A DNA stretch of 36,917 nucleotides from a virus (Duplodnaviria; Heunggongvirae; Uroviricota; Caudoviricetes). Shown here piece after piece: positions 1 through 36,917 of this stretch. Positions within the stretch are counted from its first letter, which is position 1. The number at the start of each line of letters is the position of its first letter. The stretch is taken from the IMG/VR virus record IMGVR_UViG_2711768076_000013, one strand, 5' to 3'. The position numbers and the translations under genes are program-made. The notes beneath the pieces were generated by a model. That model did not search any database, had not been told where the DNA came from, and worked only from the letters and a program-made list of their open reading frames with translations.

Positions 1-1032
1 TCAAAAACTTGCTATTGATGTTGGTAGTGTTGCCAGCGGATTAAACCGTAATGCAGTTTCCAGGTGATCCGGTGCCAGATGTGCGTAACGCATAGTCATT
101 TTTATATCGTGATGCCCGAGAATTTTTTGTAAGGCCAGGATATTTCCACCCGACATCATGAAGTGCGCCGCAAACGTATGGCGCAGAACGTGTGTCAGTT
201 GACCGCGAGGGAGCACGATAGACGTTTTTTCCATCACGGATAAAAATTGAAAATAGCAGTCTGTAAAGAAATTGAACCCATCAAGCGCCATGATCTCTTC
301 GTAAAGCTCTTTACTGATAGGGATGCTTCTGTTTTTCTTCCCCTTCGTTCTTACAAAGGTAATTCGGTATTTGGTCACCTGTGAGCGGGTAAGATTTACG
401 GCTTCACGCCAACGTGCGCCTGTGCTTAAGCATATCTTAACTACCAGTGCCAGAATTGGGTCCTGACGTTTGCAATCAGCCAGCAATTCAACAATCTGCT
501 CATGGGTAAGCCATGCCATCTCTTTTTCTGCGATGGTGAATTTTCGCATGTTCTCCAGTGGGTTTGGATACGACCATTCGCCCAGGCGGGATAGTTCGCT
601 AAAAACACTACTTAGATAGCTTTGCTCCAGGTTAATGGTGACCGGGCTGGCTCCTTTCTTCCATTTCTCGCTGAAGTAGATCTCACCTGTCAGGCGTTTA
701 TCTCGATAGTGGGCAAACATTTTAGAGGTGAGATCGGTTGCAAGGGGATTGCCCAGAGCGTCAACCATCAGCAGCAATTTGTCATAGACATGCTGCCCAG
801 CAGTCAGAGATTTACCATGTAGTTTGAACCATAGTTCAACCACGTCTTTCAGTGTTCGACGATCCACTGATTCACCCAGCCAGGGCTTTGCTTCGGTTTC
901 TTCCATCGTGTGGCGCTCAAAAGCCAGAGCTTCGCCTTTGGTGGCGAATTGTTTACGCACACGACGCCCACTGCGTCCGGCGGGGTAACATTCGCAAAGC
1001 CATTTTCCTGTGGTGAGTTTTCGTACTGCCAT
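1..1032 (-). CDS. int: Tyrosine site-specific integrase (P2/186 family)
   Basis: 343-aa ORF ending at window position 1; C-terminal catalytic region HVLRHTFAAHFMM...GHHDIKMTMRYAHL fits the R..HxxR..Y tyrosine recombinase pattern; sits next to the repressor as in P2/186 phages. Confidence 0.9.
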   Translation of the reverse strand: MAVRKLTTGKWLCECYPAGRSGRRVRKQFATKGEALAFERHTMEETEAKPWLGESVDRRTLKDVVELWFKLHGKSLTAGQHVYDKLLLMVDALGNPLATDLTSKMFAHYRDKRLTGEIYFSEKWKKGASPVTINLEQSYLSSVFSELSRLGEWSYPNPLENMRKFTIAEKEMAWLTHEQIVELLADCKRQDPILALVVKICLSTGARWREAVNLTRSQVTKYRITFVRTKGKKNRSIPISKELYEEIMALDGFNFFTDCYFQFLSVMEKTSIVLPRGQLTHVLRHTFAAHFMMSGGNILALQKILGHHDIKMTMRYAHLAPDHLETALRFNPLATLPTSIASF

Positions 1033-1110
1033 AAAAAATGCCCTCCAGTGGAGAGCATTTTTACTGTATGTATAACCAGTGTCAATGTATGATGCTTGAG
1101 GTTACATACA

Positions 1111-1482
1111 TCATAAGTACCGATATGATTGCGGGGCCGTTATGTTATCACCTAATGAACTTAGATGAAGCGGTTGATCATAGATTTTTAGATTGCCAAT
1201 TTCTATAGCAAAGGCTTTTTCTTTGCTATGAAAATATGAGTCAAAAAATTGTTTGCTGATACCTGCGTATTGGCTTGTTTTTTCCCATACAATACTTGGC
1301 TTGTCTTCTATAACATCTGCAATGTCAAATTCAGCAACAACTTTACCGACAGGCATTGTTGAATAAATAACCACAGATTTTACATCCGGTTTTTTGAAAA
1401 TTCCTTTTCGGAATTCAAATTTCTTTGTTCCATTAAGGATTTTTTCTACATGCTCTGGGTTAATTGACAATAATACTTTCAT
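1111..1482 (-). CDS. ASCH-domain (PUA-like) protein, last gene of cargo cassette
   Basis: Start taken at MKVLLSINPEHVEKILNGTKKFEFRK (the ORF track extends to 1494); this N-terminus resembles the ASCH fold of E. coli YqfB as recalled. AT-rich. Overlaps the stop of the upstream gene, so likely translationally coupled. Confidence 0.5.
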   Translation of the reverse strand: MKVLLSINPEHVEKILNGTKKFEFRKGIFKKPDVKSVVIYSTMPVGKVVAEFDIADVIEDKPSIVWEKTSQYAGISKQFFDSYFHSKEKAFAIEIGNLKIYDQPLHLSSLGDNITAPQSYRYL

Positions 1483-2530
1483 TGACGCCACCAAGTTTAA
1501 TAATGCTATTAAACTGTTCGTTTGTTAACTTCATGATCCCCCAGTAAGCTCGCGGGGATAATCCTACTTCAGAAATAAGTTTAGCACGATTTAGTCTTTT
1601 GGGCAAAGCAAGGTTATATGTAAAGCTTATAATATATGGGTATTTTTTTGTTCTATAAAAACTTTTAAGCTCAGATTCTGTAAAAACAGAATATCTAGAA
1701 CAGTAATTTAGAAATTCTTTCTCTGTAACGAAAGAGTTTATATTTCTAACTTTTTCTACTACACATAAAGAAGTAGCAACAGAACGGTAATATGCAGGCC
1801 CTTGATTATCGGATGTTCGGTATATAACGATTATATCGTTTGGCTTCATTAATTCAACATCTGACATGCCACAAATATATACTTTTCTAATGCTATTTGC
1901 ATATGATACATCAGCAACAACGTCTGGTGACTCTGTAATTAATTTTGAGTCAGGGAATAAACGAGTATGAAATACGGGGTATATTGAAAGCAAGAATTTA
2001 TTTTCACTGCCTCTGTTATTAATAAATGGATAATCTGACAGTATATCGCCAGTAAGAGCATTACTATTCATTTCTTTTATTAGTACTCGCTCTACACCAT
2101 TTTGAGATTCTTTTACTCCAATATCTATAAAGCCATAGATTTTGAATAGTCTAATTAAGTAGTCATGTTTTTCAAAAACAGTCACATATATATTGTTAGC
2201 ATTATTATCTAGAGCGTGATCGAATATTTTTTTTAAAAATCGTTGACCACGAAGAGTTCCTTTTGGATTAAATTTAAATGTTCCAACTTTTAGATGAATA
2301 CCATCAGGAATATTTGGTTTTGTATCTTCAATGATACCCACTTCTGTTTTTAGATACAAAAAACCATCAATTTTATTTTGTTCATCATAAAGGACATATG
2401 CATAATCATTTGATTTACATTTAGAATGGAACCAATCAATAAACCCATGAGCATAATCGGATTTTAAAGAGTCAAAAAAAACATCAGAAAAATCTACTTG
2501 ATTAAAAGGTATGTATTTTAAGTTTTCCAT
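1460..2530 (-). CDS. GNAT-like acetyltransferase-fold protein with extra C-terminal domain (cargo)
   Basis: 356-aa ORF. The segment NIYVTVFEKHDYLIRLFKIYGFIDIG resembles GNAT motif B and GTLRGQRFLKKIF lies where motif A would be. Very AT-rich. Start codon 2 nt from the stop of the upstream gene. Confidence 0.45.
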   Translation of the reverse strand: MENLKYIPFNQVDFSDVFFDSLKSDYAHGFIDWFHSKCKSNDYAYVLYDEQNKIDGFLYLKTEVGIIEDTKPNIPDGIHLKVGTFKFNPKGTLRGQRFLKKIFDHALDNNANNIYVTVFEKHDYLIRLFKIYGFIDIGVKESQNGVERVLIKEMNSNALTGDILSDYPFINNRGSENKFLLSIYPVFHTRLFPDSKLITESPDVVADVSYANSIRKVYICGMSDVELMKPNDIIVIYRTSDNQGPAYYRSVATSLCVVEKVRNINSFVTEKEFLNYCSRYSVFTESELKSFYRTKKYPYIISFTYNLALPKRLNRAKLISEVGLSPRAYWGIMKLTNEQFNSIIKLGGVNESIIVN

Positions 2531-2532
2531 GT

Positions 2533-3315
2533 TTACAATCCTATTTTAAAATCACATGATAAGCAAATTGATTTAGTTTTAGATATGACGGCGAGTGTTT
2601 TCCCCGGAGTTTGACAATTAGTACAAACATTCCAATTTTTCGGTTTTCCATCAATCTTATATATGTTGGCTAAAATATCATCTAAAGGAAAAAATGTTTT
2701 CATCATGTCTATAATGCTTGCTGCATAGTTTTTCTTTGCCTCGACTAATTTTTGTTCAGGCATGTTTTTATCATTTATCAAGCAATGAACCAGGTTATTA
2801 AGAGGCTCTTGATATATCTCCTCTCGAAAAATTAGAAATGCACTTAAAAAGTCTTTACGTATTTCTTTATTATTACTTTTACCTAAGTGAATTACTTTAT
2901 TTCTTTCTTTGCGCAAAATATCATAAATTTCATTAAAGCGCGGTGAAAGATTTCGCCCACTGATACTTTGTGCTATTCTATGTAGCTCGGTTGCGTCTAA
3001 TGTTGAACATTCGAAAAATGATTTGTTTTTATAGCAGTCTTTTACTTCTTTTAAAAGTAAATAAACACTATGCTCAGCAATTATAGACTTTAGATATATT
3101 TCAGCAGAATTAAAGAGTATTACCAAGCCAGATTGAAAGAAACTCTCTTTTTCGGATATTAAGCGTTTCAGTCGTTGTTCTTCTGTTTCAGGTTGAGCTG
3201 GGGCTTGCAATAACTCAATGTCAGAATAAAAATGTAAGTAGAATGTTTTAATGAAAAACTCAAGGTTCCTTTTGGCATAAAGAAGCATCTCTTCATTGTT
3301 AGGAAGGTCTGTCAT
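2533..3315 (-). CDS. Hypothetical protein with HEPN-like R-N-x3-H motif and C-terminal CxxC..CxxC zinc ribbon (cargo)
   Basis: 260-aa ORF. Contains ERNKVIH (Rx4H with N after R, as in HEPN RNases) and a C-terminal CTNCQ...CLSCD. AT-rich. Its ATG directly abuts the cI stop (TAAATG on the coding strand). Confidence 0.4.
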   Translation of the reverse strand: MTDLPNNEEMLLYAKRNLEFFIKTFYLHFYSDIELLQAPAQPETEEQRLKRLISEKESFFQSGLVILFNSAEIYLKSIIAEHSVYLLLKEVKDCYKNKSFFECSTLDATELHRIAQSISGRNLSPRFNEIYDILRKERNKVIHLGKSNNKEIRKDFLSAFLIFREEIYQEPLNNLVHCLINDKNMPEQKLVEAKKNYAASIIDMMKTFFPLDDILANIYKIDGKPKNWNVCTNCQTPGKTLAVISKTKSICLSCDFKIGL

Positions 3316-4272
3316 TTAAATATCCTTATATATACCAAAACATTTTGCTATTACATTAATATCCGCTAATAGACATTCAAAAGTTGTACTTTCATTAGAT
3401 ACTTTTACTTTTGCAATTGGAATTCTGGTTAGATCTCTAACACTAAATTTTCCTTCGATTTCAACTAACCATTTTCCATCGGTTACTTCATCAAATGCTT
3501 TGTCTGCAAGATATACATTTCCTTCATCTACTATAGATATGGGGTTTTTCACCTTGCTGGGTAACATGGTTTTATCAAAAGGGAGATAATTTGTATCAAA
3601 CAACATACCATTTATAACTTTTTTCCGTGTGATAGCAATAATATCGCTCTTAGCGTCTTCAAAGACAGGACCATTACCGGTTGTTAGCCACATTAATGAA
3701 GCTCCGGTTTCAAGTGCGCACTGGATGATCCAATCAGCTGGAAAGGTATCTCTCATGTAACGATTGGCTAATGTGCTTTTTGAAACACCAATGTGATCCG
3801 CTAGAGCTTGCCTTGTCTTAAATCCATAGGCGATAACTATTCGCTCGATTGCCGCTTTTCCTCCTTGATTAACCTCAATGAGGCTCTCGTTCTTTCGGTG
3901 AGTATTGTTCTCATTTGGGGATTTTGTGTCTAAAGTGAGAGAATGAATCTCCTTACCATCTTTATGGTGGTTCTGTTCTGTATTATGTGTGACAGCCTCT
4001 ACTGTGTTATCGGTACCAAATGCCAACCATTCAACCGACACGCCAGTTTCCATGCTGCAGATTATGACCCAGTCGGCAGGGAAGGTATCACGAGCATATC
4101 TGTTCGCCATTGTGCTTTGGGATATCCCTAAGTGGTTACAGAATGCTTGACGTGAAGTGAAGCCATAAGCTTTCAAAATTCGGTCAATGACCTGTTGCCC
4201 TCCACGATTCTGCATGATTACAGTTTTCATTGCATCATCAACATGGCGAAATGTGATTTTGTGTGTTGACAT
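3316..4272 (-). CDS. cI: CI-type immunity repressor with two tandem N-terminal HTH domains
   Basis: 318 aa. Two diverged copies of a phage CI-repressor HTH (ILKAYGFTSRQAFCNHLGISQSTMANRYARDTFPADW and IVIAYGFKTRQALADHIGVSKSTLANRYMRDTFPADW), then a C-terminal domain resembling phage 186 CI as recalled. Divergent from the apl-like gene. Confidence 0.8.
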   Translation of the reverse strand: MSTHKITFRHVDDAMKTVIMQNRGGQQVIDRILKAYGFTSRQAFCNHLGISQSTMANRYARDTFPADWVIICSMETGVSVEWLAFGTDNTVEAVTHNTEQNHHKDGKEIHSLTLDTKSPNENNTHRKNESLIEVNQGGKAAIERIVIAYGFKTRQALADHIGVSKSTLANRYMRDTFPADWIIQCALETGASLMWLTTGNGPVFEDAKSDIIAITRKKVINGMLFDTNYLPFDKTMLPSKVKNPISIVDEGNVYLADKAFDEVTDGKWLVEIEGKFSVRDLTRIPIAKVKVSNESTTFECLLADINVIAKCFGIYKDI

Positions 4273-4360
4273 ATCCGTTTTGTGATCCTATTCTCCGATT
4301 TGTGAAGTTGAAGTCACGATTAAAACCTGCTTATCACAAGACAATAGGAGATGTTGCATC
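4266..4360. promoter_or_regulatory. Lysis-lysogeny switch region (divergent/convergent promoters and operator repeats)
   Basis: TTGACA at 4266..4271 and TATTCT at 4289..4294 with 17-bp spacing. TTGTGA-type motifs occur at 4279..4285 and 4299..4305 (direct) and 4333..4339 (inverted). Lies between the cI start and the apl start. Confidence 0.4.
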
Positions 4361-4582
4361 ATGACCCCTAACATTTCAATAACTCTGAATACGCCACACG
4401 TCACAATTGAGCGTTATAGCGAACTTACTGGTCTTTCGATCGACACAATCAACGATATGCTGGCTGATGGTCGCATCCCTCGGCATCGTCTCCGTAAAGA
4501 CAAGAAAAGAGAAAAGGTAATGATCAACCTTGCTGCTCTTACCGTTGATGCACTGACTGATTGCAATGTTGTATTCAACTAG
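4361..4582 (+). CDS. Apl/Cox-like excisionase and transcriptional regulator
   Basis: 73-aa ORF with AGGAG 10 nt upstream; small basic protein in the position of 186 apl / P2 cox, first gene of the rightward early operon. Confidence 0.7.
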
Positions 4583-4614
4583 TTCCATTTTGAGATACAT
4601 CAGGGATGTCGACT

Positions 4615-5124
4615 ATGTTTGATTACCAAGTTTCCAAACATCCACATTTTGATGAAGCCTGTCGTGCATTCGCATTGCGCCACAACTTGGTGCAACTGGC
4701 AGAACGTGCAGGCATGAATGTGCAGATTCTGCGGAACAAGCTGAACCCAGCGCAACCTCATTTATTAACCGCACCAGATATCTGGCTGCTTACTGATCTG
4801 ACAGAAGACTCAACACTGGTAGATGGTTTTCTGGCACAGATTCATTGTCTGCCATGTGTACCGATTAATGAGGTGGCAAAAGAGAAACTGCCGCATTACG
4901 TCATGAGTGCAACCGCAGAGATCGGGCGTGTTGCTGCAGGTGCGGTATCCGGCGATGTAAAAACCAGTGCAGGTCGTCGTGATGCTATCAGCAGCATTAA
5001 CTCTGTAACACGACTGATGGCGCTGGCCGCTGTTTCATTGCAGGCCCGTTTACAGGCTAATCCTGCGATGGCGAGTGCAGTTGATACCGTGACTGGCCTC
5101 GGTGCTTCATTCGGTTTGCTGTGA
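4615..5124 (+). CDS. cII: CII-like lysogeny establishment activator (phage 186 CII family)
   Basis: N-terminus [45 protein letters not shown] matches phage 186 CII as recalled, and 169 aa is the same length. Start chosen at the second ATG (4615), which has an AGGGA Shine-Dalgarno. Confidence 0.75.
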
Positions 5125-5131
5125 GGTGCTT

Positions 5132-5332
5132 ATGCTGACGAAAGAACCATCATTTGCATCGCTGCTGGTAAAACAAAGTCCGGCAATGCACTACGGTCAC
5201 GGCTGGATCATGGGTGAGGATGGTAAACGCTGGCATCCGTGCCGTTCACAAGATGAATTGCTGGCAGAACTATCTACGAAAAAACGGGGGAACAAATGGC
5301 TATTGAAGGCGCTGCGGCGACTGTTCCATTAA
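5132..5332 (+). CDS. Fil-like small protein (phage 186 Fil family, putative cell-division inhibitor)
   Basis: 66-aa ORF from ATG 5132 with GAGG upstream, immediately after cII; position matches 186 fil. Confidence 0.45.
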   Translation: MLTKEPSFASLLVKQSPAMHYGHGWIMGEDGKRWHPCRSQDELLAELSTKKRGNKWLLKALRRLFH

Positions 5333-5637
5333 GCCCCGGTGAACGCCTGAATGGACTTAATCATATTGCGGAGTTAAGGGCGAAAGTTTTTGGTCTTAAT
5401 ATTGAGTCAGAGCTTGAGCGGTTTATTAAAGATATGCGTGATCCACGGGATATTAATAGCGAACAAAATAAACGGGCACTGGCTGCCATATTCTTTATGG
5501 CAAAAATTCCAGCTGAACGTCATAGCATCAGCATTAATGAGCTGACCACTGACGAAAAGCGGGAGTTGATTAAAGCAATGAATCATTTTCGTGCAGTGGT
5601 GAGCTTATTTCCCAGACGGCTAACCATGCCGAATTAA
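5296..5637 (+). CDS. Hypothetical early-operon protein
   Basis: 113-aa ORF with GGGGG Shine-Dalgarno before ATG 5296; overlaps the end of the previous gene. Confidence 0.55.
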   Translation: MAIEGAAATVPLSPGERLNGLNHIAELRAKVFGLNIESELERFIKDMRDPRDINSEQNKRALAAIFFMAKIPAERHSISINELTTDEKRELIKAMNHFRAVVSLFPRRLTMPN

Positions 5638-5698
5638 CCAACTAATGAAATTAATGGCGTAAACCCGCCGGGCATCCATTTATCTAAATTCAGGAGAA

Positions 5699-5938
5699 TT
5701 GATTATGCGTAATATTGAAACCCTCACGACTAAAACCGGACCAGATGACGCAGGGCTTAATATTTTACTGACAGAGGCTCGTCTGGAAGAACGCCGGGCA
5801 AGGGCTGAAGCAATGGCAGCTCGCCTTGATAGCCTGGCGTGTCATATCTCATCCCGTCAGCTAAACCACGTGGAAGCGGCAGAACTGCTGCGTGTGACTG
5901 CTGAAGCAATCCAGAACGAAGCGCAGGAGATCCACTAA
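5699..5938 (+). CDS. Hypothetical early-operon protein
   Basis: 79-aa ORF preceded by AGGAG; its stop overlaps the next start (TAATG). Confidence 0.5.
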   Translation: MIMRNIETLTTKTGPDDAGLNILLTEARLEERRARAEAMAARLDSLACHISSRQLNHVEAAELLRVTAEAIQNEAQEIH

Positions 5939-6165
5939 TGGCTGATGCAATGGATCTCGTACAGCAGCGCGTTGAAGAAGAACGCCAGCGCCATATCCGT
6001 GCTGCCCGTGCCAAAACGCCGGGCGTGTCCCGCGTGCTTTGCGTTGAGTGTGAAGCGCCAATTCCGCCAGCACGCCGTCGTGCCATACCGGGTGTGCAGC
6101 TTTGCATTACCTGTCAGGAAATCGCAGAGCTGAAAGGCAAACATTACAACGGAGGTGCTGTATGA
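5938..6165 (+). CDS. TraR/DksA-family C4 zinc-finger protein
   Basis: 75 aa with CVECEAPIP...CITCQ, a C4 zinc-finger arrangement typical of phage TraR/DksA-like proteins. Confidence 0.65.
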   Translation: MADAMDLVQQRVEEERQRHIRAARAKTPGVSRVLCVECEAPIPPARRRAIPGVQLCITCQEIAELKGKHYNGGAV

Positions 6166-7019
6166 GCACCATCCTGAAATGGGCGGGAAATAAAACCGCC
6201 ATAATGTCCGAACTGAAAAAGCATCTTCCTGCTGGCCCGCGACTGGTTGAACCTTTCGCGGGTTCCTGTGCAGTGATGATGGAGACGGATTACCCCAGCT
6301 ATCTTGTTGCGGATATTAATCCTGATTTAATCAACCTCTATAAAAAGGTTGCTGCTGATTGTGAGGCGTTTATATCTCGTGCCAGAGCTTTATTTGAGGA
6401 CGCAAACAGGGAGGTGACTTATTACAACATAAGGCAGGAGTTTAATTACTCAACTGAAATTACTGATTTCATGAAAGCGGTATATTTCCTGTATCTCAAT
6501 CGTCACGGTTACCGTGGGTTATGTCGTTATAACAAGAGCGGGCATTTCAACATTCCATACGGTAATTATAAAAATCCGTATTTCCCTGAAAAAGAAATTC
6601 GCGCATTTGCAGAGAAAGCCCAGCGAGCAACGTTTATCTGCGCCAGCTTTGATGAAACGCTGGCGATGCTGCAGGTGGGGGATGTGGTGTATTGCGATCC
6701 GCCTTATGACGGTACGTTTTCCGGTTATCACACTGACGGCTTCACTGAAGATGACCAGTATCACCTGGCATCCGTTCTTGAACATCGGTCATCAGAAGGA
6801 CATCCGGTCATTGTTTCTAATAGTGACACATCCCTGATCCGTTCGCTGTATCGCAATTTCACTCACCACTACATCAAGGCAAAACGCAGCATTGGCGTGT
6901 CAGCTGGCGAGAGTAAATCTGCAACAGAAATCATCGCTGTTTCTGGGGCGCGCTGCTGGGTGGGATTTGATCCTTCGCGTGGCGTGGATAGTTCTGCCGT
7001 GTACGGAGTGCGTGCATGA
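6162..7019 (+). CDS. dam: DNA adenine methyltransferase (Dam-type)
   Basis: N-terminus ILKWAGNK plus the catalytic DPPY motif ([10 protein letters not shown]). Start ATG 6162 has GGAGG upstream and overlaps the previous stop (ATGA); its own stop overlaps the gene A start. Confidence 0.85.
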
Positions 7020-9430
7020 GCCATGCTGATATGAACAACTGCAGCGGCTTTAACGAGGCCGCCGCAGCATTCTCATGGAACAGCCCGAAAAAGGCTATTA
7101 ACCCTTATCTGGACCCGGCGGAAGTTGCGCCGGTTTCTGCGCTTTCAAACCTGATCACTCTGTACGCTGTCGATAACGAGCAGGAACAACTGCGTCGCGA
7201 GGCACTGAGTGATCAGGTCTGGGAGCGTTATTTCTTTAATGAATCCCGTGATCCTGTCCACCGCGAAATGGAGCAGGATAAGCTCATTAGCCGGGCAAAG
7301 CTGGCGCATGAGCAGCAGCGTTTTAATCCAGATATGGTCATTCTGGCGGACGTCAATGCCCAGCCTTCCCATATCAGCAAGCCGCTGATGCAACGTATTG
7401 AATACTTCAGCAGCCTGGGCAGGCCAAAGGCTTATTCCCGCTATTTGCGTGAGACGATTAAGCCATGTCTGGAACGACTGGAGCATGTACGCGACTGTCA
7501 GCTATCCACTTCTTTTCGCTTTATGGCAAGCCATGAAGGGCTGGACGGCCTGCTGATCCTGCCTGAAATGAGTCAGGATCAGGTGAAGCGCCTGTCTACC
7601 CTTGTCGCCGCGCATATGAGCATGTGCCTTGATGCAGCTTGTGGTGATTTGTATGCCACCGATGACGTTAAGCCAGAAGAAATCCGCAAGACATGGGAAA
7701 AGGTGGCAGCGGAAACCCTGCGTCTGGATGTTATCCCGCCTGCGTTTGAGCAACTCCGTCGGAAAAGAAACCGCCGTAAACCCGTGCCTTATGAACTCAT
7801 TCCGGGTTCGCTGGCTCGTATGTTATGCGCCGACTGGTGGTATCGGAAATTATGGAAGATGCGTTGCGAATGGCGGGAAGAGCAGTTGCGTGCTGTTTGC
7901 CTGGTCAGCAAAAAAGCATCTCCCTATGTCAGCTATGAAGCCGTGATGCATAAACGTGAGCAGCGCCGTAAGTCGCTGGAGTTTTTCCGTTCTCATGAAC
8001 TGGTGAACGAAGACGGCGACACGCTGGATATGGAAGACGTGGTAAACGCCAGCAGCAGCAACCCTGCGCATCGCCGCAATGAGATGATGGCCTGTGTTAA
8101 AGGTCTGGAGCTTATCGCGGAAATGCGCGGTGACTGCGCCGTTTTCTACACCATCACCTGTCCGTCACGTTTCCATTCCACGCTAAATAACGGCAGGCCC
8201 AACCCGACCTGGACAAATGCGACGGTAAGACAAAGCAGTGATTATCTGGTCGGTATGTTTGCTGCATTTCGTAAGGCGATGCACAAAGCCGGATTGCGCT
8301 GGTATGGCGTGCGGGTGGCTGAGCCGCATCATGACGGTACAGTTCACTGGCACCTGTTGTGTTTTATGCGCAAAAAAGATCGCCGCGCCATTACTGCTTT
8401 GTTGCGTAAGTTTGCCATTCGTGAAGACCGCGAGGAGCTGGGTAATAACACGGGACCACGCTTTAAGTCTGAGCTGATAAACCCGCGCAAAGGTACGCCA
8501 ACAAGCTACATCGCGAAATACATCAGTAAGAACATTGACGGGCGTGGTCTGGCTGGCGAGATCAGCAAGGAAACGGGTAAATCCCTGCGTGATAACGCTG
8601 AATACGTTAATGCCTGGGCGTCTCTGCATCGTGTTCAGCAATTCCGCTTCTTTGGCATTCCGGGGCGTCAGGCTTACCGTGAACTGCGATTGCTGGCTGG
8701 TCAGGCGGCAAGGCAACAGGGGGACAAAAAAGCAGGTGCGCCGGTACTGGATAACCCGCGTCTTGATGCCATCCTGGCCGCTGCTGATGCTGGTTGTTTT
8801 GCCACCTACATCATGAAGCAGGGCGGCGTACTGGTTCCCCGCAAATATCACCTCATCAGAACCGCTTATGAAATCAACGAAGAGCCGACCGCCTATGGCG
8901 ATCACGGCATTCGTATTTATGGCATCTGGTCACCCATTGCAGAGGGCAAGATCTGCACTCATGCGGTGAAGTGGAAAATGGTTCGTAAGGCCGTTGACAT
9001 TCAGGAGGCGGCAGCCGACCAGGGCGCTTGCGCCCCTTGGACTCGTGGCAATAACTGTCCCCTTGCTGAAAATTTGAACCAACAGGAGAAAGATAAATCA
9101 GCTGATGGGGACCCCAGAACGGACATTACCAGCATGGATGACAAGGAGTTGAACGATTACCTGCACAGTATGAGCAAAAAAGAGCGCCGGGAACTGGCAG
9201 CAAGGTTACGCCTGGTGAAACCGAAACGGCGTAAAGACTACAAACAGCGAATTACAGACCATCAGCGACTGCAGCTCGTGTATGAGCTGAAGTCCAGAGG
9301 ATTTGATGGCAGCGAGAAAGAGGTCGATTTACTCCTTCGCGGAGGCAGTATTCCGTCAGGAGCAGGCCTGCGTATCTTCTATCGGAACCAGCGTTTGCAG
9401 GAAGATGATCAGTGGCGGAACCTGTATTAA
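7016..9430 (+). CDS. A: Replication initiation endonuclease gpA (rolling-circle, HUH family)
   Basis: 804 aa; HUH motif in [11 protein letters not shown] and a tyrosine pair in YIAKYISK; size and position match P2/186 gene A. Confidence 0.9.
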
Positions 9431-9522
9431 TTACGCGGGTTAACAATTCGTGCTCTTAATAATACCAGGCATATCAGGCTGATGAACGTAAAAAATCGTT
9501 TTACATCAGTAAGATTATTATA

Positions 9523-9542
9523 TACTGTAAATATAAACAGTG
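9523..9542 (+). promoter_or_regulatory. LexA operator (SOS box)
   Basis: TACTGTAAATATAAACAGTG is a perfect CTGT-N8-ACAG with AT-rich spacer, about 40 bp upstream of the small ORF at 9584. Confidence 0.75.
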
Positions 9543-9583
9543 GTTATGCATACAGCATTGCGTGTGGTGTCATAGGAGGAAAG

Positions 9584-9772
9584 ATGCAGGACTATTTTTT
9601 GGAGTCTTTGAAGCTCCAGCGCATTGATTTTTTTCTTAAGCTTGTAGCGGCTAGTGAGTGTAGTGATGAAGAGAAGGGGCTGGCTCTGCAGTGGGTTTCT
9701 GAATTGACTGATGAACTCATGGCAAAAATCAGAACCCACGAATACAACCGCTCAATGGATGTCATCAGCTGA
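9584..9772 (+). CDS. Small SOS-regulated protein (possible Tum-like antirepressor module component)
   Basis: 62-aa ORF with GGAGG before ATG 9584, directly downstream of the SOS box and upstream of the DinI-like gene. Confidence 0.4.
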   Translation: MQDYFLESLKLQRIDFFLKLVAASECSDEEKGLALQWVSELTDELMAKIRTHEYNRSMDVIS

Positions 9773-9782
9773 GGTGACTTTT

Positions 9783-10016
9783 ATGCGCATTGAAATAATG
9801 ATCGATAAAGAGCAGAAGATTAGCCAGTCTACCCTGGACGCCCTTGAATCCGAGCTTTACCGCAATCTGCGCCCCCTGTATCCCAAAACGGTAATTCGCA
9901 TTCGCAAAGGTAGCTCTAACGGTGTGGAACTAACCGGACTGCAACTGGACGAAGAAAGAAAACAAGTGATGAAAATTATGCAGAAGGTGTGGGAAGACGA
10001 CAGCTGGCTGCATTAA
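9783..10016 (+). CDS. DinI-like protein
   Basis: MRIEIMIDKEQKISQSTLDALESELYRNLRPLYPKTVIRIRKGSSNGVELTGL...WEDDSWL resembles E. coli DinI as recalled (MRIEV..., C-terminal W-E-x-x-D-W). Confidence 0.75.
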   Translation: MRIEIMIDKEQKISQSTLDALESELYRNLRPLYPKTVIRIRKGSSNGVELTGLQLDEERKQVMKIMQKVWEDDSWLH

Positions 10017-10150
10017 GAAACGTTGCTGGCGTCTGAACTTGCTTCTGGCGTCAGCAAGGTTGAACAACGAGCCCTTGCGAGGCGTTAGCTCTGTAGTGCA
10101 TGTCTATGCCGCATGAGATCGCATGATCGTTTGAGGATCGTTTTTGCTAA

Positions 10151-10176
10151 GGCCCGCCAGAACTGGCGGGCTTTTG
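10151..10176 (+). terminator. Rho-independent terminator after DinI-like gene
   Basis: GGCCCGCC-agaact-GGCGGGC followed by TTTTG. Confidence 0.65.
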
Positions 10177-10220
10177 CGTAGATCATGCAGGTGCATGAAA
10201 ACCACTACATAAAGCGGGCA

Positions 10221-10239
10221 GGCGTGGCGGGGATACGAG
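10221..10239. other. Candidate cos cohesive-end sequence
   Basis: GGCGTGGCGGGGATACGAG; the first 13 nt match the 186/P2 cohesive-end sequence as recalled (GGCGTGGCGGGGAAAGCAT). Location between the replication region and the packaging genes is as expected. Confidence 0.4.
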
Positions 10240-10270
10240 CGCGCGCTCATTACTTTTATAATTCTAGGGT

Positions 10271-10276
10271 TATAAT
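10271..10276 (+). promoter_or_regulatory. Putative -10 element for the KAP NTPase gene
   Basis: Perfect TATAAT 29 nt upstream of ATG 10305, followed by AGGAG at 10293..10297. Confidence 0.35.
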
Positions 10277-10304
10277 ACGGGGCTGTCTTTCTAGGAGAAA
10301 ACAC

Positions 10305-11957
10305 ATGTCCTTAGAGTTTATCAAAGAACAGTTGTCAGATTTTATCTCATCTACAGAACCAGAAGTAATGGCTATACAGGGTGAATGGGGAATTGGTAAA
10401 ACCTATACTTGGAATACGTTCCTAAAAGATAATAAAGATAAGGTTGCATTTAATAGATATAGTTATGTCTCTCTTTTTGGTATAAATTCACTAGATTCTT
10501 TAAAGTATTCTATTTTTGAGAATGCAATTACAAAGGAATATATTGGAAATAAACCTGATTTGGAGACAGCAACAACAAACGCAAGTGGACTTTTTGAATC
10601 ATTTTCTCGAAAAGCAGCAGGTTTGTTAAAAGAAGTTCCTGTTGTAAAAAACTTCTCTACGACACTTGAAGCAATGTCATTTCTGACCGTTTCTAAAATG
10701 ATTGTAGTAATAGATGACTTAGAAAGGCGTGGCAAAAATTTAGATGTTAAAGATGTTTTAGGGCTAGTATCTCTATTAAAAGAGCAGAAGGATTGTAAGG
10801 TGGTTCTATTGCTTAACAATGGCACAGCTAGTATGGAGGATTATTCTACTTATAAAGAAAAGGTCATTGATAGAGATATCACTTACAATCCAACACCAGA
10901 AGAATGCGCAGATATAGCCTATAAAGGTGATTCTCATGTTTATAACTTGTTAAGTAAATATTCCATTTCTTTAGGTATCAAGAATATTCGAATCTTAAAA
11001 AAGATAGAACGTTTTTTCGTGTCCTTAATACCAAATATTATAGGTGATGTTGAGACAATTTCAAATGAAGTTGCGCATTCATTAACTCTGTATTGTTGGA
11101 GCCATTACGGATTTTCTCCAGAGGGAGATGTGCCATCACTAGAATATATTAGGGGAGTGAGGAATATATATACTTATAATGACAAGGAAGAAGGCCATGA
11201 GAAAATCTGGCTTAATACCTTGCTTAAATATGGATATAGAAAAACGAATGATCTTGATGAGGTTCTTATTGATATGGTTAGATATGGCTATCTTGATAAG
11301 AGCAGTTTCCAAAGACAAATAAGCCTAAGGAATGAGGAGATTACGCGTGATAATAAACGAGGTTCCTTATCTGAGGCATGGCAGTTCTTTCATAATTCAT
11401 TTGATGACAATCAAAATCAGGTTGTTGACAAGCTATATCAAGCGGTGGTTGATGGGATGAAGTATGTGACTCCAAGTGATTTAGATAATGTTGTCGGACT
11501 ATATAGGGATTTCGGAGAGAATGCTAAGGCGAGTGAATTGATTGAACAGTTTATTAATTATGGTAACGATGCTCTAAAGGAATATGTTCAATCTATTTAT
11601 GTGAATGTTCATCCCGTAAGAGATACTGAGTTGTTGTCAAAAATTCAAGCCTATTCTAAGATTATAAATATTGATGGTTCAATATATGATGTTCTTAAGA
11701 AATTATCAGGTCAGAATGGTTGGTCTGATAGACATGAGGAAATATTGGATGCTGCTTCAGTAGATGACTACTATCAATTATTTAAAAATGTCATTCTTGA
11801 TGGTGGTGATTCAATAATAGCTACGGCGCTTAAATTCGGAAATTTTAGTAATGGTTCTGATAGAATGAATCGTATAGGGAAAAAGGCAAGGGATGCCTTG
11901 ATAAGAATTGGAGATGAATCGGCGATTAATAAAATGCGTGTAAGGCGATTTTTGTGA
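10305..11957 (+). CDS. KAP-family P-loop NTPase (candidate anti-phage or abortive-infection protein)
   Basis: Walker A in QGEWGIGKTYTW and Walker B-like MIVVIDDLERRG, the KAP-family signatures. Strongly AT-rich compared with flanking phage genes. Sits at the P2 tin/old hotspot position between gene A and the portal gene. Confidence 0.7.
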   Translation: MSLEFIKEQLSDFISSTEPEVMAIQGEWGIGKTYTWNTFLKDNKDKVAFNRYSYVSLFGINSLDSLKYSIFENAITKEYIGNKPDLETATTNASGLFESFSRKAAGLLKEVPVVKNFSTTLEAMSFLTVSKMIVVIDDLERRGKNLDVKDVLGLVSLLKEQKDCKVVLLLNNGTASMEDYSTYKEKVIDRDITYNPTPEECADIAYKGDSHVYNLLSKYSISLGIKNIRILKKIERFFVSLIPNIIGDVETISNEVAHSLTLYCWSHYGFSPEGDVPSLEYIRGVRNIYTYNDKEEGHEKIWLNTLLKYGYRKTNDLDEVLIDMVRYGYLDKSSFQRQISLRNEEITRDNKRGSLSEAWQFFHNSFDDNQNQVVDKLYQAVVDGMKYVTPSDLDNVVGLYRDFGENAKASELIEQFINYGNDALKEYVQSIYVNVHPVRDTELLSKIQAYSKIINIDGSIYDVLKKLSGQNGWSDRHEEILDAASVDDYYQLFKNVILDGGDSIIATALKFGNFSNGSDRMNRIGKKARDALIRIGDESAINKMRVRRFL

Positions 11958-11964
11958 TTTTTAT

Positions 11965-11985
11965 AGGGGTGATTAACCCCTTTTT
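11965..11985. terminator. Bidirectional terminator between convergent KAP NTPase and portal genes
   Basis: AGGGG-tgattaa-CCCCT hairpin flanked by T-run on one side and A/T-rich sequence on the other. Confidence 0.5.
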
Positions 11986-11987
11986 AT

Positions 11988-13019
11988 CTAATTTAATGAG
12001 TAATCATTAAATGCTATGATTTTTTCATTTAGCCAAGTATTAATTTCTATAAGCCTTTTTTGTAACGGAATTAATTCATTTCGGACAAAGACTTTACTAG
12101 CCTTTTCCACATCCCCAAACCCCCCAACATTATTCGGCATTATCCCCATCATTTGCGGCGGCACGCGGTGTGCCGCCATCATGTCGTCCCGGCTCACGTT
12201 CTTGATATTCAAAAACTCATCCTTCGCTGCGACCTCTGACAACGGGATAATCTGAAGCCCGTCCTTTTTGCCGTTAGGCGAGTACATAAACAGGTTGCGG
12301 AAGTTGCCCGGACCTTTGGCGCTTTTCATCGCGTTGCGGAGGTTGTTCACATCCTCTTGGTTTTGCGCAGCATCGGTCATATACATGATGAAGCCTGCAT
12401 GGCTGCCGTTAATGTAATACTTACGGCGGAACAACGTGGCGGACTCGTTGAGCAGAGCTGACGGAATGGCAGAAAGATAACCGGGCAGGCCGTAGATCTC
12501 CTGGTTGATATCCGGTTCCATCAGATGAAAGATGCTGCCTTTCGTGAACTGATACGGCTGCGTAGTCATGCCGTATTGCACAAACCAGTAGGTATCCAGG
12601 TCTAACCCGCGTCGGGTGTATTTTGCCAGCGCAGGTTCAAGGGCGATAACTTCACCGAAGCGGTTCGTGCGTTTCTCCAGGTAAGCGTTACCAAATACCA
12701 GATAGTCCTGCACAAAACGTGAAAAAGCCTGCTGGCTGAGAAGCGGGTGAGGGATGTAGGTACTGGTCAGAATGTTGCATTTCACCGCAATTGGTGAACT
12801 GTGATGCACGGCAGCGCGGAAGGTTCGCGCCAGTCCGTCAAAACTCACTGGCGGCTCATACCAGCGATCTGTCTGTACGCATTCTACATAGTCCAGCAGT
12901 TCGCGGCGGTCCAGAACAGGAACGGGATCGCCAAAGCTGAATGCTTCGGCTGAAGTCTGGCTTTTGTGCTGAATCTGGTTCGTCGACACAGCGCGGTTCT
13001 TCTTACTCTTTCCCATCAA
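11988..13019 (-). CDS. Q: Capsid portal protein (P2 gpQ homologue)
   Basis: 343 aa, matching P2 gpQ in size; overlaps the terminase gene as in P2. Confidence 0.85.
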   Translation of the reverse strand: MMGKSKKNRAVSTNQIQHKSQTSAEAFSFGDPVPVLDRRELLDYVECVQTDRWYEPPVSFDGLARTFRAAVHHSSPIAVKCNILTSTYIPHPLLSQQAFSRFVQDYLVFGNAYLEKRTNRFGEVIALEPALAKYTRRGLDLDTYWFVQYGMTTQPYQFTKGSIFHLMEPDINQEIYGLPGYLSAIPSALLNESATLFRRKYYINGSHAGFIMYMTDAAQNQEDVNNLRNAMKSAKGPGNFRNLFMYSPNGKKDGLQIIPLSEVAAKDEFLNIKNVSRDDMMAAHRVPPQMMGIMPNNVGGFGDVEKASKVFVRNELIPLQKRLIEINTWLNEKIIAFNDYSLN

Positions 13020-14782
13020 AAAATCTCCACAATATTGCTGGTATTGGCGGACTCGCCCTGCAGCGGTTCGTTAAACAGTGCGTGCATTGTTGCCCACGCC
13101 AGATCGGCATGGCTGGCTTCTTCGCTGCGGCTGGCTTCATAGGTCGGGCGGTTGCCGCTGGCGGTGGTGGCGCGACGGATTGCCATAAATGACTGCGCTA
13201 TGTCGGTGTGTCCGGCGTCAAACTCCAGACGGCGGTGACTGATAATGTCGTAGGCCTTGAGTACCAGGGCATTTTTAACGTTGGGGTTGTAGACAAACTC
13301 CCGGACGGCAGGAAAAAACGCTTTCACGTTCTCGTAAACCCCGTGACCGACGCCGGTTGAGTCGATACCGATGTATGTCACGTTGTACTGTTCAGTCAGT
13401 TTTTTGATGGCGTCAGCCTGGGCGCGGAAGTCCATCCCGCGCCACTGGTGACGCTCAAGAATGCGGAACTTACCGCCCGGCACGGCTGGCGGTGCCACCA
13501 CCACGCATCCGGCGCTGTCGCCGTTCTGCGTACCTTTTGCCGGGTCATAACCGATCCACACTTCGCGCCAGCCAAACGGGCGCAGCGCCAGTGCATGAAA
13601 GTCGGTCCAGACTTCCCAGCTGTCCACCATGCACGCCTGTAGTTCGCTGAGCGGGAACACGGACGCGAGATCGTCCACAAACTCGCACATCAGCAGGTTC
13701 TGGTATTCGTCCGGGCTGTATTCCATGCGCAACTGGTCAAGGTCGAACAGGTTACAGCCACTGCGCACCGCATCTTCCACGGTGACTATCTGGCGGTATT
13801 GCCCGTCAGCGCACAGCAGGCCGGGGGCCAGATTGCTGTGGGACAGATCAATGTCCACCTTGTCGGCTTTGTTGCGTCCACGGTTGAACAGCGCACCGGA
13901 CCAGAACGGATAAGCACTGTGGGTCAGGCTGGATGGTGTGGAAAAATAGGTCTGCCGCCATTTCTTGTGAATAGCCATACCGGAAGCCACTTTGCGTAGC
14001 TCCTGAAATTTCGGTATCCAGAAATATTCATCCAGATACAGGTTGCCGTGATAACTCTGGGCCGTGCGGGCATTGGTGCCGAGGAAGTAAAGCGTGGCCC
14101 CGTTAGGAAGCACCATCGGATCGCCTTTCAGTTCCACATCCACTTCTTTGGCGAAGTCGATGATGTACTGCTTAAAGACGTGGGCCTGTGCCTTACTGGC
14201 GGAAAGGAAAATCTGGTTACGTCCGGTAAGCAGGGCGTCAATCAGGGCTTCACGGGCAAAGTAAAAGGTCGCGCCGATCTGGCGTGACTTCAGCAGGTTG
14301 CGGATGCGGTTGGTTTTTCCGGCTTCCCACCAGTGGCGCTGGTAGTTGAACATGGAGGAATGGAAGATTTCTTCCAGCTTCTCAATCTGTTCATCGGTGA
14401 AGACATTCTTTTCCGGCTGACGGCGCGGGCCTTTGTTGCGGTTGGCGACGTTAGGGTTTAAGTCAGCTTCGTTGCCGCCATTGTTAAACTTGCCGATCCG
14501 CGCGTGGCGCTCAGACTGGCGCGCCAGCAGGTCAATCTCTTTGAAATCTTTCCCTTCTTTGTGCTCCTTCATAATGAGCTGGCAGTAGCGTGCGGCGGTG
14601 GTGAGCTGCATCTGATCCAGCGGCCCATAGTCACCCCACTTGTCGCGTTTTTTCCAGCTGTGAACGGTTGCAACTTTCTCGCCCAGCATTTCAGCAATGC
14701 GGGCGACGCGGTATCCCTGAAAGTACAGCAGCATGGCCTGCCGACGGGGATCGAGATCTGCGGGTGTCAGTGTGGTGTTCAT
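13016..14782 (-). CDS. P: Terminase large (ATPase) subunit (P2 gpP homologue)
   Basis: 588 aa, position and size as P2 gpP; divergent from the O operon. Confidence 0.85.
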   Translation of the reverse strand: MNTTLTPADLDPRRQAMLLYFQGYRVARIAEMLGEKVATVHSWKKRDKWGDYGPLDQMQLTTAARYCQLIMKEHKEGKDFKEIDLLARQSERHARIGKFNNGGNEADLNPNVANRNKGPRRQPEKNVFTDEQIEKLEEIFHSSMFNYQRHWWEAGKTNRIRNLLKSRQIGATFYFAREALIDALLTGRNQIFLSASKAQAHVFKQYIIDFAKEVDVELKGDPMVLPNGATLYFLGTNARTAQSYHGNLYLDEYFWIPKFQELRKVASGMAIHKKWRQTYFSTPSSLTHSAYPFWSGALFNRGRNKADKVDIDLSHSNLAPGLLCADGQYRQIVTVEDAVRSGCNLFDLDQLRMEYSPDEYQNLLMCEFVDDLASVFPLSELQACMVDSWEVWTDFHALALRPFGWREVWIGYDPAKGTQNGDSAGCVVVAPPAVPGGKFRILERHQWRGMDFRAQADAIKKLTEQYNVTYIGIDSTGVGHGVYENVKAFFPAVREFVYNPNVKNALVLKAYDIISHRRLEFDAGHTDIAQSFMAIRRATTASGNRPTYEASRSEEASHADLAWATMHALFNEPLQGESANTSNIVEIF

Positions 14783-14828
14783 GACACAAACCTACAGCCT
14801 TGAATGAAGGCTTTCCCCGCCTGCGGTT

Positions 14829-14846
14829 TGTGTGGTTGTCGGTACA
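14829..14846. promoter_or_regulatory. Late promoter activator (Ogr) binding dyad, TGT-N12-ACA
   Basis: TGTgtggttgtcggtACA in the P/O divergent intergenic region, about 80 bp before the O start. Confidence 0.55.
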
Positions 14847-14924
14847 AATACCGCGCATTGTTTCACTGCCCCCATCACCGCAACCATAAGGCTCCAGTAA
14901 GTTTTTTCTAACGGAGCACGGCTC

Positions 14925-15758
14925 ATGACAGTGAAAGCAAAGCGTTTTCGCATCGGGGTGGAAGGTGCCACCACTGATGGACGCGAAATCCAGCGTGAAT
15001 GGCTGGAACAGATGGCAGCCAGCTACAACCCGGCGGTGTATACCGCGCTGATTAACCTTGAGCACATCAAGTCTTATCTGCCGGACAGCACCTTTAACCG
15101 CTACGGCAAGGTGACGGCGCTGTTTGCTGAAGAAATCACGGAAGGTCCGCTGGCAGGCAAGATGGCGCTGTATGCCGACGTTGAGCCAACGGAGTCCCTG
15201 GTGGAACTGGTGAAAAAAGGCCAGAAATTATTCACATCTATGGAAGTCAGCCCGAAGTTCGCTGATACGGGCAAAGCCTACCTGGTCGGCCTGGCTGCCA
15301 CTGATGACCCTGCCAGTCTGGGTACGGAAATGCTGACATTCAGCGCCAGTGCAGCCCATAACCCGCTGGCAAACCGCAAGCAGAATCCTGCCAATCTCTT
15401 TACCGCTGCAGAGGAAACGGTGATCGAACTGGAAGAAATCCAGGACGACAAACCGTCCCTGTTTGCCCGCGTCACGGCGCTGTTTACCAAAAAAGAGCAG
15501 TCCGATGATGCCCGGTTCTCTGATGTGCATAAGGCCGTGGAGCTGGTCGCCACTGAGCAGCAAAACCTGAGCGCACGCACCGAAAAATCCCTGTCTGAGC
15601 AGGAAGAACGCCTGTCTGAACTGGAGACTGCTCTGCAGGAACAGCAAACCGCCTTTAACGAACTGGTGAATAAGCTGAGTCATGAAGACAGCCGCCAGGA
15701 CTACCGCCAGCGTGCAACAGGCGGTAACGCCCCCGCTGACACTCTGACCAATTGCTGA
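14925..15758 (+). CDS. O: Capsid scaffolding protein (P2 gpO homologue)
   Basis: 277 aa, acidic coiled-coil-rich C-terminus; first gene of rightward late operon. Confidence 0.8.
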   Translation: MTVKAKRFRIGVEGATTDGREIQREWLEQMAASYNPAVYTALINLEHIKSYLPDSTFNRYGKVTALFAEEITEGPLAGKMALYADVEPTESLVELVKKGQKLFTSMEVSPKFADTGKAYLVGLAATDDPASLGTEMLTFSASAAHNPLANRKQNPANLFTAAEETVIELEEIQDDKPSLFARVTALFTKKEQSDDARFSDVHKAVELVATEQQNLSARTEKSLSEQEERLSELETALQEQQTAFNELVNKLSHEDSRQDYRQRATGGNAPADTLTNC

Positions 15759-15774
15759 TGGAGCACAAAACCTG

Positions 15775-16833
15775 ATGAAGAAGAATACCCGCTTTGCTTT
15801 TAACGCTTACCTGCAGCAGCTGGCGCGTCTGAACGGTGTGGCAGTTGAAGAACTGTCCAGCAAGTTCACCGTGGAGCCGTCTGTACAGCAGACGCTGGAA
15901 GACCAGATCCAGCAGTCCGCCGCTTTCCTGACGCTGATTAACGTCACGCCAGTGACTGAGCAGTCCGGTCAGCTGCTGGGGTTGGGTGTTGGTAGCACCA
16001 TTGCCGGAACCACTGACACCACCGCGAAAGAGCGTGAACCTGTCGATCCTACGCTGATGGTCGATGTGGAATACAAATGCGAGCAGACCAACTTTGACAC
16101 GGTACTGACCTACGCGAAGCTGGACCTGTGGGCGAAGTTTCAGGATTTCCAGGTGCGCATCCGTGACGCCATCGTGAAACGTCAGGCACTGGACCGCATC
16201 ATGATCGGCTTTAACGGCGTGAAGCGTGCGAAAACCTCCAACCGTAGCGAAAACCCGCTGCTGCAGGATGTGAACAAAGGCTGGTTACAGAAAATCCGTG
16301 AGGATGCACCGGATCACGTCATGGGCAGCAGCACCACGGGCGGTGAAACCACACCGGGTGCGGTGAAAGTCGGTAAAGGTGGCGAATATGCCAACCTGGA
16401 CGCAGTGGTGATGGATGCCGTCAATGAGCTTATCGACGTGGTCTACCAGGACGATGACGATCTGGTGGTGATTTGCGGGCGTGAACTGCTGTCTGACAAG
16501 TATTTCCCGCTGGTCAACAAAGAGCAGGAAAACAGTGAAAAACTGGCTGCCGATATGATTATCAGTCAGAAACGCATGGGCGGTCTGCAGGCCGTGCGTG
16601 CGCCGTTCTTCCCGCCGAATGCGCTGCTGATCACCCGTCTGGATAACTTGTCCATCTACTGGCAGGAAGACACCCGCCGCCGTTCAGTTATCGACAACCC
16701 GAAACGTGACCGGATTGAAAACTTTGAATCTGTTAACGAAGCCTATGTGGTTGAGGACTACCGCTGCGCTGCACTGGTGGAAAACATCCAGATTGGCGAT
16801 TTCAGCGCCGCCGCAGCAGAAGTCGGAGCGTAA
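15775..16833 (+). CDS. N: Major capsid protein (P2 gpN homologue)
   Basis: 352 aa directly after the scaffold gene; size matches P2 gpN. Confidence 0.85.
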   Translation: MKKNTRFAFNAYLQQLARLNGVAVEELSSKFTVEPSVQQTLEDQIQQSAAFLTLINVTPVTEQSGQLLGLGVGSTIAGTTDTTAKEREPVDPTLMVDVEYKCEQTNFDTVLTYAKLDLWAKFQDFQVRIRDAIVKRQALDRIMIGFNGVKRAKTSNRSENPLLQDVNKGWLQKIREDAPDHVMGSSTTGGETTPGAVKVGKGGEYANLDAVVMDAVNELIDVVYQDDDDLVVICGRELLSDKYFPLVNKEQENSEKLAADMIISQKRMGGLQAVRAPFFPPNALLITRLDNLSIYWQEDTRRRSVIDNPKRDRIENFESVNEAYVVEDYRCAALVENIQIGDFSAAAAEVGA

Positions 16834-16836
16834 CCC

Positions 16837-17487
16837 ATGAGCCTGAGTCCCGCACGGCAGCATCGCCTGCGCGTTCAGGCTGAACAGGCCGCCCGTGAGG
16901 GCGGCAGCGTTCGCCACGCGTCGGGCTATGACCTGATGCTGCTGCAACTGGCGGAAGACCGCCGCCGTCTCAAGGGCGTTCAGTCCACGGTCAAAAAAGC
17001 GGAAATCAAGGTGGAGCTGCTGCCGAAGTACGCCGCCTGGGCAGAGGGTGTCCTGGCTGCCGGAGGCGCTCAACAGGATGACGTGCTGATGTACGTGATG
17101 CTGTGGCGCATTGATGCCGGAGATTATGCCGGAGCGCTGGAGATCGGGCGTCATGCCCTGCGTCATGGCTGGGTGATGCCGCTGGGTAACCGCAACGTGC
17201 AGACCGTGCTGGCAGAGGAAATGGCAGACGCCGCGCAGAGCGCAATGCTTGCCGCCACCGGCTTTGATGCTGATCTGTTGCTGCAGACGCTGGAGCTGAC
17301 AGACGGTCTGGATATGCCGGACCAGTCACGGGCGCGTCTGCATAAAGCGATTGGCGCTGTCCTGAGTGAAAGCAATCCGGCGTCCGCCCTTAATCATCTC
17401 AACCATGCGTTACAGCTCGATCCCCGCTGTGGCGTGAAAAAAGACAAACAGCAGCTGGAGCGCAGACTGCGCAATGACAGCCGCTGA
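16837..17487 (+). CDS. M: Terminase small / endonuclease subunit (P2 gpM homologue)
   Basis: 216 aa following the capsid gene, as in P2. Confidence 0.75.
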   Translation: MSLSPARQHRLRVQAEQAAREGGSVRHASGYDLMLLQLAEDRRRLKGVQSTVKKAEIKVELLPKYAAWAEGVLAAGGAQQDDVLMYVMLWRIDAGDYAGALEIGRHALRHGWVMPLGNRNVQTVLAEEMADAAQSAMLAATGFDADLLLQTLELTDGLDMPDQSRARLHKAIGAVLSESNPASALNHLNHALQLDPRCGVKKDKQQLERRLRNDSR

Positions 17488-17582
17488 CAGAACGTGCCCC
17501 CGCGCACGGGCGGCACGGGGTGGCGAAAGGCACAGCCTCATCAAAACCCCGTCCACCGCCCTCTATTTCAGGAGAAAGCAGC

Positions 17583-18047
17583 ATGAAGTTTGTTGCGCCA
17601 GAACAGGCACCGGAACAGGCGGAAATCATCAGAAATACGCCGTTCTGGCCTGATGTGGACCTGTCGGAGTTTCGCAGTGTCATGCGCACTGACGGCACGG
17701 TGACGCAGCCGCGTTTAAAGCAGGTTGCCCTGTCGGCAATTTCGGAGGTCAACGCAGAGCTGTATGAGTTTCGCAGACGCCAGCAGATGCTGGGGTATGC
17801 CTCGCTGGCAGAGGTTCCGGCGGAACAGCTGGACGGGAAAAGTGAGCGCATTCAGCACTATTTCAACGCGGTTTACTGCTGGGCACGCGCCATGCTCAAC
17901 GAACGATACCAGGACTATGACGCCACGGCATCCGGTGTGAAGCGAGGCGAAGAACTGGCGGAAGCCAGCGGTGATTTGTGGCGTGACGCCCGCTGGGCCA
18001 TCAGCCGGGTGCAGGATGCGCCGCACTGCACAGTGGAGCTTATCTGA
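17583..18047 (+). CDS. L: Head completion/stabilisation protein (P2 gpL homologue)
   Basis: Start chosen at ATG 17583 preceded by GGAGAAAG; the ORF track extends further upstream. Confidence 0.75.
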   Translation: MKFVAPEQAPEQAEIIRNTPFWPDVDLSEFRSVMRTDGTVTQPRLKQVALSAISEVNAELYEFRRRQQMLGYASLAEVPAEQLDGKSERIQHYFNAVYCWARAMLNERYQDYDATASGVKRGEELAEASGDLWRDARWAISRVQDAPHCTVELI

Positions 18048-18250
18048 TGAAAGTGCGTGCGTATCAGTATGACACGGTGGACGCGCTTTGCTGGCGTCAT
18101 TACGGGCGCACGCAGGGTGTCACGGAGCAGGTACTGAAGGCAAATCCGGGGCTTGCCGAATACGGCCCCTTTTTACCTCACGGGCTGCAGGTGGAGCTGC
18201 CGGACATACCGACCACCACCACCGTGCAGACCGTCCAGCTATGGGACTGA
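18047..18250 (+). CDS. X: Tail protein X (P2 gpX homologue)
   Basis: 67 aa, same size as P2 gpX; start overlaps the L stop. Confidence 0.75.
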   Translation: MKVRAYQYDTVDALCWRHYGRTQGVTEQVLKANPGLAEYGPFLPHGLQVELPDIPTTTTVQTVQLWD

Positions 18251-18253
18251 ATT

Positions 18254-18469
18254 ATGACGCTTGAGCGAATCAGCGCCTTTATCACGTATTGCATCGCCGT
18301 CGTGCTGGCCTGGCTGGGCGATTTGTCCATCAAGGATGCCTCAACGCTGGGCGGCCTGATGATTGGTGTGCTGATGCTGGCTATCAACTGGTACTACAAA
18401 CACAAAGCCTACCAGCTTCTGCGCGACGGGCAGATCTCGCGGGAGGACTATGAATCCATCAATCGTTAA
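18254..18469 (+). CDS. Holin
   Basis: 71-aa protein with hydrophobic segments (ITYCIAVVLAWLG, LGGLMIGVLMLAINWYY) and charged C-terminus, immediately before the endolysin. Confidence 0.75.
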   Translation: MTLERISAFITYCIAVVLAWLGDLSIKDASTLGGLMIGVLMLAINWYYKHKAYQLLRDGQISREDYESINR

Positions 18470-18962
18470 ACGCTGCCTTGTCGGGGCCGTGCTGGCTATT
18501 GCTGCCACGCTGCCGGGTTTTCAGCAGCTTCACACCTCCGTGGAGGGGCTGAAACTGATTGCCGATTACGAAGGCTGTCGTCTGCAGCCGTATCAGTGCA
18601 GCGCGGGTGTCTGGACCGACGGCATTGGTAATACATCGGGCGTCATTCCCGGCAAAACAATCACGGAACGACAGGCAGCAGAAGGGCTGATCTCCAACGT
18701 GCTGCGTGTGGAGCGGGCACTGGAAAGGTGTGTGAAGCAACAGCCACCACAGAAGGTGTATGACGCTACGGTGTCGTTTGCCTTCAACGTGGGGACGGGC
18801 AATGCCTGTAGTTCCACGCTGGTGAAATTGCTCAATCAGCGGCGCTGGGCGGATGCGTGCCGACAGTTGCCGCGCTGGGTTTATGTAAAAGGTGTGTTTA
18901 ATCAGGGGCTGGATAACCGCCGTGCGCGGGAGATGGCCTGGTGTTTACAGGGAGCAAACTGA
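18450..18962 (+). CDS. Endolysin (lysozyme-like, possible signal-anchor-release type)
   Basis: 170 aa; N-terminal hydrophobic stretch CLVGAVLAIAATLP followed by EGLKLIADYEGCRLQPYQ...GVWTDGIGNT, typical of phage lysozymes. Confidence 0.8.
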   Translation: MNPSIVKRCLVGAVLAIAATLPGFQQLHTSVEGLKLIADYEGCRLQPYQCSAGVWTDGIGNTSGVIPGKTITERQAAEGLISNVLRVERALERCVKQQPPQKVYDATVSFAFNVGTGNACSSTLVKLLNQRRWADACRQLPRWVYVKGVFNQGLDNRRAREMAWCLQGAN

Positions 18963-18963
18963 A

Positions 18964-19341
18964 ATGAAAAAGAAATTAATCAGCGGACTGTTTCTGATGT
19001 TATGGATGGCGCTGTTAATCGCAGCAATGGTGTATCCGCAGGGGATCTTTCCGGTACTGGCAGCGTCCGGCGTTTGGGTAGCCTGTTTGCTGACATGGGC
19101 GGTAATTCCGGTAGCACTGGCTGCGTTAATTCAGAATGGCCCGCTCTGGCAGGAGTTAAGGGCATCTTTGCTGAAGACAATTACCCGAAAAGAAAATGTA
19201 TTTATCTGTTGGGTGATGCGATTGCTGATTGTTGTAAGTCTCGCATGGACGGGGTGGGCTATTACCCTGGTCTTTTATCTGCTGACCGTTATTGCCTTCT
19301 GGATCACCCGTAATCAGATGGCGCAACAGGTAGCAGCATGA
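18964..19341 (+). CDS. LysA-like membrane protein (lysis timing)
   Basis: Start ATG 18964 follows the endolysin stop by one nucleotide; predicted multi-span hydrophobic protein. Confidence 0.65.
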   Translation: MKKKLISGLFLMLWMALLIAAMVYPQGIFPVLAASGVWVACLLTWAVIPVALAALIQNGPLWQELRASLLKTITRKENVFICWVMRLLIVVSLAWTGWAITLVFYLLTVIAFWITRNQMAQQVAA

Positions 19342-19766
19342 ACCGGTTGCTGCTGGTTGTGCTGGCGTTATTACTGGCGGCGCTGGGCTGGCAGACGTGG
19401 CGGCTGGCTGATGCCAGCCAGACCATCAGCACGCAGGCAAACGAGCTGCAGAGCAAAAGTCAGGCACTGGCAAAGAGCAACAGCCAGCTTATCAGCCTGT
19501 CCATTCTGACTGAAACCAATAACCGGGAGCAGGCGCGGCTCTATGCCGAAGCAGAACAGACCAGTGCACTGCTGAGACAACGACAACGCCGGATTGAGGA
19601 ACTGAAACGTGAGAACGAGGATTTACGCCGCTGGGCTGATACTCCTTTGCCTGCTGACATTATCCGGCTGCGGGAACGTCCGGCACTCACCGGAGGTGCA
19701 GCTTACCGTCAGTGGTTGTCCGCGAGTGACGCCGTGTCAGCTGGATCAGGCAGCGCCACACAATAA
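19338..19766 (+). CDS. LysB / Rz-like inner-membrane spanin
   Basis: 142 aa with N-terminal hydrophobic anchor, then coiled-coil-like Q/E/R-rich region. Confidence 0.7.
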   Translation: MNRLLLVVLALLLAALGWQTWRLADASQTISTQANELQSKSQALAKSNSQLISLSILTETNNREQARLYAEAEQTSALLRQRQRRIEELKRENEDLRRWADTPLPADIIRLRERPALTGGAAYRQWLSASDAVSAGSGSATQ

Positions 19767-19899
19767 CGGTGATCTGAACGCATTGCTGGATGAAACGGAG
19801 GCCGCCTGGGCGGTCTGTGCAGACAAAGTGGACATGATTATTGCGTGTCAGGAGCGAAACAGTGAACAAACCACAATCCCTGCGCCACGCCCTCAATAA
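19609..19899 (+). CDS. LysC / Rz1-like outer-membrane lipoprotein spanin, embedded in alternate frame
   Basis: ORF begins inside lysB in another frame; the N-terminus AAGLILLCLLTLSGCG carries a lipobox (LSGC). Confidence 0.5.
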   Translation: MRTRIYAAGLILLCLLTLSGCGNVRHSPEVQLTVSGCPRVTPCQLDQAAPHNNGDLNALLDETEAAWAVCADKVDMIIACQERNSEQTTIPAPRPQ

Positions 19900-20293
19900 A
19901 GCAGTGCCTTATGTCCGTAATAACCCGGACAAACTGCATCTGTTTGTGGATAACGGTTCGCTGGTTGCCACCGGGGCCAGCTCCATGTCATGGGAGTACC
20001 GCTACACCCTTAACGTGGTGATTGAAGATTTCAGCGGCGACCAGAATCTGCTGATGGCCCCGGTTTTGCTGTGGCTGCGGGATAACCAGTCTGATGCCAT
20101 CAATAACCCGACGTTACGGGAAAAGCTATTCACCTTTGAAGTGGATATTCTGCGCAACGATGTCTGTGATATCAGCCTGAACCTGCAGCTGACGGAGCGT
20201 GTGCTGGTCAGCACTGACGGAAGTGTGTCGAGCGTTGAAGCGATAACGGAACCCGATGAACCTGAAGAAATGTGGACGGTGAAACGTGGCTGA
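19862..20293 (+). CDS. R: Tail completion protein R (P2 gpR homologue)
   Basis: Start chosen at GTG 19862 after GGAG; an alternative ATG lies at 19841. About 143 to 150 aa. Confidence 0.7.
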   Translation: MNKPQSLRHALNKAVPYVRNNPDKLHLFVDNGSLVATGASSMSWEYRYTLNVVIEDFSGDQNLLMAPVLLWLRDNQSDAINNPTLREKLFTFEVDILRNDVCDISLNLQLTERVLVSTDGSVSSVEAITEPDEPEEMWTVKRG

Positions 20294-20732
20294 ACTGCAG
20301 AAAGTAGACGACTGGCTGAGTGCCTTGCTGGCGAATCTGGAGCCAGTCGCAAGAAGCCGCATGATGCGTCAGCTGGCGCAGGAACTGCGCCGGACACAGC
20401 AACAGAACATCAGGATGCAGCGCAATCCAGATGGCAGCAGTTATGAGCCGCGCAGAGTAACAGCACGCAGCAAAAAGGGGCGCATCAAACGTCAGATGTT
20501 TACAAAGCTGCGCACCACAAAATACCTGAAAACTGCCGCCAGCGCCGACTCTGCCAGCGTGCAGTTTGAAGGCAAGGTGCAGCGCATTGCCCGCGTTCAC
20601 CATTACGGCCTGCGAGATCGCGTCAGTCGTAAGGGACCGGAGGTGCGTTACGCAGAGCGTCGCCTTCTGGGTGTAAATGATGATGTTGAGGCAATGACCC
20701 GCGACATGATTCTGCAATGGCTGGCGGGGTGA
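20286..20732 (+). CDS. S: Tail completion protein S (P2 gpS homologue)
   Basis: 148 aa; GTG start overlaps the R stop. Confidence 0.7.
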   Translation: MAELQKVDDWLSALLANLEPVARSRMMRQLAQELRRTQQQNIRMQRNPDGSSYEPRRVTARSKKGRIKRQMFTKLRTTKYLKTAASADSASVQFEGKVQRIARVHHYGLRDRVSRKGPEVRYAERRLLGVNDDVEAMTRDMILQWLAG

Positions 20733-20735
20733 TCT

Positions 20736-20753
20736 TTGTATCAGCACTGATAC
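20736..20753. promoter_or_regulatory. Late promoter activator (Ogr) binding dyad, TGT-N12-ACA
   Basis: TGTatcagcactgatACA, nearly perfectly palindromic, just upstream of V. Confidence 0.55.
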
Positions 20754-20800
20754 AAGTTGCAGCACTGCCGCCTTTCTTCCCCTGATGGCAACCTTTCCCT

Positions 20801-21379
20801 ATGAACGCACAATTAACCGAAATCATGCGCCTTATCACCAACCTGATCCGCACAGGGGTAGTCACCGAAGTGGACAGGGAAAACTGGCTTTGCCGGGTGA
20901 AAACGGGCGAGCTTGAAACCAACTGGATCAGCTGGCTGACGCTGCGTGCCGGGAATGCCCGTACATGGTGGCGACCATCGGAAGGTGAGCAGGTGGTGCT
21001 GCTGAGTCTGGGCGGCAATCTGGAAACCGCCTTTGCGCTGCCCGCTGTCTATTCGAATCAGTTCGCACCACCGTCGACGTCGGCGGACGCCTGCGTGACA
21101 GAACATCCTGACGGTGGCTGGTTTGAATACGAACCCGCCACCGGGCGCTGGTATGTCAGGGGCATCAAATCAATGGTCATTGAGGCTGCTGACAACATCA
21201 CCATGAAAACCAGTGAGTTTGTACTGGAGGCTGACCGCACGCGCATTAACAGCGAAGTGGTGATCAATGGTGGCGTTACCCAGGGCGGCGGAGCGATGAG
21301 TTCTAACGGGATCGTGGTTGATGCGCATCAGCATACTGGCGTCCTGAAAGGCGGCGATACAACCGGAGGCCCGGTATGA
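20801..21379 (+). CDS. V: Baseplate spike/assembly protein V
   Basis: 192 aa; MNAQLTEIMRLITNLIRTGVVTEVD resembles the P2 gpV N-terminus as recalled. Confidence 0.8.
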   Translation: MNAQLTEIMRLITNLIRTGVVTEVDRENWLCRVKTGELETNWISWLTLRAGNARTWWRPSEGEQVVLLSLGGNLETAFALPAVYSNQFAPPSTSADACVTEHPDGGWFEYEPATGRWYVRGIKSMVIEAADNITMKTSEFVLEADRTRINSEVVINGGVTQGGGAMSSNGIVVDAHQHTGVLKGGDTTGGPV

Positions 21380-21735
21380 CGCTTTATAGCGGGATGAACA
21401 ATACCAGCGGCAAAGTCATTACTGATATTGATCATCTGCGCCAGTCGGTGCGGGACATTCTGCTGACACCGCAGGGTAGCCGTATTGCCCGCCGGGAATA
21501 TGGTTCCCTGCTGTCGGCACTGATAGATCAGCCACAAAATCCGGCATTACGCCTGCAGGTCATGTCGGCAGTGTATGTGGCGCTGAGTCGCTGGGAGCCA
21601 CGGTTGACGCTGGATTCCATCACCATCAACAGCAATTTTGACGGTTCAATGGTGGTGGAGCTGACCGGGCGGCGGAATAACGGTGTGCCTGTGTCCCTTT
21701 CCGTATCAACAGGAGCAGAGAATGGCAGTGATTGA
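21376..21735 (+). CDS. W: Baseplate protein W (gp25-like)
   Basis: 119 aa, start overlaps the V stop; size matches P2 gpW. Confidence 0.8.
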   Translation: MTLYSGMNNTSGKVITDIDHLRQSVRDILLTPQGSRIARREYGSLLSALIDQPQNPALRLQVMSAVYVALSRWEPRLTLDSITINSNFDGSMVVELTGRRNNGVPVSLSVSTGAENGSD

Positions 21736-22630
21736 CCTTTCGCAGTTGCCTGCACCGCAGATTGTGGATGTGCCGGACTTTGAGACGCTGCTTGCCGAAC
21801 GCAAGGCAGAATTTGTGGCGCTTCATCCGAAAGATGAGCAGGAAGCAGTGATCCGCACGCTGGAACTGGAATCTGAACCCGCCACTAAATTGTTGCAGGA
21901 GAACGCTTACCGTGAGTTGCTTCTGCGCCAGCGCATTAACGAAGCCGCGCAGGCGGTGATGGTGGCTTACGCGATGGGCGGCGATCTTGACCAGCTCGCT
22001 GCCAACTACAACGTGACACGCCTGACGGTGACGCCTGCTGATAATGATGCTGTGCCGCCCGTTGCAGCTGTGATGGAAAGCGATGAAGCGTTGCGCCTGC
22101 GTGTGCCTGCAGCCTTTGAAGGGCTTTCTGTTGCGGGGCCAACTGCAGCTTATGAATTTCATGCCCGAAGCGCCGACGGTCGGGTGGCGGATGCCAGTGC
22201 AACCAGCCCGGCACCTGCAGAGGTGGTGCTGACTGTCCTTAGCCGCGAAGGCGATGGAACTGCAGAAAAAGACCTTCTGGACGTGGTGGAAAAAGCTCTG
22301 AACAGTGAGAACGTCCGCCCGGTGGCTGACCGTCTTACGGTTCGCAGCGCAGAAATCATCCCGTATCGCGTGGAAGCCACCATTTTTCTCTATCCTGGAC
22401 CGGAAGCAGAGCCGGTAATGGCAGCGGCAAAAGCCAGCCTGCAGAAGTACATCGCCAGTCAGACGCGTCTTGGTCGGGATATTCGCCGTAGCGCCATCTT
22501 TGCCGCCCTGCATGTTGAGGGGGTGCAGCGTGTGGAGCTGGCTTCTCCTCTGGCGGATGTGGTCCTGAACAAAACACAGGCGGCATCATGTACGCAGTGG
22601 AGCGTAACCAACGGAGGAACGGATGAATAG
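21722..22630 (+). CDS. J: Baseplate protein J
   Basis: Start taken at ATG 21722 (MAVIDLSQLP), giving 302 aa, the same as P2 gpJ. Confidence 0.8.
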   Translation: MAVIDLSQLPAPQIVDVPDFETLLAERKAEFVALHPKDEQEAVIRTLELESEPATKLLQENAYRELLLRQRINEAAQAVMVAYAMGGDLDQLAANYNVTRLTVTPADNDAVPPVAAVMESDEALRLRVPAAFEGLSVAGPTAAYEFHARSADGRVADASATSPAPAEVVLTVLSREGDGTAEKDLLDVVEKALNSENVRPVADRLTVRSAEIIPYRVEATIFLYPGPEAEPVMAAAKASLQKYIASQTRLGRDIRRSAIFAALHVEGVQRVELASPLADVVLNKTQAASCTQWSVTNGGTDE

Positions 22631-23228
22631 TCTGCTGCCACCGGGTTCAACACCACTGGAGCGCCGACTGGCGCAAACCTGCAGCGGGATTTCTGATCTG
22701 CAGGTGCCGCTTCGTGACTTGTGGAATCCGGCAACCTGTCCGGTCAGTTTCCTGCCTTATCTCGCCTGGGCGTTCTCTGTGGATCGCTGGGACGAGGGCT
22801 GGACAGAAAGCGTCAAGCGCCAGGTGGTGAAGGATGCTTTTTATATTCATCAGCATAAAGGGACCACCAGTGCCGTGCGGCGGGTGGTGGAGCCGTTCGG
22901 ATTCCTGATCCGCATTATTGAGTGGTGGCAGACCGGAGAAACACCGGGCACGTTTCGCCTGGATATCGGCGTGCAGGACCAGGGCATCACTGAAGATACC
23001 TATCTGGAACTTGAGCGACTGATAAGCGATGCCAAACCATGTAGCCGCCACATGATCGGCATGTCCATCAATCTGCAGACCAGCGGCCCGCATTGGGTGG
23101 GAGCCGCCAGCTATCTTGGCGAAGAAATCACGATCTATCCGTATATCAACGAAACGATTATTTCCGGTGGCACCGCGCATGAAGGCGGGGCGGTCCATGT
23201 TATTGACACAATGAGAGTGAATCCATGA
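22623..23228 (+). CDS. I: Baseplate/tail formation protein I
   Basis: 201 aa; overlaps J stop and H start. Confidence 0.75.
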
Positions 23229-24625
23229 GCACAAAATTTTATACCCTGCTGACGGATATTGGCGCGGCGAAACTTGCCAGCGCCGCCGCGCTCGGTGTGC
23301 CGCTAAAAATTACCCATATGGCGGTGGGCGATGGCGGTGGAGTATTGCCAACGCCGGACGCAAAACAGACGGCACTGGTAAATGAGAAACGCCGGGCTGC
23401 GCTGAATATGCTTTATATCGACCCGCAGAACAGCAGCCAGATTATTGCCGAACAGGTGATCCCTGAAAACGAGGGCGGTTGGTGGATACGTGAAGTGGGT
23501 CTGTTTGATGAGTCCGGGGCATTGATTGCCGTGGGCAACTGCCCGGAAAGCTATAAGCCGCAACTGGCTGAAGGTAGCGGGCGCACTCAGACCGTGCGCA
23601 TGGTGCTGATTACCAGCAGCACGGACAATATCACCCTGAAAATCGACCCTGCTGTAGTGCTGGCAACCCGCAAGTATGTGGATGACAAGGCACTGGAGCT
23701 GAAGGTGTACGCGGATGATCAGATGGCAAAACATCTTGCCGCACCGGACCCGCATTCACAGTACGCGCCAAAAGCCAGCCCGACATTTACCGGAACCCCC
23801 AAAGCGCCAACGCCAGCGGCGGGGAATAATACCACGCAGGTTGCGACCACTGCGTTTGTACAGGCGGCACTGACGGCCCTTATTAATGGTGCGCCAGCCA
23901 CGCTGGACACGCTGAAAGAAATAGCCGCAGCCATTAACAATGATCCGAATTTCAGTACCACCATTAACAATGCGCTGGCACTAAAAGCACCGTTGTCGAG
24001 TCCGGCACTCACCGGAACGCCAACAGCCCCCACGGCGGCGCAGTCGGTCAACAATACACAGATTGCCACTACGGCTTTTGTGAAATCGGCGATTGCAGGA
24101 ATGGTGGGTTCTGCACCTGCTGCACTGGATACACTGAACGAACTGGCGGCGGCACTGGGGAATGATCCGAACTTTGCCACGACAATGCTTAATGCGCTGG
24201 CAGGTAAACAACCGCTGGACAATACGCTTACCAATTTGAGTGGAAAGGATGTAGCTGGTCTTCTCACATACCTTGGTTTGGGAGAAGGCTCTGCATTGCC
24301 TGTTGGTGCAGGGGCGAATCAGATACCTGATATGGGTAGCTTCACGCTTTCTGTTTCAGGTACTGGATATCAAAAATTACCATCAGGTTTTATTCTTCAG
24401 TGGGGCTCAATCGGCGCACCAGGCATTGCACAGGATGTAGTAACCCATTTCCCGATTGCATTTCCAAACAGATGTCTGCGTGTTTTGGTCTCACAAGACT
24501 ACACACCAGATAGCGGGGCTGTTGGTTATATTGCCTGTGCAGGTTTTAGTCCCGACCCGGTTAAATTTATATCCAGAGCCAGTACTCCTGGCCTCGGCGC
24601 TTCATTTTTAGCGTTAGGCTGTTAA
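23225..24625 (+). CDS. H: Tail fibre protein H (constant N-terminus fused to invertible C-terminal segment, current orientation)
   Basis: 466 aa; internal tandem roughly 74-aa repeats; the C-terminus crosses the left inverted repeat at 24273..24308. Confidence 0.85.
24273..24308. repeat. Left inverted repeat / crossover site of invertible segment
   Basis: TTGGTTTGGGAGAAGGCTCTGCATTGCCTGTTGGTG; its exact reverse complement is at 26104..26139. Confidence 0.85.
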
Positions 24626-24646
24626 TTTAGCTATATGGAGTGAAAA

Positions 24647-25087
24647 ATGAATTACATATATTCCGCGACTACAAACTCTTTCTATCCGCTGGAGATGAAA
24701 GAGGATTACACTCAAGCTGACTCATGGCCAGATGATGCTGTTGAAGTTGATGAGCAAGTGTATATTGAGTTTTCCGGATTACCGCCGAAAGGAAAAATCC
24801 GTATCGCTGGAGAAAATGGTTTTCCTGCATGGTCCGAAATTCCACCACCAACACATGAGGAACAAATTGCTGCAGCCGAACTGGAGAAGCAGCAATTGAT
24901 TAATCAGGCCAACGATTATATGAACAGTAAACAATGGCCTGGTAAAGCGGCTATTGGTCGTCTGAAAGGTGACGAACTGGCGCAATATAATTTGTGGCTG
25001 GATTACCTGGACGCACTGGAACTGGTCGATACTTCCGGTGCGCCAGATATTGAATGGCCTACGCCTCCGGCAGTTCAGGCCAGATGA
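24647..25087 (+). CDS. G: Tail fibre assembly chaperone (active copy, P2 gpG-like)
   Basis: 146 aa after H; C-terminal WPTPP motif shared with the oppositely oriented copy (WPELPEA). Confidence 0.75.
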   Translation: MNYIYSATTNSFYPLEMKEDYTQADSWPDDAVEVDEQVYIEFSGLPPKGKIRIAGENGFPAWSEIPPPTHEEQIAAAELEKQQLINQANDYMNSKQWPGKAAIGRLKGDELAQYNLWLDYLDALELVDTSGAPDIEWPTPPAVQAR

Positions 25088-25661
25088 CATCCGGCGCGGT
25101 GCTGGTATCTGTTGCCGTCACCGCGTCAATGTAATCCAGCACAGCGTTAAGTCGGGTGGTTTCTGCCTGCGTCAGCTTCCGCCCGGCCTGCAATTTCAGT
25201 TGAATCAGACTGATGGAAGCCATTGCAGTATCAATCAGTGACTGACGCTGTGCTTCTGCCGCGTCTACTGCGGCGCAATGCTGTGCCTCAGTATCGGTCA
25301 CCCATTTCTCACCATCCCATTTATCGAATGGCGTTAACGGGGCGATAGTGGTTGTATTTTCAGGGTAATCACCCGGAGTTGTGATTTCTTTGGCGTCTCC
25401 CGTTTCGGTGTTATAGATGATTTCACCGCGATGGTCTGGCACATACTCCCATGAGTTTAAATCTGCTGAACGGCAGATTGCATAACCAGCTTTATGTATA
25501 CCTGGTGCATCTAAACAAGAACATGCCGGGATACCGACGCCAACAGCAAGATATTCAGTTGATGTGGAAAGATATTCCCGCGTCTTGCTGTCGTAGTTAA
25601 ACACGGTCACATCACCCGCTACCGTGGCAATCAGTTCGCTGTTTAATTTTGCCTGTGCCAT
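25059..25661 (-). CDS. Alternative tail fibre assembly chaperone (inverted copy)
   Basis: 200 aa on the opposite strand; start overlaps the stop of the alternative fibre C-terminus (TAATG). Confidence 0.7.
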   Translation of the reverse strand: MAQAKLNSELIATVAGDVTVFNYDSKTREYLSTSTEYLAVGVGIPACSCLDAPGIHKAGYAICRSADLNSWEYVPDHRGEIIYNTETGDAKEITTPGDYPENTTTIAPLTPFDKWDGEKWVTDTEAQHCAAVDAAEAQRQSLIDTAMASISLIQLKLQAGRKLTQAETTRLNAVLDYIDAVTATDTSTAPDVIWPELPEA

Positions 25662-26139
25662 TATGCAGCCCTCACAATGAAGTTAAATGCGACGTTGCGC
25701 GGCCGGTTTTCAGTGGCAACAGGAACGATTTTAGATGCATCAAAGCTAAAGTTTACAGTCCCATTACCTGCCCCTGAAGGCGCAAGAGTTAATCCTAAAG
25801 TTTGTGACACATTCTCAACAGTGACGCCAAATGCACCATCACAATAGATACTTGGGTACAATTGAGTATTACCAAACTTGCCAATTATATTTCTGATGGC
25901 ATCGCCCTGCGATGATAAGATTGCACGCCCAACATCAACCCCGCGCCCGTCATCCCAGCCGCGAATAAATTCACCGCGTAAATCAGGCAATTTATTTGTC
26001 GGGTAAGCCTTTGCCAGTTCCGGGTATTCTTCAGCAGAAAAAGCCGCACCATTGCATTTCAGCCAGCCTGTTGGCGGAGTGGCTGAAGGCCACGGAACAG
26101 GCACACCAACAGGCAATGCAGAGCCTTCTCCCAAACCAA
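25661..26139 (-). CDS. Alternative tail fibre C-terminal segment (promoterless; fused to H after inversion)
   Basis: Reading frame continues through the right inverted repeat and encodes the same [11 protein letters not shown] junction peptide as H, then a tail-collar-like region (GWLKCNGAAFSAEEYPELAKAYP...LPDLRGEFIRG). Confidence 0.7.
26104..26139. repeat. Right inverted repeat / crossover site of invertible segment
   Basis: Exact reverse complement of 24273..24308. Confidence 0.85.
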
Positions 26140-26206
26140 CGTTTATGAAAATGCAGAGATAATGGCTAACTGGCATCATCCCCGGTTTTTATTCAGGGGA
26201 TTGATC

Positions 26207-26773
26207 ATGCTTATTGGCTATGTACGCGTGTCAACAAATGACCAGAACACCGATTTGCAACGTAATGCACTGAACTGCGCGGGATGTGAGCGGATTTTTG
26301 AGGATAAAATCAGTGGCACTAAGTCCGACAGACCGGGGCTTAAAAAACTGCTCAGGACACTATCGGCAGGAGACACTCTGGTTGTCTGGAAGCTGGACAG
26401 ACTGGGGCGCAGTATGCGGCATCTTGTTACGCTGATAGAAGAGTTGCGCCAGCGTGGCGTGAATTTCCGAAGCCTGACTGACAGTATTGATACCAGTACC
26501 CCAATGGGCCGTTTCTTTTTTCATGTTATGGGTGCCCTGGCTGAAATGGAACGCGAACTGATAGTTGAACGTACCAGGGCAGGGCTGGCTGCAGCTCGTG
26601 CCAAAGGCAGAGTAGGTGGACGCCGTCCTAAGTTGACCACCGAACAGTGGGCACAGATTGGGCGTTTACTTGAGGCCGGAGAATCAAGACAGCGTATTGC
26701 ACTGATTTTTGATGTAGGCGTTTCTACTATTTATAGAAAATTTCCGGCAAATAAGAGCAATGAATCTCCCTGA
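26207..26773 (+). CDS. Serine DNA invertase (Hin/Gin/Cin/Pin family)
   Basis: Start at ATG 26207 (the ORF track extends upstream). N-terminus MLIGYVRVSTNDQNTDLQ has the catalytic serine context of resolvase/invertase enzymes; 188 aa; C-terminal HTH-like region. Confidence 0.9.
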   Translation: MLIGYVRVSTNDQNTDLQRNALNCAGCERIFEDKISGTKSDRPGLKKLLRTLSAGDTLVVWKLDRLGRSMRHLVTLIEELRQRGVNFRSLTDSIDTSTPMGRFFFHVMGALAEMERELIVERTRAGLAAARAKGRVGGRRPKLTTEQWAQIGRLLEAGESRQRIALIFDVGVSTIYRKFPANKSNESP

Positions 26774-26821
26774 ATCAGCATTATTTTGATTATCCCTGCA
26801 AGCAGACAAATACCGTCATTT

Positions 26822-26839
26822 TGTGTGAATAACGGTACA
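26822..26839. promoter_or_regulatory. Late promoter activator (Ogr) binding dyad, TGT-N12-ACA
   Basis: TGTgtgaataacggtACA about 80 bp upstream of the sheath gene start. Confidence 0.55.
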
Positions 26840-26915
26840 ACTGCGCTTAGCTGTTTGTCAGGCACAATCACTTCAACATAGGGCGAAGCCTAATCCAATC
26901 AGGAGGTTCGCCACT

Positions 26916-28088
26916 ATGGCTCAGGATTACCACCACGGGGTGCGCGTTGTTGAAGTCAACGAAGGCACCCGATCCATTACCACGGTGAGCACCGCCATCG
27001 TGGGTATGATCTGCACGGGCGATGATGCCGATGCAAAAATGTTTCCTCTTAATAAACCCGTGCTGATCACTGATGTGCTGACTGCCAGCGGTAAAGCGGG
27101 TGAGTCCGGTACTCTGGCCCGTTCGCTGGATGCCATCGCTGACCAGGCAAAACCCGTGACCGTTGTTGTGCGTGTGCCGCAGGGTGAAACGGAAGACGAA
27201 ACCACGACCAATATCATCGGCGCTGTGACTGCTGAAGGTAAAAAAACAGGCATGAAAGCCCTGCTATCTGCCCAGTCACAGCTCGGCGTTAAACCGCGCA
27301 TTCTCGGCGTGCCAGGTCACGATAACAAAGCCGTTGCGACTGAGTTGCTGAGCGTGGCGCAAAGCCTGCGTGGGTTTGCTTACCTGTCAGCGTATGGCTG
27401 CAAGACGGTACAGGAGGCGATCACTTACCGTGAAAACTTCAGCCAGCGCGAAGGAATGCTGATCTGGCCCGACTTTACTGGCTGGGATACGGTGTTGAAT
27501 GCCGAAGCAACGGCATATGCCACCGCCCGTGCGCTTGGTCTGCGCGCCAAAATTGATGAGCAGACCGGGTGGCACAAAAGCCTGTCCAACGTGGGCGTGA
27601 ACGGTGTCACCGGAATTTCTGCAGATGTGTTCTGGGATCTGCAGGACCCGGCAACCGATGCGGGACTGCTTAACCAGAACGACGTCACCACGCTTATCCG
27701 CAAAGACGGTTTCCGCTTCTGGGGTTCCCGCTGCCTGAGTGATGACCCGCTCTTTGCCTTCGAAAACTACACCCGCACGGCGCAGGTACTGATGGACACG
27801 ATGGCAGAAGCGCATATGTGGGCGGTGGACAAACCGCTGAACCCGTCGCTGGCCCGCGACATTATCGAAGGTATCCGCGCCAAAATGCGCAGCCTGGTCA
27901 GTCAGGGGTATCTCATTGGTGGTGATTGCTGGCTGGACGAGTCGGTGAACGACAAAGACACGCTGAAAGCCGGAAAACTCACCATCGACTATGACTACAC
28001 GCCAGTGCCGCCACTTGAAAATCTGATGCTGCGTCAGCGCATCACCGATCAGTACCTGGTGAATTTTGCCAGCCAGGTCAGCGCGTAA
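26916..28088 (+). CDS. FI: Tail sheath protein FI
   Basis: 390 aa with AGGAGG upstream; size matches P2 FI. Confidence 0.85.
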
Positions 28089-28097
28089 GGGGACAAC

Positions 28098-28613
28098 ATG
28101 GCTTTACCACGCAAATTAAAACATCTGAACCTGTTTAACGACGGGAACAACTGGCAGGGGATCGTAGAGTCTTTGACGCTGCCGAAATTCACCCGCAAAT
28201 ATGAGAAGTATCGCGGCGGCGGAATGCCGGGTGCAGTGGATGTGGATCTGGGGCTTGATGACAGTGCTCTGGACACAGAATTTTCCATTGGTGGTACTGA
28301 ACTGCTGCTGTTTAAACAGATGGGCAAAGCCACGGTGGATGGCATCCAGTTGCGCTTTACCGGCTCTATCCAGCGTGATGATACCGGGGAAGTGCAGGCC
28401 GTGGAGCTTGTGGTACGTGGACGTCACAAAGAAGTGGATTCCGGCGAGTGGAAGACGGGCGAAAGCAACACCACCAAAGTGACCAGTACCAACAGCTACG
28501 CGAAGCTGACCATCAATGGTGAGGTGCTCTATGAAGTGGACCTCATCAACATGGTGGAAATCGTGGACGGTGTGGACCTGATGGAAGCACACCGTAACGC
28601 CCTCGGCCTCTGA
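28098..28613 (+). CDS. FII: Tail tube protein FII
   Basis: 171 aa directly after the sheath gene. Confidence 0.85.
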   Translation: MALPRKLKHLNLFNDGNNWQGIVESLTLPKFTRKYEKYRGGGMPGAVDVDLGLDDSALDTEFSIGGTELLLFKQMGKATVDGIQLRFTGSIQRDDTGEVQAVELVVRGRHKEVDSGEWKTGESNTTKVTSTNSYAKLTINGEVLYEVDLINMVEIVDGVDLMEAHRNALGL

Positions 28614-28667
28614 TGTATCTGAACGGCGCGGAATACCGCGCCAGAACCTAATTTACAGGACAGCAAA

Positions 28668-28970
28668 ATGAGCGATAAGCAGACTGAAAAGACCATTCAA
28701 CTGGATACCCCTATCAAGCGTGGTAAAACAGAAATCACCGAAATTGTGCTGCGCAAACCGCAGTCCGGTGCGCTGCGCGGTACACGCCTGCAGGCGATTA
28801 TGGATATGGATGTGAACGCGATGATGATCGTGATCCCCCGCATCTCCAGCCCGGCACTGACTGCACAGGAAATTGCAGAGATGGACCCGGCAGATCTCAC
28901 TGCTATGTCGGTTGAGGTTGTCACTTTTTTGTTGAAGAAGTCGGTGCTTGCCGGTTTACCGACAGCCTGA
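28668..28970 (+). CDS. E: Tail assembly chaperone E
   Basis: 100 aa immediately upstream of the tape measure gene; contains the slippery heptamer. Confidence 0.75.
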   Translation: MSDKQTEKTIQLDTPIKRGKTEITEIVLRKPQSGALRGTRLQAIMDMDVNAMMIVIPRISSPALTAQEIAEMDPADLTAMSVEVVTFLLKKSVLAGLPTA

Positions 28971-29104
28971 CGGTTGACGATCTGGTGGCAGATATCGCCA
29001 CCATTTTTCACTGGCCGCCATCCGTTACTGACGTTATGCCGCTGACCGAAGTGCTGGAATGGCGGTATAAAGCGATTCAGAGAAGCGGGGCCAACGATGA
29101 GTGA
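28668..29104 (+). CDS. Tail assembly chaperone E+E-prime (predicted -1 programmed frameshift product)
   Basis: T-TTT-TTG heptamer at 28925..28931; hand translation of the -1 frame from there reads open to TGA at 29102..29104, overlapping the tape measure start. Confidence 0.6.
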
Positions 29105-32100
29105 TAATAACCTGCGCCTGCAGGTCATTCTTAATGCGGTTGACAAACTCACCCGCCCATTCCGTGCTGCACAGGCCAGTTCGAAAGAGCTGGCTGGCGC
29201 AATCAGAAACTCCCGTGACGCATTAAAGCAACTCAATCAGGCGGGTAACAGCCTGGAAAAATTTCGCAAGCTGCAGGCCGATAACAAGAAGTTAGGCGAC
29301 AGGCTGAACTATGCCAGACAGAAGGCTAATTTGCTTAGCTCTGAGCTGGAGGCGATGGAACAACCATCACAACGGCACCTTGTGGCTTTAGGTCGGCAAA
29401 CGCTGGCAGTCCAACGCCTGGAAGAACAACAAAAATATTTGCAGAAGCAAACGGCGCTTGTGCGTGCAGAACTGTACCGGGCGGGAATTTCTGCGAAAGA
29501 TGATGCGGGAGCAACTGCCCGTTTAGCCCGTGAAACATCACGTTATAACCAGGAATTGTCGAAACAGGAGGCGCGCCTGAAGCGACTGGGGGAAGCTCAG
29601 CGCAGGATGAATGCGGCGCGTGCCAGTTATGCCCGTTCGCTGGAGGTGCGCGATCGTATTGCAGGAGCCGGAGCCACCACCACGGCTGCAGGGCTGGCAA
29701 TGGGTGCGCCAGTGATGGCGGCAGTAAAAAGCTATACCAGCATGGAAGATGCCATGAAAGGTGTGGCAAAGCAGGTCAATGGTCTGCGTGACGATAATGG
29801 CAACCGCACTGCACGTTTTTATGAAATGCAGGATGCCATCAAGGCTGCCAGCGAACAGTTGCCGATGGAAAACGGTGCGGTGGACTTCGCTGCACTGGTT
29901 GAAGGTGGGGCGCGCATGAACGTCGCAAACCCTGACGACAGCTGGGAAGACCAGAAACGTGACCTGCTGGCCTTCGCCAGCACGGCAGCAAAGGCGGCAA
30001 CAGCCTTTGAGTTGCCAGCGGATGAACTGTCAGAAAGTCTGGGGAAAATCGCCCAGCTCTACAAAATCCCTACCCGCAATATTGAACAGCTCGGCGATGC
30101 GCTGAACTATCTGGATGATAACGCCATGTCGAAAGGGGCAGACATCATTGATGTGATGCAACGTCTGGGCGGTGTGGCTGACCGTCTGGATTATCGTAAA
30201 GCGGCGGCGCTGGGTTCCACCTTCCTGACACTGGGCGCTGCGCCGGAGGTTGCAGCCAGTGCAGCAAACGCGATGGTGCGTGAATTGTCCATTGCCACCA
30301 TGCAAAGCAAGAGTTTCTTTGAAGGAATGAATCTGCTGAAACTCAATCCTGAGGTGATTGAAAAGCAGATGACGAAGGATGCGATGGGAACCATCCAGCG
30401 CGTGCTGGAGAAGGTGAACGCACTGCCGCAGGATAAGCGCCTGTCTGCCATGACCATGTTGTTTGGTAAAGAGTTTGGCGATGATGCGGCGAAACTGGCA
30501 AACAACTTGCCGGAACTGCAGCGCCAGCTAAAACTGACAGCGGGCAATGATGCGCTCGGTTCGATGCAGAAAGAATCCGACATTAACAAGGACTCACTTT
30601 CTGCGCAGTGGTTGCTGGTTAAAACCGGAGCGCAGAACACCTTCAGCAGCCTGGGCGAAACGCTGCGCCAGCCGCTGATGGATATTCTGTACACGGTGAA
30701 AAGCATCACGGGGGCGTTGCGCCGCTGGGTGGAAGCTAACCCGGAACTGACAGGCACACTGGTGAAAGTAGCGGCTGTTGTGGCTGCGGTTACCGTAGGC
30801 CTCGGCACCTTAGCGGTGGCGTTGGCTGCAGTGCTGGGGCCGCTGGCAGTGATCCGTCTGGGATTCTCTGTGCTGGGTATCAAAACGTTACCTTCCGTTA
30901 CGGCAGCAGTAACACGAACCAGCAGCGCGTTGTCCTGGCTGGCTGGCGCACCACTTGCACTGCTGCGACGCGGGCTTGCTTCAACGGGCAGCGCAGCGGG
31001 TTTACTTACTGCGCCGTTGTCGTCTTTGCGCCGCACGGCATCACTGACGGGAAATGTCCTGAAAACTGTAGCAGGTGCGCCGGTTGCACTTTTGCGGTCT
31101 GGATTATCCGGTTTACGTGCTGTTGCTGTGATGTTTATGAATCCACTGGCAGCACTACGCGGCGGGCTGACTGCCGCAGGCGCGGTGCTACGAGTACTGG
31201 CATCCGGTCCGCTGGTGATGCTGCGCGTTGCCCTGTATGCCGTGTCTGGTCTGTTAGGTGCTCTGCTCAGTCCGATAGGTCTTGTGGTTACTGCACTGGC
31301 GGGTGTGGCGCTGGTTGTCTGGAAATACTGGCAACCCATCACCGCGTTTCTCGGTGGTGTGGTGGAGGGATTCAAAGCAGCGGCAGGTCCCGTCAGTGCC
31401 GCGTTCGAACCACTTAAGCCTGTGTTCCAGTGGATTGGCGATAAAGTGCAGGCGTTGTGGGGCTGGTTTACTGATCTGCTGACACCCGTTAAGTCGACTT
31501 CTGCCGAACTGCAGAGCGCAGCGGAAATGGGGCGACGATTCGGGGAGGCGTTGGCGGAAGGGCTGAATATGGTTATGCATCCGCTGGACTCCCTCAAATC
31601 CGGCGTATCCTGGTTGCTGGAGAAACTCGGCGTTGTCAGTAAAGAGGCCGCAAAGGCGAAACTACCGGAAAGTGTGACGCGTCAGCAACCTGGGACGGTG
31701 AATACAGACGGTAAAGTGATGATGCCATCGGGTGGTTTTCCGTCATGGGGATATGGCTTTGCGGGGATGTATGACAGCGGCGGCTATATCCCGCGCGGGC
31801 AGTTTGGCATCGTCGGTGAAAACGGGCCGGAAATTGTTAACGGCCCGGCAAATGTGACCAGCCGGAGAAATACAGCTGCACTGGCTGCCGTTGTTGCCGG
31901 AATGATGGGCGTTGCTGCCGCGCCAGCAGAGCTTCCACCGTTGCACCCTTTGGCACTTCCCGCGAAAGGCGGCGAAGCGATGGTGAGTCGTGCAGCCACT
32001 GTGCCGCCCGTTCACCGGATTGAGGCACCGACGCAGATCATCATTCAGACGCAGCCAGGACAAAGTGCGCAGGATATTGCGCGGGAGGTGGCACGCCAGC

Positions 32101-32174
32101 TTGATGAACGTGAACGCAGGCTGAAGGCAAAAGCCAGGAGTAACTACAGCGATCAGGGGGGATACGACGCATGA
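29097..32174 (+). CDS. T: Tail tape measure protein T
   Basis: 1025 aa; coiled-coil N-terminal half, hydrophobic repeat-rich middle; follows the chaperone genes. Confidence 0.85.
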   Translation: MSDNNLRLQVILNAVDKLTRPFRAAQASSKELAGAIRNSRDALKQLNQAGNSLEKFRKLQADNKKLGDRLNYARQKANLLSSELEAMEQPSQRHLVALGRQTLAVQRLEEQQKYLQKQTALVRAELYRAGISAKDDAGATARLARETSRYNQELSKQEARLKRLGEAQRRMNAARASYARSLEVRDRIAGAGATTTAAGLAMGAPVMAAVKSYTSMEDAMKGVAKQVNGLRDDNGNRTARFYEMQDAIKAASEQLPMENGAVDFAALVEGGARMNVANPDDSWEDQKRDLLAFASTAAKAATAFELPADELSESLGKIAQLYKIPTRNIEQLGDALNYLDDNAMSKGADIIDVMQRLGGVADRLDYRKAAALGSTFLTLGAAPEVAASAANAMVRELSIATMQSKSFFEGMNLLKLNPEVIEKQMTKDAMGTIQRVLEKVNALPQDKRLSAMTMLFGKEFGDDAAKLANNLPELQRQLKLTAGNDALGSMQKESDINKDSLSAQWLLVKTGAQNTFSSLGETLRQPLMDILYTVKSITGALRRWVEANPELTGTLVKVAAVVAAVTVGLGTLAVALAAVLGPLAVIRLGFSVLGIKTLPSVTAAVTRTSSALSWLAGAPLALLRRGLASTGSAAGLLTAPLSSLRRTASLTGNVLKTVAGAPVALLRSGLSGLRAVAVMFMNPLAALRGGLTAAGAVLRVLASGPLVMLRVALYAVSGLLGALLSPIGLVVTALAGVALVVWKYWQPITAFLGGVVEGFKAAAGPVSAAFEPLKPVFQWIGDKVQALWGWFTDLLTPVKSTSAELQSAAEMGRRFGEALAEGLNMVMHPLDSLKSGVSWLLEKLGVVSKEAAKAKLPESVTRQQPGTVNTDGKVMMPSGGFPSWGYGFAGMYDSGGYIPRGQFGIVGENGPEIVNGPANVTSRRNTAALAAVVAGMMGVAAAPAELPPLHPLALPAKGGEAMVSRAATVPPVHRIEAPTQIIIQTQPGQSAQDIAREVARQLDERERRLKAKARSNYSDQGGYDA

Positions 32175-32656
32175 TGATGGTGCTGGGATTGTACGTGTTT
32201 ATGCTGCGCACCGTTCCGTATCAGGAACTGCAGTATCAACGCAGCTGGCGACATGCGTCAAACAGCCGGGTAAACCGTCGTCCGTCCACGCAGTTTCTGG
32301 GACCGGACAACGACATGCTGACGCTTTCCGGTGTTCTTATGCCGGAGATAACAGGCGGCAGGCTGTCGTTGCTGGCACTGGAGCAGATGGCAGAACAGGG
32401 GAAAGCATGGCCCCTGATTGAAGGTAGCGGCACGATTTACGGCATGTTTGTGATTGAGGGACTGAATCAGACTAAAACGGAGTTTTTCCGCAACGGTATG
32501 CCGCGCAGGATTGAGTTCACCCTGTCGCTAAAACGGGTGGATGAATCCCTGTCCGATATGTTCGGTGATCTCAGTACTCAACTGAATAATCTGCAGGACA
32601 CGGCAACGTCTGCCTTAAGCGATATCAGTAAAACGGTGGGAGGGCTGCTGTCGTGA
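32171..32656 (+). CDS. U: Tail protein U
   Basis: 161 aa; position and size as P2 gpU. Confidence 0.8.
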   Translation: MMMVLGLYVFMLRTVPYQELQYQRSWRHASNSRVNRRPSTQFLGPDNDMLTLSGVLMPEITGGRLSLLALEQMAEQGKAWPLIEGSGTIYGMFVIEGLNQTKTEFFRNGMPRRIEFTLSLKRVDESLSDMFGDLSTQLNNLQDTATSALSDISKTVGGLLS

Positions 32657-33753
32657 ATTTCAGCTCTGAACTGCTTAACAAAGGCAACAAAACTCCGGCA
32701 TTCAGCATCAGTATTGAAGGCAGGGATATAACCACTGTGCTGGACAACCGCCTGATGGGGCTTACGCTGACGGATAACCGGGGCTTTGAAGCGGACCAGC
32801 TTGATCTGGAGCTGGACGACGCTGACGGAAAAATCGTGCTGCCGCGCCGTGGTGCAGTCATTACGCTGGCGCTGGGCTGGAAGGGGCAGCCGCTTTTCCC
32901 GAAAGGGGCATTCACGGTGGACGAGATTGAACACACTGGCGCACCGGACCGCCTGACTATCCGGGCGCGAAGTGCTGATTTTCGGGAAACCCTGAATACC
33001 CGCCGTGAAAAATCGTGGCACAAGACCACAGTTGGGGAAGTGGTGAAGGAAATAGCCGCGCGGCACAAGCTGAAGATGGCACTGGGTAAAGACCTGTCGG
33101 ATAAGCCCGTGGAGCATATAGACCAGACTAATGAGAGTGACGGCAGTTTTCTGATGCGGCTGGCGCGCCAGTACGGTGCTATTGCATCGGTGAAAAATGG
33201 CAATCTGTTATTCATCCGGCAGGGTCAGGGTAAAAGCGCCAGCGGTAAACCACTGCCGGTGATCACTATCACACGTAAGGACGGCGACAGTCACCGCTTT
33301 ACCCTGGCAGATCGCGGAGCTTACACGGGCGTAATTGCCAGCTGGTTGCATACCCGCGAACCCGCGAAGAAAGAAAGCACTACGGTGAAGCGTAAGCGCA
33401 GGACTAAGAAGCAGAAGAAAGAGCCGGAAGCGAAGCAGGGCGATTACCTGGTGGGGACGGATGAAAACGTGCTGGTACTTAATCGCACCTATGCTAATCG
33501 GAGTAACGCCGAACGGGCAGCGAAAATGCAGTGGGAACGCCTGCAACGCGGCGTTGCGTCATTCTCGCTACAACTGGCGGAAGGGCGGGCAGATCTCTAC
33601 ACGGAAATGCCAGTGAAAGTCAGTGGCTTTAAACAGCCGATAGATGATGCGGAATGGAGCATTACGACTCTGACGCATACCGTCAGCCCGGATAACGGTT
33701 TTACGACCAGTCTGGAGCTTGAAGTGAGGATTGATGATTTCGAAATGGAATGA
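32653..33753 (+). CDS. D: Tail protein D (late gene D)
   Basis: 366 aa, last gene of the tail operon as in P2. Confidence 0.8.
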   Translation: MNFSSELLNKGNKTPAFSISIEGRDITTVLDNRLMGLTLTDNRGFEADQLDLELDDADGKIVLPRRGAVITLALGWKGQPLFPKGAFTVDEIEHTGAPDRLTIRARSADFRETLNTRREKSWHKTTVGEVVKEIAARHKLKMALGKDLSDKPVEHIDQTNESDGSFLMRLARQYGAIASVKNGNLLFIRQGQGKSASGKPLPVITITRKDGDSHRFTLADRGAYTGVIASWLHTREPAKKESTTVKRKRRTKKQKKEPEAKQGDYLVGTDENVLVLNRTYANRSNAERAAKMQWERLQRGVASFSLQLAEGRADLYTEMPVKVSGFKQPIDDAEWSITTLTHTVSPDNGFTTSLELEVRIDDFEME

Positions 33754-33843
33754 TTCTTCGCAATGGAGAACTTTTAAGTTTGCAAAATGGAATAATGCGG
33801 TATCATTATTGTGAATTTAGCAAAAATGGGGAGAACTCGAAAA

Positions 33844-34062
33844 ATGATGATTTGCCCACTGTGTGGAAGTGCCGCCCATACTCGCAGCAGTTTTCAGGTA
33901 TCTTCATTGACCAAAGAGCGTTACAACCAGTGCCAGAACATTAACTGCAGCCATACTTTTGTTACCCATGAAACTTTTGTTCGTTCGATTGCAACGCCAA
34001 AAGAGTCAAATCCGGTTCAGCCGCATCCAATGAAATCAGGACAGGTGGCGCTCTCTCTTTGA
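33844..34062 (+). CDS. ogr: Ogr/Delta-family zinc-finger late transcription activator
   Basis: 72 aa from ATG 33844; MMICPLCGSAAHTRS...KERYNQCQNINCSHTF has the CxxC...CxxxxC zinc-finger arrangement of P2 Ogr, and the length matches. Confidence 0.85.
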   Translation: MMICPLCGSAAHTRSSFQVSSLTKERYNQCQNINCSHTFVTHETFVRSIATPKESNPVQPHPMKSGQVALSL

Positions 34063-34142
34063 CGCTGTCGCCATTTTGTCGCCATCGTTAAAAAACAGTG
34101 CTTCTAACATCATGATTTTAAACAGCATAAATTTCAGGCAAC

Positions 34143-34185
34143 AAAAAACCCATCAACCTTGAACCGAAATGGCGGGGTTGATGGG
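34143..34185 (-). terminator. Putative rho-independent terminator (minus-strand orientation) at prophage/host junction
   Basis: CCCATCAACC ... GGTTGATGGG stem with a T-run on the minus strand (A-run 34143..34148 on plus), about 110 bp downstream of the ybjL stop. Confidence 0.4.
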
Positions 34186-34297
34186 CTCCACAAAATGGGG
34201 ACATCAAAGAAAAGCAGTGGCACTAATTAAGACTGATGCCCTGCGGAAAAGTTCTGCGGTTGTGCAAAAAAATTTCATTTTCAGGGCAACTTCAGTT

Positions 34298-35983
34298 TTA
34301 TCCTAATCCAGGCCATACCATGACGATGATTGTCCCTGCCAGCGTCAGCAGGACGTTGGCGATTGCGTAGGTGCCCGCATAGCCCAGCGCAGGGATGTTA
34401 CTGCGAGCTGTATCACTGATGATCTCCATTGCCGGCGCGCAGGTGCGTGCGCCCATCATTGCGCCGAACAACAGTGCGCGGTTCATTCGCAATACATAAG
34501 CACCGAACAAGAAACAGATAACCACGGGCACAAGACTGACAATTAATCCGGCAATCAACATCTGACCGCCAATCGCGCCCAGGCCGTTATTAATACCGCT
34601 ACCGGCGCTCAGACCAACGCCTGCCATAAACACCATCAAGCCGAACTCTTTCACCATGCTTAATGCACCTTGCGGAATGTAACCGAAGGTCGGGTGGTTA
34701 GCACGCATAAAGCCCAGCATAATTCCGGCGAATAACAACCCGGCAGCGTTCCCCATGCCGAAACTGAATGTGCTGAACTGGAAGGTGATCATCCCGATCA
34801 TCAGCCCAATAACAAAGAAGGCGCAAAATGCCAGCAGGTCAGTGACCTGGCTGTGAATCGAGATAAAGCCGATGCGATCGGCGATGGTTTTTACGCGACG
34901 GGCATCACCGCTGACTTGTAAAACGTCACCTTTGTTAAGCACGACGTTGTCATCTATCGGCATCTCAATCTGGCTACGAATGACGCGGTTAAGGAAGCAA
35001 CCGTGATCGGTCAACTTCAGTTGTGCGAGACGTTTACCTACAGCGTTATGGTTTTTAACGACCACTTCTTCAGTGACGATACGCATGTCGAGAAGGTCAC
35101 GATCGAAAACTTCTTTACCGTTACGGAAGCTGGGATCGAGTCGGGCATGGGCGTCGGGATAGCCTACCAACGCTATTTCATCGCCCATTTGTAGCACGGC
35201 ATCACCGTCTGGATTTGCAAGAATCCCGTTACGTCGAATACGTTCAATGTAGCAGCCGGTTTGTCGATAAATACCCAGTTCACGCAGATTTTTGCCGTCG
35301 GTCCAGGCCACGAGCTCCGGGCCGACGCGATAGGCGCGGATCACCGGTAAATAAACCTTACGGTTGGCATCAGTGTCCAGGCCACGTTCGCGGGCGATTT
35401 GCTGGGCGCTGGTCTGTAAGTCCTGATGCTGCAATTTCGGCAAGTAACGCGCACCAACAATCAAACTCACCAGACCGATTAAATAGGTTAAGGCATACCC
35501 GAGGCTCAGATTATCCAGTGCCAGTGAGAGCTGCCTGCTTTCCATGCCGGAATGACGCAGTGTATCGCCAGCACCGACCAGAACCGGTGTCGACGTCATA
35601 GAGCCTGCTAACATACCGGCCGTCAGGCCAATATCCCAGCCAAACAGCTTACCTAACCCTAAGGCGATCACCAGCGCACTGCCAACCATCACCAGTGCTA
35701 ACATTAGGTAATTTTTCCCATCGCGAAAAAAAATGGAAAAAAAGTTCGGTCCGGCTTCGACCCCGACGCAGAAAATAAACAGCATAAAGCCAAGATTAAG
35801 CGCATCGGTGTTAATGCTGAAATGTTGTTGGCCTAATAACAGCGATACGACTAAAACGCCAATGGAATTACCCAGTTGGATCGAACCAAGTCGTAACTTT
35901 CCGAGACATAGCCCAAGCGCGAGGACCACAAATAATAACAGAATGTAATTCCCATTTAACAATTCGGCGACGTTTATATTCAC
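34298..35983 (-). CDS. ybjL: Putative transport protein YbjL (AAE-family transporter with RCK/TrkA-C domains)
   Basis: 561-aa polytopic membrane protein; identified by size and by the adjacent ybjM-grxA neighbourhood as in E. coli. Confidence 0.8.
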
Positions 35984-36252
35984 GGAGGCTAACTTCTTGT
36001 TTACTAGTAAGCTGTTGAAAGAAATGGTAATTTACGATAATGTTTTTTACCAGAATTCAGGGCGCAGATTCATTCAGCGCACCTAAACGATAGTAAAGTA
36101 ACAATATATTTTACTAGTGTAATCACATTAGGTATCAACGGCTATATGAATTGCGTTGGCCTATATTAGCATGGAATGCGAAGCGGCTTTATCTTACTGA
36201 ACGCCACACTGGCGAAAAATGTGTTCGATAGACGCAGTGTCAGGAGGAACGA

Positions 36253-36630
36253 GTGAAACATAAACAACGTTGGGCGGGGGCAATCTGCTGTTTTGTCCTC
36301 TTCATTGTGGTGTGCCTTTTTCTGGCGACGCACATGAAAGGCGCTTTTCGGGCTGCCGGGCATCCTGAAATCGGCTTGCTATTTTTCATTCTTCCTGGAG
36401 CAGTCGCCAGCTTCTTTTCACAGCGTAGAGAAGTCCTGAAACCTCTGTTTGGCGCAATGCTGGCGGCACCCTGTTCGATGCTCATTATGCGGCTGTTTTT
36501 TTCACCGACGCGCTCATTCTGGCAAGAGCTGGCATGGTTACTAAGCGCGGTGTTCTGGTGTGCGCTGGGGGCACTGTGTTTCTTATTTATCAGTAGTTTG
36601 TTTAAACCACAGCACAGAAAAAATCAGTAA
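36253..36630 (+). CDS. ybjM: Inner membrane protein YbjM
   Basis: 125-aa hydrophobic protein between ybjL and grxA. Confidence 0.7.
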   Translation: MKHKQRWAGAICCFVLFIVVCLFLATHMKGAFRAAGHPEIGLLFFILPGAVASFFSQRREVLKPLFGAMLAAPCSMLIMRLFFSPTRSFWQELAWLLSAVFWCALGALCFLFISSLFKPQHRKNQ

Positions 36631-36649
36631 AGCCCTCAACGCGAGGGCT
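36631..36649. terminator. Hairpin between convergent ybjM and grxA (possible bidirectional terminator)
   Basis: AGCCCTC-aacgc-GAGGGCT perfect stem-loop. Confidence 0.4.
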
Positions 36650-36659
36650 TGTCAGACGA

Positions 36660-36917
36660 TCAGGCGTCCAGATTTTCTTTCACCCATGCAGCAAAATCGG
36701 TATAGCCGCCGATATGTTGCTGATCGACAAAAATCTGCGGCACGGTTTCTACGGGTTTACCTGCCTTTTGTTGTAGATCTTCTTTAGTGATCCCTTCCGC
36801 ACGAATATCTACATACTGATACTGAAAATCATCGCGTTCATTGCTCAATTTCTCAGCCAGATCTTTTGCACGCACACAGTAAGGGCAACCCGAACGACCA
36901 AAAATAACGGTTTGCAT
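36660..36917 (-). CDS. grxA: Glutaredoxin 1
   Basis: MQTVIFGRSGCPYCVRAKDLAEKL... has the CPYC active site and matches E. coli GrxA as recalled over 85 aa; its start codon is at the window edge. Confidence 0.9.
   Translation of the reverse strand: MQTVIFGRSGCPYCVRAKDLAEKLSNERDDFQYQYVDIRAEGITKEDLQQKAGKPVETVPQIFVDQQHIGGYTDFAAWVKENLDA

Follow-up and report, generated by a model that had tools for sequence, protein, structure and literature searches.

Iyer et al. (2013) are reported to have described, by computational analysis, an operon that joins a GNAT-EVE gene to an ASCH gene, and to have proposed acetylation of a DNA base. Bell et al. (2020; PMC7641849), likewise working computationally, reported this operon to be common in prophages of γ-proteobacteria and predicted it to be a toxin–antitoxin system; they also described fused PIN-GNAT-EVE forms, suggested acetylation of aminoacyl-tRNA, and speculated that prophage GNAT-EVE proteins shield phages from restriction. 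Their paper makes no mention of a HEPN partner. In GenBank record PV340567.1 (Escherichia phage PhiR47_2, lambdoid), the two genes come immediately after cI and carry the labels "GevT toxin" and "GevA antitoxin," names for which literature searches found no publication. PADLOC holds the pair as PDC-M11, which has only candidate status, and phage-protection data for any family member were not found in the reachable literature.

Here we analyze three genes, A, B, and C, in the window, which is the whole 36,917-nucleotide stretch of DNA under study. The cassette adds a HEPN gene (A) to the known B-C family and is not an undescribed system; in the literature found, what lacks a description is gene A and the combination of the three genes. 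It is probably a toxin–antitoxin or abortive-infection module expressed in the lysogen, with a predicted anti-phage role.

An AT-Rich Cassette between cI and int

The three genes are co-directional on the minus strand between the integrase and CI repressor genes (Table 1). The sequence-only reading had described tightly coupled junctions, and the letters bear this out: the start codon of A abuts the cI stop codon, TAAacATG places the ATG of B 2 nt past the stop of A, and the ATG of C, preceded by GGTGG, lies 23 nt inside B. The mechanical ORF of C begins at an upstream TTG (1494); the ATG was taken as its start because homologues and the PADLOC profile begin there. The cassette had also been called AT-rich, and its GC content is 0.314 vs. 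0.516 for the remaining window, of which it forms the lowest-GC 2.2-kb stretch; GC3 is 0.27 in A, 0.20 in B, and 0.26 in C vs. 0.48 in int. The repressor contains two Phage_CI_repr helix-turn-helix domains (PF07022, 9.6e-58, in two stretches) and one Phage_CI_C domain (PF16452, 6.7e-31), and its RefSeq label is "phage repressor protein CI."

Table 1. Coordinates of the cassette and flanking features in the window
Feature	Coordinates	Strand	Description
Tyrosine integrase (int)	1..1032	minus	Last gene of the operon; context; Pfam Int_N 3e-32, Phage_integrase 6.8e-22
C-int spacer	1033..1110	minus	Right edge of the insert, where homology to same-integrase prophages stops
Gene C	1111..1482	minus	123 aa counted from the ATG; stand-alone ASCH protein; PDC-M11B, GevA homologue
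Gene B	1460..2530	minus	356 aa; N-terminal GNAT acetyltransferase and C-terminal PUA-like (ASCH/EVE-type) barrel; PDC-M11A, GevT homologue
Gene A	2533..3315	minus	260 aa; HEPN-domain protein, putative RNase, C-terminal four-cysteine zinc ribbon
cI stop/gene A start junction	3313..3318	minus	TAAATG, read directly in the sequence
cI repressor	3316..4272	minus	318 aa; heads the lysogenic operon; listed for context and not part of the cargo

Natural lysogens that carry the cassette number 28. In those E. coli genomes that lack it, among 1119 matching the query, homology is lost at about 1092–1111, and one laboratory derivative strain carries an IS4 insertion in the C-int spacer. The cassette DNA is absent from 50,697 phage records. 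Against a cassette of 82–88% identity, dN/dS is about 0.03–0.05, with dS saturated; this low ratio, together with conserved homologues of each gene, indicates that A, B, and C are real genes.

In phage 186 the cI stop codon overlaps the int start codon inside the pL operon, in agreement with the earlier claim that the two genes are normally adjacent; the claim does not extend to the closest E. coli relatives of the present prophage, which usually have a 63-aa ORF between cI and int. No terminator-like hairpin was found on the minus strand between cI and int. From the operon map of 186, the abutting codons, and the lack of such a hairpin, it is a reasonable inference that A, B, and C are co-expressed with cI in the lysogen. 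A promoter scan gave 20 matches vs. 15.7 ± 4.6 expected in shuffled sequence, and we therefore do not claim internal promoters. The TAAATG junction between cI and A recurs in an E. coli locus (L079) where cI itself differs (198 aa).

The slot between cI and int receives other cargo as well. A survey of the junction was proposed with the sequence-only reading; sister E. coli prophages carry different inserts there, including the validated defense gene PD-Lambda-1/SNIPE, and several occupants match nothing in any defense database. The view that the cassette arrived by horizontal transfer, as cargo of the lysogenic operon that runs from cI to int, is supported. The cI-int junction of E. coli 186-like prophages is a second cargo hotspot, distinct from gpA-gpQ. 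Rousset et al. (2022) analyzed the gpA-gpQ hotspot for P2-like phages of E. coli and mention a cI-int hotspot for the Vibrionaceae only (K139-like, P2-related phages of Vibrio), so the slot of E. coli 186-like prophages appears to lie outside their survey.

Genes B and C as Members of a Catalogued Family

The sequence-only reading found no match to a recognized system and put the cassette forward as the strongest candidate for an undescribed one. Profile searches contradict this for two of the three genes: B matches PADLOC profile PDLC04419 (PDC-M11A) at 2.4e-130 over residues 3–356, and C, directly downstream, matches PDLC04425 (PDC-M11B) at 4.9e-48. B and C also appear to correspond to the GNAT-EVE and ASCH operon described in 2013 (Iyer et al.) and 2020 (Bell et al.), and they are 57% and 61% identical to the proteins labeled GevT and GevA in PV340567, respectively.

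The N-terminal domain of B has the GNAT fold, and its C-terminal domain, which scores below the Pfam EVE model, has a ZmASCH-like fold with ZmASCH as the closest solved structure; another match of this PUA-like fold is the N-terminal domain with which McrB binds m5C-DNA. C was assigned to the ASCH proteins by Pfam (3e-5), its GxKxxExR motif, and a phmmer match to ZmASCH (5e-8). NCBIfam returned only an L22/unknown-domain fusion model for C, far under cutoff and uninformative. The invariant residues of C are G18, K20, E23, R25, Y40, T42, Q118, and S119, the last four being counterparts of the RNA-contacting Tyr47, Thr49, Gln127, and Ser128 of ZmASCH, a ribonuclease. By BLASTP the match between the C-terminal domain of B and C is marginal (E 0.09), and their relatedness therefore rests on structure.

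Clustered at 90% identity, the B-C family forms over 2,600 protein clusters in Proteobacteria, Firmicutes, and Bacteroidota, and distant homologues are found in temperate-phage and archaeal-virus records. Among some 50 loci from these three phyla, C almost always comes next after B, and the 23-nt overlap is present in Enterobacterales and Aeromonas too. Homologues in Dickeya dadantii 3937, whose ASCH and GNAT proteins share 90% clusters with homologues of B and C, have been covered by Tn-seq, in which the ASCH gene scored as essential and the GNAT gene showed a growth defect. For this strain, a gene upstream of the pair is suggested by consecutive locus tags and accession numbers only. The growth defect is contrary to the simple toxin–antitoxin prediction for a presumed toxin gene. 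The ASCH gene scored as essential is short and AT-rich and lies beside the essential cI gene, a setting in which an artifact is possible.

Gene A and the Exchangeable Position Upstream of B

Sequence-only annotation of A gave only noise in Pfam (Pox_polyA_pol_C, 0.021) and nothing in NCBIfam; fold and motif were required to place it. A has the α-helical fold of the HEPN superfamily and an Rx4H motif (R138-N-K-V-I-H143) within the Rx4-6H pattern, and is a putative RNase. The motif does not vary among 21 sequences with identities as low as 36%. Beyond the HEPN core, A contains an additional helical region and ends in a zinc ribbon. Its defense-profile matches are weak ones, to DUF3644, HEC-08, and Csx1. 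The A family is small (24 clusters), and no homologues were detected in the 50,697 phage records.

We favor, with modest confidence, the reading that the cassette is one acquired three-gene operon, in which a B-C toxin–antitoxin pair and an accessory A would provide an abortive-infection-type defense of lysogens. That two independent systems are instead stacked in one slot, with A a single-gene HEPN toxin or defense protein and B-C a separate toxin–antitoxin pair, we consider unlikely. Most B-C loci have no A-type gene, the pair following cI directly in E. coli E69 and in phage PhiR47_2, for example. Elsewhere the gene upstream of B encodes a membrane protein, a TIR-like protein, or an AAA_17 kinase. 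Module swapping is sharpest in Dickeya, where the A-B-C locus of D. zeae and the membrane protein-B-C locus of D. dadantii are 94.8% identical in DNA from exactly the B ATG onward, with cI 92.5% identical, so that only the upstream gene differs. In a tree of B, A-linked and membrane protein-linked sequences are interleaved, and very similar B proteins occur with either partner. Both the many loci without A and the pairing of B with either partner are equally what one would expect of a neighbor that acts on its own. The exact replacement at the start codon of B and the interleaved tree likewise favor two systems, as do the remote relatives of A, HEPN proteins (about 300 aa) that stand alone and weakly match the single-gene candidates PDC-S64 and HEC-08. 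Photobacterium also speaks against the single three-gene operon, since the ASCH gene that comes after A-B there is encoded on the other strand.

Against independence, A was not found without adjacent B-C in any resolved context, whether prophage or non-prophage islet. It lies 0–2 nt upstream of B in all 10 locus types inspected directly; for three of them (L081, L088, and L009, a remnant) the surroundings are not an intact prophage. D. zeae L009 was considered as a non-prophage A-B-C locus and rejected: BLASTN shows a cI remnant 92.5% identical to that of a D. dadantii prophage, which makes it a decayed prophage and leaves L081 and L088 as the true non-prophage contexts. Identities of A and B fall in parallel, from 79% and 87% to 35% and 58%, respectively, and the two genes are co-inherited. 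The alternative upstream families behave likewise: the membrane-protein family is still upstream of B-C in Aggregatibacter at 24–27% identity, the AAA_17 family also stays attached across deep divergence, and in other lineages PIN RNase domains are fused to the B homologues themselves.

A Predicted Abortive-Infection-Type Module and Its Relation to Known Systems

For the single operon that we favor, the following mechanism can be proposed. The cassette, carried in the cI-int slot of a 186-like prophage, would be transcribed with cI in the lysogen. B would be the toxic component, its PUA-like domain recruiting RNA (most plausibly tRNA, or else some other modified nucleic acid) for acetylation by the GNAT domain, and translation would thereby be blocked. 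C, a predicted nucleic acid-binding ASCH protein whose translation would be coupled from within B, may keep B harmless. A, as a candidate HEPN RNase with a zinc ribbon, would take up an accessory or effector position, just upstream of B, whose occupant varies: elsewhere it is a membrane protein, a TIR-like protein, or an AAA_17 kinase, or else a PIN domain fused to the N terminus of B stands in its place. Infection by another phage might then upset the B/C balance or activate A, and the resulting RNA acetylation and cleavage would cause growth arrest of the abortive-infection type, protecting the lysogen population.

Rather unlikely, in our estimate, is a different division of labor, in which B-C would be more than a toxin–antitoxin pair and would form a conserved core that senses and controls by acetylation. 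B would be a writer with its own reader domain and the ASCH protein an eraser or RNase, and the core would license swappable upstream suicide effectors: the HEPN RNase here, and a membrane protein, TIR-like domain, AAA_17 kinase, or fused PIN domain elsewhere. Were it correct, acetylation of nucleic acid or protein would represent a novel form of immune switch whose outputs can be exchanged.

We give still less credence to a prophage addiction module, which would kill or arrest cells that lose the prophage and have no role against other phages. Its location inside the cI-int operon of an excisable element would suit this function, as would the toxin–antitoxin reading that annotation and Tn-seq back, but the same slot is occupied by PD-Lambda-1, and B-C is also found in the known gpA-gpQ defense hotspot of SopEPhi, beside Kiwa (KwaB), and in non-mobile chromosomal islets, where stabilization would be pointless. 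Very improbable is a phage-serving modification or counter-defense function, with B acetylating a DNA or RNA base to evade restriction or reprogram the host and C and A as accessory readers or processors: the DNA-base acetylation reportedly proposed by Iyer et al. (2013), the restriction-protection idea of Bell et al. (2020), and the fold shared with the McrB domain are in its favor, but the cassette sits in the lysogenic rather than the lytic operon, Tn-seq and the GevT/GevA label signal toxicity and essentiality, the partners (HEPN, membrane protein, TIR-like domain) are typical suicide effectors, and B-C occurs outside phages.

The B-C family is large, and a copy that sits in an E. coli prophage, where the promoter context is defined, offers a convenient way into it. 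That a putative HEPN RNase alternates upstream of B-C with a membrane protein, a TIR-like protein, and an AAA_17 kinase yields testable predictions on which component is effector and which controller.

Among the closest known systems is PDC-M11: B and C match both profiles over their full length and are adjacent in the same order, whereas PDC-M11 is a two-gene candidate and a conserved HEPN gene precedes the pair here. Several M11A profiles also have an N-terminal extension of about 95–160 residues that B lacks and that presumably corresponds to the PIN domain of the PIN-GNAT-EVE forms. With the GNAT-EVE and ASCH operons the cassette shares a GNAT domain to which a PUA-superfamily domain is fused C-terminally, a neighboring ASCH gene, frequent residence in γ-proteobacterial prophages, occasional AAA_17 partners, and the predicted toxin–antitoxin character; it differs in that the putative RNase module is a separate HEPN gene instead of a fused PIN domain. 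GevT/GevA of PhiR47_2 has the same gene order, a similar overlap, and a position directly downstream of cI in the lysogenic operon, but it belongs to a lambdoid phage, sits in a rexAB-like position, and has no upstream HEPN gene.

Resemblance to other groups is more partial. The GNAT toxins of TacAT, AtaRT, and KacAT consist of one domain (about 170 aa), and their antitoxins are of the RHH/DUF1778 type. Like them, B is a GNAT enzyme and presumed toxin for which aminoacyl-tRNA acetylation is plausible, but with 356 aa, a PUA-like domain, and an ASCH partner it falls outside that group. Of the HEPN toxins (HEPN-MNT, Csm6/Csx1, HepS, and RnlA/LsoA), A differs by its extra helical region, its zinc ribbon, and its lack of a Pfam family, and the cassette contains no MNT, CARF, or Dmd-type partner. 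It is thus not a HEPN-MNT type VII toxin–antitoxin system, the neighbors of A being cI and the GNAT-PUA protein and not an MNT nucleotidyltransferase. The PUA-domain type IV restriction enzymes, which are modification-dependent, are set apart by their nuclease domain, since no DNA nuclease domain (HNH, PD-(D/E)XK, and others) was detected in A, B, or C. As AT-rich accessory genes probably expressed from a prophage, the three genes resemble the cargo of lysogenic operons and P2-family phages, such as lambda rexAB, P2 old and tin, and PD-Lambda-1.

Layout and expression of the cassette

The window is a 186/P2-like E. coli prophage in which three minus-strand ORFs, here A (HEPN-type), B (GNAT-PUA-like) and C (stand-alone ASCH), lie between int and cI (see table). 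As the sequence-only reading had proposed, the junctions are tight: A starts directly behind the cI stop (TAAATG), 2 nt separate the A stop from the B ATG, and the C ATG, preceded by GGTGG, lies 23 nt inside B. The AT-richness it noted was borne out by a GC check, the cassette having a GC content of 0.314 vs 0.516 in the remaining window, a GC3 of 0.20-0.27 in its genes, and the lowest GC of any 2.2-kb stretch in the window. Compared with an 82-88% identical cassette, the genes show a dN/dS of ~0.03-0.05 (dS saturated), which argues that all three ORFs are real genes.

The cI stop of phage 186 overlaps the start of int, and the pL lysogenic operon includes both genes, in agreement with the earlier statement that repressor and integrase are normally adjacent; the 2.2-kb insert thus breaks up the lysogenic operon. 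No minus-strand hairpin resembling a terminator was found between cI and int, and promoter-like matches did not exceed the shuffled expectation. From the operon layout, the cassette can soundly be predicted to be co-expressed with cI. The window encodes a cI protein of 318 aa with a tandem pair of Phage_CI_repr HTH domains. A single-HTH form of 186-198 aa is present in 186, Hafnia, Klebsiella and most sister prophages, and long forms (292 and 313 aa) also occur in two sister prophages bearing other cargo.

Cassette genes, cI-int slot contents and related loci (L, loci inspected in other genomes; H, phage-record matches)
Feature	Location	Strand	Description
int	window 1..1032	minus	
gene C	window 1482..1111	minus	ORF, 123 aa counted from ATG, between int and cI
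gene B	window 2530..1460	minus	ORF, 356 aa, between int and cI
gene A	window 3315..2533	minus	ORF, 260 aa, between int and cI
cI	window 3316..4272	minus	
AT-rich island	window 10185-11957	plus	single gene
A-B-C	L079/80		E. coli, cI allele differs
A-B-C	L008		Hafnia
A-B-C	L090/91		Yersinia ruckeri
A-B-C	L009		D. zeae prophage remnant
A-B-C	L081/82		Enterobacter, islet outside prophage
A-B-C	L088/89		Morganella-type islet, udp-metE interval
A-B	L006		Photobacterium; ASCH gene on opposite strand, convergent operon
Convergent operon	L006 7889-10129		Photobacterium swingsii
355-379-aa protein in A's place	L010 3909-4976; L015 3893-4969; L017 4895-5974; L042 4987-5991		
Slot, 5/9 sister prophages			63-aa ORF
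Slot, 2/9			PD-Lambda-1/SNIPE (PADLOC 7e-120)
Slot, 1/9	L002 3125-4069		314-aa protein
Slot, 1/9	L004 5623-7279		349 + 201-aa pair
IS4	L087 1121-2467 (~window 1033-1110)		E. coli EC0880B_R4
Distant B homologue	psiM100 8698-9594 (H113/H114)		Methanothermobacter phage

The encoded proteins and earlier descriptions of B-C

The A protein carries an Rx4H motif (R138-N-K-V-I-H143), N69-S-A-E72, and a C-terminal zinc ribbon with four cysteines. Its family is small, with 24 clusters among 5.8 billion proteins, Enterobacterales throughout save one Photobacterium, and just three representatives at E<=1e-30 among 1.84 billion proteins. The B family exceeds 2,600 clusters, and the predicted B structure (pLDDT 88) has two parts. 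The archaeal virus psiM100 carries a distant homologue of B in its "inserted fragment IFa" (26% identity, 1e-13), so the B family extends to archaeal mobile elements. C is a stand-alone ASCH protein (Pfam ASCH, 3e-5; phmmer to the ASCH ribonuclease ZmASCH, 5e-8). Among 57 diverse homologues its GxKxxExR motif is invariant, as are Y40, T42, Q118 and S119, which align with the RNA-contacting residues Tyr47, Thr49, Gln127 and Ser128 of ZmASCH.

The cassette had been put forward as a candidate for an undescribed system, which does not hold for B and C: they match the two PADLOC profiles of PDC-M11 (PDC-M11A, 2.4e-130; PDC-M11B, 4.9e-48), in the sources found a predicted candidate only. "(PIN-)GNAT-EVE" proteins are nearly always encoded beside an ASCH protein, often with an AAA_17 ATPase, and these sets were predicted to be toxin-antitoxin systems (Bell et al. 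2020, PMC7641849, citing Iyer et al. 2013); HEPN is unmentioned in that paper. In phage records, tblastn detected a B homologue at 57% identity in lambdoid phage PhiR47_2 (PV340567). Its depositors label it "GevT toxin" and the product of the next gene, which shares 61% identity with C, "GevA antitoxin"; the two genes are directly downstream of cI. A literature search found no publication for these names. B and C are members of a family already catalogued and described computationally, and labelled toxin-antitoxin in GenBank.

In Tn-seq of D. dadantii 3937 (Pectobacteriaceae preprint), three adjacent genes were scored as essential (cI), causing a growth defect (GNAT) and essential (ASCH), and the GNAT and ASCH proteins share 90% clusters with B and C homologues. 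These data lend indirect support to C as a putative antidote, although a short AT-rich gene next to an essential gene is open to miscalling. The literature yielded no phage-challenge data. A defence-cargo reading of the cassette, with anti-phage activity predicted, is reasonable; we infer its function, substrate and anti-phage activity.

Genes upstream of the B-C pair

B begins 0-2 nt after A, with C beyond, in every A context resolved, the exception for C being Photobacterium; several more A/B pairs are linked through shared contigs. Identity to the window declines jointly in A and B, from 79/87% to 35/58%. B-C is the autonomous core: across Proteobacteria, Firmicutes and Bacteroidota, C follows B at nearly all of ~50 loci, and the upstream gene differs. 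In Photobacterium swingsii, the convergent operon after A-B encodes proteins of 405 aa, 185 aa (GNAT) and 132 aa (ASCH), and the locus holds a second, split GNAT/ASCH set.

The place of A is recurrently taken in many Enterobacterales prophages, from Klebsiella, Dickeya, Raoultella, Serratia and Yersinia, by an unannotated 355-379-aa protein with a hydrophobic C-terminus, which an Aggregatibacter locus outside prophages also encodes (24-27% identity) and which has no match in Pfam or PADLOC; by AAA_17 kinases in Pseudoalteromonas and two Firmicutes; and by a TIR/deoxyribosyltransferase-like protein in Aeromonas. From the exact B start codon onward, D. zeae (A-B-C) and D. dadantii (membrane protein-B-C) share 94.8% DNA identity, and their cI genes are 92.5% identical, the swap being confined to the gene between cI and B. 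A-linked and membrane-protein-linked B proteins are intermixed in the B tree. We read this arrangement as a conserved B-C core preceded by an exchangeable module, whose variants resemble typical suicide effectors and which has a parallel in the PIN RNase that other lineages carry as a fusion to B. Alternatively, A may be a neighbour that acts independently of B-C.

Cargo at the cI-int slot

Of 5426 complete E. coli genomes, 1119 matched a query that ran from int to the end of cI; homology in those lacking the cassette ends at ~window 1092-1111, and only 28 genomes, from varied sources, carry the full cassette (at least 99.6% identity). Other inserts at the junction, for which a survey had been suggested, were found among nine sampled sister prophages that share one chromosomal site, next to rcdA, including PD-Lambda-1/SNIPE. 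Neither the 314-aa protein, with a sub-threshold DUF996 match in Pfam, nor the 349 + 201-aa pair, with no Pfam match, matched PADLOC, and both are less annotated than the A-B-C cassette. In the laboratory-derived isolate EC0880B_R4 an IS4 in the short C-int spacer parts int from the cassette; in the sibling derivative NZ_OX460335 the cassette matched as a single unbroken piece.

Rousset et al. 2022 studied E. coli P2-like phages at the gpA-gpQ hotspot and named a cI-int hotspot for Vibrio K139-like phages only. The gpA-gpQ slot of SopEPhi is also occupied by a B-C pair. The second AT-rich island of the window (GC 0.35) lies in this known defence hotspot of P2-like phages, between a DinI/Tum-like gene and the portal gene, and encodes a 590-aa KAP-family P-loop NTPase matching another PADLOC candidate, PDC-S49 (4e-27).

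New here are the HEPN-zinc-ribbon partner of B-C, the evidence that the upstream module is swappable, and the record that E. coli 186-like prophages have a cargo hotspot at the cI-int slot.

Follow-up and report, generated by a model that had tools for sequence, protein, structure and literature searches.

A GNAT-EVE/ASCH gene pair with an upstream HEPN gene in the cI-int slot of a 186-like Escherichia coli prophage

The window analysed here is the whole 36,917 nt stretch of IMG/VR record IMGVR_UViG_2711768076_000013. It carries a cassette of three genes, HEPN/Zn-ribbon, GNAT-EVE and ASCH in that order, between the cI and int genes of a 186-like E. coli prophage. The GNAT-EVE and ASCH genes are a member of the already catalogued GNAT-EVE + ASCH family (PADLOC candidate system PDC-M11, GevT/GevA), and the pair is not new. 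The upstream HEPN gene belongs to this subtype as its dedicated third member, and as such is apparently undescribed. The explanation that we favour, with a confidence just short of even, is that the cassette is a lysogen-expressed conflict module of the toxin/antidote type that excludes other phages, acting by a mechanism that we infer.

The cassette is cargo in the lysogenic cI-int operon, and all genes of this co-directional array are on the minus strand, including the two ORFs of the pair, as had been described. The upstream gene (3316..4272) encodes a 186-type CI repressor with two Phage_CI_repr HTH domains and the CI C-terminal domain (Pfam PF07022, E 1e-57, and PF16452, E 7e-31), named 'phage repressor protein CI' in RefSeq. 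The first cassette gene (2533..3315) encodes a HEPN ribonuclease-like protein of 260 aa with a C-terminal zinc ribbon. This is followed by the genes for the GNAT-EVE fusion protein of 356 aa (1460..2530; GevT-like, PDC-M11A) and for a stand-alone ASCH protein of 123 aa (1111..1482; GevA-like, PDC-M11B). The downstream gene of the array (1..1032 in the ORF list) is for a prophage tyrosine integrase, named 'phage integrase' in RefSeq, and adjoins rcdA in E. coli. The genes of the cassette are closely packed, with junctions of 0 nt and 2 nt and one overlap of 23 nt, between the GNAT-EVE gene and the ASCH gene with its ATG start at 1482. The GC content is 0.30-0.35 in the cassette versus 0.45-0.60 in the phage. 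A scan of the locus for promoters and terminators returned nothing over the shuffled expectation, and the sole match of the cassette DNA to a phage collection was 79 nt at the integrase-proximal side.

The GNAT domain of the 356-aa protein covers aa 1-~160 (about 2051-2530). Within it, residues G91-K101 (2228-2260) are conserved and resemble a CoA loop. The GNAT assignment, made in the original prediction from a motif-B-like sequence, is well founded. The segment NIYVTVFEKHDYLIRLFKIYGFIDIG (aa 113-138, window 2117-2194) aligns with β5-α4-β6 of the GNAT enzyme PaiA, the family profile retrieved PaiA (1tiq) from the PDB sequences with an E value of 9e-5, and the AlphaFold model, a confident one (pLDDT 88, pTM 0.86), shows both a GNAT and a PUA-like fold. 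In profile and fold searches the best matches of the domain were N-terminal acetyltransferases and PaiA; Pfam gave a weak, sub-cut-off match (Acetyltransf_10, E 0.048). In the family alignment an invariant residue, Phe129, is found opposite a Tyr of PaiA that we take to be the canonical catalytic tyrosine (general acid), and catalysis by the GNAT domain is for this reason only predicted. The ORF is a real gene and not a chance one, because it has homologs in 2611 clusters (1337 representatives at 50 % identity) and a PADLOC match to PDC-M11A at E 2.4e-130. The ASCH protein matches PDC-M11B at E 4.9e-48, and both matches are full length.

The extra C-terminal domain mentioned in the original prediction is present (aa ~170-356, 1463-2023), but it is a reader domain of the PUA superfamily (EVE/ASCH-like), which had gone unrecognised. 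Its best structural match is ZmASCH, but the catalytic octapeptide of ASCH proteins is absent from it. When the ASCH partner was aligned with this domain profile to profile, the match spanned only 22 columns, so the homology of the two PUA-like domains rests on structure and not on sequence.

For the downstream protein, LSINPEHVEKILNGTKKFEFRK is a genuine ASCH N-terminus, as proposed. The Pfam ASCH score is 25.1 bits (cut-off 21.2), and phmmer against the PDB sequences found the ZmASCH structures (E 4e-8). Both fold assignments of the original prediction, GNAT and ASCH, are thus upheld. The gene overlaps its neighbour as had been stated, but the length of 124 aa given for it counts the stop along with the 123 codons. 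Translation probably begins at the ATG at 1482 (a protein of 123 aa), because this Met is invariant in 34 homologs, a Shine-Dalgarno sequence (GGTGG) lies upstream and RefSeq WP_000866326.1 has the same start; if the TTG at 1494 were used instead, the ORF would be 127 aa long (1111-1494). The octapeptide is intact and of the GKER type (G22-T-K24-K-F-E27-F-R29, at 1408-1431). Invariant in the 34 partner ASCH proteins are K24, E27, R29, Y44, T46, W70 and P121-Q122-S123. No DNA-binding domain was detected in the protein by Pfam.

The GKER and GK[T/S]R octapeptide groups of ASCH proteins were defined in a 2026 preprint, which reports that GKER-type proteins, ZmASCH included, remove ac4C from tRNA in vitro and that the Lys and Glu of the octapeptide are essential for this. 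The features of the GKER type (K24, E27, R29, Y44 and the ZmASCH match) are present in the 123-aa protein, and a pair made up of an acetyl writer and an acetyl eraser is plausible and testable in view of the in vitro activity of this type. ZmASCH (ZMO0922; PDB 5GUQ/5GUS), the nearest homolog of known structure, belongs to the same ASCH subfamily, matching PDC-M11B at E 3e-29 and sharing the GKER octapeptide, Tyr47 (equivalent to Y44) and Gln127-Ser128 (equivalent to Q122-S123). However, its Lys53 is replaced by an invariant Gly in the 34 partner ASCH proteins, and its gene is chromosomal, outside any prophage, with an upstream neighbour encoding an unrelated 375-aa protein. Had this Zymomonas neighbour been a GNAT-EVE, ZmASCH would be a GevA ortholog with a solved structure, but the idea was rejected because the neighbour is dissimilar by BLAST and hhalign and has no PADLOC match. 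The GNAT-containing 721-aa neighbour of a Neorhizobium relative was also found to be unrelated to the GNAT-EVE family. Activities reported for ZmASCH are weak Mg-dependent cleavage of ssRNA and in vitro removal of tRNA ac4C34; in the 2026 preprint it neither lowered ac4C in vivo nor acted on the free nucleoside. Its inactivity on ac4C in vivo and on the free nucleoside, and the identity of its neighbour, are observations that count against the explanation that we favour.

Two comparisons with named proteins did not hold. The YqfB-type ac4C amidohydrolases are also small stand-alone ASCH-domain proteins, but assignment to this type is ruled out by the octapeptide, which is GKER and not GK[T/S]R (Thr24 in YqfB). 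Only four ZmASCH entries were found when the ASCH protein was used in a phmmer search of the PDB sequences (E<=10), and a YqfB structure is presumably among the sequences searched, so there is no detectable sequence similarity to YqfB. With TacT, AtaT, ItaT and KacT, the 356-aa protein shares the GNAT fold, and in both cases the toxic part of a two-gene module is proposed to be a GNAT enzyme. However, a specific relationship to these toxins was not seen in the profile-versus-PDB matches (E<=10) or among the matches that two fold searches listed (50 and 60). Type II GNAT toxins have an upstream RHH/DUF1778 antitoxin, whereas here an ASCH gene lies downstream, and the 356-aa protein differs further in its additional PUA-like domain and in having Phe in place of the PaiA Tyr.

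The pairing of GNAT-EVE with ASCH is obligate. In all 34 sampled genome loci the ASCH gene adjoins the GNAT-EVE gene, overlapping it on the same strand in 29. In 5 of the 34, and also at locus L035, the ASCH gene is convergent and not translationally coupled, an arrangement that counts against a toxin/antidote reading. The pair is found in bacteria, archaeal viruses, plasmids and many temperate phages. The operon of (PIN)-GNAT-EVE and ASCH was described computationally by Iyer et al. (2013, NAR 41:7635), as relayed by Bell, Wolf & Koonin (2020, BMC Biol 18:159), who predicted that GNAT-EVE/ASCH operons are a toxin-antitoxin or conflict module. According to Bell et al. (2020), the ASCH gene is nearly always there in (PIN)-GNAT-EVE operons, and PIN-less forms occur in γ-proteobacterial prophages. 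The locus in the window matches this PIN-less form, and it shares with the (PIN)-GNAT-EVE + ASCH operons and PDC-M11 a GNAT-like protein fused to a C-terminal PUA/EVE-like domain and an adjacent stand-alone ASCH gene.

In GenBank, the pair of Escherichia phage PhiR47_2 (PV340567.1) is annotated as 'GevT toxin / GevA antitoxin'. These are GenBank product names, and no paper was found behind the label. The two proteins are 57 % and 61 % identical over their full length to the 356-aa and 123-aa proteins, respectively, and the gene order, the overlap and the place immediately after the phage repressor gene are the same. However, PhiR47_2 is lambdoid, not 186-like, and has two genes with no HEPN. 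A search of the literature for experimental studies of PDC-M11, GNAT-EVE, GevT/GevA or an ASCH+GNAT antitoxin found none. The original suggestion of an effector-antidote pair is thus strengthened by the invariable pairing, by the fusions described below, by agreement with Bell et al. (2020) and by the GevT/GevA label, but the idea is not new.

The overlap of the two genes, with their apparent translational coupling, the obligate pairing and the GenBank label would also fit a classical type II toxin-antitoxin system, in which ASCH neutralizes GNAT-EVE by stoichiometric binding and stabilization of the prophage (addiction) is the main role. The HTH-ASCH fusions reported in α-proteobacteria (Bell et al. 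2020) suggest autoregulating antitoxins, as this explanation would have it. However, the catalytic-type residues do not vary in ASCH, convergent arrangements exist, the toxin gene comes first and the ASCH protein here is without a DNA-binding domain, and we regard such a system as decidedly unlikely.

The family includes PIN-, TIR- and ASCH-fused forms, and there are single-chain fusions with the order PIN-GNAT-EVE-ASCH or ASCH-PIN-GNAT-EVE. In one protein, P0190, the putative writer and eraser are in the same polypeptide, which argues for cooperation over antagonism. These forms bear on another explanation, namely a cooperative sensor-effector without antagonism. Here, the two PUA-like domains would jointly read a modified base in the DNA or RNA of an invading phage, the GNAT domain would modify or mark the nucleic acid, and a variable module would kill (HEPN here, fused PIN or TIR elsewhere). 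Consistent with this, every part has been found fused in one chain, the core stays constant while the RNase or NADase modules around it (PIN, TIR, HEPN) are exchanged, and the ASCH gene is convergent at some loci. PUA, EVE and ASCH domains are known to read modified bases, with ASCH and EVE able to bind modified DNA, and the C-terminal domain of the large protein is free of the catalytic octapeptide, as a reader would be. However, about two-thirds of the full-length family representatives consist of the core only, with no recognisable effector. That Lys, Glu and Arg of ASCH never vary also suggests catalysis over mere reading, and the GenBank annotation names a toxin and an antitoxin. We consider the sensor-effector explanation unlikely. 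The explanation that we favour is likewise weakened by the absence of HEPN, PIN and TIR from most family members, since the RNase cannot then be the universal effector.

The 260-aa protein, called HEPN-like in the original prediction, has a helical HEPN fold. Its Rx4H motif (R138-N139-x3-H143, at 2887-2904) is part of R138-N139-K-V-I-H143, which is invariant in 21 sequences, and a CxxC...CxxC zinc ribbon is formed by C231, C234, C251 and C254 (2554-2625). The HEPN fold and the invariant RNxxxH are shared with HEPN-MNT toxins and with prophage HEPN defence proteins such as HepS, ApeA and PD-T4-2 B; PD-T4-2, with a RiboL-PSP HEPN, occupies the same prophage defence slot in a sibling prophage. 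The 260-aa protein differs in its C-terminal zinc ribbon and in having no MNT partner, as neither the cassette nor the related loci contain a nucleotidyltransferase. It also differs in that its family is confined to GNAT-EVE/ASCH neighbourhoods. No match to the protein was found in the phage collection.

All six members of this HEPN family that were looked up (35-80 % identity) are encoded directly upstream of a GNAT-EVE/ASCH pair, making eight distinct contexts with the window and locus L002. Three of these are not in prophages, namely in Dickeya (adjoining a T6SS), Morganella (between udp and metE) and Enterobacter. The intergenic gaps at the HEPN/GNAT-EVE loci are 0-2 nt. The confirmed fold and Rx4H motif, the exclusive co-location in eight contexts and the tight junctions are the basis for treating the HEPN protein as a component that is dedicated to this subtype and is more than co-expressed. 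Alternatively, the HEPN gene could be a single-gene system in its own right and a mere neighbour of the pair in a crowded hotspot. The slot is indeed a hotspot with interchangeable cargo, the HEPN gene was present in only 2 of the 35 loci sampled with the GNAT-EVE query, and a gene for a 358-aa TM protein replaces it at three of the loci (L001, L003 and L005). However, the HEPN family is small (24 clusters, several on the same contigs as GNAT-EVE matches), and the members looked up were always directly upstream of the pair. An unrelated neighbour was therefore judged unlikely, and we would give this explanation very little weight.

The context points to conflict or defence. In sibling prophages the cI-int slot is filled by PD-T4-2 or PD-Lambda-1, and in lambdoid phages the GNAT-EVE/ASCH pair is directly after cI. 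This is the position of rexAB in lambda. In SopEPhi, the pair is in the other P2-type cargo slot, and in one sampled locus (L030) it is adjoined by Kiwa. A role in conflict or defence is suggested by the low GC content, the slot shared with PD-T4-2 and PD-Lambda-1, the after-cI placement in lambdoids, the SopEPhi cargo slot, the Kiwa neighbour and the PIN- and TIR-fused relatives. A further explanation is that the pair benefits the phage by DNA modification or counter-defence, with GNAT-EVE acetylating a DNA base or otherwise shielding the phage from host restriction and ASCH acting as reader or regulator. Both halves have been put forward: Iyer et al. (2013), as relayed by Bell et al. (2020), proposed that GNAT-EVE acetylates a base in DNA, and Bell et al. 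(2020) suggested a role in guarding the phage against restriction by the host. That many temperate phages carry the pair, and that ASCH and EVE domains can bind modified DNA, would be in keeping with this. However, the cassette is in the lysogenic operon, in a slot where it is allelic with the defence systems PD-T4-2 and PD-Lambda-1 of the PADLOC catalogue, and not among lytic or early genes. The association is with RNases (PIN, HEPN) and not with DNA enzymes, and the pair is also chromosomal, outside prophages. We consider a phage-benefit role very unlikely.

In the toxin/antidote-type module that we favour, the PUA-like C-terminal domain of GNAT-EVE would anchor the protein to a nucleic acid, with RNA or tRNA that has a particular base as the likeliest candidate, and the GNAT domain would move an acyl group from acyl-CoA to the bound target. 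The co-translated GKER-type ASCH hydrolase would remove or prevent the acyl mark and would thus be an enzymatic antidote. An enzymatic role is suggested by the invariant Lys, Glu and Arg, by the requirement for Lys and Glu reported in the preprint and by the membership of ZmASCH in the same subfamily. The dedicated HEPN RNase may add RNA cleavage, or execute it, once infection disturbs the balance. We infer the acetylation and deacetylation by the pair that the original prediction had put forward.

The logic resembles that of DarT/DarG, in which a toxin that modifies nucleic acid is combined with an enzyme that removes the modification, in defence by abortive infection. The likeness is in logic only, with no homology, and DarT/DarG uses ADP-ribosylation whereas acylation is proposed here.

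A bolder proposal for the trio, which we put forward as unlikely, is an immune module run by reversible acylation of nucleic acid. In this case, a GNAT-PUA writer and a GKER-ASCH eraser would control a mark (e.g. ac4C) on tRNA or RNA, or on modified phage nucleic acid, and the mark would gate or direct the dedicated HEPN/Zn-ribbon RNase. PIN and TIR would take the role of HEPN in the fused relatives.

The pair has been flagged three times (in 2013, in 2020 and in PADLOC), and no mechanism is publicly available. The E. coli locus is a handy experimental entry, being a compact cassette in a lysogenic operon and in a slot of catalogued defence systems, with an extra HEPN RNase that is easily mutable. 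If the pair is instead an ordinary type II toxin-antitoxin system, it would be a routine prophage cargo module. Together with the 2026 preprint, an acetyl writer and eraser acting as toxin and antidote becomes a directly testable hypothesis, which, if true, would link RNA acetylation to phage exclusion. RNase immunity gated by acylation, if true, would be a defence principle so far undemonstrated for any system.

The window is a P2/186-like prophage of Escherichia coli. Its minus strand encodes a tyrosine integrase (1-1032) and a 186-type CI repressor (3316-4272), and CII-like, Fil, Dam and replication gene A functions are encoded on the plus strand. In complete E. coli genomes, rcdA adjoins the prophage. 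With 318 aa in the longest ORF (299 aa according to RefSeq), CI is unusually long; it contains two tandem Phage_CI_repr HTH domains and a CI C-terminal domain; its counterparts in sibling prophages are 198, 289 and 316 aa. Three co-directional genes on the minus strand, for a HEPN protein (2533-3315), a GNAT-EVE protein (1460-2530) and an ASCH protein (1111-1482), lie between cI and int and have a GC content of 0.30-0.35, versus 0.45-0.60 in the rest of the phage. The full 4.4-kb int-to-cI stretch was found in 28 of 5426 complete E. coli genomes, whereas int or cI parts were found in 1134, and the three genes are therefore variable cargo. Sibling E. coli prophages with shared int and cI (L042, L043 and L044) show that this slot is a cargo hotspot. 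The alternative genes are DUF262/GmrSD_N with a RiboL-PSP HEPN (PD-T4-2), a DUF4041-T5orf172 protein (PD-Lambda-1), or, in the third prophage (CFT073), a membrane protein (323 aa, DUF2207_C-like). Judging from the gene arrangement, the cassette is part of the repressor operon and would be expressed in the lysogen.

The other P2-type cargo slot lies between the DinI-like gene (9711-10016) and portal gene Q (11988-13019, minus strand). In the window, it is filled by the gene for a 590-aa KAP-family P-loop NTPase (10185-11957, plus strand; Pfam KAP_NTPase, E 4e-7), which matches the PADLOC candidate PDC-S49 (E 4e-27) and sits in a second low-GC island (GC 0.35-0.38) with strong GC skew. In the P2-like Salmonella phage SopEPhi (L054), a GNAT-EVE/ASCH pair (orf12-orf13, 44 % identity) is found in the DinI-to-portal slot and not in the cI-int slot, and the module therefore moves between both hotspots.

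The original prediction concerned the GNAT-EVE and ASCH genes, and both ORFs were found as described. The 356-aa GNAT-EVE protein is real and widespread, with 2611 homologs (1337 representatives at 50 % identity). Both proteins match, over their full length, the PADLOC HMMs for candidate system PDC-M11 (PDC-M11A, E 2.4e-130; PDC-M11B, E 4.9e-48). Bell, Wolf and Koonin (2020), who cite Iyer et al. in this connection, described a distinct EVE cluster whose members nearly always follow a GNAT-like domain in a fusion protein that often begins with a PIN domain. A second PUA-like protein, ASCH, is present in nearly all of these operons, and an AAA_17 ATPase in many. The authors predicted functions in toxin-antitoxin systems or virus-host conflict, and stressed that all of the modules were uncharacterised at that date. 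A tblastn search of phage genomes found homologs in 16 records. In Escherichia phage PhiR47_2 (PV340567.1; L046), the orthologs are labelled 'GevT toxin' and 'GevA antitoxin' (identity with the window proteins, 57 and 61 %, respectively) and lie directly downstream of cI, as does the pair in seven other lambdoid records (six phages: 4A7, Lambda_4C10, D2, 1W, 3W and IdasGreatGrand). In lambda, this position is occupied by rexAB. The library searched contained no GevT/GevA paper, post-2020 GNAT-EVE paper or experimental test of PDC-M11. Hence, the family is known and named, and its mechanism is without public documentation in that library.

In each of 34 genomes, drawn from different species and encoding a relative (47-75 % identity), the ASCH gene adjoins the GNAT-EVE gene, being downstream and overlapping in 29 loci and convergent in 5. 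There are also Rosetta-stone fusions. P0190 is PIN-GNAT-EVE-ASCH, in which the C-terminal ASCH has the GRKKYEYR and PPQS motifs of the stand-alone partner, P0200 and P0212 are ASCH-PIN-GNAT-EVE, and P0125 is TIR-GNAT-EVE. Among the best 150 family representatives, 41 are fragments of <300 aa, 69 are core-only (300-380 aa), 5 are 381-470 aa, 22 are about 500 aa (P0169, the one sampled, is PIN-GNAT-EVE) and 13 are longer than 540 aa. The existence of single-chain fusions of all parts, together with the convergent ASCH gene at some loci, keeps alive a model in which the proteins cooperate as sensor and effector, in place of strict antagonism.

An AAA_17 P-loop gene lies beside the pair in 9 of 35 loci and is absent from the window cassette. 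At four loci (L001:4888-5964, L003, L005 and L027), the first, second and third of which are close relatives, HEPN is replaced directly upstream of GNAT-EVE by a 358-aa protein that has predicted hydrophobic C-terminal membrane helices and no Pfam or PADLOC matches. In Vibrio, a protein of this type is embedded inside a convergent ASCH-AAA_17 operon (L020:7601-8689). Its occurrence at the HEPN position hints that the accessory modules are interchangeable, and the protein could serve as another accessory or effector. In Vibrio (L020:7079-7546) and Photobacterium (L035:7362-7919), the convergent operon with the ASCH gene also contains an extra, short GNAT gene that stands alone (155-185 aa); its product matches Pfam Acetyltransf_1 (E 2e-8) and, weakly, PDC-M11A.

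The HEPN assignment of the 260-aa upstream protein, also part of the original prediction, was borne out by its model (pLDDT 91) and by the Rx4-6H RNase motif (R138-N139-x3-H143), which is invariant in 21 homologs, as is a C-terminal CxxC...CxxC zinc ribbon. This family is tiny (24 clusters among 5.8 billion proteins), and 6 of the 6 members looked up (35-80 % identity) are encoded by genes that directly precede a ~355-aa gene and, after it, an ASCH gene, a position shared by the HEPN genes of the window and of comparison locus L002. Those found in prophages are in 186-like ones (Yersinia ruckeri, Pectobacterium and Photobacterium), and those outside prophages are in Dickeya (beside a T6SS), Morganella (between udp and metE) and Enterobacter. 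In the window, the cI stop codon abuts the HEPN start codon (TAAATG) and only 2 nt separate the HEPN stop from the GNAT-EVE start. As HEPN is upstream of the pair at all of these loci and the junctions in the window are very tight, the three genes move as one unit. HEPN is a dedicated component of a subtype and the functional parallel of the PIN RNase that is fused into other members. HEPN is not mentioned anywhere in Bell, Wolf and Koonin (2020), and the three-gene form therefore appears to be undescribed. In an Enterobacter contig (L052:4786-5772), the GNAT-EVE gene is shortened (328 aa versus 358) with HEPN and ASCH intact, which may represent natural inactivation of the large protein.

For the GNAT-EVE protein, the Pfam GNAT match is sub-threshold (E 0.048), but a profile of 65 homologs compared with PDB sequences matched the GNAT enzyme PaiA (E 9e-5) and the AlphaFold model is confident (pLDDT 88, pTM 0.86), in agreement with the GNAT-like call. 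The segment originally quoted as a GNAT motif aligns with the beta5-alpha4-beta6 region of PaiA. The beta4-alpha3 loop, in which G91, R94-G95, R97 and K100-K101 are invariant or nearly so, aligns, apart from a two-residue insertion, with the PaiA loop that binds the CoA pyrophosphate. However, an invariant Phe129 aligns with the PaiA Tyr that we take to be the canonical general acid. Hence, acyl-CoA binding by the GNAT domain is likely, and any catalysis is putative. No specific relationship to TacT, AtaT or ItaT, to which the protein had been likened, was seen among the profile matches to PDB sequences (E <= 10) or among the 50 and 60 matches listed by two fold searches, and the antitoxin type of those systems is missing from the pair. 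The octapeptide Glu and Arg are not kept in the C-domain, which is more likely to be a reader than a hydrolase. The sole low-confidence segment of the model (residues 201-209, pLDDT below 50) is a loop containing invariant D207 and S209 that may, judging from the model, be a flexible substrate-binding loop.

The ASCH call was upheld by a Pfam ASCH match above the cut-off and a match to Zymomonas mobilis ZmASCH (E 4e-8). Translation probably starts at the ATG at 1482, which yields a 123-aa protein and a 23 nt overlap with the GNAT-EVE gene. This Met does not vary among 34 homologs, it is preceded by a GGTGG ribosome-binding site and the RefSeq start is identical. Lys24, Glu27 and Arg29 of the octapeptide, Tyr44 and Pro-Gln-Ser 121-123 are invariant. 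The protein is of the GKER type and not the YqfB type, so the analogy with YqfB that had been drawn does not hold. ZmASCH, which belongs to the same PDC-M11B-type subfamily (HMM match, E 3e-29), has been reported to be a weak Mg-dependent ssRNA nuclease requiring Tyr47 and Ser128. In a February 2026 preprint, 19 of 19 tested ASCH proteins, including GKER-type proteins and ZmASCH, stripped ac4C34 from E. coli tRNA in vitro, with the octapeptide Lys and Glu/Thr essential; ZmASCH was inactive on the free nucleoside and the in vivo effect was not significant. In the ZMO0922 region (L047:3825-5447), the gene that precedes that of the crystallised ZmASCH by 49 nt encodes a 375-aa protein without a family match, for which no similarity to GNAT-EVE was detected, and in a Neorhizobium relative (L049) ASCH overlaps the gene for a 721-aa GNAT-containing protein, beside genes for a Type ISP enzyme and a reverse transcriptase. 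The upstream partners of this ASCH subfamily may be of several kinds. The unrelated neighbour of ZmASCH is a further point against strict antagonism that keeps sensor-effector cooperation alive.

A conflict or defence role for the cassette is suggested by association: sibling prophages hold PD-T4-2 or PD-Lambda-1 in the cI-int slot, the pair of SopEPhi fills the other cargo slot, a Kiwa system neighbours the pair at one locus (L030), and the position in the repressor operon points to expression in the lysogen. Going beyond the observed folds, motifs and linkage, we infer, and favour, a writer/eraser toxin-antidote model, in which GNAT-EVE would acylate an RNA target, ASCH would reverse this acylation and HEPN would be an added RNase effector. 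A toxin-antitoxin pair acting by binding, or a DNA-modification role benefiting the phage, is less likely. The acetylation/deacetylation effector-antidote idea of the original prediction is a reasonable form of the writer/eraser model, but it is not novel. The feature is real and correctly located, and its family is already known; the apparently new element is the dedicated HEPN/Zn-ribbon third gene. The locus is less a surprise than a good experimental handle on the mechanism of this family.

Follow-up and report, generated by a model that had tools for sequence, protein, structure and literature searches.

The 260-amino-acid protein encoded on the minus strand at positions 2533 to 3315 of the analysed DNA, a prophage stretch of 36,917 nucleotides which we refer to as the window, very probably adopts a HEPN fold, as judged from a structural model, and carries a zinc ribbon (ZnR) at its C-terminal end. 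Its gene is the first member of a three-gene cassette, HEPN-ZnR / GNAT-ASCH / ASCH, and this cassette, rather than a single gene coupled to the repressor gene cI, is the real unit. The cassette looks like an anti-phage system. According to the reading that we favor, with a probability of about 60%, the protein is a HEPN endoribonuclease (RNase) which serves as the effector arm of a prophage-borne defense cassette; both the RNase activity and the anti-phage role are what we infer from the lines of evidence presented here.

The window belongs to a prophage of Escherichia coli which is of the phage 186 / P2 type and sits beside rcdA; of 5,426 complete E. coli genomes, 28 contain identical DNA. 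Read from the left, the genes are int, three AT-rich genes, and cI, followed in the rightward direction by an Apl-like gene, cII, fil, a dam methylase gene, the replication gene A, and the structural genes. The minus-strand array that runs from cI to int consists of the following genes.

1..1032, minus strand: prophage integrase (int), the last gene of the array
1111..1494, minus strand: gene 3, ASCH-domain protein (Pfam ASCH, E 3e-5), PADLOC PDC-M11B (E 4.9e-48), homologue of the "GevA antitoxin"
1460..2530, minus strand: gene 2, 356-aa GNAT-ASCH fusion protein, PADLOC PDC-M11A (E 2e-130)
2533..3315, minus strand: gene for the 260-aa protein with predicted HEPN domain and zinc ribbon, ATG start, RefSeq hypothetical protein WP_000130914.1
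3316..4272, minus strand: 186-type CI repressor with two tandem N-terminal HTH domains (Pfam Phage_CI_repr, twice, and Phage_CI_C)

Since the GC content of the three genes between int and cI is about 30%, against about 53% in the prophage backbone, we consider them acquired cargo. The genes are tightly packed: the TAA stop codon of cI (3316-3318) directly adjoins the ATG of the HEPN gene at 3315, with an AAGGA 7 nt upstream; the start of the GNAT-ASCH gene sits 2 nt past the stop codon of the HEPN gene; and the ASCH gene, whose RefSeq start is at 1482, overlaps the end of the GNAT-ASCH gene. A promoter and terminator scan, itself at chance level, detected nothing resembling a terminator on the minus strand from cI to int, and its promoter signal in this region was not above chance. 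The lysogenic promoter of phage 186 drives both cI and int. Since the genes of the array abut or overlap, no terminator-like site interrupts them, and the 186 promoter serves the genes at both ends, expression of the cassette in the lysogen is to be expected. The gene spacing and the known biology of phage 186 make co-transcription with cI from the lysogenic promoter most likely. The arrangement recalls rexAB of phage lambda, which follows the repressor gene and is active in the lysogen, where it keeps other phages out. The HEPN gene likewise comes right after a repressor gene and is presumably active in the lysogen for the same purpose, although the proteins are unrelated and the slot is located here between cI and int of a 186-type prophage.

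The two genes downstream of the HEPN gene are adjacent and correspond to component A (GNAT-ASCH) and component B (ASCH) of the PADLOC system PDC-M11. The PDC systems are candidates that came to notice through homologues lying inside BREX, DISARM, or type I RM loci. PDC-M11 comprises two genes, whereas the HEPN-ZnR gene is an extra first gene, lying outside the PADLOC definition. The GNAT-ASCH protein of the window shares 57% identity with the protein named "GevT toxin" in GenBank PV340567.1, the record of the lambdoid phage PhiR47_2, in which the genes for the "GevT toxin" and the "GevA antitoxin" directly follow cI, where lambda has rexAB; GevTA of L102 occupies this rexAB-like position. A literature search for GevT and GevA returned only unrelated papers and none behind those names, and our search of the literature for WP_000130914.1 or for the three-gene cassette did not find a description of either.

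In 10 of 10 lineages examined, the HEPN gene adjoins the GNAT-ASCH gene, which is followed by the ASCH gene. The cassette was found in E. coli, Enterobacter (in several contexts), Hafnia, Serratia, Dickeya, Morganella, Yersinia, Photobacterium, and the lineage L048, where it is still present although the HEPN relative is only 34% identical to the protein of the window. The spacing from the HEPN gene to the GNAT-ASCH gene ranges from -1 to +2 nt, except in L048, whose called genes share 34 nt. Its genomic settings vary: the cassette lies in 186-like prophages of E. coli, Hafnia, Serratia, and Yersinia ruckeri, in prophage remnants of Dickeya and Photobacterium, in a P4-like satellite of Enterobacter, and, with no repressor gene, at plain chromosomal sites of Enterobacter and Morganella. 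Four distant relatives (P0146, P0148, P0152, and P0156) lie on contigs of about 2 kb or less, which are too small to show their gene context. The initial annotation described the protein as coupled to cI. This is accurate for the window, where the cI stop codon abuts the ATG, but the constant partner of the gene is the GNAT-ASCH / ASCH pair, and repressor-free sites carry the cassette as well; the gene is more aptly framed as the variable first gene of a HEPN-ZnR / GNAT-ASCH / ASCH cassette in a lysogenic operon.

The initial annotation also reported the 260-aa open reading frame with the sequence ERNKVIH, which we confirm, and a cysteine pattern of the CxxC-N17-CxxC type at the C terminus. 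To describe these elements across relatives, two alignments are used here, A1, which contains 19 homologues down to 36% identity, and A3, which contains 40 members of a wider family down to about 17% identity. The features of the protein are listed below.

2812..3297, minus strand: predicted HEPN core, residues about 7-168, from DSSP on the AF2 model and comparison of its layout with PMC3710099
3088..3102, minus strand: E72-I-Y-L-K76, the Ex3K of helix 2 and putative second conserved element of the HEPN active site, invariant in A1, with E72 and K76 conserved to at least 90% in A3
2887..2904, minus strand: R138-N-K-V-I-H143, putative catalytic Rx4H, running from the C-terminal end of helix 3 into the loop, invariant in A1 and A3
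2554..2625, minus strand: zinc ribbon C231xxC234-N16-C251xxC254 with predicted short beta strands, all four Cys invariant, pattern present in 0.1% of shuffles

ERNKVIH, with R138 and H143, is the sole Rx4-6H of WP_000130914.1. When the protein was shuffled 20,000 times, an Rx4-6H appeared in 43.5% of the shuffles, the stricter R[NDH]x3-5H in 7.3%, and the CxxC-N10-30-CxxC pattern in 0.1%. The zinc-ribbon pattern is thus unlikely to have arisen by chance, while the Rx4-6H alone is no evidence for an RNase, in agreement with the caution of the initial annotation that the motif is too short to prove one by itself. What lifts both elements above chance is their conservation among homologues, as R138, N139, H143, and the cysteines C231, C234, C251, and C254 are invariant in both A1 (n = 19) and A3 (n = 40). 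This includes the polar residue after the arginine, N139, which had been pointed out before. The stretch LFNSAEIYxK (residues 67-76) is invariant in A1, with position 75 near-invariant. At the C-terminal end, the protein reads C231-T-N-C234, a spacer of 16 residues, and C251-L-S-C254, so that the zinc ribbon reported earlier is present, with a spacer that is one residue shorter than stated; its two CxxC knuckles with four conserved Cys are accompanied by strands predicted at 227-229, 241-243, and 249-251, and its metal binding is putative.

The AF2 model built on A1 (pLDDT 90.7, pTM 0.88) is all-helical up to residue 218 and continues with three short strands which bear the cysteines. According to DSSP, helix 1 spans residues 7-37, helix 2 residues 57-82, helix 3 residues 125-144, and helix 4 residues 152-168, with an insert at 83-124; R138 to H143 lie at the C-terminal end of helix 3, which is followed by a loop at 145-151. 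According to Anantharaman et al. 2013 (PMC3710099), HEPN domains are marked by an Rx4-6H at the end of helix 3, by a polar residue (N, D, or H) after its R, by an acidic residue in helix 2, typically within Ex3[KR], and by an insert that separates helices 2 and 3. The model displays this layout, with the Rx4H ending helix 3, N139 after the R, E72x3K76 within helix 57-82, and the insert 83-124, and on the basis of their position in the secondary structure R138 and H143 are predicted to overlay the HEPN catalytic pair. A HEPN-like helical fold and conservation of the R and H were the two expectations by which the initial annotation wished its hypothesis to be judged, and both are borne out. Foldseek against the PDB returned only generic helical proteins, with E of at least 0.35. 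The best structural matches are HEPN toxins of MNT-HEPN toxin-antitoxin pairs (HepT/MntA), among them the AMPylated form 8xdj. However, these toxins, SO_3166 (5yep), 7ae2, and 8xdj, are about 130 aa long, have no zinc ribbon, and share 8-14% sequence identity with the protein of the window. An MNT antitoxin gene was not found beside the HEPN gene, whose neighbors are cI and GNAT-ASCH.

A search of 5.8 billion proteins gave only 24 clusters, all from Enterobacterales except for one from Photobacterium; no family of Pfam, NCBIfam, or PHROGs matches the 260-aa protein, and tblastn against 50,697 phage records yielded no match to it. An exhaustive profile search of 1.84 billion representatives retrieved a wider family of 347 clusters at E <= 0.001, mostly of about 300-320 aa, and hhalign related the narrow to the broad family with a probability of 99.6% (E 1e-24, 255 columns). 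Most members of the wider family in A3 carry a second zinc ribbon, which is absent from the 260-aa branch. As far as these sequence comparisons indicate, the 260-aa protein is a short, one-ribbon branch of an unnamed HEPN-plus-zinc-ribbon family of about 320 aa.

Comparison with labelled models places this family only loosely. The protein of the window matches the PADLOC models DUF3644 (E 2.4e-5), HEC-08 (E 0.0024), and Csx1 (E 0.011), all weakly. Weak PADLOC matches were also obtained among the 40 relatives, to DUF3644 in 20, to HEC-08 in 12 (best E 1.3e-7), and to PDC-S64 in two, and members of the family gave single weak matches to CARF_HEPN, Cas13c, HEPN_Swt1, and HEPN_RiboL-PSP. When PDB sequences were searched with profiles of A1 and of A3, Csx1-Crn2 (8y7f) appeared as a sub-threshold match aligned on the RNxxxH motif; otherwise these searches gave Cys-rich noise and no solved relative. 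The likeness to the HEPN domains of Abi, RnlA, and Cas13 proposed in the initial annotation therefore stands at the level of the superfamily, while the nearest labelled models are HEC-08, DUF3644, and PDC-S64, with weak scores. DUF3644/EC042_2821 is a HEPN family fused to zinc-ribbon, wHTH, and REase domains (Anantharaman et al. 2013). The PADLOC model of that name is the best labelled match of our protein, but Pfam DUF3644 does not match it, and membership was rejected, the window protein having no Pfam DUF3644 match at E up to 1 and the 40 relatives none at E up to 0.01. The DUF3644 protein of E. coli 042, WP_001222856.1, which was taken as the archetype EC042_2821 by its RefSeq product name and its length of 437 aa, not by locus tag, was likewise rejected as a relative, given an hhalign probability of 0.4% and no BLASTP match; this protein itself matches PDC-S19 and not the PADLOC "DUF3644" model. 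Since the labelled matches are weak and the direct test against DUF3644 was negative, we regard the family as an unnamed branch of the HEPN superfamily which is separate from DUF3644 and no more than distantly related to HEC-08.

HEC-08 is a validated anti-phage protein composed of HEPN and zinc-ribbon modules, whose defense is lost when the histidine of the motif is mutated (Payne et al. 2024, bioRxiv 10.1101/2024.01.29.577857). Both proteins have an N-terminal HEPN domain with an Rx4-6H, followed by one or more C-terminal zinc-ribbon-like modules, and the weak profile match (15 bits) connects residues 64-241 of the window protein with positions 43-216 of the 358 profile positions. HEC-08 is longer and has several zinc fingers, whereas the window protein has one ribbon; moreover, HEC-08 was found as a lone gene embedded in Hma systems, whereas the window protein is always accompanied by the GNAT-ASCH / ASCH pair. 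PD-T7-4 and DS-38 are single-protein defenses of E. coli with HEPN and zinc-finger domains, which were validated against phages (bioRxiv 10.1101/2025.01.08.631726). They have in common with the window protein the two-domain idea and the host species, and the PD-T7-4 model is not among the four PADLOC matches of the window protein at E up to 1.

The position of the HEPN gene in the cassette is taken by other genes in related prophages. In 186-like prophages of Brenneria (L012), Raoultella (L014), and Scandinavium (L016), the order is cI, a gene for a 358-aa protein, GNAT-ASCH, ASCH, and int; the 358-aa protein has a C-terminal hydrophobic helix and is predicted to be C-terminally membrane-anchored. 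Two Vibrio prophages (L028 and L031) have a coiled-coil protein of 506-523 aa in the HEPN slot, and in other genomes a small P-loop kinase is encoded beside the GNAT-ASCH / ASCH pair. In a neighbor-joining tree of GNAT-ASCH proteins, which carries no support values and is indicative only, cassettes linked to HEPN and cassettes linked to the membrane protein are interleaved, with Brenneria L012 as sister to Dickeya L005. Because different genes fill it in sister prophages, the gene before GNAT-ASCH is considered a variable position and the cI-int junction a cargo site. We think that this junction of 186-like prophages is worth mining.

In the favored reading, the gene product would be a metal-independent endoribonuclease of the HEPN superfamily, to which a helical linker and a single zinc ribbon are added on the C-terminal side. 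Such enzymes depend on the histidine of the motif and usually form dimers that share a composite site. The cassette between cI and int would most likely be transcribed together with the repressor in the lysogen, like lambda rexAB, and the HEPN protein would be an RNA-cleaving effector held inactive as long as the lysogen is uninfected. Infection by another phage would then release the RNase, leading to translation shutdown. The GNAT-ASCH / ASCH pair may control the HEPN protein or cooperate with it, with acetylation of the RNA substrate or of the nuclease as speculative options. The 260-aa branch occurs only together with the pair and no longer has the second ribbon, from which we infer that control or activation was handed to the pair. 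A stricter proposal, which is conceivable but rather unlikely, makes the three genes one mechanism that couples acetylation and RNA cleavage. In one version, GNAT-ASCH would mark RNA, e.g., tRNA or cytidine, and the HEPN-ZnR nuclease would cut the marked RNA; in the other, the GNAT domain would acetylate the nuclease itself and thereby control it; in both, the free ASCH protein would undo the modification. The cassette would then begin with a plug-in effector slot, which can take up an RNase, a membrane protein, or a coiled-coil protein and is followed by a constant sensor/controller pair, a layout of which no description exists for the PDC-M11 candidate system.

How far the HEPN protein depends on the pair is the question on which the main alternative turns. 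The protein could be a self-sufficient single-gene HEPN defense or toxin, similar to HEC-08 and PD-T7-4, which merely travels beside the pair and whose zinc ribbon and helical linker sense and auto-inhibit; we deem this unlikely, although several results speak for it. At loci fetched with GNAT-ASCH from 36 species, an ASCH gene is nearby in 36 of 36 and a HEPN gene in one of 36; with the pair complete in the other 35, the HEPN protein is dispensable for its core function and could be an independent neighbor. The wider family of about 320 aa likewise occurs apart from GNAT-ASCH: neither GNAT-ASCH nor ASCH is a neighbor in any of 46 metagenome loci, which were fetched with an alignment narrower than the 40-sequence A3, so that proteins of this type can act without GNAT-ASCH, and their unrelated neighbors are of the defense-island type, i.e., a DEAD/ResIII helicase, a GHKL ATPase, a subtilase, and DUF6119. 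In addition, HEC-08 sets the precedent of a lone HEPN plus zinc-finger protein that defends. Yet the 260-aa branch itself was accompanied by the pair wherever it was seen, in relatives as distant as 34% identity and in prophage, satellite, and chromosomal contexts alike; its stop codon lies at most 2 nt from the GNAT-ASCH start or the genes overlap; it has lost the second zinc ribbon of the free-living family; and its slot is taken by other genes in sister cassettes. Linkage, ribbon loss, and slot swaps are the patterns expected of a module, and not of a chance neighbor.

The remaining alternatives assign a different role to the HEPN protein or dispute its fold. By analogy with type VII toxin-antitoxin systems, whose HEPN toxins are AMPylated by MNT antitoxins, the cassette might be an addiction module in which GNAT modification restrains a HEPN toxin and which mainly stabilizes the prophage. 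The structural resemblance to MNT-HEPN toxins, including the AMPylated 8xdj, the location of the cassette within the lysogenic operon, and the labels toxin and antitoxin which the depositor of PV340567.1 gave to the partner genes all agree with such a module, but we consider it improbable: as the pair lacks a HEPN gene in most species, neutralizing HEPN cannot be its main job; the GNAT protein is annotated in PV340567.1 as the toxin, not as the antitoxin; and the cassette is also found at non-mobile chromosomal sites. The toxin label of the GNAT-ASCH partner would suit equally a catalytically silent HEPN scaffold, acting as an RNA-binding sensor or regulator, with GNAT-ASCH as the real effector, and some HEPN domains are indeed non-catalytic substrate binders (PMC3710099). 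Such domains typically lose the Rx4-6H (PMC3710099), whereas R, N, and H are conserved here throughout the family and the Ex3K to at least 90%, which makes a silent scaffold highly improbable. That the protein is not a HEPN protein at all, the motif being a chance match in a generic helical bundle, is the least probable alternative and barely credible. The frequency of the Rx4-6H in shuffles, the empty results from Pfam, NCBIfam, and PHROGs, and the failure of Foldseek to find a PDB match would be in its favor; against it, the motif is invariant, stands at the position required in HEPN domains, and is accompanied by the Ex3K of helix 2, and several independent HEPN profiles weakly match the same segment.

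HEPN RNases with zinc fingers are already known as phage-defense effectors, so that the fold as such is no surprise. What is new is a branch without a database name that is strictly tied to the GNAT-ASCH / ASCH pair, which in turn is no more than a candidate system, and the fact that the position of the HEPN gene is filled by quite different proteins in sister prophages. If the three genes work together, they would form a modular system with an interchangeable first gene on a constant GNAT-ASCH / ASCH pair. Such a system would be tractable, as it consists of three small E. coli genes with clear point mutants, and it would allow one to work out how an acetyltransferase, a possible deacetylase, and an RNase are linked.

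Two further observations concern the region between cI and int in E. coli. In strain EC0880B, a copy of IS4 lies between the ASCH gene and int and leaves the cassette intact. The attachment site used here is occupied in E. coli also by a different 186-like prophage, whose cI-int junction holds an unrelated gene for a 314-aa protein and so again marks itself as a cargo site.

The junction between cI and int appears to work as a variable cargo slot, and this reading is supported by a different 186-like prophage (L055), inserted at the same rcdA-side attachment site as the window prophage, which holds an unrelated gene there. Other 186-like prophages (L012, L014, and L016) carry, between cI and the GNAT-ASCH gene, a gene of another family, which takes the place of the HEPN gene in the window. 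A member of that family lies immediately 5' of GNAT-ASCH in L038, where neither cI nor int was detected within the fetched stretch.

L055:3184-4128, (-), 314-aa gene between cI and int
L012:3888-4964, L014:3835-4974, L016:3903-4976, and L038:3861-4991, family of about 358 to 376 aa with a C-terminal hydrophobic helix

Neither the 314-aa product nor the hydrophobic-helix family has a Pfam or PADLOC match; the latter may be an alternative effector.

Two further proteins recur beside the GNAT-ASCH/ASCH pair.

L028:3474-4994 and L031:3421-4992, coiled-coil protein of 506 to 523 aa in Vibrio prophages
L030:4467-4997, L045:4463-4996, and L048:7914-8423, P-loop kinase of about 170 aa (AAA_17/AAA_18/ADK-like)

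The PADLOC PDC-M11A models are about 500 positions long, and GNAT-ASCH aligned with them only from about position 150; these models may represent fusions with an extra domain resembling the coiled-coil protein or the P-loop kinase. The lambdoid Escherichia phage PhiR47_2 (PV340567.1; L102:3989-5417) has homologues of the GNAT-ASCH and ASCH genes, labelled "GevT toxin" and "GevA antitoxin" in its record, and these immediately follow cI, the same position as that of rexAB in lambda. The pair is also present in the records of Salmonella phage SopEPhi and Lactobacillus prophage Lj965, among others, and, at 26% identity, in that of Methanothermobacter phage psiM100.

Two further observations concern the CI repressor and the N-terminus of the HEPN protein.

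3316-4272, (-), CI repressor (318 aa by ORF, 299 aa in RefSeq)
3301-3315, (-), residues 1 to 5 of the HEPN protein (consensus M-I-x-x-x-P)

CI contains two Phage_CI_repr HTH domains in tandem and one CI_C domain, and its ORF encodes 318 aa, whereas CI is 186 to 207 aa long in related prophages of Hafnia, Serratia, Yersinia, and Photobacterium; the L055 CI is likewise long (292 aa). The window CI allele occurs in 28 E. coli genomes, the same count as that of the cassette carriers. The N-terminal consensus of the HEPN protein is kept throughout the wider family, down to about 17% identity, with P5 at least 90% conserved. Such conservation, unusual for a terminal segment, suggests a structural or catalytic role.

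P2-type phages have known cargo sites, and the position of a second AT-rich cargo gene in the window (GC about 34%), with the replication-gene region on one side and a minus-strand gene (11988-13019) on the other, is reminiscent of these.

10185-11957, (+), KAP-family P-loop NTPase, 590 aa (PADLOC candidate PDC-S49 match, E 4e-27)
11988-13019, (-), gene that opens the late region, where GC is higher

The KAP NTPase gene is probably another defence gene.

Finally, the EC0880B strains, which are laboratory derivatives, carry an IS4 copy (L109:421-1767) between the ASCH gene and int; it cuts int off from the upstream genes, although all three cassette genes remain intact.

Follow-up and report, generated by a model that had tools for sequence, protein, structure and literature searches.

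Phage immunity is usually viewed as the work of one repressor with one specificity. DNA-binding heads have been covalently combined in engineered single-chain repressors such as sc-434 and sc-Arc, and the POU-type factors, which are eukaryotic and monomeric and form no oligomerising wheel, connect two HTH modules that differ in specificity through a flexible linker. Among the described systems close to the locus studied here is that of phage 186, in which cI heads a cI-int operon facing apl and cII (PMC3675496, PMC7708051), three operators at pR are spaced two DNA turns apart, and weak CI sites lie over pL (PMC3675496). The C-terminal oligomerisation domain (CTD) of the 192-aa 186 CI (2FJR, 2FKD) has been solved alone (2FKD) and crystallised as a lambda-186 hybrid repressor (7JVT), in which a heterologous head sits on the 186 CTD, so that the modules are interchangeable. 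P2-related phages are known to have defence hotspots between cI and int, where variable, AT-rich anti-phage cargo is exchanged by recombination (PMC9122126, PMC13586616).

A 186-like prophage with cargo between cI and int

The window, by which we mean the whole stretch of 36,917 nucleotides that was analysed, is a 186/P2-like (Peduoviridae) prophage adjoining rcdA/ybjJ in E. coli; strain ExPEC XM is 100% identical to it over the cI gene. Its order is int (1..1032, minus strand), cargo (1111..3315, minus strand) and cI (3316..4272, minus strand), followed rightwards by apl (4361..4582, plus strand), cII, fil, dam and A. The apl/cox-like gene is a 73-aa ORF and the divergent partner of cI, and its product (WP_000188448.1) does not differ between prophages with a one-HTH CI and those with a two-HTH CI. 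As in 186, cI heads a cI-int operon facing apl-cII. A perfect LexA box (9525..9540) precedes a 62-aa ORF and a DinI-like ORF, marking a putative SOS-controlled Tum-like module, the counterpart of the SOS-controlled Tum/DinI-like module of 186, and by analogy its product would interact with CI and bring about induction in place of self-cleavage. The locus differs from that of 186 in the defence cargo inserted between cI and int, in its operators, and in cI itself, which carries an extra N-terminal HTH of other specificity and a 47-aa tether.

One repressor with two HTH domains

The cI gene (3316..4272, minus strand; stop codon 3316..3318), the resident immunity repressor, is an intact ORF of 318 aa with the RefSeq product name 'phage repressor protein CI'. 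Pfam matches Phage_CI_repr (PF07022) in two stretches (E 9.6e-58), the best at residues 140-203, and Phage_CI_C (PF16452) at residues 214-312 (E 6.7e-31), the same domains as in 186 CI, and phmmer matches 2FJR at 3.4e-31. The protein belongs to the 186-type CI repressor family (Phage_CI_repr plus Phage_CI_C). Canonical members have one HTH per chain and 187-209 aa; with two HTH domains in 318 aa, cI departs from that plan and so represents a variant family architecture. The initial annotation, made from the letters of the window, had described two homologous but diverged CI-type HTH domains at about residues 30-90 and 140-200 of one ORF, in a protein about 120 aa longer than 186 CI. Pfam, phmmer and BLASTP agree with it on the two domains in one intact frame; the phmmer borders are slightly wider (24-90 and 137-203) and the actual excess is 126 aa. 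No match to Peptidase_S24 was found in a Pfam scan of cI (E <= 0.1), and its likeness to LexA is one of distant fold alone (Foldseek TM about 0.3-0.6). The term S24 appears in one source's automatic name for a homologue.

From these matches, conservation and an AlphaFold2 (AF2) model of the monomer built from a 90-sequence alignment, we divide the protein into five segments, all encoded on the minus strand. The N-terminal arm (residues 1-23, MSTHKITFRHVDDAMKTVIMQNR, 4204..4272; conservation, dN/dS, AF2) precedes the first HTH domain, D1 (residues 24-88, 4009..4203; phmmer, AF2, pN/pS), with the recognition helix ISQSTMANRY. A low-complexity linker of about 47 aa, predicted to be disordered (residues 89-136, 3865..4008; pLDDT, identity), leads to the second HTH domain, D2 (residues 137-203, 3664..3864; Pfam, AF2), with the recognition helix VSKSTLANRY, and to the AT-rich CTD of 186 type (residues 204-318, 3319..3663; PF16452, Foldseek). 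In the model, D1 and D2 each form five helices (block-mean pLDDT 79-94 and 88-95, respectively), the CTD is predicted confidently, linker residues 89-135 have a pLDDT of about 33, and no fixed packing of D1 on D2 is seen (overall pTM 0.48). As modelled, cI is three beads on a string whose mutual arrangement is not fixed. The CTD model superimposes on the wheel-forming 186 CTD (2FKD) with TM 0.92 and rmsd 1.3 A over 109 columns (Foldseek), and by analogy cI would oligomerise through it as 186 CI does, possibly as a putative 14-mer wheel that would wrap and loop DNA.

The start of the protein is annotated differently among copies, PGAP placing it at M20 in some. Residues 1-23 are kept in 32 homologues and in the long-arm single-HTH CIs described below, with M1, T7, F8, R9, H10 and K16 invariant or nearly so among the 32, and since the arm is conserved we take M1 as the likelier start. 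Its dN/dS is 0.25-0.49, and AF2 predicts a helix at residues 13-21 with low to medium confidence.

Both HTH domains are under strong purifying selection

Compared with five orthologues, D1 and D2 have pN values of 0.03-0.14 at synonymous divergence near saturation (for D1, pN 0.03-0.11 and pS 0.65-0.86). Where dS could be estimated, dN/dS of the two domains is about 0.015-0.07, with D2 at about 0.04-0.07. Among 32 two-HTH proteins, the D1 recognition-helix residues Q52, M55, A60 and R61 are invariant, and so are S164, S166, T167, A169, R171 and Y172 of D2. Amino-acid identity to the orthologues is 27-44% in the CTD and 7-20% in the linker, which shows no clear constraint. D1 and D2 are thus both intact, well folded and under strong purifying selection, and by evolutionary criteria both count as functional.

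The architecture recurs widely. Two-HTH proteins make up 47 of the 120 best homologue clusters, in Escherichia, Klebsiella, Citrobacter, Enterobacter, Salmonella, Kosakonia and Edwardsiella; the stretch from apl through D1 and the linker to D2 is at least 80% present in 219 of 5426 complete E. coli genomes; and deposited Klebsiella phages with a two-HTH CI include 4LV2017. More two-HTH relatives, at about 31-38% identity, were found among 1.84 billion cluster representatives. We found no prior description of two-HTH 186-type repressors in the literature searched, the coverage of which is incomplete, and this recurrent two-head architecture appears to be uncharacterised so far.

This distribution bears on whether the ORF is real. 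That a frameshift or assembly error merged two genes, or that translation of the long ORF begins elsewhere than at M1, we regard as vanishingly improbable: the PGAP start at M20 in some copies speaks for such an artefact, and against it stand 28 complete E. coli genomes with the identical cI gene, the 47 clusters across several genera, a reading frame that purifying selection has maintained while synonymous sites diverged to saturation, and a linker in the sequence of which we found no ATG in frame from which a separate D2-CTD product could begin. We therefore discard the two-gene reading, a sequencing frameshift being excluded by the 28 identical copies. The initial annotation had named such a frameshift and a family-standard architecture as the findings that would undo its interpretation; the former falls, and the latter holds for a sizeable subfamily.

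The two heads belong to different immunity types

The N-terminal 120 aa of cI align with the rest of the protein at 53% identity over 77 aa (BLASTP, E 4e-32). Aligned in register at both levels, as the initial annotation had proposed, D1 and D2 are 57% identical in protein and in DNA, with only 31% identity at third codon positions, and the copies are therefore old. Each has closer relatives elsewhere. D2 and the CTD together align end to end with 198-aa single-HTH CIs, here called S-type, of which the CI of an E. coli MS8345 prophage (WP_000107903.1) is an example, and the segment preceding D2 is the counterpart of residues 5-18 of the 198-aa protein. The HTH of the MS8345 CI is 84% identical to D2; across this CI and that of an Enterobacter roggenkampii prophage (P0035), the HTH matches D2 at 81-84% and the CTD is up to 72% identical. 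D1 shares 76-81% identity with the HTH of long-arm single-HTH CIs of 206-209 aa, such as that of Klebsiella phage ST13-OXA48phi12.1, which share the N-terminal arm and differ from the repressor studied here in having one HTH, a different CTD and a different Apl type. We conclude that D1 represents one immunity type and D2 another.

A recent tandem duplication in place is ruled out by the third-position identity of 31% and by the grouping of D2 with single-HTH CIs and of D1 with another type. The phrase 'internally duplicated', used in the initial annotation, is accordingly misleading: D2 and the CTD are a whole single-HTH CI, to which a head of another immunity type has been fused. At least four kinds of D1 occur among two-HTH proteins, with mutual identities of only 52-64%, and three of the four have close single-HTH counterparts (76-82%); for the type II D1, none was found in our sample. 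Two loci (L028 and L030) carry the same two head kinds in opposite order, with identities of 73-76% across positions and 60-61% at the same position, and their operator regions differ accordingly. The variety of D1 kinds and this swap of order indicate repeated modular assembly, that is, heads of different kinds have gone into the two-HTH architecture on more than one occasion.

A mosaic junction between D2 and the CTD

The 3' part of cI had been described as AT-rich like the downstream genes and the rest as backbone-like, and the base composition bears this out. From the start of the gene to the end of D2 the GC content is 0.437 (GC3 0.415); it falls to 0.319 in the CTD (GC3 0.203), and the next 1 kb of cargo has 0.307. 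All 25 loci compared have a CTD of lower GC content, which makes the gradient a family trait, here a strong one.

The GC drop coincides with a mosaic junction. The window is 85-93% identical in DNA to two-HTH prophages of E. coli and Klebsiella over a tract that leads from the early genes by way of apl and the switch into cI and covers D1, the linker and D2; the similarity then ends at the D2/CTD boundary (3628..3702; BLASTN end points at 3628 for L002, 3698 for L020, and 3702 for both L021 and L003), to resume at about position 1090 in int. These end points uphold the suggestion of a recombinant junction, made in the initial annotation. From the other side, the E. roggenkampii single-HTH prophage is colinear with the window at 78% identity from 21 to 3852, through int, three cargo genes, the CTD and D2, and its CTD is 72% identical to the one here and is followed by the same cargo. 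The same three cargo genes follow related CTDs in L025 and in L030, the latter with different heads. Across 81 non-redundant loci, mean CTD identity is 0.72 where the downstream genes are homologous and 0.34 otherwise, a large effect, although the pairs are not independent of each other. We conclude that the GC drop marks a real mosaic junction and that the CTD has been exchanged together with the downstream defence cargo.

The cargo (1111..3315, minus strand) encodes a 260-aa protein, PDC-M11A (356 aa) and PDC-M11B/ASCH (127 aa), the last two recognised by PADLOC (E 2.4e-130 and 4.9e-48, respectively), and thus includes the candidate defence system PDC-M11. As the start codon of the first cargo gene directly abuts the stop codon of cI, the nearest conserved DNA available for homologous exchange is the segment that codes for the HTH, so that the divergent CTD moves with the cargo. 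The cI-int hotspots of P2-like phages hold cargo of the same kind; the exchanged block differs here in that it includes the repressor CTD, and in some other genomes a whole two-HTH repressor gene forms part of the cargo. Because the hotspot exchanges part of the repressor gene, the turnover of defence cargo and the evolution of the repressor are coupled.

Candidate operators at pR probably go with D1

Beside the cI start, a consensus scan (10/12) identified a pR-like early promoter (TTGACA, 17 nt, TATTCT; 4266..4294, plus strand), its -35 element overlapping the cI start codon, at the position that pR occupies in 186. Judged by these elements it is a good σ70 promoter. Over it lie two exact copies, 20 bp apart, of a 12-mer, TCCGNTTTGTGA, which has no other copy in the window; a TGTGAW pair at about 20 bp spacing occurs once in the window against an expectation of 0.07. 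We designate the two sites candidate operators O1 (ATATCCGTTTTGTGAT, 4271..4286, plus strand), which contains the 12-mer repeat and is conserved in two-HTH loci, and O2 (TTCTCCGATTTGTGAA, 4291..4306, plus strand), which covers the -10 element and +1 of pR. Like the pR operators of 186, the candidates are two helical turns apart. Type I loci keep both O2 flanks, TTCTCCG and TGTGAW, and vary in the central 3 nt, and the O2 signature also occurs in long-arm single-HTH phages (L010, L012).

The distribution of these signatures follows the type of head. TGTGAW lies near pR in 14 of 15 type I two-HTH loci, in 4 of 4 long-arm single-HTH loci and in none of 18 loci of the 198-aa type. All 18 non-redundant loci of the 198-aa type carry, just downstream of the -10 element at pR, a 16-bp palindrome, GTACCCAATTGGGTAC or a variant of it, which resembles the 186 pR operator, TCTCAATTGGGAGA. 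This palindrome was found in none of 23 two-HTH loci, and searches of the whole window found no copy of it anywhere and, outside pR, nothing relevant among 186-like TCAC-N-GTGA sites. The window prophage is thus without the palindrome and with D1, the reverse of the 198-aa-CI phages, with which it shares the Apl protein and the pB region. The operator regions of types III and IV are like those of single-HTH phages with the matching D1-type head. From the TGTGAW signature, the missing S-type palindrome and the match in types III and IV we infer that the candidate operators beside cI go with D1. This assignment rests on categorical signatures, and the global correlation is weak, with shared ancestry as a confounder: over all dual-single pairs, identity of the cI-proximal operator region correlates with D1 identity at a Spearman coefficient of 0.10-0.15, and the value of 0.21 for D2 among pairs of the same Apl type arises because the switch regions of type I and of the 198-aa type share ancestry in the first ~32 nt.

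The apl-proximal half of the switch (4313..4360; GTCACGATTA ... ATCACAAGAC ... RBS), delimited by intergenic alignment, also occurs in S-type prophages. Its identity correlates with that of Apl (Spearman 0.68) and D2 (0.50) and negatively with that of D1 (-0.32). This half possibly contains weak CI sites, Apl sites or pL elements, and, on the model of the weak CI sites that 186 has over pL (PMC3675496), it could be where D2 acts in cis.

Several other elements were considered as operators or as discriminators between the heads. An inverted repeat, GTGA-N8-TCAC (4302..4317), is doubtful as a rigid operator, as its spacer ranges from N7 to N9 among relatives; its right arm is found in one-HTH phages too. 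The apl-cII junction element TTCCATTTTGAGAT, considered as an immunity-specific 'FR' site, is conserved across all immunity types and hence uninformative. The late-activator promoter region, pB, has the same sequence in prophages of three CI types and so cannot assign roles to D1 and D2; all heads may share a generic site there. A D2-type operator within cI, in the sequence that codes for the arm ahead of D2, is plausible in two relatives (L029, L005) and degenerate in the window.

Proposed bivalent repression and alternative readings

We propose, with moderate confidence, that cI is the functional resident immunity repressor of this 186/P2-like prophage and consists of D1, a flexible tether and a complete single-HTH CI, which would make it bivalent and probably bispecific. 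It would oligomerise through its 186-type CTD, and D1, on its tether of about 47 residues, would bind the prophage's own strong candidate operators, O1 and O2, 20 bp apart over the -35, the -10 and +1, and shut off pR. D2 is an intact head of S type whose cognate palindrome is missing from this prophage; it would provide a second DNA specificity, which may serve on weaker sites within the apl-proximal switch half. In trans, instead or in addition, D2 could repress incoming phages of the common 198-aa-CI type, giving an asymmetric, extended immunity. We infer the wheel, the cross-immunity and the operator-to-head pairing, the last by sequence analogy.

Three other readings keep the protein and give its heads different tasks. 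D1 and D2 of one chain could occupy the two half-sites of one operator in place of a CI dimer, the single-chain pseudo-dimer suggested in the initial annotation. Two homologous heads in one chain fit this, and O1 and O2 look asymmetric, with TCCG on the left and TGTGA on the right; the same asymmetric O2 signature is found, however, at pR of the long-arm phages, which have D1-like heads and one HTH per chain. The two heads are of different immunity types, the linker of some 47 residues is disordered and hypervariable, AF2 shows no fixed D1-D2 packing, D1 kinds swap freely over similar D2s and even the order of the domains is swapped, and the dimerising, oligomerising CTD has been kept, all of which makes a pseudo-dimer rather unlikely. 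The laboratory constructs with combined or exchanged heads (sc-434, sc-Arc, 7JVT) have short linkers and place their heads on one operator; the protein described here is a natural one that has a long tether and has kept its native head. The POU-type factors are not homologous as a unit to the two-HTH cI.

Alternatively, D2 could be the working head of the prophage's own switch, with D1 an accessory, for instance one that on its tether decoys or senses the Tum-like antirepressor, or one that boosts affinity. D2 and the CTD are indeed a complete canonical CI, the apl-proximal half and the first ~32 nt of the switch are like those of 198-aa-type phages and track D2 identity, and an SOS-controlled Tum-like module is putatively present. 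We hold this to be unlikely, since the S-type pR palindrome is missing from all two-HTH loci, the operator regions of types III and IV are like those of phages with a D1-type head, and the D1 recognition helix is invariant. The fusion history, by which D2 was a passenger at the moment of origin, and the lack of its palindrome in cis would also fit a D2 that is a structurally required relic without a DNA-binding role, kept because the CTD needs its own N-terminal domain for folding or for the geometry of the wheel. Against this, the invariant residues of the D2 recognition helix are solvent-exposed and D2 evolves at a dN/dS of about 0.04-0.07, and the 186 CTD was solved by itself and with a lambda head, so that we consider a relic quite improbable.

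Two-HTH repressor genes as cargo of other prophages

The proposed bivalent, probably bispecific repressor suggests a broader scheme, which we put forward tentatively and at less than even odds. P2/186-like prophages would stack the head of one immunity type on the complete repressor of another, the new head running the prophage's own switch and the retained head repressing the common ancestral type; the resulting one-way cross-immunity would be an anti-phage weapon that arose several times from different heads and can be mobilised as cI-int cargo of a third type, as in EPEC E2348/69. If two-head repressors act in this way, they offer a simple route to new immunity types, because a head and its operators can be swapped as the old repressor body is kept, and a route to asymmetric cross-immunity between competing prophages. 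They would also be a natural template for multi-input repressors in synthetic biology.

Three of the loci compared (L044, L048, L116) have a two-HTH cI gene as cargo of the lysogenic operon, as do 17 complete E. coli genomes, that of EPEC E2348/69 among them. No promoter/operator region was found before the cargo gene in any of these loci and genomes. Lying behind a resident cI and without operators of its own, the cargo gene appears to act in trans on other phages, which suggests that it serves as extra immunity. Its product is a type I two-HTH CI of 307 aa, encoded 50 nt downstream of a resident 189-aa cI of another immunity type, and the gene is followed by a KAP NTPase gene and then by int.

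Operator candidates and the late-activator promoter

Comparison of the common 198-aa-type cI, which encodes a single-HTH repressor, across loci L022, L016, L007, L008, L009, L017 and L018 revealed that the DNA of its first 45 nt (15 codons) is nearly invariant across several genera, with codon 8 (AAT/AGT) the sole alternating codon. This segment contains GTACCCAAATGAGATC, which is similar to the palindrome at pR, and it is probably an operator within the cI 5′ end of the 198-aa-type phages. This element is kept approximately 300 nt into the cI of the two-HTH locus L029; its counterpart in the cI of the window is degenerate.

The interval between gene D and the late activator gene ogr/B (window 33754-33843) is 100% identical to that of prophage loci L032, L115 and L114, although the repressors of the prophages sharing it are of three different types. 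Should the promoter in this interval be under CI control as in 186, its site would have to be readable by all head types.

Arrangement of two-HTH cI genes and their cargo

A tandem cI pair lies within one lysogenic operon in locus L044 (2875-4424) and in E. coli E2348/69 (NC_011601.1, 855092-856252), in the order resident 189-aa single-HTH cI, 50 nt, 307-aa two-HTH cI, KAP NTPase and int. The 50-nt gap contains a truncated remnant of the small gene usually found behind the 189-aa cI, and 17 of 5,426 complete E. coli genomes have such a tandem layout. Two other loci, L006 (Dryocola sp. BD586; protein P0049) and L047, contain two-HTH cI genes truncated to 229 and 237 aa, which stop soon after the second HTH and lack the C-terminal domain (CTD); these prophages are probably decaying. 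P0247 (484 aa), a weak match in the cluster-representative search, represents another type of multi-HTH protein, consisting of five tandem Xre-like HTH repeats and lacking a CI CTD.

In the window, a trio of cargo genes (1111-3315) separates cI from int, and the start codon of the first directly abuts the cI stop. The trio comprises the gene for a 260-aa protein with a weak DUF3644 match, followed by PDC-M11A (1460-2530) and PDC-M11B/ASCH (1111-1494), the latter two belonging to a PADLOC candidate defence system. The same three genes also lie behind related CTDs in L030 and, in Enterobacter, L025.

Putative SOS module and second hotspot

A perfect LexA box, CTGTAAATATAAACAG (9525-9540), is located upstream of a 62-aa ORF (MQDYFLESL...) and a 77-aa DinI-like ORF. 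Together (9525-10016) they resemble a split version of Tum, the SOS-induced antirepressor module of coliphage 186, so the prophage can probably be induced by SOS with its repressor left uncleaved. The second P2-type hotspot, flanked by the replication gene on one side and the portal side on the other, contains a 590-aa ORF (10185-11957), whose sequence suggests a putative P-loop or KAP-like NTPase.

What the first reader, a model, noticed from the sequence alone, without database searches (positions are those of the whole stretch)
9523..10016. SOS-box-controlled two-gene module (small protein plus DinI-like) downstream of gene A
A perfect LexA operator (CTGT-N8-ACAG) precedes a 62-aa ORF and a DinI-like gene, ending in a strong terminator at 10151..10176. 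In phage 186 an SOS-controlled antirepressor (Tum) drives prophage induction from a similar location, so the small ORF may be a compact Tum-like antirepressor that links induction to DNA damage.
Basis: partly seen in the sequence, partly recalled or inferred. Interest (0 to 1): 0.5.

Follow-up and report, generated by a model that had tools for sequence, protein, structure and literature searches.

The report
Split Tum SOS induction operon
This is the DNA-damage switch of a Fels-2/186-type prophage: a LexA-repressed promoter drives a 62-residue antirepressor (TumA) and a DinI-like protein (TumB). A 98% identical copy of the small gene has already been shown experimentally to be required for prophage induction, so the finding is correct but not new.

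Summary

**What is there**
- The window is a 186/Fels-2-like (Peduoviridae) prophage.
- Directly after replication gene A, and about 45 nt before the cos site, sit a TTTACA-17 nt-TACTGT promoter, a LexA box (9523-9542), a 62-aa ORF (9584-9772), a DinI-like gene (9783-10016) and a GC hairpin followed by TTTT (10152-10175).

**Why it is the split form of 186 tum**
- The DinI-like protein is 41% identical to the C-terminal half of 186 Tum.
- The 62-aa protein matches the N-terminal half only at profile level.
- PSP3 annotates the same gene pair as tumA/tumB.
- The Fels-2 proteins are 98% and 100% identical to those here.

**Experimental support from a relative**
- In E. coli HS prophage DuoHS, the published Δtum primers match this window exactly. 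They delete only the 62-aa ORF.
- That mutant and a lexA(Ind-) strain both fail to lyse after mitomycin C.

**Conservation**
- The LexA box is kept in 31 of 33 species loci.
- The ORF is under strong purifying selection (median dN/dS 0.07).

**New details**
- The operator is a colicin-like double SOS box.
- Near-identical TumA proteins are paired with CI repressors that are only 25-59% identical.
- About a third of the species loci lack the dinI gene.

The parts
9500..9505 (+). -35 hexamer TTTACA of the p95-like SOS promoter, preceded by an A-tract (9490-9495)
   Evidence: It lies 17 nt upstream of TACTGT. TTTACA, or a hexamer matching TTGACA at 5 of 6 positions or better, is kept at this spacing in 26 of 33 loci. 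The position corresponds to the annotated 186 p95 -35. The generic promoter scan missed it.
9523..9528 (+). -10 hexamer TACTGT, identical to the annotated -10 of 186 p95 and forming the first 6 nt of LexA box 1
   Evidence: In the 186 record the -10 is annotated at the first 6 nt of the LexA site. The same arrangement is present here. Promoter activity is inferred, not tested.
9523..9542 (.). LexA (SOS) box 1, TACTGTAAATATAAACAGTG; 17 of 20 match the consensus TACTGTATATATATACAGTA
   Evidence: Conserved in 31 of 33 species loci, in 80 of 80 186-type loci and in 79 of 80 PSP3-type tum loci.
9537..9556 (.). LexA box 2, CAGTGGTTATGCATACAGCA: a weaker left half overlapping box 1
   Evidence: It has the same geometry as the ColE1 cea double SOS operator and is identical to it at 29 of 37 nt. 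The right-half ACAG is kept in the same register in 23 of 33 loci. LexA binding was not tested.
9574..9579 (+). Ribosome-binding site AGGAGG for tumA
   Evidence: Read from the sequence. Conserved as AGGAGG(G/A)AA in the related loci.
9584..9772 (+). tumA-like gene: a 62-aa antirepressor, predicted as a two-helix hairpin
   Evidence: - Family and homology: phrog_698 at 3.6e-38; profile-level link to the 186 Tum N-terminal half.
- Close relatives: 98% identical to Fels-2 STM2728 and to E. coli HS ECHS_RS04495, the gene deleted as 'tum'.
- Selection and structure: median dN/dS 0.073; AlphaFold2 model with helices 2-23 and 28-61, pLDDT 89.5.
9783..10016 (+). tumB-like gene: a 77-aa DinI-family protein, with its GAGG ribosome-binding site overlapping the tumA stop codon
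   Evidence: Pfam DinI at 6.6e-23. It is 41% identical to 186 Tum residues 71-145, 100% identical to Fels-2 STM2726.1 and 78% identical to PSP3 TumB.
10017..10150 (+). Conserved non-coding right-end (cos-proximal) segment
   Evidence: It aligns with the phage 186 sequence between orf97 and the genome end. As RNA it folds better than shuffles, z = -3.1. No Rfam family matches it.
10152..10175 (+). GC-rich hairpin GCCCGCCAG/CTGGCGGGC followed by TTTT; the likely terminator of the operon
   Evidence: It aligns with a conserved GCCAGAGCTGGC palindrome in the cos flank of 186 and PSP3. It may therefore also, or instead, be a packaging-site element. The terminator scan did not list it.
10221..10239 (.). 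cos cohesive-end sequence GGCGTGGCGGGGATACGAG; marks the right end of the mature phage genome
   Evidence: The annotated 186 cos is GGCGTGGCGGGGAAAGCAT. The sequence to its left aligns with the last 70 nt of 186.
3316..4272 (-). cI: a 186-type immunity repressor and the presumed target of TumA; here it has two tandem N-terminal HTH domains
   Evidence: Pfam finds Phage_CI_repr twice (9.5e-58) and Phage_CI_C once (6.7e-31), with no S24 peptidase domain. It is homologous to 186 CI and to E. coli HS CI.

Best explanation
This is the SOS operon of a 186/Fels-2-type prophage in its split form, tumA plus tumB.

**In the lysogen**
- LexA dimers occupy a double operator that covers the -10 hexamer (TACTGT) and the start region of a TTTACA-17 nt-TACTGT promoter.
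- The operon is therefore silent.

**After DNA damage**
- RecA-stimulated self-cleavage of LexA frees the promoter.
- A short transcript is made, and it ends at the hairpin just before cos.

**The two products**
- TumA is a 62-aa two-helix protein. It binds the 186-type CI repressor, which has no self-cleavage domain, and stops it from binding its operators. The early lytic promoter then fires and the prophage is induced.
- TumB is a DinI-family protein. It most likely acts on RecA filaments to tune the strength or duration of the SOS signal. It is accessory, because about a third of related loci lack it.

**Basis of each step**
- Shown here from sequence: the anatomy, the homology and the conservation.
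- Shown by others in close relatives: the 62-aa gene and cleavable LexA are both required for induction by mitomycin C (E. coli HS DuoHS). Tum inhibits CI DNA binding (phage 186).
- Inferred: LexA binding to both boxes here, direct TumA-CI contact in this phage, and the role of TumB.
For: **Position**
- The module lies after gene A (Pfam Phage_GPA, 6.5e-128).
- It is the last unit before cos.

**Operator and promoter**
-.
- The layout is the same as the annotated 186 p95 promoter and LexA site.
- The LexA box is conserved in 31 of 33, 80 of 80 and 79 of 80 loci of the three tum types.

**Homology**
- TumB is 41% identical to the C-terminal half of 186 Tum.
- TumA links to the N-terminal half of Tum through PHROG profiles and hhalign in register.
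- PSP3 annotates tumA and tumB.
- The Fels-2 proteins are 98% and 100% identical.

**Literature**
- The split tum of Fels-2 and PSP3 is described, with the upstream gene as the antirepressor (PMC3121763).
- DuoHS Δtum and lexA(Ind-) strains are not inducible (PMC12055606).
- The DuoHS deletion primers match the window exactly and delete only ORF62.
- In 186, Tum is the anti-CI factor expressed from the LexA-regulated p95 promoter (PMC7708051).

**Other support**
- CI is 186-type and has no S24 peptidase domain.
- Purifying selection on ORF62, median dN/dS 0.073.
- tumA is present without dinI in about 13 of 33 loci.
Against: - Pairwise BLASTP finds no similarity between ORF62 and 186 Tum or PSP3 TumA.
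- The profile links are modest. hhalign probability is 38% against the Tum N-terminal family and 0.9% against the PSP3 TumA family.
- No Pfam, NCBIfam, PADLOC or PDB match exists for ORF62.
- Nothing was tested in this particular prophage, whose CI (318 aa, double N-terminal domain) differs from the CI of the tested relatives.
- The passages I read of the DuoHS paper do not mention complementation of Δtum, so a polar effect on tumB cannot be fully excluded.
- The generic promoter and terminator scans did not flag the promoter or the hairpin.
Confidence: 0.9

Rival explanations
1. The DinI-like protein (TumB) is the actual inducer, for example by acting on RecA or CI, and the 62-aa ORF is only an accessory or leader peptide.
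For: - PHROG and RefSeq name full-length 186 Tum a 'RecA filament binding protein DinI'.
- In 186 the two parts are one polypeptide.
- The DuoHS deletion could reduce tumB translation through loss of coupling, because the tumB ribosome-binding site overlaps the tumA stop codon.
Against: - The DuoHS deletion keeps the tumB ribosome-binding site and gene intact, yet induction is abolished.
- About 13 of 33 species loci, and 31 of 80 PSP3-type loci, have the small gene and LexA box but no DinI gene.
- In PSP3 the upstream gene is reported to carry the antirepressor activity.
- The 186 record describes the truncated, DinI-only Tum products as modulators, not inducers.
Confidence: 0.03
2. The operon is an SOS-regulated accessory ('moron') module that modulates the host SOS response for the benefit of the lysogen and has no role in prophage induction in this phage.
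For: - DinI homologues modulate RecA.
- The module sits next to a cargo hot spot: the KAP NTPase gene lies just beyond cos.
- This prophage's CI differs from the CI of the tested relatives.
Against: - The orthologue is required for induction in DuoHS.
- CI has no self-cleavage domain, so another SOS link is needed.
- The module is conserved at the same core position next to gene A in all three tum types.
Confidence: 0.04
3. The CTGT-N8-ACAG match is a chance palindrome in AT-rich intergenic DNA, and the two genes are not LexA-regulated.
For: The 16-nt pattern alone is expected 0.51 times per window, and 40 of 100 shuffles contain one.
Against: - The full 20-mer matches the consensus at 17 of 20 positions.
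- The core is conserved in 31 of 33 species loci while the spacer varies, and in 159 of 160 loci of the other tum types.
- It overlaps the -10 hexamer exactly as in 186 p95.
- A lexA(Ind-) host blocks induction of DuoHS, whose 20-nt LexA box 1 is identical.
Confidence: 0.02

Closest known systems
Coliphage 186 SOS operon (p95-tum-orf97) and the Tum antirepressor
   Same: - Position after gene A at the right genome end.
- A LexA box overlapping a TACTGT -10 hexamer.
- A DinI-like part that is 41% identical.
- An N-terminal part that is homologous at profile level.
- A 186-type CI, apl and cII switch.
   Different: - 186 Tum is one 146-aa fusion protein with several internal starts. Here a stop codon and a 10-nt gap separate two genes.
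- 186 has a single LexA box. Here there are two overlapping boxes.
- 186 has orf97 downstream, which is absent here.
- The antirepressor parts are only about 20% identical.
PSP3 tumA/tumB
   Same: - The same split architecture: LexA box, small gene (60 aa), then a DinI-like gene.
- TumB is 78% identical.
- The record states 'UV induction of prophage' for tumA.
   Different: - PSP3 TumA belongs to a different PHROG family (phrog_1993, against phrog_698 here).
- It is only about 22% identical, with no BLASTP hit.
- PSP3 has a single LexA box.
Fels-2 STM2728/STM2726.1 and E. coli HS prophage DuoHS 'tum' (ECHS_RS04495)/ECHS_RS04500
   Same: - Essentially the same module: TumA 98% identical, TumB 100% identical, and an identical 20-nt LexA box 1.
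- DuoHS tum and cleavable LexA are required for induction by mitomycin C.
- A lexA null mutation is lethal in Fels-2 lysogens.
   Different: - Both relatives carry an orf97-like gene after dinI, which this window lacks.
- Their CI repressors (210 and 189 aa) are only 25-28% identical overall to the 318-aa double-HTH CI here.
- RefSeq still labels the small gene 'hypothetical protein'.
Gifsy/Fels-1 LexA-controlled antirepressors (GfoA, GftA) with dinI homologues
   Same: An operon repressed by LexA that encodes a small antirepressor plus a DinI homologue. The antirepressor inactivates a non-cleavable repressor by binding it.
   Different: These are lambdoid phages with the gene order reversed (dinI first). 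I did not test for sequence relationship, and the repressors belong to a different family.
Double overlapping SOS boxes of colicin operons (ColE1 cea)
   Same: Two boxes in the same register. The 37-nt operator is identical to that of ColE1 at 29 of 37 positions. In colicin operons, such operators bind two LexA dimers and prevent untimely expression (PMC2994835).
   Different: The context is a prophage antirepressor, not a bacteriocin. Binding of two LexA dimers here is inferred only. Box 2 is absent from the Erwiniaceae-type loci and from 186 and PSP3.

Membership tests
186-type SOS (tum) operon, split tumA/tumB form | Located directly downstream of replication gene A, as the last transcription unit before cos | tested here: met
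   Gene A lies at 7016-9430 (Pfam Phage_GPA, 6.5e-128). cos lies at 10221-10239, and the flank aligns with the right end of 186.
186-type SOS (tum) operon, split tumA/tumB form | A LexA operator overlapping the -10 hexamer of the promoter | tested here: met
   The box at 9523-9542 begins with TACTGT, which is the annotated -10 of 186 p95. TTTACA lies 17 nt upstream. This is met at sequence level only.
186-type SOS (tum) operon, split tumA/tumB form | LexA binds the operator and represses transcription; derepression follows DNA damage | not testable with these tools
   Published for 186. For DuoHS, whose 20-nt LexA box 1 is identical, a lexA(Ind-) host blocks induction.
186-type SOS (tum) operon, split tumA/tumB form | The upstream product is homologous to the N-terminal (antirepressor) half of Tum | tested here: met
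   Met at profile level only.
- 186 Tum residues 7-44 hit phrog_698 at 6.7e-6.
- ORF62 hits phrog_8554 at 2.4e-8 and phrog_1993 at 2.2e-3.
- hhalign gives E = 3.3e-4 in register, probability 38%.
- Pairwise BLASTP is negative.
186-type SOS (tum) operon, split tumA/tumB form | The downstream product, or the C-terminal half, is DinI-like | tested here: met
   Pfam DinI at 6.6e-23. It is 41% identical to Tum residues 71-145 and 78% identical to PSP3 TumB.
186-type SOS (tum) operon, split tumA/tumB form | The cognate immunity repressor is a 186-type CI without a RecA-stimulated self-cleavage domain | tested here: met
   Phage_CI_repr twice plus Phage_CI_C, with no Peptidase_S24 domain. It is 41-48% identical to the 186 CI N-terminal domain.
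186-type SOS (tum) operon, split tumA/tumB form | The small protein binds CI and is required for SOS induction of the prophage | not testable with these tools
   Requirement is shown for the 98% identical orthologue in E. coli HS. CI binding is shown for 186 Tum only.
DinI family (Pfam PF06183) | Sequence match above the curated threshold over the full domain | tested here: met
   81.3 bits against a cut-off of 24.2, covering profile positions 1-63 of 63. The NCBIfam DinI equivalog scores only 42.7 bits against a cut-off of 111, so this is a paralogue and not host DinI itself.
DinI family (Pfam PF06183) | Binds RecA filaments and modulates co-protease activity | not testable with these tools
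   Inferred from family membership. The 186 record notes that truncated Tum 'modulates SOS induction'.
Colicin-type double SOS operator | Two LexA boxes in overlapping register (16-mers sharing one base) | tested here: met
   The window sequence TACTGTAAATATAAACAGTGGTTATGCATACAGCATT matches the ColE1 sequence TGCTGTATATAAAACCAGTGGTTATATGTACAGTATT at 29 of 37 positions. The box 2 ACAG is conserved in register in 23 of 33 loci.
Colicin-type double SOS operator | Occupied by two LexA dimers, giving tight repression and late induction | not testable with these tools
   Known for colicin operons. Inferred here.

The most novel reading that the evidence does not exclude
The Fels-2-type TumA may be a generalist antirepressor.

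**Observation**
- TumA proteins that are 97-100% identical are paired with CI repressors that are only 25-59% identical. One of these is the tandem double-HTH CI in this window.
- Two of these pairings (DuoHS and Fels-2) are reported to respond to SOS.

**Proposed reading**
- TumA may dock on the one block that all these CIs share: the HTH and C-terminal part of the N-terminal DNA-binding domain (SKST.A.RY.RD.FPA.W.IQCALETG.SL.WL.TG.G).
- One prophage's SOS signal could then cross-induce heteroimmune relatives in polylysogens.
- The colicin-like double LexA operator would set a high damage threshold for that commitment.
- The duplicated N-terminal domain of this CI could change how much TumA is needed.
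Probability: 0.3. Interest if true: 0.45.

Novelty: already known. Interest (0 to 1): 0.15.

Why it matters
**Value as annotation**
- The small gene is labelled 'hypothetical protein', or in some records wrongly 'levan regulatory protein', in RefSeq and in most phage records.
- The module occurs in 1281 of 5426 complete E. coli genomes and in many Klebsiella, Salmonella and other enterobacterial prophages.
- Naming it tumA would let genome annotators predict which P2/186-like prophages are inducible by SOS. That matters for phage-mediated gene transfer under antibiotic stress.

**Modest leads that can be tested**
- The double SOS operator.
- The lack of co-variation between TumA and CI.

Tried and rejected
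**Searches that found nothing for ORF62**
- Pairwise BLASTP against 186 Tum and against PSP3 TumA gave no alignment. Only profile methods link them.
- Pfam, NCBIfam, PADLOC and a PDB sequence search gave no hits.

**Scans of the region**
- An Rfam gathering-threshold scan found nothing in 9431-10265. I dropped the idea that the conserved 10017-10150 segment is an sRNA once it aligned with the cos-proximal right end of 186.
- The generic promoter and terminator scan detected neither the promoter nor the hairpin. I relied on homology with the annotated 186 p95 promoter and on folding instead.

**Readings considered and rejected**
- The database name 'levan regulatory protein' has no support from any family model.
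- The 96-aa extended ORF from ATG 9482 starts upstream of the promoter and LexA box and lacks a ribosome-binding site.

**Things that did not work out**
- Bunny et al. 2002 (PMC151935) is not held in the library. I cite its content only through Lemire et al. 2011.
- Correlating TumA divergence with CI divergence gave no signal: r = 0.25 for the N-terminal domain and -0.24 for the C-terminal domain, n = 30. I therefore rejected a model of a specific, co-evolving repressor-antirepressor pair for this family.
- I did not compute a heterology index because the matrix was not available.
Full report
**1. What the window is**

The window is a 186/Fels-2-type prophage of the Peduoviridae. Its left part reads as follows:
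- integrase, 1-1032 on the minus strand
- three cargo ORFs
- a CI repressor with Pfam Phage_CI_repr and Phage_CI_C domains, 3316-4272 on the minus strand
- an apl/cox-like gene
- a cII gene (Pfam Phage_CP76)
- several small early genes and a Dam-like methylase
- replication gene A, 7016-9430 (Phage_GPA, 6.5e-128)

The finding lies directly after gene A. The closest complete genomes are E. coli. The 835-nt region is 100% identical in several pig isolates and is present in 1281 of 5426 complete E. coli genomes. It is also in 60 phage records, mostly Klebsiella, Escherichia and Salmonella.

**2. Checking the observation**

*LexA box.*
- CTGT-N8-ACAG occurs once, at 9525-9540.
- That pattern alone is weak evidence, because 0.51 are expected per window.
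- The extended palindrome TACTGTAAATATAAACAGTG (9523-9542) matches the 20-nt consensus at 17 positions.
- TACTGT-N8-ACAGT with up to one mismatch gives 3 matches against 0.33 expected, and none of 100 shuffles reaches 3.

*Genes.*
- The 62-aa ORF (9584-9772) has an AGGAGG ribosome-binding site.
- The 77-aa DinI-like ORF (9783-10016) follows after 10 nt.
- The DinI assignment is firm: Pfam DinI at 6.6e-23, well above the cut-off.

*Hairpin.*
- The hairpin GCCCGCCAG/CTGGCGGGC followed by TTTT lies at 10152-10175.
- It is the most stable element when 10017-10185 is folded as RNA.

*Conservation.* I collected 33 loci from different species that encode a relative of the 62-aa protein.
- 31 of them have a LexA box with at most 1 core mismatch 40-97 nt upstream of the start codon.
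- One of the two exceptions has only 53 nt of upstream sequence.
- The spacer differs between loci while the CTGT/ACAG core is kept.
- A TTTACA hexamer lies exactly 17 nt upstream of the TACTGT that begins the box. It, or a hexamer matching TTGACA at 5 of 6 positions or better, is there in 26 of 33 loci.
- The ORF is under strong purifying selection: median dN/dS 0.073 over 375 pairs at median dS 1.05. It is therefore a real protein-coding gene.

**3. What it is**

*The 186 model.*
- In the phage 186 record, the p95 promoter has its -10 hexamer (TACTGT) as the first six bases of the LexA site.
- It drives tum, a 146-aa protein 'repressed by LexA; inhibits CI DNA binding'.
- Shorter in-frame products starting further in, the shortest of them at a GTG, consist only of the DinI-like C-terminal part and 'modulate SOS induction'.

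*Match of the two halves.*
- The window's DinI-like protein aligns with Tum residues 71-145 at 41% identity, E = 3e-24.
- The 62-aa protein shows no BLASTP similarity to Tum.
- Profile methods do connect them:
  - ORF62 belongs to phrog_698 (3.6e-38). It also hits phrog_8554 (2.4e-8) and phrog_1993 (2.2e-3).
  - The first 70 residues of 186 Tum hit phrog_1993 (2e-23), phrog_8554 (3.3e-12) and phrog_698 (6.7e-6, residues 7-44 to profile positions 7-44).
  - hhalign of alignments I built from 27 and 51 unique sequences aligns columns 4-43 with 4-43 at E = 3.3e-4. The probability is only 38%, and both alignments are shallow.
- A Cys in the turn and an A-L pair that follows it are invariant across the three types, with the Ser/Ala-Glu/Asp that follows conserved in character.

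*The split form is already on record.*
- The PSP3 record annotates tumA (60 aa; 'similar to 5' end 186 tum; UV induction of prophage') followed by tumB (DinI-like). PSP3 TumB is 78% identical to the protein here.
- Lemire et al. [quoted passage not shown] - The two Fels-2 proteins, STM2728 and STM2726.1, are 98.4% and 100% identical to those in the window.

*A direct experiment on a near-identical copy.*
- The Phollow study (Nat Microbiol 2025) made an in-frame Δtum in E. coli HS prophage DuoHS, locus tag ECHS_RS04495.
- Its junction primers read ...GTGGTGTCATAGGAGGAAAGATG|TGA and ATG|TGAGGTGACTTTTATGCGCATTG.
- Both halves match the window exactly, at 9564-9586 and 9770-9792.
- The deletion therefore fuses the ATG and the TGA of the 62-aa ORF and leaves the DinI-like gene in place.
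- ECHS_RS04495 is a 62-aa 'hypothetical protein' that is 98% identical to ORF62, and the adjacent DinI-like protein is 100% identical.
- Δtum and lexA(Ind-) strains both fail to lyse or form virions after mitomycin C.

**4. How it most likely works**

- *Repression (inferred from sequence and from 186).* LexA occupies the operator and blocks the TTTACA-17 nt-TACTGT promoter.
- *Derepression.* DNA damage leads to LexA self-cleavage and a burst of TumA and TumB. The need for cleavable LexA is shown for DuoHS.
- *Action of TumA.* The AlphaFold2 model is a two-helix hairpin with helices 2-23 and 28-61 and pLDDT 89.5. TumA inactivates CI by binding it. This is shown for 186 Tum and inferred here.
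- *Why an antirepressor is needed.* This CI has no S24 self-cleavage domain, so an antirepressor is the only evident link to SOS.
- *TumB.* As a DinI-family protein it probably modulates RecA filaments. It is dispensable for the core function. About 13 of 33 species loci, and 31 of 80 PSP3-type loci, have the LexA box and the small gene but no DinI gene. In contrast, 78 of 80 186-type loci are fused.

**5.

*(a) The operator is double.*
- Box 1 (9523-9542) overlaps a second, weaker box (9537-9556, CAGTGGTTATGCATACAGCA).
- The 37-nt unit is identical to the double SOS operator upstream of the ColE1 colicin gene at 29 of 37 positions, in the same register.
- The ACAG of box 2 is kept in register in 23 of 33 loci.
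- It is missing from the Erwiniaceae-type loci and from 186 and PSP3.
- A higher threshold or a delay for lytic commitment is a reasonable reading but is untested.

*(b) The operon is the last unit before cos.*
- Window 10017-10220 aligns with the 186 sequence between orf97 and the genome end.
- Window 10221-10239 (GGCGTGGCGGGGATACGAG) corresponds to the annotated 186 cohesive end GGCGTGGCGGGGAAAGCAT.
- The orf97 gene found in 186, Fels-2 and DuoHS is absent here.
- The 'terminator' hairpin coincides with a palindrome that is conserved in the cos flank of 186 and PSP3. It may therefore also be a packaging-site element.

*(c) TumA does not co-vary with CI.*
- TumA is 97-100% identical in the window, DuoHS, Fels-2, Cartapus and Klebsiella phage Kp4845-2.
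- Their CI proteins are only 25-59% identical overall.
- Across 30 loci there is no correlation between TumA divergence and CI divergence.
- The only CI block shared by all five is the HTH and C-terminal part of the N-terminal domain.
- This suggests, but does not show, that TumA docks on that block and could act across immunity types.

**6. Comparison with known systems and novelty**

- The module meets every sequence-level defining feature of the 186-type SOS operon in its split tumA/tumB form (see the membership table).
- It is nearly identical to the Fels-2 and DuoHS modules, for which SOS dependence is published.
- It is therefore already known.
- What remains is an annotation gap, because RefSeq calls the gene 'hypothetical protein', and two modest leads: the double operator and the generalist antirepressor.

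**7. Verdict**

- Observation: confirmed.
- Interpretation: supported.
- Novelty: already known.
- Interest: low, 0.15.
- The most novel reading not excluded is a generalist TumA that targets the conserved CI N-terminal domain, with cross-induction between prophages. I give it a probability of about 0.3 and moderate interest if true.

Noticed in passing
window 9537-9556 (with 9523-9542): The LexA operator is double and overlapping. It has the same register as the ColE1 cea double SOS operator and is identical to it at 29 of 37 nt. The right half of box 2 is conserved in 23 of 33 related loci but is absent from 186, PSP3 and the Erwiniaceae-type loci.
   Followed up: partly
window 3316-4272 (-): The CI repressor is 318 aa with two tandem Phage_CI_repr HTH domains, 56% identical to each other, plus one Phage_CI_C domain. 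186, Fels-2 and DuoHS CI have one HTH domain. The same gene is in 28 complete E. coli genomes, and versions 52-63% identical are in Klebsiella phages, so it is an established lineage and not an assembly artefact.
   Followed up: partly
window 9584-9772 compared with 3316-4272; loci L005, L202, L203, L205: TumA proteins that are 97-100% identical are paired with CI repressors that are only 25-59% identical. Across 30 loci, TumA divergence and CI divergence do not correlate. The only block shared by all the CIs is the HTH-containing part of the N-terminal domain.
   Followed up: partly
window 10221-10239: This is the cos cohesive-end sequence GGCGTGGCGGGGATACGAG; the 186 equivalent is GGCGTGGCGGGGAAAGCAT. 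The SOS operon is therefore the last unit of the mature genome, and homology to related phages stops about 8 nt beyond the cohesive-end sequence, at about 10247.
   Followed up: yes
window 10266-11957 (+): A 563-aa KAP-family P-loop NTPase (Pfam KAP_NTPase 4.1e-7; phrog_4740 6e-125; PADLOC candidate PDC-S49 3.7e-27) sits between cos and the portal gene. This is a variable cargo slot that holds other genes in Fels-2 and DuoHS. Similar KAP genes follow cos in the Pantoea loci L030 and L031.
   Followed up: partly
window 1111-2530 (-) and 2533-3315 (-): Two cargo genes between int and cI match the PADLOC candidate defence pair PDC-M11B (4.7e-48) and PDC-M11A (2.8e-130). A third ORF of 260 aa has only weak DUF3644-like similarity.
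   Followed up: no
window 1062-1081: A second good LexA-like box, TACTGTATGTATAACCAGTG, lies 30-50 nt upstream of the int start codon, next to a hairpin followed by a T-run. The identical box is present upstream of int in E. coli HS (L005:6335) and in L006:1135. This may indicate SOS control of int, or it may be coincidence.
   Followed up: partly
window 34140-34218 (-): A full-length RybB sRNA gene (Rfam, 105 bits) lies at the right end of the prophage. In E. coli HS the same prophage sits between rcdA and ybjL. The DuoHS deletion primer that starts 77 bp downstream of ogr reads AACAAAAAACCCATCAACCTTGAACCGAAATG, which looks to me like the reverse complement of the rybB 3' end; I judged that from memory and did not check it against the window. 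The attachment site may therefore overlap the rybB 3' end.
   Followed up: partly
loci L011, L015, L021, L025, L029-L035, L038: About a third of the species loci have the LexA box and tumA but no dinI gene, with variable cargo directly downstream. In L021 the next gene encodes a UmuD-like protein that begins MGFPSPAQDY.
   Followed up: partly
window 9482-9772 (+): Many database entries give this gene 84-106 aa, starting from upstream ATG or other codons. The 96-aa reading starts before the promoter and LexA box and is almost certainly a gene-caller artefact.
   Followed up: yes

Follow-up and report, generated by a model that had tools for sequence, protein, structure and literature searches.

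The KAP class of P-loop NTPases goes back, reportedly, to Aravind et al. in 2004, and members of the family typically, though not universally, carry transmembrane helices within the NTPase domain or beside it. Defending members include PifA, Tmn, and the Walker B-dependent EF_KAP (PMC12632615; PMC13001434). PifA of plasmid F, which contributes the "P" to the name KAP, excludes phage T7 by abortive infection and is reported to have no transmembrane helices (PMC13001434). Tmn, a YobI-family P-loop NTPase often grouped with KAP, is a single-gene defence system of E. coli mobile elements that needs its ATPase motifs (Gao 2020; PMC13001434); it carries two transmembrane helices within the P-loop domain and assembles as a decamer into a membrane pore through which Mg2+ is exported (PMC13001434). 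A 2026 preprint describes Reve, a 586-aa single-gene ATPase/KAP P-loop system from the hotspot of P4 satellites, which lowers the plating of Drexlerviridae to 1e-2 to 1e-6 (bioRxiv 10.64898/2026.02.27.708500). The DefensePredictor preprint reports seven P-loop NTPase systems as validated, and no KAP or NTPase system is mentioned by Vassallo (2022).

The variable A-to-Q region of P2-like prophages is a documented defence hotspot (PMC9122126; PMC9519451), which also holds cargo unrelated to defence, for instance partition systems and cytolethal distending toxin (Rousset et al., 2022). Here we analyse a KAP-type NTPase gene in this region of a 186/P2-like prophage of E. coli, contained in a window of 36,917 nucleotides (IMG/VR record IMGVR_UViG_2711768076_000013). 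An earlier, sequence-only reading had proposed that the product is a plausible uncharacterised abortive-infection or defence protein. The gene had been noticed before: Table S5A of Rousset et al. (2022) enters the exact protein (WP_053891075) under KAP_NTPase for the P2 hotspot, where it was catalogued and not cloned.

Coding sequence, motifs, and predicted fold

The gene and its motifs are located as follows.

10305-11957, + strand: coding sequence of a KAP-type P-loop NTPase, predicted soluble, 550 aa (ORF with ATG at 10305 and stop at 11957)
10380-10403, + strand: Walker A, GEWGIGKT, aa 26-33 (from the translation)
10704-10727, + strand: Walker B, VVIDDLER, aa 134-141, in which DDLER is the KAP-type DDL(D/E)R motif (from the translation)
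11115-11684, + strand: most variable part of the protein, aa 271-460 (from identity to distant family members)

A longer in-frame ORF of 590 aa opens at an ATG at 10185. The RefSeq annotation is the 550-aa form (WP_053891075.1, from the 100% identical locus of E. coli UTME-8), and the start MS(L/V/I) is common to the NTPase and all 29 aligned homologues. No nucleotide-binding motif is disrupted: Walker A has K32/T33 and Walker B has D137/D138/E140. Across 30 sequences with identity down to 41%, no variation occurs at G26, W28, G29, G31, K32, T33, D137, D138, E140, and R141. N171 and R229, both invariant in the family as well, would be the sensor-1 and sensor-2 positions. The KAP signatures noticed in the sequence-only reading thus hold: GEWGIGKT and VVIDDLER agree with the Walker patterns of the class (GxxGxGK[ST] and hhhhDDL[DE]R), and aa 8-193 align to positions 6-224 of the 293-position Pfam profile PF07693 (KAP_NTPase) with 30.2 bits (E 3.6e-7), above the cut-off of 20. 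PHROG 4740 is matched over the whole length (aa 1-550, E 5.5e-125); this function-unknown grouping is in effect the same family as the NTPase. A PADLOC search, one of the checks that reading had proposed, returned the defence candidate PDC-S49 (HMM PDLC05031) with E 3.2e-27, aa 6-428 aligning to profile positions 9-440 of 624 and the last third of the profile (positions 441-624) remaining unmatched. Three further family members (P0106, P0044, and P0073) match PDC-S49 too, and the only other PADLOC match of the NTPase at E <= 1 was PDC-S20. PDC-S49 and PHROG 4740 are computational groupings; a literature search for PDC-S49 found no paper naming it.

The AlphaFold model (pLDDT 83) divides the protein into an NTPase core (aa 1-195), a helical lid (aa 196-270), and an alpha-helical repeat region (aa 271-550), the latter in keeping with the alpha-helical (superhelical) region that follows the NTPase domain in KAP proteins. 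As modelled, core and lid (aa 1-270) are AAA+/STAND-like and resemble ORC/Cdc6, which agrees with the Walker-motif NTPase fold anticipated from the sequence. The best fold matches are the DNA-bound initiator and transposition AAA+ proteins Cdc6, ORC1/4/5, TnsC, and MuB. Foldseek retrieved ORC1 with E 3.5e-5 and the phage-portal-bound Avs4 (8dgf) with E 6.7e-5 over 630 columns, and further matches were NLRP7/9, Apaf-1, and RdrA; the TM-scores of the Avs and NLR matches are just 0.2-0.3. A PDB sequence search with the family profile gave two marginal matches only (E about 0.1). Between the two Walker motifs, aa 57-131 take the form of soluble helices in the model, and confidence is low for a loop at aa 98-118. 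No transmembrane helix was found in the protein, the best 19-residue Kyte-Doolittle window (1.35) being the Walker B strand.

Neither Pfam nor the fold searches revealed a nuclease, TIR, protease, or other effector fold anywhere in the protein. The earlier reading had suggested looking for effector domains in the C-terminal region by structure prediction, which shows helical repeat only there (aa 271-550). A winged-helix or other DNA-binding domain was not found in the NTPase either. Compared with distant members of the family, the NTPase core is 55% identical, aa 271-460 are 29-31%, aa 420-462 only 12%, and aa 461-550 again 45% identical. We propose that aa 271-460, with the hypervariable stretch aa 420-462, form the recognition surface.

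The cargo cassette, the cos site, and the distribution of the family

The variable region is framed by conserved phage genes and divided by the cos site.

7016-9430, + strand: replication endonuclease, homologue of P2 A, the constant left border of the entire variable region (ORF, RefSeq; Phage_GPA in related loci)
10097-10247, no strand: cos-region block that divides the A-side cargo from the NTPase cassette (alignment of five loci)
10221-10239, no strand: cos cohesive-end core GGCGTGGCGGGGATACGAG (homology)
11988-13016, - strand: portal gene, homologue of P2 Q and 186 W, the fixed right flank of the slot (RefSeq of the identical locus; Phage_portal in related loci)

Between gene A and the NTPase lie a gene for a 62-aa hypothetical protein and a DinI-like gene (9783-10016), and the terminase gene follows beyond the portal gene. 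The cos core aligns with positions 1-19 of P2 cosL (GGCGAGGCGGGGAAAGCAC) and of 186 cos (GGCGTGGCGGGGAAAGCAT), and positions 10189-10233 are 82% identical to the junction of the P2 right end and cos. In the window the NTPase start codon follows 66 bp after the core, and in all eight P2-like loci examined the core is found 70-120 bp 5' of the NTPase gene. The cos block is nearly unchanged in five loci that differ in upstream cargo and represent two divergent NTPase clades, and it occurs in 1277 of 5426 complete E. coli genomes. With cos at 10221-10239, the NTPase cassette must occupy the interval between cosL and the portal gene Q, which measures only ~170 bp in P2 and 186. In six other E. coli prophage loci this interval holds six different cassettes (AIPR, DUF4145, TIGR02391, GTP-pyrophosphokinase, and others). 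It is a second cargo slot, one of two that flank cos.

These positions partly correct the earlier assignment of the gene to the tin/old defence hotspot of P2. The gene does lie between gpA and gpQ, adjoins cos, and belongs to a region that varies among related prophages, as in the documented hotspot. However, tin and old are on the A side of cos, between A/orf91 and cosR (P2 30684-33380; cosR 33575-33593), and are read leftward, whereas the NTPase gene is on the Q side and thus the opposite side of cos, and is read rightward.

The following elements delimit the cassette or may serve its expression.

About 10153-10177, + strand: hairpin GCCCGCCAG-aac-CTGGCGGGC followed by UUUU, inside the cos block (sequence, RNA fold)
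10257-10262 and 10271-10276, + strand: two TATAAT strings, candidate -10 elements (sequence)
10294-10298, + strand: Shine-Dalgarno AGGAG, 6 nt 5' of the ATG (sequence)
11965-11987, + strand: intrinsic terminator AGGGGTGATTAACCCCT with T-run, hairpin at 11965-11981 (terminator scan)

The left edge of the cassette is at ~10248. Its right boundary is the downstream terminator (dG -10.8, z -2.2), which directly precedes the stop codon of the portal gene at 11988 and beyond which homology with other loci resumes. The upstream hairpin folds with dG -24.6 kcal/mol (z -5.07; none of 200 shuffles as good). It is absent from the calls of the terminator scan and is likely the terminator of the early transcript (A to DinI). 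Hairpins thus bracket the gene on both sides, as had been noted from the sequence. The promoter and ribosome-binding site claimed in the same place stood in part. Both TATAAT strings and the AGGAG are present, GGGTTATAAT at the candidate -10 region is kept in the four cassettes of the E. coli clade, and so is the GGAG of the Shine-Dalgarno in cassettes of this clade. However, no acceptable -35 was found for either TATAAT, the promoter scan made no call upstream of the NTPase and leaves a full sigma-70 promoter unsupported, and the stretch 9400-12200 contains 12 promoter-like sites where 10.0 +/- 3.6 are expected by chance. The -10 is therefore a real string that is statistically unremarkable.

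The composition of the gene is foreign, with GC 0.338 and GC3 0.263 as compared to 0.53 and 0.573 in gene A, GC 0.497 in the portal gene, and 0.504 in the whole window; the description of the gene as far more AT-rich than its neighbours (0.34 against 0.50-0.53) was accurate. It was also rightly seen as a single-gene cassette, for it is the sole cargo gene at this locus and in 17 other genomes.

The NTPase gene was detected in 131 E. coli genomes, or ~2% of the complete ones. Most carriers are human clinical isolates that belong to a single lineage, and 105 of the 131 have an intact copy (99.7% identical) within a decayed prophage whose terminase is truncated. This retention could reflect recent clonal expansion instead of selection. 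A clade with just 42% identity fills the same cos-to-portal slot in Salmonella and E. coli AF5. The family as a whole comprises at least 1714 clusters at 50% identity (E <= 1e-30) and ranges over Proteobacteria, Nostoc, temperate phages, and phage-plasmids. Homologues adjoin PDC-S32 (AbiJ-like) in a lambdoid prophage of Cronobacter and PDC-M02A/B in a marine chromosomal islet; others reside in an integrase island of Pseudomonas and in Burkholderia phages, and in SSU5-like phage-plasmids the gene is found beside a toxin-antitoxin pair. Several non-prophage neighbourhoods contain no recognisable defence genes.

Proposed function and alternative explanations

A defence role of the NTPase protein is likely. 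Its foreign composition, the slot shared with other cassettes, the match to PDC-S49, the homology to Reve, and the precedents for defence among KAP proteins count in favour of this role, and the limited likeness to PifA and Reve, the low TM-scores to Avs and NLR proteins, and a promoter consisting of a -10 string only count against it. We consider it fairly probable that the gene came into a 186/P2-like prophage by horizontal transfer as a self-contained cargo cassette (about 10248-11987) and, jointly with this, that its product is a prophage-expressed single-protein sensor switch protecting the lysogen against other phages. According to this model, the NTPase would be expressed from the prophage, and its variable helical region would bind a protein or structure made by the infecting phage. 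Binding may then trigger nucleotide exchange or hydrolysis and oligomerisation, as in STAND proteins of the Avs/NLR type; the same has been proposed for KAP proteins. The resulting assembly would arrest the infection, which is the least certain step. Arrest might come about directly, by ATP-driven sequestration or remodelling of a phage target, or through a host-mediated abortive collapse as with PifA of the F plasmid. Since the protein has no effector domain, the manner in which it would stop an infection is purely a matter of inference. A more specific variant would be an immune NTPase that dispenses with an effector altogether and acts through its own ATP-driven assembly on phage protein or DNA, by loading or sequestration resembling that of ORC/Cdc6/TnsC, in which the conserved module aa 461-550 would provide the output surface and the hypervariable aa 420-462 would determine specificity. 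Such a logic would be distinct from those of Avs/NLR, Tmn, and PifA, and we regard it as unlikely.

The missing effector would be provided if the NTPase were merely the sensor of a multi-gene system and the A-side cargo, an S1/HsdR_N, LA2681 HEPN, or PIN_12 protein, its nuclease effector. Table S5A of Rousset et al. (2022) indeed lists KAP_NTPase together with S1/HSDR_N, HEPN_LA2681, PIN_12, and DNA_processg_A; an 883-aa HsdR_N-domain protein is encoded directly upstream of the gene in 105 of the 131 E. coli carriers, and the divergent NTPase of AF5 is paired with a HEPN protein. However, the 105 co-occurrences represent one clonal remnant, the candidate partners vary between loci, and the cos block and a strong terminator stand between them and the NTPase, which is the only cargo gene in the window and in the 17 genomes mentioned above. 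Homologues in lambdoid prophages, islands, phage-plasmids, and Burkholderia phages occur without those partners, no conserved partner gene was found in ten neighbourhoods, and the best 150 family representatives are all stand-alone, full-length proteins of about 550-600 aa without fusions. A partnership of this kind thus appears very improbable. Little probability also attaches to a non-defence function as an accessory DNA-transaction ATPase of the ORC/Cdc6/TnsC/MuB type, which would aid replication, cos packaging, or maintenance of the element. Such a function would suit the top fold matches to DNA-bound AAA+ proteins, the proximity of the gene to cos, and the homologue in SSU5-like phage-plasmids, which lies between genes for a ParA-like ATPase and a DnaB-like helicase. 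Yet P2 and 186 replicate and package their DNA without the NTPase, just 131 of the about 1277 E. coli genomes with the cos block contain it, and unrelated cassettes replace it in the same slot. The foreign composition, the absence of a DNA-binding domain from our searches, and homologues in chromosomal islets without phage or plasmid genes likewise argue against this role.

It is also unlikely that the gene is a selfish or currently functionless moron, one of several cassettes shuffled by recombination at cos with no benefit, or with a benefit unrelated to phages. The weak promoter evidence, the lack of an effector and of a phenotype on record, and the non-defence cargo in the P2 hotspot (Rousset 2022) would fit this explanation. 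It is harder to reconcile with the conservation of the full 550-aa architecture and the catalytic motifs across the at least 1714 clusters, the best 150 representatives being full-length, with the intact ORF in the prophage remnant with decayed terminase, with the status of the family as a PADLOC defence candidate, and with the validated activity of a relative (Reve).

If the single-protein sensor switch is active, it would represent a compact defence encoded by one gene of 1.7 kb, and its very large family shows conservation along the entire protein. Carriage in ~2% of complete E. coli genomes could then matter for the host range of therapeutic phages. The P2-family "hotspot" consists of two independent cargo slots, one on either side of cos, and this layout bears on the exchange of cassettes between P2-like phages and P4 satellites.

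Comparison with known defence systems

Among the characterised systems, P2 tin and old are comparable by location. Like the NTPase gene they are AT-rich lysogenic-conversion cargo in the A-to-Q region next to cos, and Old is an ATPase-containing single protein as well; there is no sequence relationship between tin/old and the NTPase. The Avs/STAND proteins are comparable by architecture. The NTPase possesses the last two parts of their tripartite layout (effector, NTPase, and repeat sensor) and is without the effector, for which no N-terminal domain is available because the NTPase begins at about residue 8. Likeness of the NTPase modules is present at the fold level, with TM-scores of 0.2-0.3. 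By sequence, membership in this group was rejected (NB-ARC 14.5 bits against a cut-off of 23.5; no PADLOC Avs match). Membership in Tmn was rejected too, as the NTPase has no transmembrane helix and no PADLOC tmn match at E <= 1.

PifA resembles the NTPase in being a single protein on a mobile element without a recognisable effector, and PifA is a defence protein. Common to both are the motifs G-WG-GKT, hhV-DDL-R, and Y-(E/Q)K(V/I)I, and VVMDDLDR of PifA (taken from the F plasmid, NC_002483) aligns with Walker B. However, PifA is longer (741 aa), is encoded in a pifC-pifA operon, and has a much longer insert between Walker A and Walker B. A direct kinship was rejected, since only the motifs are common: the BLASTP matches were a 22-residue stretch at Walker A (E 0.007) and one at Walker B (E 0.016), and hhalign gave a probability of 21% (E 1e-3).

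The similarity to Reve extends further. Both are single soluble proteins of similar size with 26% identity over aa 21-243 of the NTPase (BLASTP, E 1e-12), and both contain the motifs GEWGvGKT, Y(V/I)S(L/V)(F/L)G(I/L)NSL, (V/I)IDDLER, and NIRI. Reve matches PDC-S49 too (E 2.5e-11), and the human ORC ATPase module is a top fold match of both models. Both genes form AT-rich cassettes that directly adjoin a P2-type cos, the Reve construct being flanked by P4 cos sequence; Reve is found on P4 satellites, whereas the NTPase gene resides on a helper-type prophage. The likeness ends at residue 243, the C-terminal ~300 residues are not alignable, and homology is thus not full-length. With hmmsearch the family profile gave no match to Reve, which was stopped at the bias filter of HMMER; the measured Drexlerviridae phenotype belongs to Reve and not to the NTPase family. 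A Reve-like "AAA_22/NB-ARC" protein of P4 (Rousset 2022, Tables S1B and S2B) was inactive on a panel of eight phages (Table S2B), and the activity of the NTPase family, if any, may accordingly be narrow. The NTPase belongs to an already catalogued kind of protein with partly validated relatives. As a complete sensor switch without a recognisable effector, it would, if active, lend itself well to studying the way in which soluble KAP NTPases, among them PifA and Reve, stop phages.

The NTPase gene and its signals

The window is an E. coli 186/P2-like prophage, with the gene order integrase, CI-type repressor, CP76/Fil-type early genes, replication gene A, and a DinI-like gene, after which follow the portal, terminase, and capsid genes. 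The KAP-type NTPase gene lies among the following features.

Features at the NTPase gene (window coordinates)
~10153-10177: hairpin with U-run 5' of the gene (dG -24.6 kcal/mol, z -5.07)
10221-10239: cos core GGCGTGGCGGGGATACGAG, aligning to the annotated cohesive ends of P2 (GGCGAGGCGGGGAAAGCAC) and 186 (GGCGTGGCGGGGAAAGCAT)
~10248-11987: NTPase cassette, filling the cos-to-portal interval
10257-10262 and 10271-10276, + strand: two TATAAT hexamers, seen in the sequence
6 nt 5' of the ATG: AGGAG, seen in the sequence
10305-11957, + strand: NTPase CDS, ATG to stop, 550 aa by ORF translation
11965-11981: terminator 3' of the gene (terminator scan; dG -10.8, z -2.2)

The ORF proved real. RefSeq gives the same 550-aa form for a 100%-identical locus in E. 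coli UTME-8 (WP_053891075.1, "P-loop NTPase fold protein"), and the same MS(L/V/I) start is found in 29/29 aligned homologues. An in-frame upstream ATG at 10185 would yield 590 aa, and this extension (10185-10304) crosses the cos core. Because all homologues start at MS(L/V/I) after AGGAG, the extended start is probably a mis-call. RefSeq also lists a 614-aa form of this protein from E. coli AR434 (WP_023147874; positions 6809-8653 of the compared locus L019).

As the sequence-only reading had claimed, the gene (GC 0.338, GC3 0.263) is far more AT-rich than its flanks (gene A, GC 0.53 and GC3 0.573; portal gene, GC 0.497), and terminators lie on either side of it, the upstream hairpin being much stronger than the downstream structure. 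That reading also assigned the gene its own -10 and Shine-Dalgarno sequences. Both TATAAT hexamers and the AGGAG are present; however, no usable -35 was found for either hexamer, and a promoter scan made no call at them, its regional count being at chance (12 vs 10.0 +/- 3.6). Over the gene (10501-12000), GC skew takes strongly positive values (0.16-0.36), far above the remaining window; this excess of G over C on the coding strand may be a further mark of foreign origin.

Cargo slots around cos

The ~150-bp block directly 5' of the NTPase gene (~10097-10247), which includes the cos core, is nearly invariant in five aligned loci with differing upstream cargo, one of which has a divergent NTPase clade, and window 10189-10233 shares 82% identity with the P2 right-end/cos junction. 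The cos core is located 70-120 bp 5' of an NTPase-family gene in 8/8 P2-like loci examined (three from Salmonella and five from E. coli, two of the latter being the window and its identical RefSeq copy). In P2 and 186 themselves, the cos-to-portal distance is ~170 bp and contains a terminator only. The gene had been assigned to the tin/old hotspot of P2. The cos-proximal gpA-to-gpQ region is a hotspot (Rousset et al., 2022, PMC9122126), but the cassette occupies the cos-to-portal interval and not the tin/old position, because cos at 10221-10239 precedes the gene and P2 tin and old (30684-33380) lie on the opposite side of cos. Six further E. coli prophages that share this cos block (loci L028-L033, block at ~3501-3647) have different contents in the interval, and the cassettes run rightward in 6/6.

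Cos-to-portal contents of the six prophages
Prophage 1: TIGR02391 protein
Prophage 2: TIGR04255 protein, regulator, and hypothetical
Prophage 3: DUF4145 protein
Prophage 4: GTP pyrophosphokinase and small ORFs
Prophage 5: AIPR protein
Prophage 6: three hypotheticals

The A side, between gene A and cos, which houses tin and old in P2, carries independent cargo, e.g. an HNH endonuclease, a ComF-family pair, or hypotheticals. The cos-to-portal interval is a general cargo slot, and the A-to-Q hotspot of the P2 family consists of two cargo slots with the conserved cos block between them.

Several GCATG(A) copies occur in the cos-flanking block (10100-10200; GTGCATGTCTATGCCGCATGAGATCGCATGATCG ... 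ATCATGCAGGTGCATGAAAAC) and may be terminase recognition elements; GCATG-rich sequence of a similar kind is found beside cos in P4 constructs (supplements of both P4/P2 hotspot papers). Elsewhere in the prophage, another AT-rich island (1111-3315, - strand, GC 0.29-0.35) separates the integrase (1-1032) from the repressor.

ORFs of the second AT-rich island
1111-1494, - strand: 127 aa, PADLOC PDC-M11B (E 4.9e-48)
1460-2530, - strand: 356 aa, PADLOC PDC-M11A (E 2.4e-130)
2533-3315, - strand: 260 aa, weak DUF3644, HEC-08, and NsnC matches

Pfam gave no hit for the 356-aa and 260-aa proteins. The matches to these phage-defence candidate models in an AT-rich island thus indicate a second candidate-defence cargo island. 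The adjacent repressor ORF (3316-4272, - strand) encodes 318 aa, compared to 210 aa for the CI gene of a Salmonella relative, and contains two Pfam Phage_CI_repr stretches (best at aa 140-203); the ORF could have been called too long or could contain a duplicated N terminus.

Protein family and predicted structure

Assignment to the KAP family is confirmed by Pfam KAP_NTPase, which scores above its gathering threshold (30.2 vs 20 bits, aa 8-193); ATPase_2, AAA_16, NB-ARC, and AAA_22 all remain sub-threshold. The Walker A (GEWGIGKT, aa 26-33) and Walker B-like (VVIDDLER, aa 134-141) motifs are present as described earlier, and an alignment of 30 sequences (to 41% identity) shows no variation at their key residues. 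PADLOC, proposed as a check, returned the phage-defence candidate PDC-S49 as top match (E 3.2e-27, aa 6-428), the function-unknown PHROG 4740 spans the full length (E 5.5e-125), and an NCBIfam search gave nothing meaningful. A 90%-clustered database yielded 1025 family hits, in which members of 42-45% identity from many Gammaproteobacteria are 550-560 aa long and can be aligned from end to end. A search of 1.84 billion 50%-identity representatives gave 5413 matches at E <= 1e-3, of which 1714 reached E <= 1e-30. The best 150 of the 5413 are mostly 546-633 aa long and cover nearly the entire profile; a few shorter ones miss one end, and no fused extra domain was found in these 150.

In an AlphaFold2 model based on the 30-sequence alignment (mean pLDDT 83.3), a P-loop core of five strands (21-26, 51-56, 132-137, 165-171, 190-194) is followed by a helical lid (aa 198-268), and the rest of the chain, up to residue 550, is entirely helical. 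The stretch that links the Walker A and Walker B strands (aa 57-131) is predicted to be soluble and in part disordered (aa 98-118). The best 19-residue hydropathy window (1.35) coincides with the Walker B strand, and thus the protein lacks a transmembrane helix. Foldseek matches of the full model include an ORC/Cdc6 set, portal-bound Avs4 (8dgf; E 6.7e-5, 630 columns), NLRP7/9, Apaf-1, RdrA, and a STAND-TPR protein, with TM-scores of only 0.2-0.3. Structure prediction for the long C-terminal region, proposed as a check for effector domains, revealed a helical repeat; neither an effector domain nor a membrane anchor was found in the protein. The NTPase is of the AAA+/STAND structural type, intact and strongly conserved, and the middle part of its C-terminal repeats is fastest-evolving.

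Identity to distant family members
NTPase core: 55%
Lid: 44%
aa 271-365: 31%
aa 366-460: 29%
aa 420-462: 12%
aa 461-550: 45%

Invariant residues of the C-terminal module are T507, F511, G512, E538, S539, N542, and R545.

Genomic contexts, function, and known systems

The cos block occurs in 1277/5426 complete E. coli genomes and the NTPase gene in 131, always on the chromosome. In 105 of these 131 carriers, mostly human isolates, it resides in one common decayed P2-like prophage remnant adjoining ybjL (represented by L019, E. coli AR434, NZ_CP029122.1 3286124-3301776). The remnant comprises an 883-aa S1/HsdR_N-domain protein, cos, the NTPase, portal, a truncated terminase, a gene D fragment, and ogr, and the NTPase ORF is intact (99.7% identity).

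The gene is likely an anti-phage defence of the sensor-switch type. Expressed from the lysogen, the NTPase would bind a phage product through its variable repeats, change its nucleotide state, and oligomerise, whereupon infection would be arrested. As output, the NTPase might itself sequester or remodel its target in an ATP-dependent manner or, about equally plausibly, cause a PifA-like host-mediated collapse. The gene is inherited as a stand-alone unit and resides in mobile-element cargo slots, amid abortive-infection-type annotations and PADLOC candidate matches. The cos-to-portal slot is also occupied by a clade of only ~42% identity, in Salmonella together with A-side genes for 72 and 280 aa and in E. 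coli AF5 together with an LA2681 HEPN protein. No conserved partner gene was found across these and all further contexts, and a role as component of a system with A-side cargo is improbable.

Full-length homologues (27-28% identity) on ~110-kb SSU5-like phage-plasmids of E. coli and Klebsiella (e.g. L022, plasmid p09EL50, NC_018651.1 86469-98154) follow a ParA-like ATPase and precede a DnaB-like helicase, with a GNAT/DUF1778 toxin-antitoxin pair nearby. An ORC/TnsC-like accessory function in the element's own DNA transactions, which would recall the ORC/Cdc6 matches, has an equally low probability. Further members are plasmid-borne in Rhizobial, Agrobacterium, Pantoea, and Nostoc replicons, sit in a Pseudomonas integrase island (one member), or lie near a RelE-like toxin gene in Burkholderia phages. 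One homologue adjoins an AbiJ_NTD4/PDC-S32 protein in a Cronobacter lambdoid prophage and another PDC-M02A/B in a marine islet; for members in chromosomal islets of Shewanella and Vibrio, no recognisable defence neighbours were seen. A moron that is functionless or unrelated to phage is rather unlikely. Beyond the two slots flanking cos, a point of interest is the effector-less design in a very large family conserved over its full length.

The protein was regarded as an uncharacterised defence candidate, but it is already catalogued. Table S5A lists WP_053891075 as "hypothetical + DinI + KAP_NTPase", among at least 69 KAP_NTPase occurrences that also include arrangements with S1/HSDR_N, HEPN_LA2681, PIN_12, or DNA_processg_A (Rousset et al., 2022, PMC9122126). 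Its Walker A string is absent from the table of cloned systems in that study; therefore, in our reading, it is not among the eight cloned P2 systems. A distant P4-hotspot homologue labelled "AAA_22/NB-ARC" (rank 11, 110 loci) was cloned in 2022 and appears in Table S2B without activity against eight phages (PMC9122126). Tmn, a decameric Mg2+-exporting membrane protein (PMC13001434), was ruled out as a close relative, since the NTPase lacks a transmembrane helix and any tmn HMM match; in the Tmn/YobI family, such helices sit in the segment equivalent to aa 57-131. PifA of F, an abortive infection protein reported to have no transmembrane helices (PMC13001434), has only motifs in common with the NTPase. 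EF_KAP and three metagenomic KAP fusions protected Enterococcus in a Walker-B-dependent, non-abortive manner (PMC12632615). Reve, a single-gene P4-hotspot defence, reduced Drexlerviridae plating to raw ratios of 1e-2 to 2.5e-6 (bioRxiv 10.64898/2026.02.27.708500). Its protein, translated from Dataset E1 of that study, has a C-terminal half without sequence relation to the NTPase, but shares 26% identity over aa 21-243 (E 1e-12) and an identical motif set, and also matches PDC-S49 (E 2.5e-11). Published catalogues thus already foreshadow the identity, the hotspot, and the expected defence role, and a distant relative has been validated.

Follow-up and report, generated by a model that had tools for sequence, protein, structure and literature searches.

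Tail-fibre switches that work by DNA inversion are already documented for the P segment of the e14 element in Escherichia coli K-12, the G segment of phage Mu, the C segment of phage P1, the Salmonella prophage Fels-2 with its fin gene, and P2-like prophages of EPEC. The fibre switches of Mu and P1 are the precedent for a resulting change of host range. In Mu, the alternative tip and chaperone pairs S/U and S′/U′ are placed on a constant Sc part, and the invertase gene lies directly to the right of the segment. In contrast, Hin of Salmonella flips a promoter, and the hin gene is located inside its invertible segment. For phages of the P2 kind, phase variation by inversion has been detected experimentally in EPEC (PMC4272514), and the inversion of the Fels-2 tail fibre beside fin has been described in a report that also cites the host-range precedent of Mu and P1 (PMC7953296).

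We analysed a stretch of 36,917 nucleotides (the window), in which a first-pass annotation had proposed, from the sequence alone, a switch of this type. In the window, the tail and baseplate genes follow the P2 order V W J I H ... FI FII E T U D, with Baseplate_J, Tail_P2_I, Phage_tail_fib and sheath domains assigned by Pfam, and the control genes, a CI repressor and CII/CP76, are of the 186 type. Outside two cargo regions, it is collinear at 90–99.8% with an annotated prophage of E. coli SL124. These features identify a P2/186-like prophage (Peduoviridae), and all structural elements put forward in the first-pass annotation are present. We conclude that Pin/Gin-type inversion of a 1.86-kb segment very probably swaps the fibre tip and the Tfa chaperone of this E. 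coli prophage (Table 1). The same kind of element is found in the same kind of phage in EPEC E2348/69, in Fels-2 (fin) and in phages Cartapus, 500465-1 and pro483, and P2-like phage records annotate a DNA invertase and two tail-fibre assembly genes at this position. However, the tip pair varies from phage to phage, and most records share only 55–59% of the 4-kb region. P2 itself carries fun(Z) between G and FI, as the first-pass annotation had stated.

Table 1. Features of the invertible segment and its surroundings (coordinates in the window)
Feature	Coordinates	Strand	Basis or remark
Constant N-terminal part of tail-fibre gene H (P2 H-like), up to the crossover core	23225..24272	+	Pfam Phage_tail_fib N-terminal domain, E 5.5e-65
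Left 26-bp crossover site TTCTCACATACC-TT-GGTTTGGGAGAA	24261..24286		core TT 24273-24274; imperfect hix/gix/pix-type dyad
Left arm of the perfect 36-bp repeat	24273..24308		includes atypical 21-bp patch 24288-24308
Variable fibre tip A, gp53-like C-terminal domain, fused to H in window orientation	24275..24625	+	Pfam Gp53-like_C, E 1.2e-13
Tip A assembly chaperone, TfaP-like	24647..25087	+	Pfam Caudo_TAP, E 1.5e-37
Tip B assembly chaperone, TfaE-like	25059..25661	-	Pfam Caudo_TAP, E 8.6e-32
Variable fibre tip B, Collar-type, unfused in window orientation; would be H C-terminus after inversion	25661..26137	-	Pfam Collar, E 5.3e-16
Right arm of the perfect 36-bp repeat	26104..26139		repeat search and direct comparison
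Right 26-bp crossover site TTCTCCCAAACC-AA-CGTTTATGAAAA	26126..26151		core AA 26138-26139; 26/26 bases as in e14 right site
Out-of-segment leader MMPVSHYLCIFINV, in-frame ATGATG start for the unfused cassette	26140..26179	-	plus strand overlaps conserved TGGCATCAT
Candidate Fis-dependent recombinational enhancer in the 5′ part of the invertase gene	26228..26291		position-conserved G..C 15-mers
Serine DNA invertase, Pin/Gin family, 188 aa	26207..26773	+	Pfam Resolvase, E 2.2e-53, and HTH_7, E 1.4e-15

The H reading frame (23225–24625, plus strand) encodes 466 amino acids as the window stands, with the Phage_tail_fib N-terminal domain followed by Gp53-like_C, and becomes an uninterrupted in-frame frame of 508 amino acids after in-silico inversion. 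Both forms of H are annotated in relatives, tip B being the annotated C-terminus of H in SL124, and the inverted segment of relatives does not include the constant part. Downstream of each tip lies a separate Caudo_TAP gene, and the two pairs converge such that the 3′ ends of the tfa genes overlap by 29 nt. The first-pass annotation had described two alternative fibre C-termini, each with its own chaperone and in opposite orientations, and the Pfam assignments bear this out. Since the left site lies within H, inversion would swap the tip in frame by the fusion of coding sequences; a swap of the tip had been postulated by analogy with Mu and P1.

The closest relative of the locus is the e14 P segment. 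It shares the order of constant fibre part, tip, tfa, convergent tfa, tip and invertase, including the 29-nt overlap of the tfa genes; the invertases are 86% identical, the tip B chaperone is 88% identical to TfaE over 200 amino acids, tip B is 58% identical to StfE, and the tip A chaperone is 61% identical to TfaP over 102 residues. The published e14 repeat, TTGGTTTGGGAGAAGG, corresponds to the first 16 bp of the window repeat (PMC12529663). In contrast, the fibre gene of e14 is truncated and the element itself is lambdoid and defective, whereas H in the window is full-length and belongs to a P2/186-like prophage that appears complete; tip A reaches only 26% identity with the C-terminus of StfP, and the segment including repeats measures 1797 bp in e14 and 1867 bp in the window, with repeats of 16 and 36 bp, respectively. 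With Mu G, the locus has in common an invertase that is 74% identical, 26-bp sites with an AAACC-NN-GGTTT centre, paired tips and chaperones on a constant part, and the position of the invertase gene. It differs from Mu in the core dinucleotide (TT/AA instead of TC/GA) and in its outer half-sites, which are unlike each other, while the 34-bp repeat of Mu covers the whole site. Furthermore, the Mu segment is larger (~3 kb), its tip domains show no significant similarity to those of the window, where only TfaA weakly matches Mu U′ (30%, 73 residues), and Mu is a transposable rather than a P2-like phage.

A repeat search and direct comparison across the whole window confirmed the perfect 36-bp inverted repeats at the coordinates given by the first-pass annotation, within coding sequence, and both arms encode the same in-frame junction peptide of 11 residues. 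By our own arithmetic, about 1e-13 repeats of this length would be expected by chance in 36.9 kb (~7e8 position pairs, 4^-36). The search returned arms of 48 nt with 92% identity (24261–24308 and 26104–26151), within which perfect complementarity stops at 36 bp in both directions. These arms contain two 26-bp imperfect dyads in inverted orientation with matching 2-bp cores, and the cores are located at the outer edge of the 36-bp repeat, with the outer half-sites beyond it. Core and inner half-site are perfect in both sites, and the inner half-site of the left site equals that of the e14 left site. In nearly all related loci that keep a right site, its inner-end 14-mer starts 81–82 bp before the invertase ATG. 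The repeat had been regarded as the switch element; it is present, but the working unit is the 26-bp pix/gix-type site, not the 36-bp repeat as such. As a recombination substrate, the 36-bp repeat is ruled out because relatives invert with 15 bp. Its length is unusual, given that inverted repeats in relatives comprise 14–16 bp: only the outer 15 bp are typical, and the remaining 21 bp are a patch peculiar to the window sequence, whose full-length chimeric junction was found nowhere else among 5,426 complete E. coli genomes. The patch shows that an exchange not due to the invertase, or an error, took place between the arms. In a possible reading, this patch, which takes the repeat from 15 to 36 bp, would be a natural instance of gene conversion or of template switching between the arms of an invertase site.

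Exactly two crossover sites were detected in the window, with no third site at up to three mismatches, and a shufflon-like multi-inversion system with additional or cryptic sites was rejected for the window on this basis. Some P2-like relatives differ in this respect and carry three sites, which gives more variants (PMC4272514); we observed a third site in three related loci (L029, L056 and L072).

Comparison with public genomes provides a direct view of the inversion. When inverted in silico, the window aligns in one piece and along its full length (100% of the query) with E. coli SL124 at 99.4%, compared with 96.8% for the best match obtained without inversion; in a blastn comparison of the window with the SL124 region, both flanks run on one strand and the segment on the other. 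Two near-clonal pairs of isolates differ in the same manner: LS4 and NQ3 are identical over 8.6 kb except for a middle of 1872 bp that is exactly reverse-complemented, and GPEC1210 and GPEC1209 are identical over 8.3 kb except for such a middle of 1840 bp. In both pairs, the inverted middle is bounded by the 15-bp repeat TTGGTTTGGGAGAAG, to which the breakpoints map. Both orientations, the outcome that the first-pass annotation had anticipated for a working switch, are thus present in public genomes, including near-clonal pairs; among complete genomes with a coverage of at least 80%, 35 have the orientation of the window and 39 the opposite one. These alignments show that inversion is real in nature for near-identical loci, the window itself being one assembled orientation.

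It is extremely improbable that the repeat and the orientation differences result from general homologous recombination or assembly artefacts instead of site-specific inversion. Some IMG/VR contigs do stop at the sites or have mirrored flanks, which shows that assemblers struggle at this locus, and the 21-bp patch is evidence of some exchange or error between the arms in which the invertase had no part. However, the repeat shared in the isolate pairs is only 15 bp long, which is too short for RecA-dependent exchange, their inversions are exact (0 mismatches) in finished genomes, and the breakpoints fall on a 26-bp dyad site that belongs to a known family and lies beside a dedicated invertase. 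For e14, PCR has confirmed an inversion of the same type, and in P2-like prophages sequencing has revealed it (PMC4272514).

The enzyme adjoining the segment is a serine invertase with an intact open reading frame. It aligns over residues 1–184 with the Mu Gin structures 3UJ3 and 4M6F (E ~1e-92; 8e-93), and the catalytic serine that the first-pass annotation had called for is present as Ser9 and aligned with that of Gin. In the alignment with PinE and Gin, R7, S9, D64, R65 and R68 are invariant. The gene had been termed Hin/Gin-type; the Pin/Gin family is confirmed, but the closest relative is Pin of the e14 P segment and not Hin. Fis/enhancer-regulated invertases carry basic helix-B residues (Hin K47, K/R48 and K/R51) and, in the DNA-binding domain, Fis-contacting residues (Hin Q151, R154 and L155) (PMC3798978). 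In the window invertase, whose numbering is one below that of Hin, K46, K47 and R50 correspond to Hin 47, 48 and 51, and Q150, R153 and L154 to Hin 151, 154 and 155. Domains, catalytic and Fis-contact residues and site type are those of the Fis/enhancer-dependent Hin/Gin/Cin/Pin class, to which the invertase most probably belongs.

Following the general enhancer rules (PMC3798978 and PMC4784862), we searched for a recombinational enhancer. A hin-type enhancer lies within the 5′ portion of the invertase gene, at ~100 bp from the closest crossover site, and comprises two Fis sites spaced by ~47–48 bp (PMC3798978), and Salmonella Hin shares with the window the invertase subfamily and the 26-bp hix-type sites. 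In the window, G..C 15-mers are centred at +28 and +77 from the ATG, positions that are kept in Mu gin and e14 pinE; the first candidate Fis centre lies 96.5 bp from the crossover core, and the candidate cores are 49 bp apart, compared with 47 bp reported for hin. The synonymous diversity of the invertase gene is lowest in codons 1–12 (0.081 versus 0.27 overall). However, the second candidate core has a GC-rich centre, and its third-position conservation of 0.86 hardly exceeds the background of 0.79–0.84 in the rest of the gene. Taken as a whole, these features are suggestive of an enhancer within the 5′ portion of this gene, but not conclusive.

These data also bear on whether the locus is a fossil, in which the parts persist and inversion has ceased, for example through an unexpressed invertase or a non-functional enhancer. 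The window shows one orientation only, a consensus scan detected no sigma-70 promoter for the invertase, and the invertase is frameshifted in at least one relative (CP019275). Nevertheless, we consider a fossil very unlikely: the intact invertase gene is base-for-base that of SL124 over the compared stretch, although SL124 has the opposite orientation; LS4 and NQ3, for which inversion is the sole difference, have a 99% identical invertase; the cores and inner half-sites are perfect; and Pin paralogues of E. coli can act in trans on identical sites (PMC12529663).

Based on these observations, we propose a multistep mechanism in which (i) the Pin/Gin-family invertase would recombine the two inverted 26-bp sites; (ii) cutting at the 2-bp cores, TT and AA, would invert the 1863 bp between them; (iii) the inversion would exchange the C-terminal tip, gp53-like or Collar-type, joined in frame to the 350 constant N-terminal codons of H; and (iv) it would also bring the cognate Tfa chaperone gene to the downstream, co-transcribed position. 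The virions released by a lysogen population would then fall into two classes of receptor specificity, in the manner of Mu G, P1 C and e14 P. In this scheme, recombination is presumed to depend on Fis and the enhancer, and expression to come solely from the upstream late operon. That the host range really changes is suggested by the unrelated tip domains (Gp53-like_C and Collar) and by the Mu and P1 precedent. The switch fuses coding sequence as in Mu, P1 and e14, with the invertase outside the segment, rather than flipping a promoter in the manner of Hin: promoter-like matches occurred at chance level (4 versus 4.6 expected), none of them meaningfully placed, and coding-sequence fusion is preferred. 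A tyrosine-recombinase shufflon and a diversity-generating retroelement were set aside, the adjoining enzyme being a serine invertase; no reverse transcriptase was seen in the region examined.

The unfused cassette had been described as a promoterless reverse-strand ORF. On the minus strand, the sequence upstream of 26179 showed no promoter consensus, but the ORF is not start-less, as an in-frame ATGATG lies at 26179, beyond the segment. All 75 related loci with a right site, as well as Mu and e14, keep an in-frame ATG 12–14 codons outside the segment with no intervening stop. The silent cassette might be translated from this start into a tip-only protein that masks the receptor and blocks superinfecting phages, instead of or besides its role in the virion, and inversion would then toggle the identity of that protein. 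RefSeq annotates tip-only ORFs of 393–549 nt as coding sequences, and StfE2 of e14, which joins an outside leader to a gp53-like tip, is reported to lower T2 adsorption (PMC12529663); the right site and leader region of the window are close homologues of those of e14. We nonetheless regard such a function as doubtful. The sole Shine–Dalgarno-like element (GGGG) abuts the ATG in our reading, the middle of the leader varies non-synonymously, and its conserved parts overlap the crossover half-site. Moreover, the conserved ATGATGCCA reads as TGGCATCAT on the plus strand and fits an extended −10 about 30 nt before the invertase start, which we infer to be part of the invertase promoter; the ATG may be conserved for this reason. 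An open frame of 14 codons has a ~50% probability by chance, the loci are mutually related, and the tip left unfused in the window orientation is of the Collar type, whereas that of StfE2 is gp53-like. It is unlikely that the switch sets both the virion tip and, in the lysogen, a receptor-masking tip-only protein for superinfection exclusion; if true, this would extend the recent claim for e14 StfE2 to intact P2-like prophages.

In summary, Pin/Gin-type inversion with exchange of the fibre tip is a documented type of switch, and nothing here alters the current understanding of DNA inversion systems. The prophage and e14 have identical crossover sites, so that its invertase and the Pin paralogues of the host are expected to flip each other's segments, an expectation supported by work on e14 (PMC12529663). 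The main value lies in annotation: an H gene, a 'phage tail protein' fragment and a 'recombinase family protein' make up one switch, and the prophage would be able to present two receptor-binding tips. For phage therapy and host-range work on P2-like phages, the orientation found in an assembly is a snapshot, and both tips should be considered.

The window holds an intact P2/186-like prophage whose fibre locus is an invertible tail-fibre module of the Pin/P-segment type. In this prophage an integrase gene (1-1032) is followed by genes for the CI repressor and CII and by P2-type head, lysis and tail genes. The right flank matches the ybjL-to-grxA region beside the prophage of the E. coli genome SL124 at 99.8%. 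Genes were assigned with Pfam and PHROGs, which agreed for all of them; baseplate J and gpI genes lie upstream of the tail-fibre gene H. As the window stands, H encodes 466 aa. Inverting the segment between the crossover sites in silico (the flipped window) yields an uninterrupted H of 508 aa with the Collar tip at its end, directly followed by the Collar-tip chaperone gene through a TAATG stop/start overlap. Domains and both reading frames agree with the first-pass annotation, which had proposed two alternative C-termini on opposite strands, each with its own chaperone. It was also right to place the switch at a known variable locus, since between G and FI classical P2 has fun(Z), on the reverse strand. 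The 3' ends of the convergent chaperone (tfa) genes overlap by 29 nt (25059-25087), as in the E. coli K-12 prophage e14, and are flanked by an 18-nt, 89% inverted repeat (24997-25014 / 25123-25140), a consequence of the similar LDY(L/I)DA motif at the C-terminus of both products, whose genes lie on opposite strands.

Genes and crossover sites of the fibre switch in the window
Feature	Coordinates	Strand	Domain, site sequence or position
H, P2 H-type tail fibre	23225-24625	+	Phage_tail_fib N-terminal domain (E 5.5e-65); Gp53-like_C tip at present
Left crossover site	24261-24286		TTCTCACATACC-TT-GGTTTGGGAGAA
Chaperone, gp53-like tip	24647-25087	+	Caudo_TAP
Second chaperone	25059-25661	-	Caudo_TAP
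Collar-type fibre tip	25661-26137	-	Collar
Right crossover site	26126-26151		TTCTCCCAAACC-AA-CGTTTATGAAAA
Invertase	26207-26773	+	Resolvase + HTH_7
Tail sheath	26916-28088		downstream of switch

Since a single window shows one state only, the flipped sequence was built and searched, alongside the window as it stands, against 5,426 complete E. coli genomes. The flipped window matched SL124 in one piece (100% coverage, 99.4% identity), and the best match of the unflipped window in the same set reached 96.8%. In SL124, 24261-26139 is reversed with respect to both flanks by blastn, and the invertase gene is identical to the window's over the compared stretch. At a coverage of at least 80%, 35 genomes carry the orientation of the window and 39 the opposite one; a single orientation across a population had been named as a finding that would speak against a switch, and both are present in public genomes. 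The E. coli genomes LS4 and NQ3 are base-for-base identical over 8.6 kb except for a 1872-bp middle that is the exact reverse complement, and the same holds for GPEC1210 and GPEC1209 over 8.3 kb with a middle of 1840 bp. At the breakpoints of both pairs the common repeat is merely 15 bp, TTGGTTTGGGAGAAG, comprising the core, the inner half-site and one base, and the exchange is therefore localised to the 26-bp site. RecA-type recombination needs longer homology than this and is ruled out as the cause of inversion. The LS4/NQ3 invertase is 99% identical to that of the window. The segment of near-identical loci thus inverts in nature, and the accompanying exchange of fibre tips would be expected to change the host range.

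A repeat search of the window returned 48-nt arms (24261-24308 / 26104-26151) with 92% complementarity, which is perfect over the inner 36 bp (24273-24308 / 26104-26139) and ends there on both sides. The first-pass positions of this repeat were exact, and both arms lie within coding sequence for one common 11-residue peptide. By simple arithmetic (about 7e8 position pairs x 4^-36), some 1e-13 such repeats are expected by chance in 36.9 kb. Each outer end of the perfect repeat is the 2-bp core of a 26-bp hix/gix/pix-type site, an imperfect dyad, so that the outer half-sites are not part of the repeat and inversion affects the 1863 bp from core to core. With up to 3 mismatches allowed, the window contains no third site. 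The right site equals that of the e14 P segment at 26/26 positions, the inner half-site of the left site is likewise the same, and Mu gix sites share the AAACC-NN-GGTTT centre. The window's repeat begins with the 16 bp TTGGTTTGGGAGAAGG published as the e14 repeat (PMC12529663).

Among related loci the repeat is usually 14-16 bp long. Over 8.6 kb the window and SL124 show 17 differences, 12 of them clustered at 26104-26124 in flipped-window coordinates (24288-24308 as is), a stretch made up of the first 21 bp that the gp53-like cassette has after the repeat. Across more than 100 cassettes examined, the junction peptide occurs 39 times, 38 of them before a Collar tip, the sole exception being the window's gp53-like tip, which starts with the Collar cassette's GSALPVG codons; its relatives begin GLGEAAKRNVG and all have AAKRNVG. 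This chimeric junction was absent from the complete E. coli genomes (best full-length match 87.5%) and from the sampled IMG/VR loci. Such a distribution suggests that the gp53 arm took over about 21 bp from the Collar arm, which made the perfect repeat 36 bp long. The patch cannot be the work of the invertase, since strand exchange by serine invertases is confined to the 2-bp core; template switching or short-tract gene conversion between the arms are candidates, as is a consensus error.

Residues 1-184 of the 188-aa invertase align with the Mu Gin crystal-structure sequences 3UJ3 and 4M6F (E ~1e-92); identity of the enzyme to e14 PinE is 86% and to Gin 74%. Lack of a catalytic serine had been raised as a possible objection to the switch; Ser9 occupies the nucleophile position, and R7, S9, D64, R65 and R68 are invariant in the alignment with PinE and Gin. 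The homology-supported start is 26207 (MLIGYVRVS), and the upstream ATG at 26162, which begins the mechanical ORF, was set aside. Residues specific to Fis/enhancer-regulated invertases have been described for Hin, namely basic helix-B positions 47/48/51 and Fis-contacting Q151/R154/L155 (PMC3798978); all have counterparts here (K46, K47, R50 and Q150, R153, L154, respectively), as would be expected of a Fis-dependent enzyme. The hin enhancer spans 65 bp and lies ~100 bp from the nearest hix; the two 15-bp Fis cores at its ends are 47 bp apart from centre to centre (PMC3798978). In the window, two G..C 15-mers have their centres 49 bp from each other, at +28 and +77 relative to the ATG; these positions are common to Mu gin and e14 pinE, and the first centre lies 96.5 bp from the crossover core. 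Synonymous diversity among 74 unique invertase genes is lowest in codons 1-12 (0.081 vs 0.27 overall), where third-position conservation is 0.95-0.98, compared with 0.86 at the second candidate core and 0.79-0.84 elsewhere. By homology, a candidate enhancer likely lies at about 26228-26291; constraints on translation initiation, or hitch-hiking with the neighbouring site, could also explain why the 5' end is so strongly conserved.

The ORF of the unfused cassette had been called promoterless. No promoter consensus was found for it, which agrees with that description, but a start is present, as an in-frame ATGATG at 26179 (- strand), 14 codons outside the segment. An in-frame ATG is likewise retained in Mu, in e14 and in each of the 75 related loci that have a right site, RefSeq annotates equivalent ORFs as CDSs, and the e14 equivalent StfE2 is claimed to block phage T2 adsorption (PMC12529663), all of which favours expression as a tip-only protein. 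Against this stand, besides the missing promoter consensus, a poor Shine-Dalgarno context, non-synonymous variation in the middle of the leader, and the fact that the conserved bases read TGGCATCAT on the + strand (26171-26179), ~30 nt before the invertase start, where they plausibly form an extended -10 of the invertase promoter. We consider expression of the window's unfused cassette improbable. A terminator-like hairpin (26168-26187) overlaps TGGCATCAT.

Elsewhere in the prophage, 1111-3315 (-), between integrase and CI repressor, is absent from the SL124 prophage and encodes an ASCH-domain protein matching PADLOC PDC-M11B (E 5e-48), a 356-aa protein matching PDC-M11A (E 2e-130) and a 260-aa protein with a weak DUF3644 match; this cargo appears to be a candidate anti-phage defence system sited in a P2-like hotspot. 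At 10185-11957 (+), a KAP-family P-loop NTPase of 590 aa (PADLOC candidate PDC-S49, E 4e-27) stands where the SL124 prophage has AIPR and HNH genes, so that this is another variable cargo locus. The CI repressor (3316-4272, -) is 318 aa long, whereas the CI gene of SL124 has just 570 bp (~190 aa). It gives two separate matches to the Phage_CI_repr helix-turn-helix domain, and its DNA-binding domain may have been duplicated or fused.

Invertases 85-100% identical to the window's are encoded at 80 IMG/VR loci. Where a right site is retained, the distance from the start of its 14-mer to the invertase ATG is 81-82 bp in nearly all loci, and the left partner site lies 1.1-3.4 kb upstream. The tips of the 57 loci with both sites are very diverse (gp53-like, Collar and others, mixed), and either type can be fused to H. 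The invertase-side flank is mirrored on both sides of the segment in L026 (897 bp) and L080 (1310 bp); L037, L038, L072 and L059 are listed with them, the mirrored flank running up to the contig end in the others, and several IMG/VR contigs end within 61 bp of a crossover site. These are probably fold-back assembly artefacts from mixed orientations in the sequenced samples. The module class is already documented experimentally and annotated routinely: a DNA invertase and two fibre-assembly genes are annotated at this position in deposited P2-like phages of Escherichia, Klebsiella, Salmonella and Yersinia. In the closest phage-collection record (CP019275.1, 4686-5244), which was submitted as a circular "plasmid" (37.4 kb) from a pig E. 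coli, the invertase gene is annotated as frameshifted; if the frameshift is real, this would be a locked version of the switch. Three related loci (L029, L056, L072) contain a third crossover site, mid-way in a 3.3-4.1-kb region, and resemble in this layout the EPEC P2-like prophage with three repeats and four variants (PMC4272514); the additional site should permit several inversions and thereby more than two fibre tips.
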